A DNA stretch of 32,000 nucleotides from Longivirga aurantiaca (lineage in GTDB: Bacteria; Actinomycetota; Actinomycetes; S36-B12; CAIYMF01): assembly GCF_042660085.1 (NCBI RefSeq), contig NZ_JBHSTI010000008.1, positions 390,001-422,000 on the forward strand, in the 5' to 3' direction. Positions 1-32,000 of the stretch are shown here, piece by piece. Position 1 is the first letter of the stretch. Every line of letters starts with the position of its first letter. Below the pieces are notes generated by a model. It was given only the letters and a program-made list of their open reading frames with translations, had not been told where the DNA came from and did no database searches. The translations under genes were made by a program, and so were the position numbers.

Positions 1-9
1 GCGGCGCCG

Positions 10-1716
10 CTACTTCCTGCTGAGGCCGAACACGCCGGCCAGCACGCCGATCGTGATCAGGATCGTGCGCGCGATCCCAGCTCCGCTCGAGCTGGAGGTC
101 TGCCCGCTGCTGCCGAAGGTCGTGGCTGCCACGAGCAGGATCACGGCCGCGCTGCCGATCATGAGCCACGAGCCTGTGCTGCGGCGCCCGTTCTGGCGCT
201 CCCAGAGGCGGCCCAGCCCGGTGGACGGCGGCGTCGGCGGCAGGGGGATGTCCTCGGGGTTGCGGGCGGTGCGCGGCACGCGCACGCCCGCCGTGGCGGC
301 GTCGACGACGGTGACGATCTGCTCGCCCGACTCCCAGAGCGTGGGCTCCACCGTGACGGTGACGCCGTCGGGCGCGATGAGCACGCGGCGGCCGTCCGGC
401 CAGGCGAGCACCGCGCGGGCGGTGGCGAAGCGGACCGTGGCGTGGACGCCGTCCGCGCGGACCCCGGAGATCCCCTCGGGCGCCACGACCATGCGGTCGG
501 ACCGGCTGTTGCCGCCGATGAGGGCGTGGGACGTGCCCTCGACCGGCTCCTCGGTGGAGAGCTCGGGGGCCGGTTCGGCCTGCCCGGCCGTCAACTCCGC
601 CCCCTCGGGCAACCCGTAGAGGAGCGAGTCGCGCACCGTGCGGGCGAAGGCGTGCACGTCGTCGAGGGTGACCGCCTCAACCTCGGCGATGCGCTGCTGG
701 AGGGGCGTGACTGCGCCGGTCATGAGCAGCTCCATCGCGGCGGTGTAGGCAAGGGCGACGGAGGCGTCCGGGGAGTCCCACAGCTTGCGAGCGTTCGTGC
801 GGTACTCCTCGAGCCGCTCGGACGAGGTGCCGTCGTCGGCGAGCGAGGCGATCGTGCCGGCGAGCACCTGCGCGACCTGGTCGAGGTGCTCGGGGTGCGA
901 GTCGCCCGTGATCCACATGAGCGCCGTGCTGCCGTCGTACGGGTCGTAGTCGACCGTCGGGCTGTAGGCGACGCCGAGCTCGAAGCGGAGCTTGTCGACC
1001 AGCGCGTTCTGGAGCGCGTACGAGTAGGCGACGGCCGCGACGCTGCGCGGCACGGGCGCCAGTGCCGCGACATCCGGGAAGCCGTGGCGGAACCAGGCCG
1101 GTGTGGCGGGGAGCACCTCCTCCAGCGCCGGGACGTCGCGGCGCGGACCGGGCGGCAGGGGCAGCGTGAGGCCGGGCGGCGGCGGTGCGCTGAGCACGAG
1201 GACGGCGTTCTCGCGGGTGAAGCGCTCGGTCGCCCACTGCTGGAGCGCAGCGCCGTCGACGGTGGCGGTGGCGAACTCGTCGAACGACCAGAGCCCCGGC
1301 CCAGCGGGCCCGAACCGCCAGGAGAGCAGTGCCGACGAGGTGCCGTAGCCGCGCTTGCCCGCCTCGGTGTCGAGCACGCGGACCTCGGTCTCGAGCCGGT
1401 CGACCGGGAGTGAGCTGAGCCCGGTGCAGACACCGGTGAGGAAGCGCGCGACCTCCTCCGGCTCTCCCGAGGTGTCGAACGTGGTGACCGACGTCCGCAC
1501 CGATCCGTTCTGGTAGTGCGGCCTCTGGCCCAGCGGGAACAGCGTCAGGTGCTCGACGAGGTGCGTGATGCCGTTCGTCGGCAGCGTCTCGTCGGCCTTG
1601 CCGACGCGGAACGTGAGGGTCGCGCGCAGCGGTCCCGGCTCGTCGGCGTGCACCACCCAGACGTCGTCGACCTTGGTCCAGGACACGCGCGCGCCGGTAC
1701 CGGCTTCCCCCGTCAC
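10..1716 (-). CDS. M16 (pitrilysin/insulinase) family metallopeptidase-like protein with C-terminal membrane anchor
   Basis: 568-aa ORF with GTG start at 1716 and TAG at 10-12. The inverted zinc motif HxxEH is present as HLVEH near the N-terminus. An ETEVRVLDTE segment lies roughly 55-60 aa downstream, where the third Glu ligand is expected. The C-terminal ~55 aa carry two hydrophobic helices (WLMIGSAAVILLVAATTF, ILITIGVLAGVFGL). Confidence 0.7.
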   Translation of the reverse strand: MTGEAGTGARVSWTKVDDVWVVHADEPGPLRATLTFRVGKADETLPTNGITHLVEHLTLFPLGQRPHYQNGSVRTSVTTFDTSGEPEEVARFLTGVCTGLSSLPVDRLETEVRVLDTEAGKRGYGTSSALLSWRFGPAGPGLWSFDEFATATVDGAALQQWATERFTRENAVLVLSAPPPPGLTLPLPPGPRRDVPALEEVLPATPAWFRHGFPDVAALAPVPRSVAAVAYSYALQNALVDKLRFELGVAYSPTVDYDPYDGSTALMWITGDSHPEHLDQVAQVLAGTIASLADDGTSSERLEEYRTNARKLWDSPDASVALAYTAAMELLMTGAVTPLQQRIAEVEAVTLDDVHAFARTVRDSLLYGLPEGAELTAGQAEPAPELSTEEPVEGTSHALIGGNSRSDRMVVAPEGISGVRADGVHATVRFATARAVLAWPDGRRVLIAPDGVTVTVEPTLWESGEQIVTVVDAATAGVRVPRTARNPEDIPLPPTPPSTGLGRLWERQNGRRSTGSWLMIGSAAVILLVAATTFGSSGQTSSSSGAGIARTILITIGVLAGVFGLSRK

Positions 1717-1784
1717 ACGGACATTGTCGACCGCGAGTGTTCGACCTTGAGGCAGCGACGCGCTCGATTGCCTAGCCTCGCGGC

Positions 1785-2201
1785 ATGGCCACGTGGGAGG
1801 ACGTCGAGCGGATCGCGCTGTCGCTGCCGCTCGTGCACGAGAAGGACGCAGGCACCGGCTTCGAGGGCTGGCGCGTCTGGAAGATCGAGGGTGCCTCGGG
1901 CAGGCAGGTCGTGTGGGAGCGGCCGATGCGGCCGTCCGACCTGAAGGTGCTCGGCGACGCTGCGCCGACGAAGGAGAGCATCGCCGTGCGCGTGCCCGAC
2001 TTCGAGACCAAGGCGCAGCGGATCGCTGAGATCGCTGCGTGCTTCGACATCCCGCACTTCGCGACGTACACCGGCCTGCTCGTGATCCTCGAGGACGTCG
2101 ACGTGGCCGACCTGCAGGAGCTCGTGGAGGAGTCGTGGCTCGTCGTCGCGCCCAAGCGCGCCGCCAGGCAATGGCTCATCGACAGGAACCCCACCAGCTG
2201 A
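1785..2201 (+). CDS. Small cytoplasmic protein, MmcQ/YjbR-family-like (tentative)
   Basis: 138-aa ORF with ATG start and GC3-rich frame. The N-terminus (WEDVERIALSLPLVHE...) resembles the YjbR-type fold signature as I recall it. No search was run. Confidence 0.45.
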   Translation: MATWEDVERIALSLPLVHEKDAGTGFEGWRVWKIEGASGRQVVWERPMRPSDLKVLGDAAPTKESIAVRVPDFETKAQRIAEIAACFDIPHFATYTGLLVILEDVDVADLQELVEESWLVVAPKRAARQWLIDRNPTS

Positions 2202-2253
2202 CGCTGATCAATCCGTTGCTTCCCGGGTGCCGAAGCAACGGATTGATCAGCGT
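2201..2253 (+). terminator. Perfect 22-bp stem / 9-nt loop hairpin starting in the stop codon of the upstream gene
   Basis: acgctgatcaatccgttgcttc (2201-2222), loop ccgggtgcc, gaagcaacggattgatcagcgt (2232-2253). The arms are exact reverse complements. There is no downstream T-tract, which is common in high-GC actinobacteria. Confidence 0.6.
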
Positions 2254-2326
2254 GAGCGAGGTGGGTGGGGTGGCCACTCGGCCGTCGGGCCACCGATCGC
2301 CAGGCGCGACGGACTAGCCTTTCAGC

Positions 2327-3013
2327 ATGACCGAGACGCCGCAGGACCCTGTCGAGGCAGCCCTGCGGCTCCGGGCGTCCGACGCCGACCGGGAGAAGGT
2401 GGCAGGCCTCCTGCGCGACGCGTACGCCGAGGGCAGGCTCTCACCGGTCGAGCACGAGGAGCGCCTCGCCGAGGTGTACGCGGCCACGACGTACGCCGAG
2501 CTCGTGCCGGTGCTGCACGACCTCCCTGTGCCTCCGGGGGTCCTGACGCTGCCCGGCATGTCGAACGCCGTGGCGCTCACGCAGCCGGCGCAGGTCGCCG
2601 TCCCGGGGACTGGCCGGGGGCTGTCGGTCGACCCGGCCCGCGCCGATCAGGCCCAGGGTGTCGCGATCGCCGTGTGGAGCGGGGTCGAGCGCCGCGGAGC
2701 CTGGGTGGTGCCCGAGACGCAGGTCTGCGTCGCCGTCATGGGCGGCATCGAGCTCGACCTGTCCGAGGCGGTGCTGACCGCGCGCGAGACCACGTTCACC
2801 GTCTTCGCGCTCATGGGCGGAGTGGAGGTCGTCGTGCCCGAGGGCGTCGCCGTGCGCATGGACGCCGTCGGCTTCATGGGGGGCACCGCCGGGCCCGCGG
2901 ACATCGCCCCGCCGGGAGCGCCCAGCATCCGCATCACCGGTCTCGCGGTCATGGGCGGCATCGAGGTGAAGCGCCCGAAGAACAAGGGCGCCAAGGCGAT
3001 CTCAGGATCCTGA
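2327..3013 (+). CDS. DUF1707 (SHOCT-like) domain protein with LiaF-like C-terminal domain
   Basis: 228 aa. The N-terminal RASDADREKVAGLLRDAYAEGRLSPVEHEERLAEVYAATTYAELVPVLHDLP is the typical DUF1707 signature. The C-terminal half has repeated GG(I/V)E(L/V) beta-strand-like segments. Confidence 0.75.
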   Translation: MTETPQDPVEAALRLRASDADREKVAGLLRDAYAEGRLSPVEHEERLAEVYAATTYAELVPVLHDLPVPPGVLTLPGMSNAVALTQPAQVAVPGTGRGLSVDPARADQAQGVAIAVWSGVERRGAWVVPETQVCVAVMGGIELDLSEAVLTARETTFTVFALMGGVEVVVPEGVAVRMDAVGFMGGTAGPADIAPPGAPSIRITGLAVMGGIEVKRPKNKGAKAISGS

Positions 3014-3028
3014 GCCGGACACGTCGGC

Positions 3029-3997
3029 TCAGAGCCTGACCACGATCTTGCCCACGTGCTGCTGCGCGACGAGGCGTCGGAACGCGTCGGGAACGTCGTC
3101 CAGATCCACCACGCTGTCGATCACCGGCGCCACCGCGCCTGATTCAAGCAGCGGGCGCAGGTAGGCGAGGTCCCGGCGGTCGTTCGCCCGCCACATCGGC
3201 ATGTGCACGCGCCGGTCGCCCAGCGCGCTCAGCACCGAGCCTGTGGTCACCGCGCTGAGCATCGGACGCTTCTGGCCGCCGAGCACCGAGCAGACGCCGC
3301 CGCCTGCGAGCGCCCGGTGGTAGTCGCGCGCGCGGCGGTGCGCGGAGATCTCGACGATCGCGTCGTAGGCCCCCGGCGTGCTCGTGAAGTCCTCGGTGGC
3401 GTAGTCGACGACGCGGTGCGCCCCGAGCGCGCGCAGGGCGTCGAGCTTCCACGCCGCGTCGACGGCGGAGACGTGCGCCCCGGCGGCCACGGCGATCTGG
3501 ACGGCGAAGGTGCCGACACCGCCCCCGGCACCGTTCACAGCGATGCGCTGCCCCGGTGCGAGGGGCTGGGCGGCGCGAAGCCCCGTGACCGCGAGCCCGG
3601 CGGCCTGCGGCACGGCGGCTGCCTGCTCGAGCGAGAGGCCCGCGGGGACGGCGCTCCACGCCGACGCCGGGGCCACGGCGTACTCCGCGAATGCGCCGAA
3701 GCCGTGGGGCGACAGGTCGGCCATGACCTCGTCGCCGGGGTCGATGCCCACGACGTCGGGCGCGACGGCATCCACCACGCCGGCCACGTCGGAGCCGAGC
3801 ACCCGGTGCCGCGGTCGGAACGGTGCGATGGCGCGGTTGAGGGGCTCGCCCCGGAGGAGGTCGCGGTCCCAGTCGTTGATCGAGCTCGCGACCACGCGCA
3901 CCCGGACCTCGCCGGGGCCCACTCCCGGCTGCTCGACGTCCTCGACGCGGAGCTCGTCGGGCGTGCCGTAGCGGTCGTAGACGAGGGCGCGCATCAC
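3029..3997 (-). CDS. Medium-chain dehydrogenase/reductase, NADPH:quinone oxidoreductase-like
   Basis: 322 aa. The N-terminus MRALVYDRYGTPDELRVEDVEQPGVGPGEVRVRVVASSIN matches the MDR/GroES-like fold. The AVNGAGGGVGTFAVQIA segment is a Rossmann glycine motif. Confidence 0.8.
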   Translation of the reverse strand: MMRALVYDRYGTPDELRVEDVEQPGVGPGEVRVRVVASSINDWDRDLLRGEPLNRAIAPFRPRHRVLGSDVAGVVDAVAPDVVGIDPGDEVMADLSPHGFGAFAEYAVAPASAWSAVPAGLSLEQAAAVPQAAGLAVTGLRAAQPLAPGQRIAVNGAGGGVGTFAVQIAVAAGAHVSAVDAAWKLDALRALGAHRVVDYATEDFTSTPGAYDAIVEISAHRRARDYHRALAGGGVCSVLGGQKRPMLSAVTTGSVLSALGDRRVHMPMWRANDRRDLAYLRPLLESGAVAPVIDSVVDLDDVPDAFRRLVAQQHVGKIVVRL

Positions 3998-4086
3998 GCT
4001 GAGCAGAGTCTCGTCATGCGGTCAGTCTGGCCGAGGCGGCGACGGTCGGGTGCCGTTTCCCGGCACGCCCGCCGTACGGCGACGGC

Positions 4087-5097
4087 TCAGTGCGAGTCGA
4101 AGTCGACGCTGGCGTAGGTGCGGAGCTTGGCGAAGGAGTGCTCGCTCTTCACCTCGCGGATCGTCCCGCTCTTGCTGCGCATGACGATCGAGTGCGTGGT
4201 CGGGTTGCCGCCCTTGAAGCGCACACCGTCCATGAGCTCTCCGTCGGTGATGCCGGTCGCGACGAAGAAGACGTTGTCGCCCGTCACGAGGTCGTCGGCG
4301 TGCAGCACCCGGTCGAGGTCGTGGCCGGCGTCGAGCGCGCGGCGGCGCTCGGCGTCGTCCTTCGGCCAGAGCTTGCCCTGGATGGCGCCGCCCATGCACT
4401 TGATCGCGCAGGCGGTGATGATGCCCTCCGGCGTGCCGCCGATGCCGAGCAGCAGGTCGATGCCGGTGCCCTCGCGCGCGGCCATGATCGCGCCGGCGAC
4501 GTCGCCGTCGGAGATGAACTTGATGCGGGCGCCCGCCTCGCGGACCTCGCGCACGATGCCCTCGTGGCGGGGGCGGTCGAGGATCACGACGGTGAGGTCC
4601 TCGACGCTCTCCGACTTGGCCCTGGCGACCTTCTTTAGGTTGTCGAGGATCGGTGCCTCGATGTCGACGACGTCGGCAGCGGCCGGCCCGGTGACGAGCT
4701 TCTCCATGTAGAACACGGCGGACGGGTCGTACATCGTGTGGCGCTCGGACACCGCGAGGACGGCGATCGCGTTGGGCATGCCCTTCGCACACAGCGTCGT
4801 GCCGTCGATCGGGTCGACGGCGACGTCGACCTCCGCGCCCGTGCCGTCGCCCACGGCCTCGCCGTTGAACAGCATCGGGGCTTCGTCCTTCTCGCCCTCG
4901 CCGATGACCACGACGCCCTGCATCGACACCGACTGCACGAGCGCGCGCATCGCGTTGACCGCGGCGCCGTCGGACCCGTTCTTGTCGCCGCGCCCGACCC
5001 AGCGGGCGGCGGCCATGGCCGCGGCCTCGGTCACGCGGACGAGCTCCAGGGCAAGGTTGCGGTCAGGAGCCTCCGGGCTCCGGTGGACGTCGCTCAT
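4087..5097 (-). CDS. glpX: Class II fructose-1,6-bisphosphatase
   Basis: In-frame ATG at 5097 ([40 protein letters not shown]...) gives 336 aa, typical GlpX length. Conserved blocks include DPIDGTT, GGTPEGI and FVATGITDG. The upstream 180 codons of the track ORF are Arg/His/Pro-rich shadow sequence. Confidence 0.9.
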
Positions 5098-5211
5098 CGC
5101 ATGCGCTCCCGAGATCGTCGTGTGCCCCGACCCTAGCCGCGGCATGTCCCGGTCCGGTGAGGTACGCCGAGTGCATCCCGTCACGCGGCCCGGGAGTCCT
5201 ACTGTCTGCAC

Positions 5212-5622
5212 GTGACGCACTACCGGGTGAGCGAGGCGGCAGCGCTGCTGGGTGTCAGCGACGACACCGTGCGGCGGTGGATCGACGCCGGTCGGCTCCC
5301 GGCCGTCCGCGACCACGCGGGCCGGTGGCAGCTCGTCGGTCGCGACCTCGCCGAGGTCGCCCAGGCCGAGGCCGTGCCGCCGGAGGTGCCCGGCATGCCG
5401 GCGTCGTCGTCGGGCAACCGGATGGCCGGCATCGTGACGCGGGTGGACCGCGACGGGCTGCTCGCCCGGGTGGAGATCCAGGCGGGGCCGTTCCGCGTCG
5501 TGAGCGTGATGGCGGCCGAGGTGGTGGACGAGCTCGGGCTCGAGCCGGGCTCCTTGGCCGTGGCCTCGGTGCCGTCGACACATGTGACCGTCGAGGTGCC
5601 CCGCCGCGGTTCGCGCGGATGA
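5212..5622 (+). CDS. Excisionase/MerR-type HTH protein fused to a TOBE (molybdate/oxyanion-binding-like) domain
   Basis: 136 aa with GTG start. The N-terminal [28 protein letters not shown] is an HTH_17-type helix-turn-helix. The C-terminal [32 protein letters not shown]...[11 protein letters not shown] matches the TOBE beta-barrel pattern. TACTGT lies 8 nt upstream of the GTG, which suggests a leaderless transcript. Confidence 0.7.
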
Positions 5623-5644
5623 CGGCGTACCTGACAATGGTCAC

Positions 5645-6265
5645 GTGAGCGAGCAGTCCGAGGCGGCGACGGCGCCCGAGGTGCCGGTGCGGCCGGAGCC
5701 GGCCGACGACCCTGCTGCGGTTGCCGCAGACCGTGAGGCGCGGCAGAAGAAGAGGCTGCGCCAGACCGTCCGCGACATGGTGCTCTCGATGCTCGTCGTG
5801 ACGGGCGTGGTCGTGTTCCTCGTCGCGCCGTGGAACTGGCGTACGCCGGACCCGGTCAAGGAGGTCGACGCAGCGCCGGTGATCGCGGGGGCCCGCGAGG
5901 CGTTCGACTGGCCGGTGCTCGCGCCGCTCGACCTGCCGGCCACCTGGCGGGCGACGAGCGCCCGCGTCGAGACTGCCGACGACGGCCAGCCCGTGGTCGT
6001 GCTCGGATGGGTGAGCCCGGCCACGGAGTACGTCGGCCTGCAGCAGTCGCCGACGAAGATCACCGACTTCGTGCCCGATGTGACGCTCAAGGGCGTCCAG
6101 CAGGACGACGTCGTCCTCGGCACCCTGACCTGGACGCGCTACGTCAACGCCGACGAGACCAGGCGCTCGCTGGCGCGCACCGACGCCGGCATCACCTACG
6201 TCGTGACCGGCACCGGTCCGTGGGACGAGATCGAGGGCTTCACCCGGACCCTGCGCGCCGGCTGA
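5645..6265 (+). CDS. DUF4245-like membrane-anchored protein
   Basis: 206 aa with GTG start. It has one N-terminal TM helix (MVLSMLVVTGVVVFLVAPW) followed by an extracytoplasmic domain. Its position between glpX and xseB matches the conserved actinobacterial arrangement. Confidence 0.65.
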   Translation: MSEQSEAATAPEVPVRPEPADDPAAVAADREARQKKRLRQTVRDMVLSMLVVTGVVVFLVAPWNWRTPDPVKEVDAAPVIAGAREAFDWPVLAPLDLPATWRATSARVETADDGQPVVVLGWVSPATEYVGLQQSPTKITDFVPDVTLKGVQQDDVVLGTLTWTRYVNADETRRSLARTDAGITYVVTGTGPWDEIEGFTRTLRAG

Positions 6266-6346
6266 CCGCCGTACGGACTCGAGCTGCTGCCCGGAGTGGG
6301 GCTTTGAGGCGCGCCATCACCCCACCGTGGGCAGTAACTCGCGGCG

Positions 6347-6559
6347 TCAGCTCTCGGCGGGCGGGGGAGTGCGGGCGGCGTCGAGGCGGGCGCGCGCGGA
6401 GTCGAGCCAGGTCTGGCAGATCGTCGCGAGCTCCTCGCCGCGCTCCCAGAGCGCGAGCGACTCCTCCAGCGTGGTGCCGCCGGCCTCGAGCCGGCGCACG
6501 ACGTCGGCCAGCTCGTCCCGGGCCTCTTCGAACGACGGCGTGCTCTCGGCTGCGGTCAT
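6347..6559 (-). CDS. xseB: Exodeoxyribonuclease VII small subunit
   Basis: 70 aa. [40 protein letters not shown] is the XseB signature. It lies 9 nt downstream of xseA. Confidence 0.9.
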
Positions 6560-6568
6560 GACGCGAGC

Positions 6569-7783
6569 CTAGGACGCCGGCTCGCGGCGGGCGCGCAGCT
6601 CGCCCTCGGCCACCCGCACCCGCAGCAGCGCGCCGGCCGCGACGTCGTCGGCCACGCGGATCACGGCACCGGCCTCGTCCTGGACGACGGCGTACCCGCG
6701 CTCGAGGGTCGCGGCGGGCGAGAGGGCCCGCACCCGTGCCCGCACGTGCGTGATGTCGTCTCCGGCCCGGTCGAGGCGGTGCCCGAGGACGAGGCGGCTG
6801 CGGTCGACCAGGGCCGCCACCTCGTCGCCGCGACGTGTGACGAGCACCGAGGGGTCGGCGAGGACCGGCCGGGCCCGCGCGGAGGCGAGCCAGGTGGACG
6901 CCGCCTGCAGCTGGCCGCGCACCGCGCGGTCGGCTCGCTCGCGCAGGTCGCGCACCCGCCGGGCCTCCTCGGCCATGTCGGGCACGATCCGCTTGGCGGC
7001 GTCGGTGGGGGTCGAGGCGCGCCAGTCGGCCACGAGGTCGAGCAGCGGGGAGTCCTTCTCGTGGCCGATCGCCGAGACGACCGGCGTGAGGCAGGCGGCG
7101 ACCGTGCGGACGAGGCCCTCGTCGGAGAACGGAAGGAGGTCCTCGACCGAGCCGCCGCCGCGCGTGACCACGATGACGTCGACCTCGGGCATCGCGTCGA
7201 GCTCGCGCACCGCGGCCGTCACCTCGCTGACGGCCTTCACGCCCTGCACCGCCACCTCGCGGATCTCGAACACGACGCCGGGCCAGCGGCGTCGGGCGTT
7301 CTCGACGACGTCGCGCTCGGCGTCGCTGGCACGACCGCACACGAGCCCCACGCGGCGGGGCAGGAACGGCAGCGGCCGCTTGCGGTCGGCGGCGAACAGG
7401 CCCTCGGCCGCGAGGAGGTTCTTGCGCGCCTCGAGCTGGGCGAGCAGCTCGCCGAGGCCGACGGCGCGGATCTCGGCCGCGCGGAAGGCGAGCGTGCCGC
7501 GGGCGACGTAGTACTCCGGCTTGGCGTGCAGGATCACGCGCTGGCCCTCGGCGAGCGGCGGCACGCACGCGTCGAGCACGCGCGGCGTCGCGGTGACGGT
7601 GATCGAGACGTTGGCCTCGGTGTCGCGCAGGGTCAGGAAGGCCAGGCCCGCACCAGGACGCCGGGTGAGCTGGGCGACCTGGCCCTCGAGCCACACCGCG
7701 CCGAGGCGGGCGACGTAGCCCTCGAGCGCCATCGCGATCGTGCGGACGGCGGCCGGACGCTCCGGCGAGGTGTCGAGGGCCAC
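6569..7783 (-). CDS. xseA: Exodeoxyribonuclease VII large subunit
   Basis: 404 aa with GTG start. It has an N-terminal OB-fold ([15 protein letters not shown]...AFLTLRD) and a catalytic-domain block ([20 protein letters not shown]). Confidence 0.9.
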
Positions 7784-7870
7784 AGGCGGAGCCTAGGCCG
7801 CCGCACCCACGGAGTCCGCGAGCGGCTGCGCGGGGAGGCCGCCCGCGCGGAGCCGACCTACGATGGGCGG

Positions 7871-8866
7871 GTGACCGACTCCACGAGCGCCCCGACGTCC
7901 GACGCCGCCCCCGCGCGCAAGGTGCTGCTCGCAGCCCCCCGCGGCTACTGCGCGGGTGTCGACCGCGCCGTGATCACGGTGGAGAAGGCGCTCGAGCTCT
8001 ACGGCGCCCCGGTATACGTCCGCAAGGAGATCGTCCACAACAAGCACGTGGTCGAGACCCTGCAGGCGCGCGGCGCGGTCTTCGTCGAGGAGACCGAGGA
8101 GGTGCCCGAGGGCTCGATCGTGGTCTTCAGCGCACATGGCGTCGCGCCGTCGGTGCACGAGGAGGCCGCCCAGCGGAACCTGCGCACGATCGACGCCACC
8201 TGCCCCCTCGTGACGAAGGTGCACCAGGAGGCCCGCCGGTTCGCCGACGAGGGCTACCGCATCCTGCTCATCGGCCACGAGGGCCACGAGGAGGTCGTGG
8301 GCACGTCGGGCGAGGCGCCCGAGGCCATCACGATCGTCGATGGACCGTCGCACGCGGACGACGTCGAGATCGCCGAGGGCGAGAAGGTCGTCTGGCTGTC
8401 GCAGACGACCCTGTCGGTCGACGAGACGATCGAGACCGTCGACCGCCTGCGCGCACGGCTGCCGATCCTCATGGACCCCCCCAGCGACGACATCTGCTAC
8501 GCCACGCAGAACCGTCAGGTCGCCGTGAAGGACATCGCGTCGCGCTGCGACGTCCTGGTCGTGGTCGGCTCGGGCAACTCGTCGAACTCCGTGCGCCTGG
8601 TCGAGGTCGGGCTGGACGCCGGCGCCGCTGCGGCGTACCGCGTCGATGCGGCGAGCGAGCTGCAGGAGTCGTGGTTCGACGGCGCCGGGACGATCGGCGT
8701 GACGAGCGGCGCCTCGGTGCCGGAGATCCTCGTGGACGGCGTGCTCGAGTGGCTGGCCGCGCGCGGCTACGGCGACGTCGAGGAGGTGCACTCCGCGGAG
8801 GAGCACCTGCAGTTCGCGCTGCCGCCGGAGCTGCGCCGCGACCTCAAGGCCGCCGGCAAGAGCTGA
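7871..8866 (+). CDS. ispH: 4-hydroxy-3-methylbut-2-enyl diphosphate reductase
   Basis: GTG at 7871 is in frame with the track ORF and gives 331 aa. Conserved blocks: [54 protein letters not shown]. The 5' 375 codons of the track ORF are antisense to xseA and were rejected. Confidence 0.9.
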
Positions 8867-8939
8867 CCGATCGAGCGCCGGCACTCTCGTTCACGGGAAG
8901 GCGTGTCCGGCCCGTGCGGGCTCGAGGCGGCGTGGCGCG

Positions 8940-9872
8940 TCAGGCGTGGGACGTCGTCGCGCGCCGACGGCGCACGATCACGATGACGAGGCAGATCAGC
9001 GTGGTGCCGACGATCCACGGAGCGTTCTGCGCCAGCGTCTTGAGGATCATGTAGCCCTCGCGCACCACGAGCGATCCCGCGGGGTCGAGGGTGAGCTGGC
9101 CGGCGGTGAGGGTCGCGGCGAGGAACGCGAGCGGCGGGATGATGGCCGCGGCCCAGATGTCGGCCGGGCGCACGAGCAGCGCGCAGTAGACCGACGAGAC
9201 CAGCAGCGCGATCCCGGTGATGATGCCGAGGCTGTCGTTGATGAGGGCGTCGGCGAACCCGACGAGGATCGTGCCCAGCATCACCACGACGACGACGCCG
9301 CTCCAGGTGAGGCCGCTGCCGCCCTGGGTGGCGGGCTGCTTCTGCGGGCGGGCCCGGGCAGCGGCGGCTGCTGCCGCGGCCTGCTCGGCCTCGCGCGCGG
9401 CCAGGTAGTCGGGGTCGATCGCCGGGATCGCGTCCATCGTGGCCGGGCCTTCGGCGCCGGACGAGCGGTAGAGACGACCGGTGACCGCCGGTGCGGCGGT
9501 GGTCACGACGGCGGGGACGTCGTCCATGGGCTCGGGCTCGCGGACCGGCGCGCGGGTCGGCGGCGGCGTCCAGCGCTCCTCGGCCTGCGCCTCGAACCCG
9601 GCCACGCCCGCGGGCGCCACGGGGACGTCAGGCTCGTCCTGGGCGGGCTCGTCGTCGGCCTCGGTCGATGCGGGCACCTGGTCGCCCACCACGGCTGCGA
9701 TCTCGCCGGTGGTGGCGGGCACGCCGTCGTACGACGGGTCATGGTCGGGATCCGCGGCAGGGGCTGCGGCAGCGGCGGGCGCGGACTCGCCGGGCTCGGG
9801 ATCGTCGAACAGGTCGCCGAAGGACGGCACTGCCGCCTCGGGACGTCCGTTCTCCGTGCTCACGATGTCCAA
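8940..9872 (-). CDS. Integral membrane protein with Pro/Ala/Asp-rich N-terminal half (DUF6542-like, tentative)
   Basis: 310-aa ORF. The N-terminal ~190 aa are low-complexity and acidic. The C-terminal ~120 aa carry four predicted TM helices. The start is uncertain: TTG at 9872 or GTG at 9863. It overlaps the rmuC stop. Confidence 0.55.
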   Translation of the reverse strand: MDIVSTENGRPEAAVPSFGDLFDDPEPGESAPAAAAAPAADPDHDPSYDGVPATTGEIAAVVGDQVPASTEADDEPAQDEPDVPVAPAGVAGFEAQAEERWTPPPTRAPVREPEPMDDVPAVVTTAAPAVTGRLYRSSGAEGPATMDAIPAIDPDYLAAREAEQAAAAAAAARARPQKQPATQGGSGLTWSGVVVVVMLGTILVGFADALINDSLGIITGIALLVSSVYCALLVRPADIWAAAIIPPLAFLAATLTAGQLTLDPAGSLVVREGYMILKTLAQNAPWIVGTTLICLVIVIVRRRRATTSHA

Positions 9873-11179
9873 CCGTACGGGACGTCACCGCCTGCGCCCG
9901 TCACGGCGGGCCCGGTGCCGTCGTGCGCGTCGTGGTCGGCGTCGAGGAGGTCCTGGACGCCGGGCATTCGGCGGGGCCCGGCCACGAGCTCCGGGGTGAG
10001 CCAGTCGGCGCCGTCGTCGGGGTCGTCGTCGAGGTCGGGGAGGCCGGTGAGGATCGGCATCTCGGGCGGTTCGGGCAGCCCGGCGAGCCGGCCCTCGGCG
10101 GAGGCGACGAGCTCGGGGGCAGTGAGGGGTCGCGCGGCCTGGGTGACCGGCGCGGGGGTGGGCAGACCGCCGTCCTCGGAGTCGGCGACCACGCCGAGCG
10201 TCGCGAGCCGGCGCGCCGTGACGAGCACGCGGCCCTCGAGCGACCCGACCGTGTCGTTGTAGGCGCCGACGGCGGAGTCGAGCTGGCGGCCGAGCTTGGC
10301 CATGTGCTTGCCGACCGTCGCGATGCGCGAGTGCAGCTCGACGGCGAGGTCGTGCACCTCGCGGGCGTTGCGCGTCGCCGACTCCTGGCGCCAGGTGTGC
10401 GCCACCGTGCGCAGCAGCGCGAGCAGGGTGGTCGGCGTCGCGAGGACGACGTCCTTGTCGAACGCCCGCTGCAGGAGGTCGGGCCGCTCGTCCAGGGCGG
10501 CTGACAGCAGGGGCTCGGACGGCAGGAACAGGATCACGAACGCGGGGGAGTCGTAGCGGCGCCAGTACTCCTTCGACCCGAGGGCGTCGACGTGCTTGAC
10601 GAGGTCGGCGGCATGGCGGGCGAGCAGGGTGCGGCGGGCAGTGTCGTCGTCGGACTCGACCGCCTCGAGGTACGACGCCAGCGGCACCTTGGAGTCGACG
10701 ACGACGTCGCGGCCGTCCGACAGGTGCACGACGAGGTCGGCGCGCAGCAGCGCGCCGGCGTCGTCGCGGCTGCTCGCCTGCTCCTCGAAGTGGACGTGGG
10801 GCAGCAGCCCGGACGACTCGACGATCCGCCTCAGCTGCATCTCGCCCCACTGGCCGCGGACGTCGGACCGCCGCAGCGCTGCGGCGAGCCGTCCGGTCTG
10901 CTCGCTCACCGCCGTCGCACCGAGGGCGGTGGCCTCGACCTGGCGACGGAGGTCGGCGTGCGCCGCGATGCGCTCGCGCTCGGAGCGGGCGAGGTCGATG
11001 CGCACGTCGCGCAGCGTCTCGGCGATGGGGGTGACGAGGGCGTCGACGGCCGCGCGCTCGGCGGCCAGGGACGCGCCGGAGGTGTCGTCGCGCTGGGCAC
11101 GGGCGACGGCGAGGGCCACGGCCGCGCCCAGGGCGACGCCGACGACCAGGGCAACGAGCAGGGGAAGAAGCTCGGTCAT
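9860..11179 (-). CDS. rmuC: DNA recombination protein RmuC
   Basis: 439 aa. It has an N-terminal TM helix and a coiled-coil region. The C-terminal RmuC nuclease-like block reads VVDSKVPLASYLEA...FVILFLPSEPLLSAAL...VVLATPTTLLALLRTV. Confidence 0.85.
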   Translation of the reverse strand: MTELLPLLVALVVGVALGAAVALAVARAQRDDTSGASLAAERAAVDALVTPIAETLRDVRIDLARSERERIAAHADLRRQVEATALGATAVSEQTGRLAAALRRSDVRGQWGEMQLRRIVESSGLLPHVHFEEQASSRDDAGALLRADLVVHLSDGRDVVVDSKVPLASYLEAVESDDDTARRTLLARHAADLVKHVDALGSKEYWRRYDSPAFVILFLPSEPLLSAALDERPDLLQRAFDKDVVLATPTTLLALLRTVAHTWRQESATRNAREVHDLAVELHSRIATVGKHMAKLGRQLDSAVGAYNDTVGSLEGRVLVTARRLATLGVVADSEDGGLPTPAPVTQAARPLTAPELVASAEGRLAGLPEPPEMPILTGLPDLDDDPDDGADWLTPELVAGPRRMPGVQDLLDADHDAHDGTGPAVTGAGGDVPYGWTS

Positions 11180-11240
11180 GCCCCGACCGTCCCACCCACC
11201 CCCGACAGTCCGCGGGTTTGCGATGACGGCCCACGTTGTT

Positions 11241-11281
11241 CGGCTCTAGTGGATGAAGGCGACCTTCATCCACTAGAGCCG
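11241..11281. repeat. Perfect 19-bp inverted repeat with 3-nt spacer in the rmuC / MerR divergent intergenic region
   Basis: cggctctagtggatgaagg cga ccttcatccactagagccg. The arms are exact reverse complements. The sequence is locally AT-richer than its surroundings and contains CTAG twice. Confidence 0.9.
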
Positions 11282-11320
11282 TACACACCGTCCCATCATG
11301 TGGGTGCAGGTGCCGCGCGC

Positions 11321-11351
11321 TTGACGTTGACGTGGCGTCAACGTCTAGCGT
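11321..11351 (+). promoter_or_regulatory. MerR-type promoter/operator: -35 TTGACG, 19-bp spacer containing a 10-3-10 perfect dyad, -10 TAGCGT
   Basis: TTGACG at 11321-11326. Dyad gacgttgacg (11323-11332) / tgg / cgtcaacgtc (11336-11345). TAGCGT at 11346-11351. The ATG of the MerR gene is at 11359, 7 nt after the -10, implying a leaderless mRNA. Overlong 19-20 bp spacers with a dyad are the hallmark of MerR-family activated promoters. Confidence 0.65.
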
Positions 11352-11358
11352 CGTGGGC

Positions 11359-12129
11359 ATGAGCTGGTCGATCGTCGAGGTGGCGCGTCATGCGGGGGTG
11401 TCCTCGCGCACCCTGCGGCACTACGACGACATCGGGCTCGTGCCGCCCGCGTACGTCGGCAGCAACGGCTACCGCTACTACGAGCGCGAGCAGCTGCACC
11501 GGCTGCAGGAGGTGCTCGTGCTGCGCGAGCTGGGCCTGCCGCTCGACGCCGTGGCGCGCGTGCTCGACGGCACGCGCGACCGCGCCGCCGTCCTGCGCGA
11601 GCACCGCGCCGCGCTCCTCGTCGAGCGCGACCGGATAGCGCGCCTCGCCGACACCGTCGGCCGCACCATCGCCGAGATCGAAGGAGACGACACCATGACC
11701 CCGCTCACCCCGGAGGAGCTCTTCGACGGCTTCGACGCCGAGAAGCAGAAGGAGTACGAGGCCGAGCTCGTCGAGCGCTACGGCCCGCAGGCGCAGGAGA
11801 AGATCGACGAGTCGTGGAAGCGGGTGGGCGCGATGGGCAAGGCCGACGCCGACCGCATCCAGGCCGAGCTCGCGCAGCGCGACCAGGACTACGCAGCTCT
11901 CTTCGACGCCGGCGTCGACCCTTCCGACCCGCGCGTCCAGGAGGTCACCGCGGGCCACTACCGCTGGGTGTGCGAGTTCTGGACACCGAACGCGGAGACC
12001 TTCGCCGGCCTCGGCGATCTCTACGTCGACAGCCCGGAGTTCAAGGCGCGTTACGACGCCGTGCGACCCGGCCTCGCCGAATACGTCCGCGACGCCATGG
12101 CCGTCTACGCCGTCGAGACGCTCGCCTGA
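11359..12129 (+). CDS. MerR-family transcriptional regulator with TipAS-type antibiotic-recognition C-terminal domain (TipAL/Mta-like)
   Basis: MSWSIVEVARHAGVSSRTLRHYDDIGLVPPAYVGSNGYRYYEREQLHRLQEVLVLRELG is a canonical MerR HTH plus wing. The C-terminus (FDAEKQKEYEAELVERYG...SPEFKARYDAVRPGLAEYVRDAM) resembles a TipAS domain. The ATG at 11359 is preferred over the track GTG at 11332, which lies inside the operator. Confidence 0.85.
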   Translation: MSWSIVEVARHAGVSSRTLRHYDDIGLVPPAYVGSNGYRYYEREQLHRLQEVLVLRELGLPLDAVARVLDGTRDRAAVLREHRAALLVERDRIARLADTVGRTIAEIEGDDTMTPLTPEELFDGFDAEKQKEYEAELVERYGPQAQEKIDESWKRVGAMGKADADRIQAELAQRDQDYAALFDAGVDPSDPRVQEVTAGHYRWVCEFWTPNAETFAGLGDLYVDSPEFKARYDAVRPGLAEYVRDAMAVYAVETLA

Positions 12130-12240
12130 GTCCCACCGCCCGGGCCGGATCGCGCCGGTTGGTCACGATCGAGTCAGCGAAGCCCATGCCGTCAGGGCGA
12201 GTGCCACGATCGGAGTGCGCACCGACGACTGGGGGATGCG

Positions 12241-12783
12241 ATGTCGGCGACCGAGCTCGGCACGGCCACCGATCCAACGCCGGCGAAGCGGCCGCTCGTG
12301 TGGCCGTGGGCGATCCTGTCCGCGATCGTGGTTGGGCTCCTGCTGCCGATCGCGGTCGGACTGCTGGACCTGCCCCGGTCATGGGAGATCCCGGTGATGC
12401 TGGCGTGCGCCGCCGTCGGCTTCGCCGTCCCGTACCTCCTGGCGCCCTACCCCGCCCTCCGCATCCGCCTGCTCGGTGTTGCCGTGCTGGCGTCCGCGGT
12501 GTGGGCGGCCTGGGCCTATCGCACGAACATGCACCGGTGGCGGCCGGACCTCGGTGACGACTACCTGCTGCCCTGGGGCGTGAGCAACACCCCCGCGGAG
12601 GCCGTCGCCGTGCAGCCCATCGCAGTTGGCCTGTGCGTCGTGCTGGCCGTCGTCGCGCTCGTGCGGCTGGGCCGCGGGCGCATCGAGCGCACGGGCTGGT
12701 GGACCGCTGTGCTGGCGATGGCGCTCCTCGTCTGCTGCAGCGCTGCGCTGCAGGTCCTGCTCAACCGCGCGTACACCGCATAG
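12241..12783 (+). CDS. Hypothetical integral membrane protein (about 5 TM)
   Basis: 180 aa with ATG start preceded by a gggggatgcg purine-rich stretch. The frame is GC3-rich and has several hydrophobic helices. No recognisable family. Confidence 0.5.
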   Translation: MSATELGTATDPTPAKRPLVWPWAILSAIVVGLLLPIAVGLLDLPRSWEIPVMLACAAVGFAVPYLLAPYPALRIRLLGVAVLASAVWAAWAYRTNMHRWRPDLGDDYLLPWGVSNTPAEAVAVQPIAVGLCVVLAVVALVRLGRGRIERTGWWTAVLAMALLVCCSAALQVLLNRAYTA

Positions 12784-12789
12784 CGCGAG

Positions 12790-13323
12790 TCAGCCGGCCA
12801 GCAGGGCGAGGGACTCGTCGGCCCAGGCGATGGCGGCCCGGGCTGAGTGCTGGCCCGCAAGGACGGTGACGAGCCGGTAGCGCGCGTCCGGGTCGGCGGC
12901 GGTCTCCGCCTCGAGCCCGTGCCGGATCGCGTCGAGCGCAGCCAGCTGCGCGACCGCGCGGGATCGCGCCTCGGTCAGGATCGCCCGGCACTCCTCGACG
13001 CCGAGGAGCCCGCCGAAGAACAGCCGCAGCAGCGTGCCGTTGCGCGGGGGAGCGGCGGTGATCGGCTCGCGGAGCAGGTCGACCAGCCGCTCCCGCCCGG
13101 ACGGCGTGAGCCGGAACGTGCTGCCCGAGGTCTTGCCGTCCGCGTCCCGGACGATGAGCGCCTCCGACTCGAGCCGCGCGAGCGTCGGGTAGATCTGGCC
13201 GAAGCTCTCGCTCCAGAAGTGGCCGAGCGTCTCGGTGATCGCGGCGCGGACGGCGTACCCGGACATCGGCTGCACCGACAGCGCCCCCAGGACGGCGAGC
13301 TCGGTGGTCTGCTGCCTCGACAT
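12790..13323 (-). CDS. PadR-family transcriptional regulator (long form with C-terminal dimerisation domain)
   Basis: 177 aa. The ELAVLGALSVQPMSGYAVRAAITETLGHFWSESFGQIYPTLARLESEALI winged-helix segment is typical of PadR. The C-terminal LRLFFGG... segment is typical of the PadR-1 subfamily. Confidence 0.85.
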   Translation of the reverse strand: MSRQQTTELAVLGALSVQPMSGYAVRAAITETLGHFWSESFGQIYPTLARLESEALIVRDADGKTSGSTFRLTPSGRERLVDLLREPITAAPPRNGTLLRLFFGGLLGVEECRAILTEARSRAVAQLAALDAIRHGLEAETAADPDARYRLVTVLAGQHSARAAIAWADESLALLAG

Positions 13324-13330
13324 GAGCCCA

Positions 13331-13349
13331 ACATATCTGATAGATATGT
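13331..13349. promoter_or_regulatory. AT-rich 8-3-8 palindrome (candidate PadR operator / overlapping divergent -10 elements)
   Basis: acatatct gat agatatgt occupies 19 of the 29 bp between the divergent start codons at 13323 (-) and 13353 (+). It contains ACAT/ATGT half-sites like those described for PadR boxes. Confidence 0.5.
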
Positions 13350-13352
13350 CCC

Positions 13353-13766
13353 ATGGTCACCGACACGCTGAGCACCGCACCCACCACCCGCACCGGCACG
13401 TGGGGCACGGCCTTCGCCGTGTTCGCCTGCGGGGTCGGCCTCTTCCAGGTGGCCCTCGCGGTCGGCGCCCCGTGGGGAGCGGCCGCGTGGGGCGGCGCGA
13501 ACGCAGGCGTGCTGCCCACCGGCTTCCGCGTCGCCAGCGGCGTCTCGGCGCTCCTGTGGGCCGGGGTCGCGGCGGCCGCCGCCAGCCGCCTGCTCGGGCC
13601 GGTGGGACGCCGGCGGCTTCTGCTGGGCTCCGCGGCGTACCTCACGCTGGGCATCGCAATGAACGCGGCGTCGCCGTCGGGCATCGAGCGGGCCGTGTGG
13701 GTGCCGGGGACAGCGCTCGGCGCAGGCCTGGCATGGATGGCCTGGCGGGAGGCGCGAACCCGCTGA
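13353..13766 (+). CDS. Hypothetical membrane protein (4 TM), divergent from PadR
   Basis: 137 aa with ATG start, GC3-rich frame and hydrophobic Gly/Ala/Trp-rich helices. No recognisable family. Confidence 0.5.
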   Translation: MVTDTLSTAPTTRTGTWGTAFAVFACGVGLFQVALAVGAPWGAAAWGGANAGVLPTGFRVASGVSALLWAGVAAAAASRLLGPVGRRRLLLGSAAYLTLGIAMNAASPSGIERAVWVPGTALGAGLAWMAWREARTR

Positions 13767-13862
13767 CGTGCCCGGGAATGAACCGAGGAGCTCCTCAGTT
13801 GCATCGGTGACACTCGCGATATATCGTTAGTGCATCGAGAACAGACATCTGAGGAGATGACC

Positions 13863-14498
13863 ATGAAGTTCCGTACCCCGCGCCACCCGGCGCACCTGAA
13901 GTTCCACCACCCTGGCCAGCACCCCGACGGCGCCGGGGGCTTTCCGTTCCCCGGAGGCCCCGGCTTCGGCCCGGGCTTCGGGCCGCGCGGCGGCCAGCGA
14001 GGCGGAGGCCGTCGTGGCCCCGGCCGCGGCCGCGCCCCCCGCGGTGACGTCCGCGCCGCCGTCCTCGTGCTCCTCGCCGAGGAGCCGATGCACGGCTACC
14101 AGCTCATGCAGGCGATCTCCGACCGCTCAGGGGGCCGCTGGACGCCCAGCCCCGGCGCGATCTATCCCGCGATCGCGCAGCTCGAGGATGAGGGCCTCGT
14201 TCTCGTCACGGCCGACTCCGGCCGAAAGGTGGCCGCGCTGACCGACGCCGGCCGCGAGGCCGTCGCCGCGGCGGAGACCACCGACCCGTTCGGCTCGTTC
14301 GACGCCGAGCCCGCAGGTCCTGACCTGCGCGCCCTGGTCGAGGGCATCGCCGGCGCCACCCGTCAGGTCTTCCGCACCGGCAGCCCGGCGCAGATCGAGG
14401 CAGCGGCCGCGATCCTCGCCGACACCCGCCGCGCGCTGTACCTCCTGCTCGCCGACGGCCCCGAGGCCGCCGCCCAGGGCGAGCCCACGGATGGCTGA
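13863..14498 (+). CDS. PadR-family transcriptional regulator with Gly/Pro/Arg-rich N-terminal extension
   Basis: GAGGAG (13851-13856) lies 6 nt before the ATG at 13863; alternative ATG at 13857. VLVLLAEEPMHGYQLMQAISDRSGGRWTPSPGAIYPAIAQLEDEGLV is a PadR winged helix. The N-terminus has GFGPGFGPRGG low complexity. Confidence 0.75.
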   Translation: MKFRTPRHPAHLKFHHPGQHPDGAGGFPFPGGPGFGPGFGPRGGQRGGGRRGPGRGRAPRGDVRAAVLVLLAEEPMHGYQLMQAISDRSGGRWTPSPGAIYPAIAQLEDEGLVLVTADSGRKVAALTDAGREAVAAAETTDPFGSFDAEPAGPDLRALVEGIAGATRQVFRTGSPAQIEAAAAILADTRRALYLLLADGPEAAAQGEPTDG

Positions 14499-14693
14499 GG
14501 TCCTCACGGCCGGGGCGTCGGTCAGCACCGAGGCCCCGGCCCCCGACCGCACCCGTCACTGATCGGTGCGACCCACGAGCAGCCCCGCACCCGCCCGTCG
14601 CACCGCGCGACGATGCGGGGCGGGGCGCTCGCGTTCCAGGGCACCGGCGCCGTGGTCCGGAGGGACCCCGCGCGGCGCCTAGACTCTCGGCCC

Positions 14694-15767
14694 GTGGCTC
14701 TCACCATCGGAATCGTCGGACTCCCCAACGTCGGGAAGTCGACGCTCTTCAACGCGCTGACCAAGAACGACGTGCTCGCGGCGAACTACCCGTTCGCGAC
14801 GATCGAGCCCAACGTCGGGGTGGTCGGCGTCCCCGACCCACGGCTCGCGATCCTCGCGGGCATCTTCGGGTCGGAGCGGATCCTGCCCGCCAGCGTCTCG
14901 TTCGTCGACATCGCCGGCATCGTCAAGGGCGCGAGCGAGGGTGCGGGTCTCGGCAACAAGTTCCTCGCCAACATCCGCGAGTGCGACGCCAACTGCCAGG
15001 TGATCCGCGTGTTCACCGACTCCGACGTCGTCCACGTCGAGGGTCGCGTCGACCCCAAGGACGACATCGAGATCATCAACACCGAGCTGATCCTCGCCGA
15101 CCTGCAGACGGTCGAGAAGGCGCTCCCCCGTCTGGAGAAGGAGGCGCGGCTCAACAAGGACCGCGTCGAGCTCCTCGAGACGGCCAAGAAGGCGTACGAC
15201 GCCCTGTCGGCAGGCACGACGATCTTCGCCTCGGGGCTCGACCGCGACGTGCTGCGTGAGCTCTTCCTGCTCACCGCCAAGCCCTTCCTCTACGTCTTCA
15301 ACGTCGACTCGGACGAGCTCACGAACGAGCCGCTGAAGGCCGAGCTCCGCGCGCTCGTCGCGCCGGCCGAGGCCGTGTTCCTCGACGCGAAGACCGAGAG
15401 CGACCTCACCGAGCTCGACGACGAGGAGGCCCTCGAGCTCCTGCAGTCGATCGGCCTCGAGGAGTCGGGCCTCACCACGCTCGCCCGCGTCGCGTTCGAC
15501 ACCCTCGGTCTGCAGACCTACCTCACGGCCGGCCCCAAGGAGTCGCGCGCGTGGACCATCCGCAAGGGCGACACCGCGCCGCAGGCTGCGGGCGTCATCC
15601 ACACGGACTTCCAGAAGGGCTTCATCAAGGCCGAGGTCATCTCGTTCGACGACCTCGTCGCCTGCGGCTCGGTGGCCGAGGCTCGCGCCAAGGGCAAGGC
15701 CCGCATGGAGGGCAAGGACTACGTCATGCACGACGGCGACGTCGTGGAGTTCCGCTTCAACGTCTGA
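14694..15767 (+). CDS. ychF: Redox-regulated ATPase YchF
   Basis: GTG at 14694 gives (M)[22 protein letters not shown] (P-loop). The C-terminal TGS-like end reads [19 protein letters not shown]...[18 protein letters not shown]. 357 aa. Confidence 0.9.
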
Positions 15768-15894
15768 GCAGCCCGGTCGCCCGCGGCGATGTCCGCATCG
15801 ACGCGGATGCACACGGACGAATCGGGGCGCATGGCGGTGCCGGTCGCGAGGTAGTGCCAGGGTGGGAGAGGGCTGTCGCGAAGGGTGGAGTGCG

Positions 15895-16119
15895 ATGAAC
15901 AAGGGCGTGAAGGCACTGGTGGGGATCGCGATCGTCGGTGGAGCCGTGGTCGGCGGGTACTTCCTGGTGCAGGCGGTGCTGGCTAAGAAGTCGGCCGTCG
16001 ACGACGCGGTCGCCGCGATGCAGACCCAGCTCGACGAGCTCGACCCGGTCAGCCGCGCGGCCGCGGTCGCAAGGATCACCACTGACGAGGCGAAGAGCCT
16101 CCGGCACGCCAAGGCCTAG
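15895..16119 (+). CDS. Small single-pass membrane protein
   Basis: The ATG at 15895 is preceded by GGTGGAG. The 74-aa product MNKGVKALVGIAIVGGAVVGGYFLVQAVLAKK... has one TM helix plus an amphipathic tail. No family recognised. Confidence 0.45.
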   Translation: MNKGVKALVGIAIVGGAVVGGYFLVQAVLAKKSAVDDAVAAMQTQLDELDPVSRAAAVARITTDEAKSLRHAKA

Positions 16120-16137
16120 CGCTGCCCGCTGCGCTCG

Positions 16138-16716
16138 TCACGCCGGAGGCTCGTCCTCCTCGCGCAGCGAGGGGACGGCGCTCGGCATCGGTCTCGCGCC
16201 GTGCTTGTCGGCGTAGAACGCGCGCACCCGGTCCATGTCGGCGCGGACGTCGCCGCTCGGGCGGAACGACGGGCCGAGGCCGCAGGTGCGGGTGGGCTGG
16301 TCGACGTACCCGAGGACGAGGGGGACGTCGGCGTCCTGCGCGATCCGGTAGAAGCCGGACTTCCAGTGTCCCTGCCCGCCCTGGGTGCCCTCGGGAGCGA
16401 TGACGAGAGAGAGCGGCTGGCCGCTGCGCGCGCGCTCGGTGAGGTCGGCGACGAGCGTGCCGGGGTTGGCGCGGTCGACGGCGATCCCTCCCAGCGAGCG
16501 CAGCAGTCCGCCGAACGGCGCTCGGAAGATCGACTTCTTCGCCAGGAAGCCCGGCTTCAGGTCGCTCGCCCAGGCAACGCCGAGCATGAGGGGGAGGTCG
16601 AGCCACGACGTGTGCGGGTACGCGACGAAGACCGACACCGGCTCCTGCGGTGGCTCCTCGCCCACGAGCCTGTACCGAAGCACGCGGAGCACCCCGCGAC
16701 CCACAGTCCTGCGCAT
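16138..16716 (-). CDS. 1-acyl-sn-glycerol-3-phosphate acyltransferase family (PlsC-like) protein
   Basis: 192 aa. The HX4D acyltransferase motif is present as HTSWLD. FRAPFGGLLRSLGGIAVDR and VIAPEGT blocks match acyltransferase motifs II-III. Confidence 0.75.
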   Translation of the reverse strand: MRRTVGRGVLRVLRYRLVGEEPPQEPVSVFVAYPHTSWLDLPLMLGVAWASDLKPGFLAKKSIFRAPFGGLLRSLGGIAVDRANPGTLVADLTERARSGQPLSLVIAPEGTQGGQGHWKSGFYRIAQDADVPLVLGYVDQPTRTCGLGPSFRPSGDVRADMDRVRAFYADKHGARPMPSAVPSLREEDEPPA

Positions 16717-16915
16717 GCGGCCACGTCCCCTCGTCTGTCGGTGACCGGGACGCTACGGCACGGTGGACGTCGCCGCAGCGCGAGCATGATCGCCGAACGG
16801 CTCCGAGGTGAGACGGACCGGCACCGCCCTTCACCCGAACGGACGGGCTTCGCGACCGGCGGGCCCTAGCATCGGTGCATCGCAGCAGGTCCGCGGTCGT
16901 CGAGAGGGCAGCACC

Positions 16916-17296
16916 ATGAGCGATCACGAGGCGGCACCGCAGACGCGTGGCGTCACGGTCGAGCTGCTGGCGTCCATCGACCTCGCACCGGAGATCGCGG
17001 GGCTCGACGGTTTCGAGCTCCGGACGCGCAAGGTGACGATGGAGCCCGGAGCCGTCTTCGGCCCCGTTCACGATCATGTCGGTCGGCCCGGCACCGTCTA
17101 CGTGCTGCAAGGGACGATCACCGACCACAGGGACGGCGTCGCGACCGAGTACGGGCCGGGGCTCGGCTGGCCCGAGGACCGGAACACGCTGCACTGGCTG
17201 GAGAACCGAGGCGACGTCACGGCGATCGAGATCTCCGTGGACGTCATCGCCCGTACGTCGCCGCCAGCACTGTCCGAGGCCGCGGCGCAGTCCTAG
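16916..17296 (+). CDS. Cupin domain protein
   Basis: The ATG at 16916 follows GAGAGGG. The 126-aa product has a cupin-like pattern: RKVTMEPGAVFGPVHDHVGRPGTVYVLQGTI...HWLENRGD. Confidence 0.6.
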   Translation: MSDHEAAPQTRGVTVELLASIDLAPEIAGLDGFELRTRKVTMEPGAVFGPVHDHVGRPGTVYVLQGTITDHRDGVATEYGPGLGWPEDRNTLHWLENRGDVTAIEISVDVIARTSPPALSEAAAQS

Positions 17297-17325
17297 CATC
17301 GGCGTACCCGAGCCGGAGGTGCGCG

Positions 17326-17706
17326 ATGGATGCGGAGAGCCTGGCCGAGAAGGCCATCCGCGAGGCGATCGAGCGCGGTGAGTTCGACAACCTGCCCGGT
17401 GCCGGCAAGCCGTTGAAGCTCAGCAACTCCGGCGACCCCGAGTGGTGGCTGAAGAACCTCGTCGAGCGCGAGGGCGACGTGCCGCTCGGAGGTGCGGTGT
17501 CGCTGCGCCGCGAGGCCGACAGCTTCCCCGAGTCGCTCGCCGACATGCCGCACGAGCAGGCGGTCCGCGCGGTGCTCGAGGACTTCAACGCGCGGGTGAC
17601 GGACGACTGGCGGCGGCCGCAGGTAGGCAAGGGCATCCCCGTCGTGGCCCGCAAGGTCGATGTCGACGCGATGGTCGAGCGGTGGAAGGCCATGAAGCGC
17701 CGCTGA
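17326..17706 (+). CDS. DUF1992 (DnaJC28-like conserved domain) protein
   Basis: 126 aa. The signature EKAIREAIERGEFDNLPGAGKPL is characteristic of DUF1992. Confidence 0.7.
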   Translation: MDAESLAEKAIREAIERGEFDNLPGAGKPLKLSNSGDPEWWLKNLVEREGDVPLGGAVSLRREADSFPESLADMPHEQAVRAVLEDFNARVTDDWRRPQVGKGIPVVARKVDVDAMVERWKAMKRR

Positions 17707-17720
17707 CGAAGCCGCACCCC

Positions 17721-18533
17721 ATGCTGCCGGGCCGGCGCGGATACGGTGGGCGCGTGTCCGATGCCGAGGTCGCCGGTGGCGTGAAGTCGGTGGCGTCCGC
17801 GCTCGACGTGCTCGACTGCTTCGTGTCGGACGAGGAGCTCGGCGTCTCGGAGGTCGCCCGCCGGCTCGGCGTCGCCAAGAGCACCGCGCACCGCCTGCTG
17901 ACCACGCTCGTCTCGCGCGGCTTCGTCGAGCAGGACGCCGCGAGCGGCAAGTACCGCCTCGGCATCCACCTGTTCGAGCTCGGGCAGCTCGTGCTGCAGC
18001 GCAACGAGCTCCGACGCCGCTCGACGACGCTGCTCGAGGAGCTGCGCGAGCTCAGCGGCTGGACGGTGCACCTGTCGATCGCGCAGGGCGCCGACACGCT
18101 CTTCCTCGAGCGGCTCCCGACCCTGCGGGGGATGAAGGTCATGCGCGAGTTCCGACGGCGCTGGCCGCTGCACGCGACGTCGTCGGGCAAGGCCATCTGT
18201 GCCTACGACCCCGAGGCGGCGGCCGCCCGGATCGAGGCGGGCTTCCCGGCCTTCACCCCGCGCACGATCACGGGCGAGAGGGCGTTCGCGGCCGAGCTCG
18301 CGCGGGTGCGCTCCCGCGGGTACGCGACCTCGCGCGAGGAGCTGATGGACGACCTCGCGTCGGTGGCCGCACCGGTGCTCGACCTGCACGGTGTCGCGAT
18401 CGCGGCGATCTCGATCACCGGCTCGGTCTCCGAGCTCGCGGATGCCCGCGACCGCCAGGTGCGGCTCGTCACGGCGGCGGCGAAGCGGCTCTCGCAGGTG
18501 ATGCTCACGCCGGACGGCGCGGCGCCGCACTGA
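17721..18533 (+). CDS. IclR-family transcriptional regulator
   Basis: VKSVASALDVLDCFVSDEELGVSEVARRLGVAKSTAHRLLTTLVSRGFV is an IclR HTH. The C-terminal effector domain reads LHATSSGKAI...YATSREELMDDLASVAAPV. The start is ATG 17721 or GTG 17754. The 5' part of the track ORF overlaps the previous gene and was rejected. Confidence 0.85.
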   Translation: MLPGRRGYGGRVSDAEVAGGVKSVASALDVLDCFVSDEELGVSEVARRLGVAKSTAHRLLTTLVSRGFVEQDAASGKYRLGIHLFELGQLVLQRNELRRRSTTLLEELRELSGWTVHLSIAQGADTLFLERLPTLRGMKVMREFRRRWPLHATSSGKAICAYDPEAAAARIEAGFPAFTPRTITGERAFAAELARVRSRGYATSREELMDDLASVAAPVLDLHGVAIAAISITGSVSELADARDRQVRLVTAAAKRLSQVMLTPDGAAPH

Positions 18534-18557
18534 CGAGCGTTCCTCATCGCGGAACAA

Positions 18558-18598
18558 CGCTCCGCAGCCGCCCGCACGGCGTCATAGCGTGCGGAGCG
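18558..18598 (+). terminator. Imperfect hairpin downstream of the IclR gene
   Basis: cgctccgca (18558-18566) pairs with tgcggagcg (18590-18598). An inner cgcacg/cgtgcg pairing is possible. It starts 25 nt after the stop codon. It could instead be an operator in front of the aldehyde dehydrogenase gene. Confidence 0.35.
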
Positions 18599-18679
18599 TC
18601 CTGGTCCGGCGCGGGTCCCACCCGCTGCCGCACCGCTGCAACCGGCAGCCGCAGGGCGACGTCGAGAGGGATCACCGCC

Positions 18680-20119
18680 ATGGAGTTCTACGGCCACATC
18701 ATCGACGGCGTCGAGGTCGAGTCGCTCGACGGCGCCCGCATGGACAGCATCGACCCGTACACCCGCGAGCCGTGGGCGACCGTCGCGCTCGGCGGCCGCG
18801 CCGACGCCGCCCGCGCCGTCGCAGCCGCGCGGAAGGCCTTCGACGAGGGCCCGTGGCCGCGGATGGGCTATGAGAAGCGCCAGACGCTGATGCACCGCCT
18901 GGCCGACCTCATGCTCGAGAACGCCGAGGCGCTCGCCCTCGCCGACACCCGCGACATGGGCAAGCCCATCGCCCAGGCCCGCCACGACGTCGCGCGCTCG
19001 GCCTGGAACTTCCGGTTCTTCGCCGACCACGCCCGCCTCACCGCCGGCGAGAACTACCCGATGGACAGCGGCCACCACGCCTACAGCCGCTTCGGTCCGG
19101 CCGGCGTCGTCTCGGCCATCGCGCCGTGGAACTTCCCGCTGATGCTCGAGACGTGGAAGGTCGCGCCCGCCCTCGCGTGGGGCAACACCGTCGTCCTCAA
19201 GCCGGCCGAGGACACCCCGGTGTCGGCCGTCATCCTCGGCCGTCTCGCGATCGAGGCGGGCTTCCCGCCGGGCGTGCTCAACGTCGTGCAGGGCTATGGC
19301 CCCGACTCCGCGGGTGCCGAGCTCACCGAGAACGTCGACGTCGACCGCATCACCTTCACCGGCGAGTCCGGAACCGGTCGCATCATCGGCGGCGTCGCCG
19401 CGAAGCGCCTCTGCCCGGTGAGCCTCGAGCTGGGCGGCAAGGGCGCCAACATCGTGTTCGCCGACGCCGACCTCGACAACGCGGTCGACTGGTCGGTCCA
19501 GGCGATCTTCCGCAACGCCGGCCAGGTGTGCCTCGCCGGCAGCCGGCTCTACGTGCAGCGCGAGGTGTACGACGAGTTCCTCGAGCGCTTCGTCGCCGCC
19601 GCCGAGGCCATGCAGATCGGAGATCCCCAGGACGACGCGACGCAGTTCGGCCCCCTGGCGAGCGAGGAGCACTGGACGAAGGTCAGCGGCTACCTCGGCG
19701 GCATCGAGGCGGACGGCGGCAAGGTGCTGACCGGTGGCCACGGCGAGGGCTGGTTCGTGCGCCCGACGATCGTGGTCGATGCGCCTGCCGACGCGCGGGT
19801 CTGCACCGAGGAGATCTTCGGCCCGGTCGTCGTCGTGCACCCGTTCGACACCGAGGCCGAGGCGGTCCGTCTCGCGAACGACACCCGGTACGGCCTGAAC
19901 GCCATGCTCTTCACCGAGAACCTGAGCCGCGCGCACCGCGTCTCCGAGGCGCTCAAGGCCGGCACCGTGTGGGTGAACTGCTTCTTCATCCGCGACCTGC
20001 GCGCGCCGTTCGGCGGTGTCGGCGACTCCGGGGTCGGCCGCGAGGGCGGTGCCTTCAGCCGTGAGTTCTTCACCGAGCCGAAGGCCGTGGTCATGCAGAT
20101 CTCGCCCGACCGCGGGTAG
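18680..20119 (+). CDS. NAD(P)+-dependent aldehyde dehydrogenase (hydroxymuconic-semialdehyde dehydrogenase-like)
   Basis: 479 aa. Motifs: APWNFPL, VVLKPAEDTP, catalytic Glu in LELGGKG, catalytic Cys in NAGQVCLAGSR, and EEIFGPV. The C-terminal NCFFIRDLRAPFGG resembles the HpaE/XylG-type subgroup. Confidence 0.9.
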   Translation: MEFYGHIIDGVEVESLDGARMDSIDPYTREPWATVALGGRADAARAVAAARKAFDEGPWPRMGYEKRQTLMHRLADLMLENAEALALADTRDMGKPIAQARHDVARSAWNFRFFADHARLTAGENYPMDSGHHAYSRFGPAGVVSAIAPWNFPLMLETWKVAPALAWGNTVVLKPAEDTPVSAVILGRLAIEAGFPPGVLNVVQGYGPDSAGAELTENVDVDRITFTGESGTGRIIGGVAAKRLCPVSLELGGKGANIVFADADLDNAVDWSVQAIFRNAGQVCLAGSRLYVQREVYDEFLERFVAAAEAMQIGDPQDDATQFGPLASEEHWTKVSGYLGGIEADGGKVLTGGHGEGWFVRPTIVVDAPADARVCTEEIFGPVVVVHPFDTEAEAVRLANDTRYGLNAMLFTENLSRAHRVSEALKAGTVWVNCFFIRDLRAPFGGVGDSGVGREGGAFSREFFTEPKAVVMQISPDRG

Positions 20120-20143
20120 CCGCCAGCACCTGTCCGGGCATGG

Positions 20144-20178
20144 CAGAGGGCGCGCAGCCGTCGGCTGCGCGCCCTCTG
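20144..20178. terminator. Bidirectional terminator hairpin between convergent genes (16-bp perfect stem, 3-nt loop)
   Basis: cagagggcgcgcagcc gtc ggctgcgcgccctctg. It lies between the aldehyde dehydrogenase stop (20119) and the receiver gene stop (20199). Confidence 0.65.
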
Positions 20179-20198
20179 GCGCCGAGGTCCCGTTCGGT

Positions 20199-20594
20199 CT
20201 ACGAGGCGCTCTGCAGCGCCGGGCTGTTCTCGGCGAGCAGGCGCTCGATCCACTCGAGCAGGTTCAGGTGGTCGAACGGCTTGTTGAGGTAGAGGCTCGC
20301 GCCCGTCGTCCAGCCGGCCCATGTGGTGTCGTCGTCGCCGGCCGCCGTGAGCAGCACGACGGGCACGTCGCGCAGCAGGGCGTCGGAGCGGACCCGTACC
20401 AGCACGTCGATGCCGCTCATACCCGGCATCATGATGTCGAGCAGCACGAGATCGGGCCGCTGCGCGGCCATGGCCACGAGTGCGGATGGGCCGTCCTCGG
20501 CCTCTGCCACGTCGTAGTCCTCGAGCTCGAGGACGTCCCGGAGCAGGGATCGCACCGAGAACTCGTCGTCGACGATCAGGATCCTGCGCATCAT
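20199..20594 (-). CDS. Stand-alone response-regulator receiver (CheY-like, no output domain)
   Basis: 131 aa starting MMRRILIVDDEFSVR. It has the acidic pocket DDE, the phospho-acceptor Asp in LVLLDIMMPGMSG, a conserved T in VVLLTA and K in YLNKPF. The ATG at 20594 is preceded by GGAG, which overlaps the kinase stop (TAGGAGTCATG). Confidence 0.85.
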   Translation of the reverse strand: MMRRILIVDDEFSVRSLLRDVLELEDYDVAEAEDGPSALVAMAAQRPDLVLLDIMMPGMSGIDVLVRVRSDALLRDVPVVLLTAAGDDDTTWAGWTTGASLYLNKPFDHLNLLEWIERLLAENSPALQSAS

Positions 20595-20599
20595 GACTC

Positions 20600-22849
20600 C
20601 TAGGCGGTGCGGGCGAACGGGACGGACGGTGCGGACGCTGGTGCAGCCGCCATGGCCGTGGCTTCGGTGCGCGGCAGGCGGACGGTGAAGGTCGCGCCCT
20701 GGCCGGGCTGCGAGATGACGGTGAGGCTGCCGCCCATGGCGATGGCGAGCTCGCGGGCGATGTAGAGCCCGAGGCCGCTGCCGCTGGTGCGCATCGTCAT
20801 CGAGTCCTCGACGCGGTAGAACCGCTCGAAGACGCGCTCGACATCGCCGGCGACCAGGCCGCAGCCCTGGTCGGTCACGGTCACGACGGCGTGCGTGTCG
20901 CCGAACTCCGACTCCGGCACGCGGACGGTGATCGGCGTGCCCTCGGGCGAGTACTTCATCGCGTTGGAGAGCAGGTTCGACAGGATCTGCACCGAGCGCA
21001 CGGAGTCGCACCAGACCGGCACGGCGGTCTCGGGCTGCTCGACCACGAGCCGGCTCGCAATCGCCGGGAACGACTGTGTCGCGGCGGACACGATCGTGCG
21101 GAGGTCGTGGCCCTGCGGCGCGGTGGCGAGCTTGGAGCCGAGGGTGCCCGAGGCGCGCGAGGCCATGAGCAGGTCCTCGACGAGCCGGCCGAGGTGGTCG
21201 GCGCGGTCGGCGATGAGCTCGTACGCCGAACGCCGCTTCTCCGGGGTCATCGCGTCTCCGCGCGCGAGGAGGAGCTGCGCGTATCCCTTGATGGGCGTGA
21301 TCGGCGTACGCAGCTCGTGCGAGATCGTCGCGACGAAGTCGCTCTTGAGCCGGTCCGCGCGGGCCTGCGACGTGACGTCGTGGACGGTCAGGATCGCGAC
21401 CGGCTCGCCGTCCGCGTTGGCGCGGGCACGGACCACGGCGACGGCGATGTCGCGGGTCTCGCCGTCCGGGCGGGTGATGGTGAACGGCCTCGGCTCGGCT
21501 TCGGCCTGGCCCTGGCCCATCACGATGCCGTCGACGACGGCGGTCGCGATCACGGACGTGAGAGCGGTGGGGGCGTCGGCCATCGGGCCCATGGCGACGG
21601 ACTCGGTGACGCCGGTGATGCGCGCGAGGGCCGGGCTCCACAGCCGGACGCGACCGGTGCCGGTCAGCACGGCGATGCCGTCGGAGGCGTTCTCGACGAC
21701 GGCCTTGAGCTTGCTCGTCTCCTCGACGAGGGCGGCGTGACGCTCGGCGCTGCGGACGGCGCTGCAGAGGGAGGCGGCGACGGTGGTGAGCACGGCCTCG
21801 TCGGTCGCCTTGAGCGCCCACGGGTGCTTGGCGCCCGGCGTGTCGCCGAGGAGCAGGGCGCCGCGACGGCCGTCGCCGAGCTCGAGGCCGACCGACACGG
21901 CCGAGCCCCAGCCGTCGGGGAGGCGGGAGACCGGCACCGGCACGACGCCCTCGGATGCCGGGAAGGTGGAGGTGAGGTCGTCGTCGGCCGGCAGCAGCAC
22001 CTGCACCGCGCCGGCGCCGAACGCGGCGCGGATGGCGTCCGACGCGTCGGCGAGCAGCTCGGGCACCGGGCGCTCGGCGGTGAGGATGCCGGAGAGCGTG
22101 ACGAGCCAGCGGTTGCGCTCGCGCTCCTCCGCGCGCTGCGAGGTGGAGCGGTACGCGTACCAGAGGGCCATGGCCGGGAGCAGGGTGAACGGCAGGAGCC
22201 AGACCGACACGGGGACGATCGCGACGGCGACCGCACCCACGCCGATCGATCCGATGGTCATGAGGACCGACAGGCCCCAGACGTCGGCCGTGAAGGCGCG
22301 GAAGCTGATCCCCTCGGCGGCCTTGAGCACGGTGGCCAGGAGGAGGGTGTTGACGATCGTGAAGACCGTCATGGCCACGACGAGTGCGACGACGCCGCGG
22401 AACGAGAAGCGGTCGGCGCCGCCGGTGATGGCGAGGTAGGTGGTGACGGCCGCCACGGTCGAGGTCGCGTACGAGCCGAGGTTGAAGGCGACCTTCTTCG
22501 CCGGGATGCGCAGGGCAAGCTGCACGAGCGCGAGGCCGACGAGCGGTGCCACGACCGCCCACGCCGGGTCCAGCACGAGGATGCCGGCGACCGTGACGAT
22601 CTCGAAGAACGTCAGATCCTCCTTGCCGCCCCCGTGCATCAGCGGCACCGAGACGATCTCGGACACGGCCGCGGCGAGGGCGAACGCCATGATCGCGAGC
22701 GGGGCGTGCACGTCCGAGAACCCGGTCGGCTCTGCGAGCGCCGGGATGACGAGGGCGGCGAGCCCGAGGCTCACCGCTCCCGCGATGCACACGGCGCCCA
22801 CGACCGCAGGCACGTCGAGCCTGCGGCCGAGGGCGGTCGTGTTCGACAT
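20600..22849 (-). CDS. Sensor histidine kinase: ~8-TM N-terminal domain, GAF-like, PAS, HisKA, HATPase_c
   Basis: The ATG at 22849 (MSNTTALGRR) is in frame with the track ORF and gives 749 aa. Residues 1-233 are almost entirely hydrophobic helices with very short loops. The H-box is FVATISHELRTPITPIKGY, the N-box LSNLLSNAMKYSP, G1 DQGCGL and G2 GSGLGLYIAREL. The upstream 249 codons of the track ORF are a shadow of the protease repeat region. Confidence 0.85.
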   Translation of the reverse strand: MSNTTALGRRLDVPAVVGAVCIAGAVSLGLAALVIPALAEPTGFSDVHAPLAIMAFALAAAVSEIVSVPLMHGGGKEDLTFFEIVTVAGILVLDPAWAVVAPLVGLALVQLALRIPAKKVAFNLGSYATSTVAAVTTYLAITGGADRFSFRGVVALVVAMTVFTIVNTLLLATVLKAAEGISFRAFTADVWGLSVLMTIGSIGVGAVAVAIVPVSVWLLPFTLLPAMALWYAYRSTSQRAEERERNRWLVTLSGILTAERPVPELLADASDAIRAAFGAGAVQVLLPADDDLTSTFPASEGVVPVPVSRLPDGWGSAVSVGLELGDGRRGALLLGDTPGAKHPWALKATDEAVLTTVAASLCSAVRSAERHAALVEETSKLKAVVENASDGIAVLTGTGRVRLWSPALARITGVTESVAMGPMADAPTALTSVIATAVVDGIVMGQGQAEAEPRPFTITRPDGETRDIAVAVVRARANADGEPVAILTVHDVTSQARADRLKSDFVATISHELRTPITPIKGYAQLLLARGDAMTPEKRRSAYELIADRADHLGRLVEDLLMASRASGTLGSKLATAPQGHDLRTIVSAATQSFPAIASRLVVEQPETAVPVWCDSVRSVQILSNLLSNAMKYSPEGTPITVRVPESEFGDTHAVVTVTDQGCGLVAGDVERVFERFYRVEDSMTMRTSGSGLGLYIARELAIAMGGSLTVISQPGQGATFTVRLPRTEATAMAAAPASAPSVPFARTA

Positions 22850-22850
22850 G

Positions 22851-24866
22851 TCAGACGTCCCACGCGTCCACGGACCAGCGGTGCGCGGACCAGCCGTCCA
22901 CCGACCAGCGGTGCGCGGACCAGCGGTGCGCCGACCAGGCGTAGTCGCTCCAGCGGTGCGCCGACCAGCGGTGCGCCGACCAGGCCTGCTCGTTCCACGC
23001 ATCGGAGGCCCAGTCGTTCGAGCTCCAGCGGTGGGCGACCCAGGCGAACGCCAGCCAGTCCTCGGTGGACCAGCGGTGCGCGTCCCAGGCCTCGGTGGAC
23101 CAGCGGTGCGCGTCCCAGGCCTCGCTCGACCAGCGGTGCGCGCTCCAGTCCGAGCCGGACCAGCGGTGCGCTGCCCAGTCGGCGAAGGACCAGCGGTGCG
23201 CTGCCCAGTCGTCGGAGGACCAGCGGTGGGCGACGAACGCGTCGGTGGCCCAGTCGCGGGACTTCCACGACTCGGTCGACCAGCGGTGCGCCAGCGCCTC
23301 GATCGCCGCGAACTCCTCCTCGTCGGCGCCGGCGTTGGCCGACACGAGCGAGAGGGAGAACGCGGTGGCTGCCCAGCGGCGGGTCTGCTCGGAGAGCGTC
23401 GCCCAGATCGCTGCCACTGCCTCGAGGTCGCCTGCGGCCCAGGCGTCGGAGAACTGCTGCCAGGCGGCGGCGTCGTCCGGGCTGGGCCCGTACGAGTCGT
23501 CGGCCAGCCTCGCGATCGAGCCCTTGACCGTGACGATCCTGGCCGTGGGCGCGGCGGCGAGTGCAGCAGCCAGGTCGAGGGCGCCGTCACCGGCACCGTC
23601 GGCCTTCCTCAGGTTCTTCGGGTCGTACGCGGTCTTCGTGAGCAGCTTCTTCACGGTGTCCGGGGTGAGCGCGGAGCGCGTCCCGATGAGCACTGCCGCC
23701 GCGCCGGCCGTGATGGCCTCGCTCATCGACGTGCCGCTACCGGTGAAGTAGCCGTCCCCGACGCGCGAGGCGGGGTTCTCGACGTCGGCCGTGCTGCCCG
23801 CGGCGCGGGTGGACACGAGCGAGACGCCGGGAGCGACGAGGTCGGGCTTGCTGGCCCCGAACTCGGTCCCGCGTGCGGAGAAGGTGGCGACGGTGTCGTT
23901 ACCGCGTGCCGAGGTGCCGTGCTCGTCGAGAGCGCCCACGGTGATGAGCGTGGGGTCGGCGCCGGGGCTGGTGACGGTTCCGTCGGCCGGGCCGTCGTTC
24001 CCTGCGGAGACGACGACCGTGAGGCCCTTGGCCCACAGCCGGTCGAGGGCCCGCGAGAGCGGGTCGGCCGACGGCGGCAGCGGGTCGCCGGTCGAGAGCG
24101 CGAGGCTCACGACGCGGACGGACGGGTCGGCCTTCGCGGCGTCGGCCACGGCCTGCAGGCCCGCGAGCACGCGGGAGAGCGAGGTCGAGCCGTCCGAGGT
24201 GGCGACCTGGACGTCGAGGATGCGGGCGCTGGGCGCGACGCCGGTGTAGGTGCCGCCCGAGGACGACCCGTCACCTGCGACCAGACCAGCCATGAACGTG
24301 CCGTGGCCCAGGCCGTCGCCAGCAGCTCCGCCGCTGACGTTGACGTGGGTGAGGCGCCCCGCGAGGTCGGCGACATCGGCGACGCCGGTGTCCACGACCG
24401 CGACGGTCACGCCGGAGCCGGTCGCCGTGCTGGGTGCGCCGATCGTGGCGCGATGGGTCGCGCCCCTCACGTCGCTCGCAGCCGTGGCGGTCGGTGCACC
24501 GGTCGTCTGCATCGGGACGTCGGCGACACGCACGGCCCCGTCCGGCGGGGTGACCCCGGCGGGCAGGGAGACGAGCAGCGCGTCGGCGACGTCGTAGACC
24601 GCGAGGACCTCGCCACCACGAGAGGTGACCCAGGCCGCTGCGGCATCGGGGGAGAGCGCCGATCCCTGCACGGAGAGCAGGGTGGGGGCGCCCGTGGCGG
24701 TCACCGCACTGGTTGCGGGAGCGCCGAGGGCGAAGGTCATCGCAGATGCTGCGAGGACTGCGCCGAGAGCGAGGCCGGAACGCTGTCCGACCCGGCCACG
24801 CATGAGCCGAGCTGCGGTGGTGCCACCGGCGGTGCCGGTGATCGTCACCCGCGACGTGCTGGCCAT
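22851..24866 (-). CDS. Secreted S8 (subtilisin-like) serine peptidase with C-terminal Trp-pentad repeat domain
   Basis: AGGAGG lies 5 nt upstream of the ATG at 24866. A signal-like segment (RGRVGQRSGLALGAVLAASAMTFALGAPA) and an I9-like propeptide are present. Catalytic residues: Asp in VAVVDTGV, His in GHGTFMAGLVAG, oxyanion Asn in SAGNDG, Ser in GSGTSMSEAITAG. The C-terminal 146 aa are repeats. The TGA stop is at 22851-22853, 1 nt before the kinase ATG. Confidence 0.85.
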   Translation of the reverse strand: MASTSRVTITGTAGGTTAARLMRGRVGQRSGLALGAVLAASAMTFALGAPATSAVTATGAPTLLSVQGSALSPDAAAAWVTSRGGEVLAVYDVADALLVSLPAGVTPPDGAVRVADVPMQTTGAPTATAASDVRGATHRATIGAPSTATGSGVTVAVVDTGVADVADLAGRLTHVNVSGGAAGDGLGHGTFMAGLVAGDGSSSGGTYTGVAPSARILDVQVATSDGSTSLSRVLAGLQAVADAAKADPSVRVVSLALSTGDPLPPSADPLSRALDRLWAKGLTVVVSAGNDGPADGTVTSPGADPTLITVGALDEHGTSARGNDTVATFSARGTEFGASKPDLVAPGVSLVSTRAAGSTADVENPASRVGDGYFTGSGTSMSEAITAGAAAVLIGTRSALTPDTVKKLLTKTAYDPKNLRKADGAGDGALDLAAALAAAPTARIVTVKGSIARLADDSYGPSPDDAAAWQQFSDAWAAGDLEAVAAIWATLSEQTRRWAATAFSLSLVSANAGADEEEFAAIEALAHRWSTESWKSRDWATDAFVAHRWSSDDWAAHRWSFADWAAHRWSGSDWSAHRWSSEAWDAHRWSTEAWDAHRWSTEDWLAFAWVAHRWSSNDWASDAWNEQAWSAHRWSAHRWSDYAWSAHRWSAHRWSVDGWSAHRWSVDAWDV
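22854..23291 (-). repeat. In-frame coding tandem repeat: 29 consecutive 15-bp (pentad) units, 13 of them encoding AHRWS; partly organised as 30-bp units
   Basis: The plus-strand motif ccagcggtg recurs 13 times. From 23070 to 23220 it has strict 30-bp phasing. Exact 30-bp duplicates lie at 23061-23090 and 23091-23120. A 23-bp exact duplicate lies at 23158-23180 and 23188-23210. Confidence 0.95.
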
Positions 24867-25117
24867 GTCGGCCTCCTGACAGAGGAACCCAGGGATGTAT
24901 CGGCACACCGGCAGCCGACATTCATACGCCGTTGGGGTGACTGGCGGCCGCTCACCGATTCGTGCTCAGGGGCCCGTTGAAGAAGGTCATCGAACGCGGG
25001 GGCATGCGGTGCGCACCGCCTTCCGGGTGAGAAGCGGTCGCCCGCGGGCACGTTCGGTGAGGCTGCCCTGGGTGCGCCCGCAGGCATCTGGCGCACCGCG
25101 CACGGTTGGATGGGCGC

Positions 25118-25468
25118 ATGCCCGACGAGCTGCCCCCGTGCCCCGAGTGCTCCAGCGCGTACACCTACGCGATGGGGGCGCTGCTCGTATGCCCCGAGTG
25201 CGCGCACGAGTGGTCGCCGTCCGGCGGATCCGAGGACGGCGGCGGCCGGGTGATCCGGGACGCCGTCGGCAACGTGCTCGCCGACGGTGACGACGTCACG
25301 ATCGTGAAGGACCTCAAGGTCAAGGGTGCCGGCGGCGGATCGATCAAGGTCGGCACCAAGGTGCGCGGCATCCGTCTGATCGACGGCGTCGGCGACCACG
25401 ACATCGACGCGAAGGTCGACGGCTTCGGCCCCATGCAGCTGAAGTCGAGCGTCGTGAAGAAGGTCTGA
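25118..25468 (+). CDS. yjdM: Zinc-ribbon protein YjdM/PhnA
   Basis: MPDELPPCPECSSAYTYAMGALLVCPECAHEW...VTIVKDLKVKG...IKVGTKVRGIRLIDGVGDHDIDAKVDGFGPMQLKSSVVKK aligns along its whole length with E. coli YjdM as I remember it. The ATG at 25118 is preferred over the track TTG at 25106. Confidence 0.85.
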   Translation: MPDELPPCPECSSAYTYAMGALLVCPECAHEWSPSGGSEDGGGRVIRDAVGNVLADGDDVTIVKDLKVKGAGGGSIKVGTKVRGIRLIDGVGDHDIDAKVDGFGPMQLKSSVVKKV

Positions 25469-25632
25469 TCGGCCGCTGCCCGCACGCGATCGCTCTCCGG
25501 GGCCACGGCCGCGCACTGCGACGTGACGTGGGGCGTCCCGCCTTCACGGGCCGCCCAGCTGTTCCCGGCCTTGGGTGGAGGAAGACGTGCGCTGCGGCGT
25601 CGCTCGCCCGTCCTCGGATCGAGGTGGTGGCC

Positions 25633-25938
25633 ATGAGCCACACGACGCGAACCGCTGGGCCCCGGCGTGAACAGGTACAGCTCGCCGTAGGCGCCGTGCT
25701 CCTCGGCGCCGGCGTCGTCCTCCTCCTGCTCGGTCGCACGACCGCGGCGGACGTGCTCCTCCTGCTCGCGACGGCGCAGGGCTTCGTGCTCTCGCTGGTC
25801 GCGACCGTCCGCGCCGTACGGCACCGCCAGCTGAGCGTCGACGTCATCGCGCTGCTCGCTCTCGTCGGGGCCCTGGCCGTGGGCGAGCACCTCGCAGCAG
25901 CCGTCGTCGCGCTCATGCTCGCCACCGGGCAGCTGCTC
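25633..25938 (+). pseudogene. N-terminal remnant (~102 codons) of a heavy-metal P1B-type ATPase
   Basis: This GC3-rich frame encodes two or three TM helices, and VRAVRHRQLSVDVIALLALVGALAVGEHLAAAVVALMLATGQLL. That segment matches the conserved region of P1B ATPases (R-G-x-[LV]-G-[IM]-D-x-L... GE...A..V..[LM]...G..LE) just before the actuator domain. Similarity ends after GQLL. No actuator, DKTGT or nucleotide-binding regions follow. The frame stays open only as a shadow of trpB2. Confidence 0.5.
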
Positions 25939-26005
25939 TGGCGATCCCCTGGCCGCCGGGTGAATGCGGGCGCCGTCACCCGCCGGCGGCCGGTCGGCGG
26001 ACATA

Positions 26006-26053
26006 CGACGCGAGAGGCCGCCCGGCGGGTGCGCCGGACGGCCTCTCGTCGTG
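26006..26053 (-). terminator. Long GC-rich hairpin downstream of the TrpB2 gene
   Basis: acgac-gc-gagaggccg-c-ccggcg ggtg cgccgg-a-cggcctctc-gtcgt, about 20 paired positions with two small bulges. It is separated from the trpB2 stop (26062-26064) by a G8 run (26054-26061). Confidence 0.55.
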
Positions 26054-26061
26054 GGGGGGGG

Positions 26062-27438
26062 TCAGCCGACCGGCACCGGCGGGATGGTCGAGAGGCCGGC
26101 GGCGAAGCGTGCCTCGCTGACCTCCTCGTCGACCATGCGCCCGTTGAGGTAGTCGTCGTACGCCGCGAGGTCGAAGTGCCCGTGGCCGCAGAGCGCGGTG
26201 AGGATGACGGTCTCCTCGCCGGTCTCCTTCGCCTTGAGCGCCTCGCGGATCGCGACGGCGAGCGCGTGCGTCGGCTCGGGCGCGGGGACGATGCCCTCGG
26301 TGCGTGCGAACTGCACGGCGGCCGAGAAGCACTCGGTCTGCGGGATCGCCTGGGCCTCCATCATCCCGAGCTCGTACACGTGCGAGATGAGCGGCGACAT
26401 GCCGTGGTAGCGCAGGCCGCCCGCGTGGATCGGGTCCGGGATGAAGTCGTGCCCGAGGGTGTGCATCTTCATGAGCGGCGTCATGCCGGCGCTGTCGCCG
26501 AAGTCGTACGCGTAGACGCCGTGCGTGAGCGACGGGCAGGACGCCGGCTCTGCGGCGATGATCCTGGGCGAGATCCGGCCCGCGAGCTTCTCGCGCAGGA
26601 ACGGGAACGACAGGCCGCCGAAGTTGGAGCCGCCGCCGGTGCAGCCGACGATGTGGGTCGGGGTGTCGCCCGCCTTCGCCATCTGCAGCAGCGCCTCCTC
26701 GCCGATGATCGTCTGGTGCAGGAGCACGTGGTTGAGCACGCTGCCGAGCGCGTAGCGGGTGTCGGGGTCCGACGCCGCCACCTCGACGGCCTCGGAGATC
26801 GCGATGCCGAGCGAGCCCGAGAAGTTCGCCGGGTCCTCGAGGAACTTGCGACCCGCCGCGGTGAGGTTGGAGGGGGAGCGGTGAACGGTGCCGCCGAACG
26901 CCTCGATCATGAGACGGCGGTAGGGCTTGCTGTCGTACGACGAGCCCACCTGCCACACCTCGCACTCGAGGCCGTAGAGCGCGGCCGCGAACGACAGCGC
27001 GGTGCCCCACTGCCCGGCGCCGGTCTCCGTCGTGAGCTTCTTCACGCCGGCCTTCTTGTTGTAGTAGGCCTGCGGCACCGCGGTGTTCGGCTTGTGCGAG
27101 CCGGCCGGCGAGACGCCCTCGTACTTGTAGTAGATGCGTGCGGGGGTGCCGAGCGCCTCCTCGAGCCGGTGCGCGCGGAAGAGCGGAGACGGCCTCCACT
27201 GGCGGTACACGTCGAGGACGCCGCCCGGGATCTCGACGTACCTGTCCTGCGTGACCTCTTGCATGATGAGGTCCATCGGGAACAGGGGCGCGAAGTCCTC
27301 CGGGCCTGCGGGCTGCAGCGTTCCGGGGTGCAGGGCCGGCGGCGGCGGGGTCGGCAGATCGGCCACGAGGTTGTACCAGGTGGTCGGCATCTCGTCCTCG
27401 TCGAGCGTGTACTTGTGCCGGCGCACCGTGTCGTCCAT
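26062..27438 (-). CDS. trpB2: TrpB-like PLP-dependent enzyme (tryptophan synthase beta chain type 2)
   Basis: The ATG at 27438 (MDDTVRRHKYTLDEDEMPTTWYN) gives 458 aa. The PLP-lysine block is GVSPAGSHKPNTAVPQAYY. Other blocks: TETGAGQWGTALS, GCTGGGSNFGG. The long N-terminal extension and length are typical of the TrpB2 clade. Confidence 0.85.
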   Translation of the reverse strand: MDDTVRRHKYTLDEDEMPTTWYNLVADLPTPPPPALHPGTLQPAGPEDFAPLFPMDLIMQEVTQDRYVEIPGGVLDVYRQWRPSPLFRAHRLEEALGTPARIYYKYEGVSPAGSHKPNTAVPQAYYNKKAGVKKLTTETGAGQWGTALSFAAALYGLECEVWQVGSSYDSKPYRRLMIEAFGGTVHRSPSNLTAAGRKFLEDPANFSGSLGIAISEAVEVAASDPDTRYALGSVLNHVLLHQTIIGEEALLQMAKAGDTPTHIVGCTGGGSNFGGLSFPFLREKLAGRISPRIIAAEPASCPSLTHGVYAYDFGDSAGMTPLMKMHTLGHDFIPDPIHAGGLRYHGMSPLISHVYELGMMEAQAIPQTECFSAAVQFARTEGIVPAPEPTHALAVAIREALKAKETGEETVILTALCGHGHFDLAAYDDYLNGRMVDEEVSEARFAAGLSTIPPVPVG

Positions 27439-27493
27439 CGACCTCACCCATCCACGTGTGCGGGGCGCTGGTCGCCCCGCGGTGAGGCCGAAC

Positions 27494-27850
27494 CTAGTGC
27501 GAGTCGCGCGAGTGCGCCCGGCGGTTCGACGAGGTGTCCCTGGCTGTTCCGTCGTGGGGCGGCAGCACGATCCGTGCGACGCCGGAGTCGAGGTCGACGG
27601 TGCTGCGCGGAGGGGCGGCGTCGCCGTCCTCGTCGCGCTTGATCTCCAGGAACTCGTCGTGCTCCCGCTTGTGCCGGGTGGAGGGAGCGAGCGCGAGGCC
27701 GAGCACGTCGAAGCCCGCCGCCGCGACCTTCGGTCGGCCCTTCTCCCCGGTCCGTGCGTTGCGGCGTCGGGTGGCGACGACGTCGACCACCGCGACGACA
27801 ATCAGCAGCACGACCAGCGCAGGCAGGGTCATGGCCCAGAGGTTCCCCAT
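27494..27850 (-). CDS. Small N-terminally membrane-anchored protein (DUF6191-like, tentative)
   Basis: The ATG at 27850 overlaps the upstream gene stop (TGATG). The 118-aa product starts MGNLWAMTLPALVVLLIVVAVVDVVATRRR (TM helix). It continues with FDVLGLALAPSTRHKREHDEFLEIKRDEDGDAAPPRSTVDLDSGVARI, which resembles the small actinobacterial DUF6191 family as I recall it. Confidence 0.5.
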   Translation of the reverse strand: MGNLWAMTLPALVVLLIVVAVVDVVATRRRNARTGEKGRPKVAAAGFDVLGLALAPSTRHKREHDEFLEIKRDEDGDAAPPRSTVDLDSGVARIVLPPHDGTARDTSSNRRAHSRDSH

Positions 27851-28149
27851 CAGGTCGCCCCCAGCCGCGCGAGCACCTCGTGGATCTGGTGCGCGAGCTC
27901 GACGTCGAGCTGCGTCGTCCCGCCCTCGCTGTGCGTCGACAGCGTGATCCGCAGCGTGCGCCACCGGATATCGATGTCGGGGTGGTGGTCCATGTGCTCG
28001 GCGAGCTGGGCGATCTCGTCGACCCCACGGATCGCGGTGAGGAAGTCGGGCAGCTCGTAGTCGCGGTGGAGCGCCGCGCCGTCGCCCACCCACCCCGGCA
28101 GGGCGGTCAGCTGGCGCGCGATCTCCTCGTCGTCGAGCAGCCTGGCCAT
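27850..28149 (-). CDS. 4a-hydroxytetrahydrobiopterin (pterin-4a-carbinolamine) dehydratase family protein
   Basis: MARLLDDEEIARQLTALPGWVGDG...EHMDHHPDIDIRWRTLRITLSTHSEGGTTQLDVELA contains the PCD signature (HHPD...W...L.TH). The ATG at 28149 gives 99 aa; alternative GTG at 28185. Confidence 0.8.
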   Translation of the reverse strand: MARLLDDEEIARQLTALPGWVGDGAALHRDYELPDFLTAIRGVDEIAQLAEHMDHHPDIDIRWRTLRITLSTHSEGGTTQLDVELAHQIHEVLARLGAT

Positions 28150-28223
28150 GCCTCCACGGTCGCACCCGGGGACGCCCGAGTCCACCGTCGATCGCGTCAG
28201 TCCGCGTCTGGCAGAGTCGCGGC

Positions 28224-29492
28224 ATGGACGACGCCCCCACCCACGTGACGGCCGACGGACGACGGGTGGTCGTGGCCGCTGCGATCGAGAGCCGCGGGCG
28301 CCTGCTCGCCGCTCGGCGCTCGCGCCCGGAGTCGCTCGCGGGGGGATGGGAGCTGCCGGGCGGCAAGGTGGAGCCCGGGGAGGACCCGGCCCGCGCGCTC
28401 GTTCGCGAGCTGCTCGAGGAGCTCGGCGTCGACATCGAGGTGGTCGGCGCGGTGCACGGCCCGGACGGCGGCGACTGGCCGCTCGACGACCGGTCGGTCC
28501 TGCGCGTGCTGCGTGCGCGGATCGACCGGGGCGATCCCGAGGCCGGCGTCGCCCACGACGAGGTGCGCTGGCTCGCGCCGCGCGAGCTCGGCTCGGTTCC
28601 CTGGCTCGAGCCCGATGTGGCCCCGGCCGCAGCCGCTGCCCTGCGGATCGACACGTGGGTCGACTTCCCCGCCGGCGCGCTCGAGGGCGAGGGTGTCGTG
28701 GTGCGCTCGGACGTCCAGGAGGACGGACGCGTCGCGGTCGTCGTCGACCGGACTCCGTTCCACCCCCTCGACCACAGCTGGCCCGACCAGCCGGGCGACA
28801 CCGGCCTCGTCGCGGGAGCCCACGTCGTCGACTCCGTCATGGGCGCGATCGACGACGAGGGCGCGCTGCTGCTCGGCGACGCGGTCGGCGTACGCAGGGG
28901 GGACCCGAGCCGCACGTGGGTGGTGGCGCACCTGCTGGGGGCCGGCTCGGTCGCGCCCGGCGCCGGCGACGTGGTGCCGCTCGCGGTGGACCCGGCCCGG
29001 CGGGCGGCGTACTCCCGCGGGCACTCGGCCTGCCACCTCGCGGCGCTGGCGCTCAACGAGGCCAGCGCCCGGTTCTGGACCAAGGAGCCGCCGCGGCGCG
29101 ACTCGCGCGGCTTCCCGTTCCTGGACCAGATCGCGATCCAGGTGTCGCGGATCGAGCCCGACGCGGCGTACGACGCCTACCGGTGCGGCAAGTCGCTGCG
29201 CAAGGCCGGCTTCGACTCGGCGTCGTTCCTCGAGGCGCTGGACGACGTCGCGGGGGAGGCCCACGTGCTGCTCGACGCCTGGGTGGCCACCGGCGCGGTG
29301 AGCCGGCTCGAGACCGACGGCGACCCCACGCTGTCGGCCCGGCGGCGCTGGGTCTGTGACGTGCCCGGAGGCCCCGCGGTGATCCCCTGCGGCGGCACGC
29401 ACGTGTCCGACCTCTCAGCGCTCGGCACGGTCCGTGTCTCGTACGCCCCCACCCCCGACGGCTTCGAGCAACGCACCGACGTCACCCGATAA
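28224..29492 (+). CDS. Fusion protein: N-terminal NUDIX hydrolase + C-terminal AlaX-like (alanyl/threonyl-tRNA synthetase editing-type, HxxxH/CxxxH) metal hydrolase domain
   Basis: 422 aa. The Nudix box is GGKVEPGEDPARALVRELLEELGV (GX5EX7REUXEEXGU). Downstream, VVVDRTPFHPLDHSWPDQPGDTG resembles the AlaRS/AlaX barrel start. The zinc motifs HSACH (HxxxH) and CGGTH (CxxxH) are present. Confidence 0.75.
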   Translation: MDDAPTHVTADGRRVVVAAAIESRGRLLAARRSRPESLAGGWELPGGKVEPGEDPARALVRELLEELGVDIEVVGAVHGPDGGDWPLDDRSVLRVLRARIDRGDPEAGVAHDEVRWLAPRELGSVPWLEPDVAPAAAAALRIDTWVDFPAGALEGEGVVVRSDVQEDGRVAVVVDRTPFHPLDHSWPDQPGDTGLVAGAHVVDSVMGAIDDEGALLLGDAVGVRRGDPSRTWVVAHLLGAGSVAPGAGDVVPLAVDPARRAAYSRGHSACHLAALALNEASARFWTKEPPRRDSRGFPFLDQIAIQVSRIEPDAAYDAYRCGKSLRKAGFDSASFLEALDDVAGEAHVLLDAWVATGAVSRLETDGDPTLSARRRWVCDVPGGPAVIPCGGTHVSDLSALGTVRVSYAPTPDGFEQRTDVTR

Positions 29493-29701
29493 GGACAGAG
29501 CCAGCCCTCCAGGGGCGTCTTCCGCCCTTGTCCCAGCGCGTCGTCGTCGACCATTGGCCGGAGCTCGGCTGGGAGTCTCCGGACAGAATCGGCCCCTCAC
29601 GGGCGTGTTGTGCCCTGAGCGGGGGACGTCGGGCGGTCGGGGGAGGGGCGGTTCGCCGGTAGACTGGGCGCGATTCCCCGTCTTCGACCCCGAGGTCACC
29701 C

Positions 29702-31591
<1,890 letters not shown>

Positions 31592-31617
31592 CCGGCCGGC
31601 CAGCCGACCCGCCGCAC

Positions 31618-31652
31618 CGAGGAGCCCGCGACGCGACGTCGCGGGCTCCTCG
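31618..31652 (+). terminator. Terminator hairpin after typA (16-bp perfect stem, 3-nt loop)
   Basis: cgaggagcccgcgacg cga cgtcgcgggctcctcg, starting 27 nt after the typA stop. There is no T-tract. Confidence 0.65.
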
Positions 31653-31950
31653 CGTTCCCGCACGCGCGCCGACCTGCGGCGATACGGTGACGCCCGTCAC
31701 ATCGAGACCCGATTCCGGCCGAATCGTCACAGTCAGGTGCCGCGGGTATGTCGGAATGGTCCCGATCCGCCCCCCCGCGGTCACGATCCGGTCACGGGGG
31801 TGAGCGTGGCTTCATCCGTCCGTTGGGATGACATAGGTTTCCCGAGGTCCCGGGGTTGGGGGCGAGCCGGTGACCCCGGCAATCGTCCGTACGCCGATCT
31901 CGGGAACGACAGGTCTTCCCGGAACCAGACAGGAAGGCAACAGGTTCTCC

Positions 31951-32000
31951 ATGACCGTGCCTCTCGACACCGAGCGCCGCGACGACGACGCGCCGGCGAT
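31951..32000 (+). CDS. Possible 5' end of a gene running off the window (MTVPLDTERRDDDAPA...)
   Basis: The ATG at 31951 is preceded by AGGAAGG about 16 nt upstream. Only 16 codons are visible, so neither function nor reality can be judged. Confidence 0.25.
   Translation, partial: MTVPLDTERRDDDAPA

What the first reader, a model, noticed from the sequence alone, without database searches (positions are those of the whole stretch)
22854..23291. Uninterrupted 29-pentad Trp-periodic repeat (13x AHRWS) at the C-terminus of a secreted S8 protease
Reading the last 146 aa in register gives: AHRWS TESWK SRDWA TDAFV AHRWS SDDWA AHRWS FADWA AHRWS GSDWS AHRWS SEAWD AHRWS TEAWD AHRWS TEDWL AFAWV AHRWS SNDWA SDAWN EQAWS AHRWS AHRWS DYAWS AHRWS AHRWS VDGWS AHRWS VDAWD V. 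Position 4 of every pentad is aromatic (28 Trp, 1 Phe) and the register never breaks. An invariant basic unit (AHRWS) mostly alternates with a variable acidic unit (xxD/AWx). The protein ends here with no TM helix and no LPXTG-type sorting signal. The pattern does not fit the repeat classes I know. Canonical pentapeptide repeats are A(D/N)LXX with a small residue at i-2. Choline-binding repeats are about 20 aa. GW, LysM, SLH and PKD modules are much longer. Possible roles, all inference: a novel solenoid or beta-roll-like fold; a cell-envelope or membrane-interface anchor, since Arg/Trp-rich sequences are strongly interfacial; or a poly-unit domain cleaved by the attached protease into short Trp peptides.
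Basis: partly seen in the sequence, partly recalled or inferred. Interest (0 to 1): 0.85.

Follow-up and report, generated by a model that had tools for sequence, protein, structure and literature searches.

The report
Tryptophan-every-fifth-residue tail on secreted protease
A secreted subtilisin-type protease ends in 29 five-residue units, each with a tryptophan at the same position; more than 200 related actinobacterial proteases examined carry such an unannotated tail, and the gene nearly always sits directly upstream of a membrane signalling gene, so it probably marks an undescribed protease-sensor module.

Summary
On the minus strand, 22854-23291 encodes residues 526-671 of a 671-aa S8 protease: 29 unbroken xxxWx pentads (28 Trp, 1 Phe; 13 AHRWS). 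GC3 is 97% in this frame.

The tail is not a one-off. All but one of the best 120 homologues (41-95% identity, Ca. Nanopelagicales and other Actinomycetota) carry 14-38 such pentads at the C-terminus. The exception is a frameshifted copy. A second set (Acidimicrobiia, Micromonosporaceae, Frankiales) carries GSSWS/GNSWT-type tails. Only Trp and its small neighbours are universal; Arg, His and Asp are lineage-specific.

No Pfam, NCBIfam or PDB sequence match covers the tail. Two AlphaFold runs gave no confident fold (pLDDT 27-43), so a solenoid is not supported.

The protease gene is followed on the same strand by a polytopic membrane sensor. Here that is a histidine kinase plus receiver; elsewhere the homologous membrane domain is fused to GGDEF(-EAL). 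Searching with the sensor alone recovered a Trp-pentad ORF upstream in 10 of 10 assessable loci.

Best reading (inference, about 0.4): a non-globular multivalent Trp "sticker" tail, closest in pattern to the NANOG tryptophan repeat, that holds the protease at the cell surface beside its partner sensor. The main rival is a cleavable peptide-signal array.

The parts
22854..23291 (-). Trp-pentad tail, residues 526-671. It has 29 xxxWx units: 13 AHRWS units interleaved with acidic xx(D/A)Wx units, plus a positionally conserved xxDWL-AFAWV centre.
   Evidence: Conserved in orthologues.
22851..22853 (-). Stop codon (TGA) of the protease. The ATG of the next gene begins one base later.
23292..23522 (-). 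Helical linker domain, residues about 449-525, with invariant W and F residues (W469, F472, W476, W488, W498). It lies between the catalytic domain and the tail.
   Evidence: AlphaFold2 helices 449-531 with pLDDT about 85. Invariant columns of alignment A1.
23589..24419 (-). Peptidase_S8 catalytic domain, residues about 150-426. The Asp (DTG), His (HGT), Asn and Ser (GTSMS) motifs are conserved.
   Evidence: Pfam PF00082 E 9e-40. A1 invariant columns H188, N290 and S380, and near-invariant D159. Foldseek matches to subtilisins.
24504..24686 (-). Subtilisin-type N-terminal propeptide, a beta-alpha-beta fold at residues about 61-121.
   Evidence: AlphaFold2 secondary structure with pLDDT 85-95. 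The best PDB matches are unprocessed pro-subtilisins: 3afg, 3whi, 2e1p.
24702..24866 (-). Start codon and N-terminal signal-like region. It has a basic n-region, the hydrophobic stretch GLALGAVLAASAMTFALG, and then APATSA.
   Evidence: Hydrophobic segment 30-51. AlphaFold2 shows residues 1-55 as disordered. The orthologue L001 starts at the same Met.
22070..22849 (-). Polytopic membrane sensor domain of the downstream histidine kinase, residues 1-260, with near-continuous hydrophobic segments over residues 10-230. It has no Pfam family. It is homologous to the N-termini of the GGDEF(-EAL) proteins that follow Trp-tail proteases in other lineages.
20600..22069 (-). Cytoplasmic part of the same histidine kinase: PAS, HisKA and HATPase_c domains.
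   Evidence: Pfam hits. NCBIfam gives only sub-threshold PnpS/PhoR/WalK-like matches.
20199..20597 (-). Stand-alone receiver-domain response regulator with no output domain. It starts 2-5 nt after the kinase stop codon.
   Evidence: Pfam Response_reg E 1e-28. Translation.

Best explanation
The tail is the defining C-terminal appendage of a large, uncharacterised family of secreted subtilases of Actinomycetota. It is an array of 15-40 five-residue units. The selected features are a Trp at a fixed position, small residues around it (G/A/S before, S/T/A after) and location at the chain terminus. The Arg/His and Asp/Glu of this particular lineage are a local embellishment. The tail is most likely not a globular domain. 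It is more likely an extended, multivalent aromatic 'sticker' array, closest in pattern to the NANOG tryptophan repeat, where W every fifth residue drives graded self-association. Proposed mechanism (inferred, not shown): after Sec export and removal of the propeptide, the many weak Trp contacts keep the active protease associated with the cell envelope, with other copies of itself, or with both. This would replace the C-terminal TM anchor used by the nearest named relatives, the mycosins. It would also place the enzyme next to the polytopic membrane sensor encoded immediately downstream, so that protease and sensor work as one extracytoplasmic sensing or feedback module. The module's output is a histidine kinase plus receiver here and c-di-GMP turnover in other lineages. 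Shown: the repeat exists, is translated and is under protein-level selection; it is family-wide; no fold is predicted; the gene is tightly linked to the sensor. Inferred: stickiness or retention, and a physical or functional interaction with the sensor.
For: The repeat and its frame are confirmed. It is family-wide: 119 of the best 120 full-length homologues carry 14-38 pentads, with a median of 3 residues after the last pentad. In a second set, 108 of 118 more distant S8 proteins (Acidimicrobiia, Frankiales, Micromonosporaceae including the cultured Spirilliplanes yamanashiensis) carry at least 8 pentads. In an exhaustive phmmer search with the tail, 79 of 149 listed representatives carry an S8 domain of 29-76% identity. 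Position profile: W 96-98% at position 4, G/A at position 1, S/T/A at positions 3 and 5, position 2 free; median net charge is about 0-3 per 100 aa. Selection acts on the protein: ARRWS units in L001 use varied synonymous codons, and positional orthology of the variable units is kept. Tail dN/dS is 0.46. No fold is predicted: AlphaFold2 pLDDT is about 27 for the tail in the full-length run with 110 sequences and 43 (pTM 0.16) for the tail alone, while the S8 core scores above 90. No TM segment is present. Linkage to a sensor: HK plus RR follows in the window (ATG 1 nt after the stop) and in L001, L002/L003 and L004. A TM-(GAF)-GGDEF(-EAL) protein follows in L005, L006, L007 and L009. The sensor N-domains are homologous: phmmer/HMM scores of 23-29 bits, and six invariant columns in alignment A4. 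Reciprocal test: 10 of 10 assessable loci retrieved with the sensor domain alone have a Trp-pentad ORF ending just upstream on the same strand. Analogue: in the NANOG WR every fifth residue is Trp, dimerisation scales with Trp number, and the region is disordered, prion-like and gel-forming (PMC5446312, PMC9106587). An archaeal (Thermoplasmatota) S8 carries similar pentads at the other terminus of the mature enzyme, which fits a terminal appendage whose position is flexible.
Against: No experiment or localisation datum exists for any member. A failed AlphaFold2 prediction does not prove disorder, because a fold absent from the training data would look the same. A disordered Trp-rich tail on a broad-specificity subtilase should be easily self-cleaved, which favours either a folded state or the cleavable-array rival. 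The binding target is unknown and cannot be the same polymer everywhere, since the lineages range from Actinomycetota to a wall-less archaeon. The similarity to NANOG is one of pattern, not homology, and NANOG acts in the nucleus. Gene adjacency does not show a physical interaction. One context (L008) has a different, CvnA-like kinase downstream, and one (L010) has an HK with a different membrane domain.
Confidence: 0.4

Rival explanations
1. Cleavable signal array. The tail is a tandem pro-peptide that the attached S8 domain, or a neighbouring copy, cuts after Trp into many copies of a short Trp peptide such as (S)AHRW(S). The polytopic sensor encoded downstream detects that peptide. This would be a self-contained protease, pro-signal and receptor module.
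For: One invariant unit repeats 13 times, separated by variable acidic spacers. The unit sequence is lineage-specific, and all constant units differ together between close relatives: AHRWS here versus ARRWS in L001, with positional orthology retained. This is what a ligand-specificity switch would look like. Linkage to a polytopic sensor with short loops is strict and runs in both directions. The tail is always at a free terminus. From general knowledge: subtilisins favour large hydrophobic P1 residues, Bacillus Phr pentapeptides are released from precursor C-termini by the S8 proteases subtilisin, Epr and Vpr, and the S8 enzyme Kex2 processes tandem-repeat pheromone and RiPP precursors.
Against: The Trp register is kept through the 'spacer' units too, which a simple spacer would not need. 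Many relatives have 15-41 near-identical units with no spacers. Positionally conserved unique units (xxDWL-AFAWV, EQAWS) suggest a defined architecture. No transporter, modifying enzyme or import system lies nearby. No peptide has been observed.
Confidence: 0.2
2. Trp-cored beta-solenoid. The pentads form a divergent pentapeptide-repeat-like or otherwise novel beta-helix that serves as a rigid stalk or interaction surface.
For: The period of five is exact over 29 units. In the wider family the unit reads x-[S/T/N]-W-[S/T]-G, which parallels the canonical [STAV][DN][LF][STR][G] with W at the central position. One relative (GANWT units) reaches the Pfam Pentapeptide threshold (25.1 versus 20.2 bits), and 5 of 119 tail-search hits match Pentapeptide_4. 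Coordinated identity of units would suit residue ladders.
Against: This tail has no Pentapeptide family hit at E<=1. The i-2 position, which must be small and buried in the Rfr fold, is H/R or D/E here and is essentially unconstrained family-wide. AlphaFold2 usually predicts canonical pentapeptide-repeat helices with confidence (general experience, not tested here), yet it gives pLDDT 27-43 and low-confidence helices. There is no fixed super-period: 10, 15 and irregular periods are seen in different lineages. There is no capping element after the last unit.
Confidence: 0.15
3. Electrostatic/interfacial anchor. Arg/Trp units bind membrane phosphates or anionic wall polymers.
For: R/H-R-W units resemble Arg/Trp membrane-active peptides (general knowledge). 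There is no other anchor. The nearest named relatives, the mycosins, are membrane-anchored (general knowledge).
Against: The net charge of this tail is -5 without His (15 basic, 20 acidic, 13 His), and the summed Wimley-White interfacial energy is only -3.5 kcal/mol, or +6.7 if His is protonated. Basic residues are absent from most of the GSSWS/GNSWT-type tails, so charge cannot be the conserved principle.
Confidence: 0.1
4. No protein-level function. The array is an expanding 15-nt tandem repeat tolerated at a C-terminus, or it acts at the translation level, with 28 UGG codons making expression of the coupled downstream kinase depend on Trp supply.
For: DNA tandem repeats are present. Unit number varies from 14 to 41. 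The kinase ATG lies 1 nt after the stop in this window.
Against: The tail is retained across S8 domains down to about 30% identity. Units carry synonymous variation under a constant protein sequence. dN/dS is below 1. Spacing to the sensor gene is 27-270 nt in other lineages, so tight translational coupling is not general.
Confidence: 0.05

Closest known systems
NANOG tryptophan repeat (WR) domain
   Same: Trp falls at every fifth residue with mostly small or polar spacers. The region is low in complexity, has no stable monomer fold, and lies near the C-terminus. In NANOG the number of Trp residues sets the strength of self-association and of partner binding, and the region forms gels and beta-rich assemblies (PMC5446312, PMC9106587).
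   Different: There is no homology. NANOG is a eukaryotic nuclear transcription factor with about 8-10 units. This is an extracytoplasmic bacterial tail with 29 units and alternating basic and acidic units. Self-association has not been tested here.
Pentapeptide repeat proteins (Pfam Pentapeptide PF00805 and Pentapeptide_4 PF13599; right-handed quadrilateral beta-helix)
   Same: The period is five residues, with a hydrophobic or aromatic residue at a fixed position and small residues at i+1 and i+2. A few distant relatives of this tail score on these models.
   Different: This tail gives no hit. Trp replaces Leu/Phe. The buried i-2 position is charged or unconstrained. AlphaFold2 predicts no beta-helix.
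Mycosins (type VII secretion-associated S8 proteases, TIGR03921)
   Same: This is the best-scoring named S8 subfamily for the catalytic domain (132 bits). Both are actinobacterial exported subtilases retained at the envelope by a C-terminal element.
   Different: The score is far below the 278.75-bit cutoff. There is no C-terminal TM helix and there are no ESX genes nearby. The Trp tail sits where the mycosin anchor would be.
Aromatic-rich non-covalent cell-surface binding repeats of Gram-positive bacteria (choline-binding repeats, GW modules, WxL, LGFP)
   Same: These are tandem, Trp-containing C-terminal modules that hold secreted enzymes on the envelope without covalent anchoring (general knowledge).
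   Different: Their units are 20-80 aa and fold into defined structures. None of their Pfam models matches. The five-residue unit here is far shorter.
Protease-plus-membrane-signalling-protein gene pairs such as LapG-LapD, and S8-processed peptide signals (Bacillus Phr pentapeptides; Kex2-processed tandem precursors)
   Same: An exported protease is encoded beside a membrane GGDEF/EAL or kinase protein. S8 enzymes release short peptides, including pentapeptides, from precursor termini and from tandem arrays (general knowledge).
   Different: LapG is a cysteine protease and LapD has a large periplasmic domain. Phr peptides act on cytoplasmic receptors after import. No case is known to me in which the tandem array is fused to the protease itself.

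Membership tests
Peptidase S8 (subtilase) | Significant match to the S8 profile | tested here: met
   PF00082 E 9.1e-40, 137 bits against a cutoff of 21.8.
Peptidase S8 (subtilase) | Asp-His-Ser catalytic triad and oxyanion Asn | tested here: met
   D159 (DTG) is near-invariant, and H188, N290 and S380 (GTSMS) are invariant among 110 homologues.
Peptidase S8 (subtilase) | Subtilisin fold with an N-terminal propeptide | tested here: met
   AlphaFold2 core pLDDT above 90. Foldseek top hits are pro-Tk-SP 3afg (E 4e-28) and pro-subtilisins.
T7SS mycosin (TIGR03921) | Score above the curated equivalog cutoff | tested here: not met
   132.2 bits against a cutoff of 278.75.
T7SS mycosin (TIGR03921) | C-terminal transmembrane anchor | tested here: not met
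   No hydrophobic segment occurs after residue 105, and the tail's maximum KD19 is -0.18.
T7SS mycosin (TIGR03921) | ESX/type VII genes in the neighbourhood | tested here: not met
   The neighbours are HK, RR, aldehyde dehydrogenase, IclR, PhnA, a PLP enzyme, NUDIX and BipA.
Pentapeptide repeat family | Match to the Pentapeptide, Pentapeptide_3 or Pentapeptide_4 profiles | tested here: not met
   No hit at E<=1 for the tail or the whole protein. Only a few distant relatives hit.
Pentapeptide repeat family | Small buried residue (A/S/T/C/V) at i-2 relative to the central hydrophobic residue | tested here: not met
   With W at position i, i-2 is H in 13 units and D/E/others in the rest. Family-wide this position is R 52% or unconstrained.
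Pentapeptide repeat family | Right-handed quadrilateral beta-helix | tested here: inconclusive
   AlphaFold2 gives no beta-helix, but confidence is too low (pLDDT 27-43) to exclude one.
NANOG-type tryptophan repeat (functional class, not a homologous family) | Trp at every fifth residue over at least 8 units | tested here: met
   28 W and 1 F in 29 consecutive pentads.
NANOG-type tryptophan repeat (functional class, not a homologous family) | Trp-dependent self-association, and disorder in the monomer | not testable with these tools
   Only indirect evidence: no confident fold from AlphaFold2. Biophysical measurement is needed.
Known Gram-positive surface-binding modules (CW_binding_1, GW, WxL, LysM, SLH, LGFP) and sortase substrates | Profile match, or an LPXTG motif followed by a TM helix and a basic tail | tested here: not met
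   No Pfam or NCBIfam hit. The sequence ends ...VDAWDV with no LPXTG or TM segment.
Tandem-core peptide precursor (pheromone/RiPP type) | Identical core units repeated in one precursor | tested here: met
   13 AHRWS units, and up to 38 identical units in relatives.
Tandem-core peptide precursor (pheromone/RiPP type) | Release of the units as free peptides; dedicated modification or export genes nearby | tested here: inconclusive
   Peptide release is not testable with these tools. No modification or export genes were found in the window or in ten related loci.

The most novel reading that the evidence does not exclude
The protease, its Trp-pentad tail and the downstream polytopic sensor form a previously undescribed, self-contained extracellular signalling module of Actinomycetota. 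In it the tail is the tethered or self-released ligand, with lineage-specific units acting as 'pherotypes'. An unannotated MASE-like membrane domain reads that ligand out through either a two-component kinase or c-di-GMP turnover.
Probability: 0.22. Interest if true: 0.9.

Novelty: new variant of a known kind. Interest (0 to 1): 0.7.

Why it matters
Subtilases are among the best-studied secreted enzymes. Yet here a large clade (939 hits at E<=1e-20 in one search, spread over abundant freshwater and soil Actinomycetota) carries a conserved terminal module that no family database describes and that structure prediction cannot model.

If the tail is a retention or self-assembly device, it would show how planktonic, streamlined bacteria keep costly exoenzymes from diffusing away.

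If it is a ligand for the adjacent sensor, it would define a new class of bacterial cell-surface signalling. It would also give a function to an unannotated membrane sensor domain that is shared by histidine kinases and c-di-GMP enzymes.

Either way, it offers a natural bacterial counterpart to the NANOG tryptophan repeat for studying how periodic Trp drives assembly.

Tried and rejected
- Literature search for 'AHRWS' returned only author initials.
- Searches for tryptophan-rich repeats combined with subtilisin and Actinobacteria, and for subtilisin combined with GGDEF, found nothing relevant.
- The word-indexed homologue search with the tail alone found one fragment, P0001, whose N-terminus differs from the protease. 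It sits on a 754-nt contig and was not pursued.
- The PDB sequence search gave only a chance beta-galactosidase hit at E 0.19.
- The sole tail-less orthologue, P0139, turned out to be a frameshift. Its APLGRRxLG tail is the same DNA read in another frame.
- Many non-S8 tail-search hits are probably convergent low-complexity repeats rather than homologues, so their E-values were not used as evidence of homology. Examples are a eukaryotic adhesion GPCR with 93 GQVWN units, and CVEWQ, EVKWS and GMEWN arrays.
- A biarylitide-like His-x-Trp cross-link idea was dropped because the His is Arg in close orthologues.
- A seven-sequence sensor alignment was too divergent for the locus search, so a three-sequence one was used instead. 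The reciprocal test therefore covers only the HK-type clade.
- My first choice of neighbouring ORFs was mostly spurious high-GC frames. They were re-picked by GC3.
- Promoter, terminator and Rfam scans of 19.5-25.6 kb found nothing.
- Cluster look-ups gave almost no taxon names.
Full report
**Observation**

The finding lies on the minus strand. The ORF at 22851-24908 most likely starts at the ATG at 24866 (MASTSR...), where the orthologue in L001 also starts. That gives 671 aa. Its last 146 residues (22854-23291) read as 29 consecutive pentads plus a terminal Val. Position 4 is Trp 28 times and Phe once, AHRWS occurs 13 times, and there is no register break. Tandem Repeats Finder reports 15-, 30-, 45- and 90-nt periods at the DNA level.

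The window is 72% GC and full of long spurious ORFs on both strands, so the frame had to be checked. GC3 is 97% in the repeat and 91% over the gene. The same protein pattern is preserved in hundreds of homologues.

**The protein**

Pfam places a Peptidase_S8 domain at residues about 150-426 (E 9e-40). The triad and oxyanion residues are invariant or near-invariant among 110 homologues. AlphaFold2 with that alignment models a subtilisin core at pLDDT above 90, preceded by a beta-alpha-beta propeptide. Foldseek's best PDB matches are unprocessed pro-subtilisins (3afg, 3whi, 2e1p).

The N-terminus has a basic region followed by a hydrophobic segment (residues 30-51). Nothing after residue 105 could span a membrane, and the tail's maximum 19-residue hydropathy is -0.18. 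There is no LPXTG motif. The best named subfamily is the T7SS mycosin, but at 132 bits against a cutoff of 279, and no ESX genes lie nearby. Between the catalytic domain and the tail lies a helical segment (residues about 449-525, pLDDT about 85) with invariant Trp and Phe residues.

**Is the tail a known family?**

Pfam and NCBIfam give nothing at E<=1 for the tail. A PDB sequence search gives one chance hit.

Two AlphaFold2 runs gave no confident fold. The full-length run gave pLDDT about 27 across residues 538-671. The tail alone, with a 40-sequence alignment, gave mean pLDDT 43 and pTM 0.16, with low-confidence helices and no beta-helix.

The canonical pentapeptide-repeat rule needs a small buried residue two positions before the central hydrophobic one. 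Here that position is His, Asp or Glu, and family-wide it is Arg or unconstrained. A few distant relatives with units such as GANWT do reach the Pentapeptide threshold. A remote relationship or convergence with that fold therefore cannot be excluded, but this tail fails the membership test.

**How widespread is it?**

Three searches were run.

- **Full-length search.** It returned 939 proteins at E<=1e-20. Of the best 120 (41-95% identity, named only 'S8 family serine peptidase' or 'AprX', mostly Ca. Nanopelagicales MAGs), all but one end in 14-38 Trp pentads, typically 0-3 residues before the stop. The exception, P0139, is a frameshifted copy whose tail is the same DNA read in another frame.
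- **Exhaustive phmmer search with the tail.** It found 267 proteins at E<=1e-3, and 79 of the 149 representatives listed carry an S8 domain of 29-76% identity.
- **Second homologue search, seeded with a distant member (P0012).** It found 118 further S8 proteins from Acidimicrobiia, Frankiales, Mycobacteriales and Micromonosporaceae (including the cultured Spirilliplanes yamanashiensis and Rhizomonospora bruguierae). Of these, 108 carry at least 8 pentads of the type GSSWS, GNSWT, GASWS or ARTWS.

The position profile across both sets is small (G/A/S), then any residue, then S/T/R/A, then W (96-98%), then S/T/A. Trp and its small neighbours are therefore universal.

Some non-S8 hits are probably independent inventions, for example a eukaryotic adhesion GPCR with 93 GQVWN units. 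An archaeal (Thermoplasmatota) S8 places similar pentads between the propeptide and the catalytic domain, which is the N-terminus of the mature enzyme.

**Evolution of the array**

The orthologue in L001 (84% identity) has ARRWS wherever the window has AHRWS. The unique units keep their positions: FADWA/FADFA, xxDWL-AFAWV, EQAWS, and even the AGC serine codon of unit 18. The constant units therefore change together while array architecture is retained.

In L001 the ARRWS units use several synonymous codons for Ala, Arg and Ser. The identity of the units is thus maintained at the protein level, not only by recent DNA homogenisation. Between the two genes, dN/dS is 0.23 for the S8 core, 0.34 for the helical linker and 0.46 for the tail. 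The tail is constrained overall, but its variable units evolve quickly.

**Genomic context: the main new result**

In the window the protease stop (TGA, 22851-22853) is followed one base later by the ATG of a 749-aa histidine kinase. The first about 230 residues of that kinase are almost continuously hydrophobic, indicating a polytopic protein with short loops. PAS, HisKA and HATPase_c domains follow, and a stand-alone receiver gene lies 2-5 nt downstream. None of these passes any NCBIfam equivalog cutoff.

The same protease-kinase-receiver order recurs in L001 and in orthologues of 47-50% identity whose other flanks are unrelated (L002/L003, L004).

In the more distant Trp-tail proteases the next gene is instead a membrane (GAF-)GGDEF(-EAL) protein (L005, L006, L007, L009). 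The N-terminal membrane domains of these proteins are homologous to that of the kinase. The evidence is phmmer/HMM scores of 23-29 bits for L007 and L009, shared motifs, and six invariant columns (E83, P95, G105, R114, F122, N123) in a seven-sequence alignment that includes L005 and L006. Those E-values were computed against a handful of sequences, so I rate this homology as good but not overwhelming. The domain has no Pfam family; the best match is MASE9 at E 0.11.

Two contexts differ. L008 has a CvnA-like NIT/HATPase protein with conservon genes, and L010 has a kinase with another membrane domain.

As a reciprocal test, I searched metagenome contigs with the sensor domain alone. This gave 11 loci. 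All 10 with enough upstream sequence have an ORF of 7-24 Trp pentads ending about 90-250 nt before the sensor match on the same strand. That test covers the kinase-type clade only.

**Interpretation**

The established facts are as follows.

- The tail is a translated, selected terminal Trp-pentad array.
- It is the hallmark of a large subtilase family.
- It lacks any predicted fold.
- Its gene is coupled to a membrane sensor domain whose output module varies.

[quoted passage not shown] There, dimerisation and partner binding scale with Trp number, and the region behaves as a disordered, prion-like, gel-forming domain (PMC5446312, PMC9106587).

By analogy, and given the absence of any other anchor, I think the most likely role is a multivalent aromatic sticker. 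It would retain the mature protease at the cell surface, in self-assemblies, or both, beside its partner sensor (confidence about 0.4). Many carriers are planktonic freshwater or marine lineages. For such cells, loss of free exoenzymes by diffusion is costly (inference).

The main weakness is that an exposed, Trp-rich, unstructured tail on a subtilase should be a good substrate for that same enzyme. This keeps the cleavable-signal-array rival alive (about 0.2). Lineage-specific units changing in concert, together with a polytopic sensor next door, is what a ligand-receptor pair would look like. Against it, the register-keeping 'spacers' and the positionally conserved unique units argue for a physical, array-level constraint.

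A Trp-cored solenoid (about 0.15) remains possible, because a failed prediction is weak evidence. The Arg/Trp electrostatic anchor (about 0.1) does not generalise: the net charge is -5, the interfacial energy is -3.5 kcal/mol, and most relatives have uncharged tails. A purely DNA- or translation-level explanation (about 0.05) conflicts with the depth of conservation and with the variable spacing to the sensor gene.

**Novelty and verdict**

No profile database or paper I could search describes this tail, the sensor domain or their pairing. The catalytic part is an ordinary subtilase. I classify the finding as a new variant of a known kind: a subtilase with an undescribed terminal repeat module. 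The evidence does not exclude a categorically new reading, a protease, tethered ligand and sensor signalling module (probability about 0.2). Interest is 0.7. The feature is real, widespread, unannotated and directly testable, but its function remains inferred.

Noticed in passing
window 20600-22849 (-), especially 22070-22849; also L002 7945-10116, L004 8015-10420, L005 about 7900-9803, L006 7725-10238, L007 7437-9773, L009 6821-8662: An unannotated polytopic membrane sensor domain is shared by histidine kinases and by (GAF-)GGDEF(-EAL) proteins. It has invariant E83, P95, G105, R114, F122 and N123, with motifs LTFxEI and FN(L/V)G. It always lies directly downstream of a Trp-tail S8 gene. No Pfam family covers it (MASE9 only at E 0.11).
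   Followed up: partly
window 22854-23291 compared with L001 about 9610-10040: All constant units differ in concert between two 84%-identical orthologues (AHRWS versus ARRWS, CAC versus CGN), while the variable units and even individual serine codons keep positional orthology. This points to very short-tract conversion or to parallel selected change. The mechanism is unexplained.
   Followed up: partly
P0139 (674 aa, on a 2.03 Mb contig): This is the only orthologue without a Trp tail. It carries the same repeat DNA read in another frame (APLGRRxLG...), so it is a frameshift: either an assembly error or a pseudogene.
   Followed up: partly
P0001 (171 aa, on a 754-nt ENA contig): This fragment has a tail 87% identical to the window's, but a different N-terminal 80 aa with no protease. 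It is possibly a chimeric or mis-called short contig.
   Followed up: no
P0029 (MAG Thermoplasmatota archaeon, MHB8585340.1), residues 104-213: This archaeal S8 protease has 22 Trp pentads (SSQWS, ASSWD) inserted between the propeptide and the catalytic domain rather than at the C-terminus. It suggests a recurrent association between subtilases and Trp pentads.
   Followed up: no
P0005 (1154 aa), P0008 (1226 aa), P0045, P0027: Long Trp-pentad arrays occur in unrelated proteins. One is a eukaryotic adhesion GPCR (GPS plus 7tm_2) with 93 GQVWN/GLVWN units. One is a protein with 39 ANxWN units and InlB B-repeat-like domains. Others have 36 CVEWQ units and 27 PDQWA units. These are probably convergent.
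   Followed up: no
window 23292-23522 (-), residues about 449-525: A conserved helical linker domain with invariant W469, F472, W476, W488 and W498 precedes the tail in the Nanopelagicales-type proteins. The GSSWS-type relatives instead have a different linker with SRGSxH and GExDIFG motifs.
   Followed up: no
L008 6800-10522 (Rhizomonospora bruguierae): Here the Trp-tail S8 gene (only 8 pentads) is followed by a conservon-like set (a NIT/HATPase CvnA-like protein, Roadblock/LC7 and DUF742) instead of the usual sensor.
   Followed up: no
window 20016-24980, both strands: Very long spurious ORFs overlap the real genes in other frames and on the opposite strand (for example 22440-24980 +, 846 aa; 20891-23527 +, 878 aa). 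The kinase ORF also extends falsely upstream through the repeat (to 23596) as an Arg/Pro/Gly-rich frame. These are typical 72% GC artefacts that could mislead gene callers, as happened in L005, where the called sensor gene overlaps the protease tail.
   Followed up: yes
window 14499-20119 and 25061-31591: The flanking genes are housekeeping or unrelated and are not conserved with the module: YchF GTPase, an acyltransferase, a cupin, an IclR regulator, aldehyde dehydrogenase, PhnA/YjdM, a PLP-dependent enzyme, a NUDIX hydrolase and BipA/TypA.
   Followed up: partly
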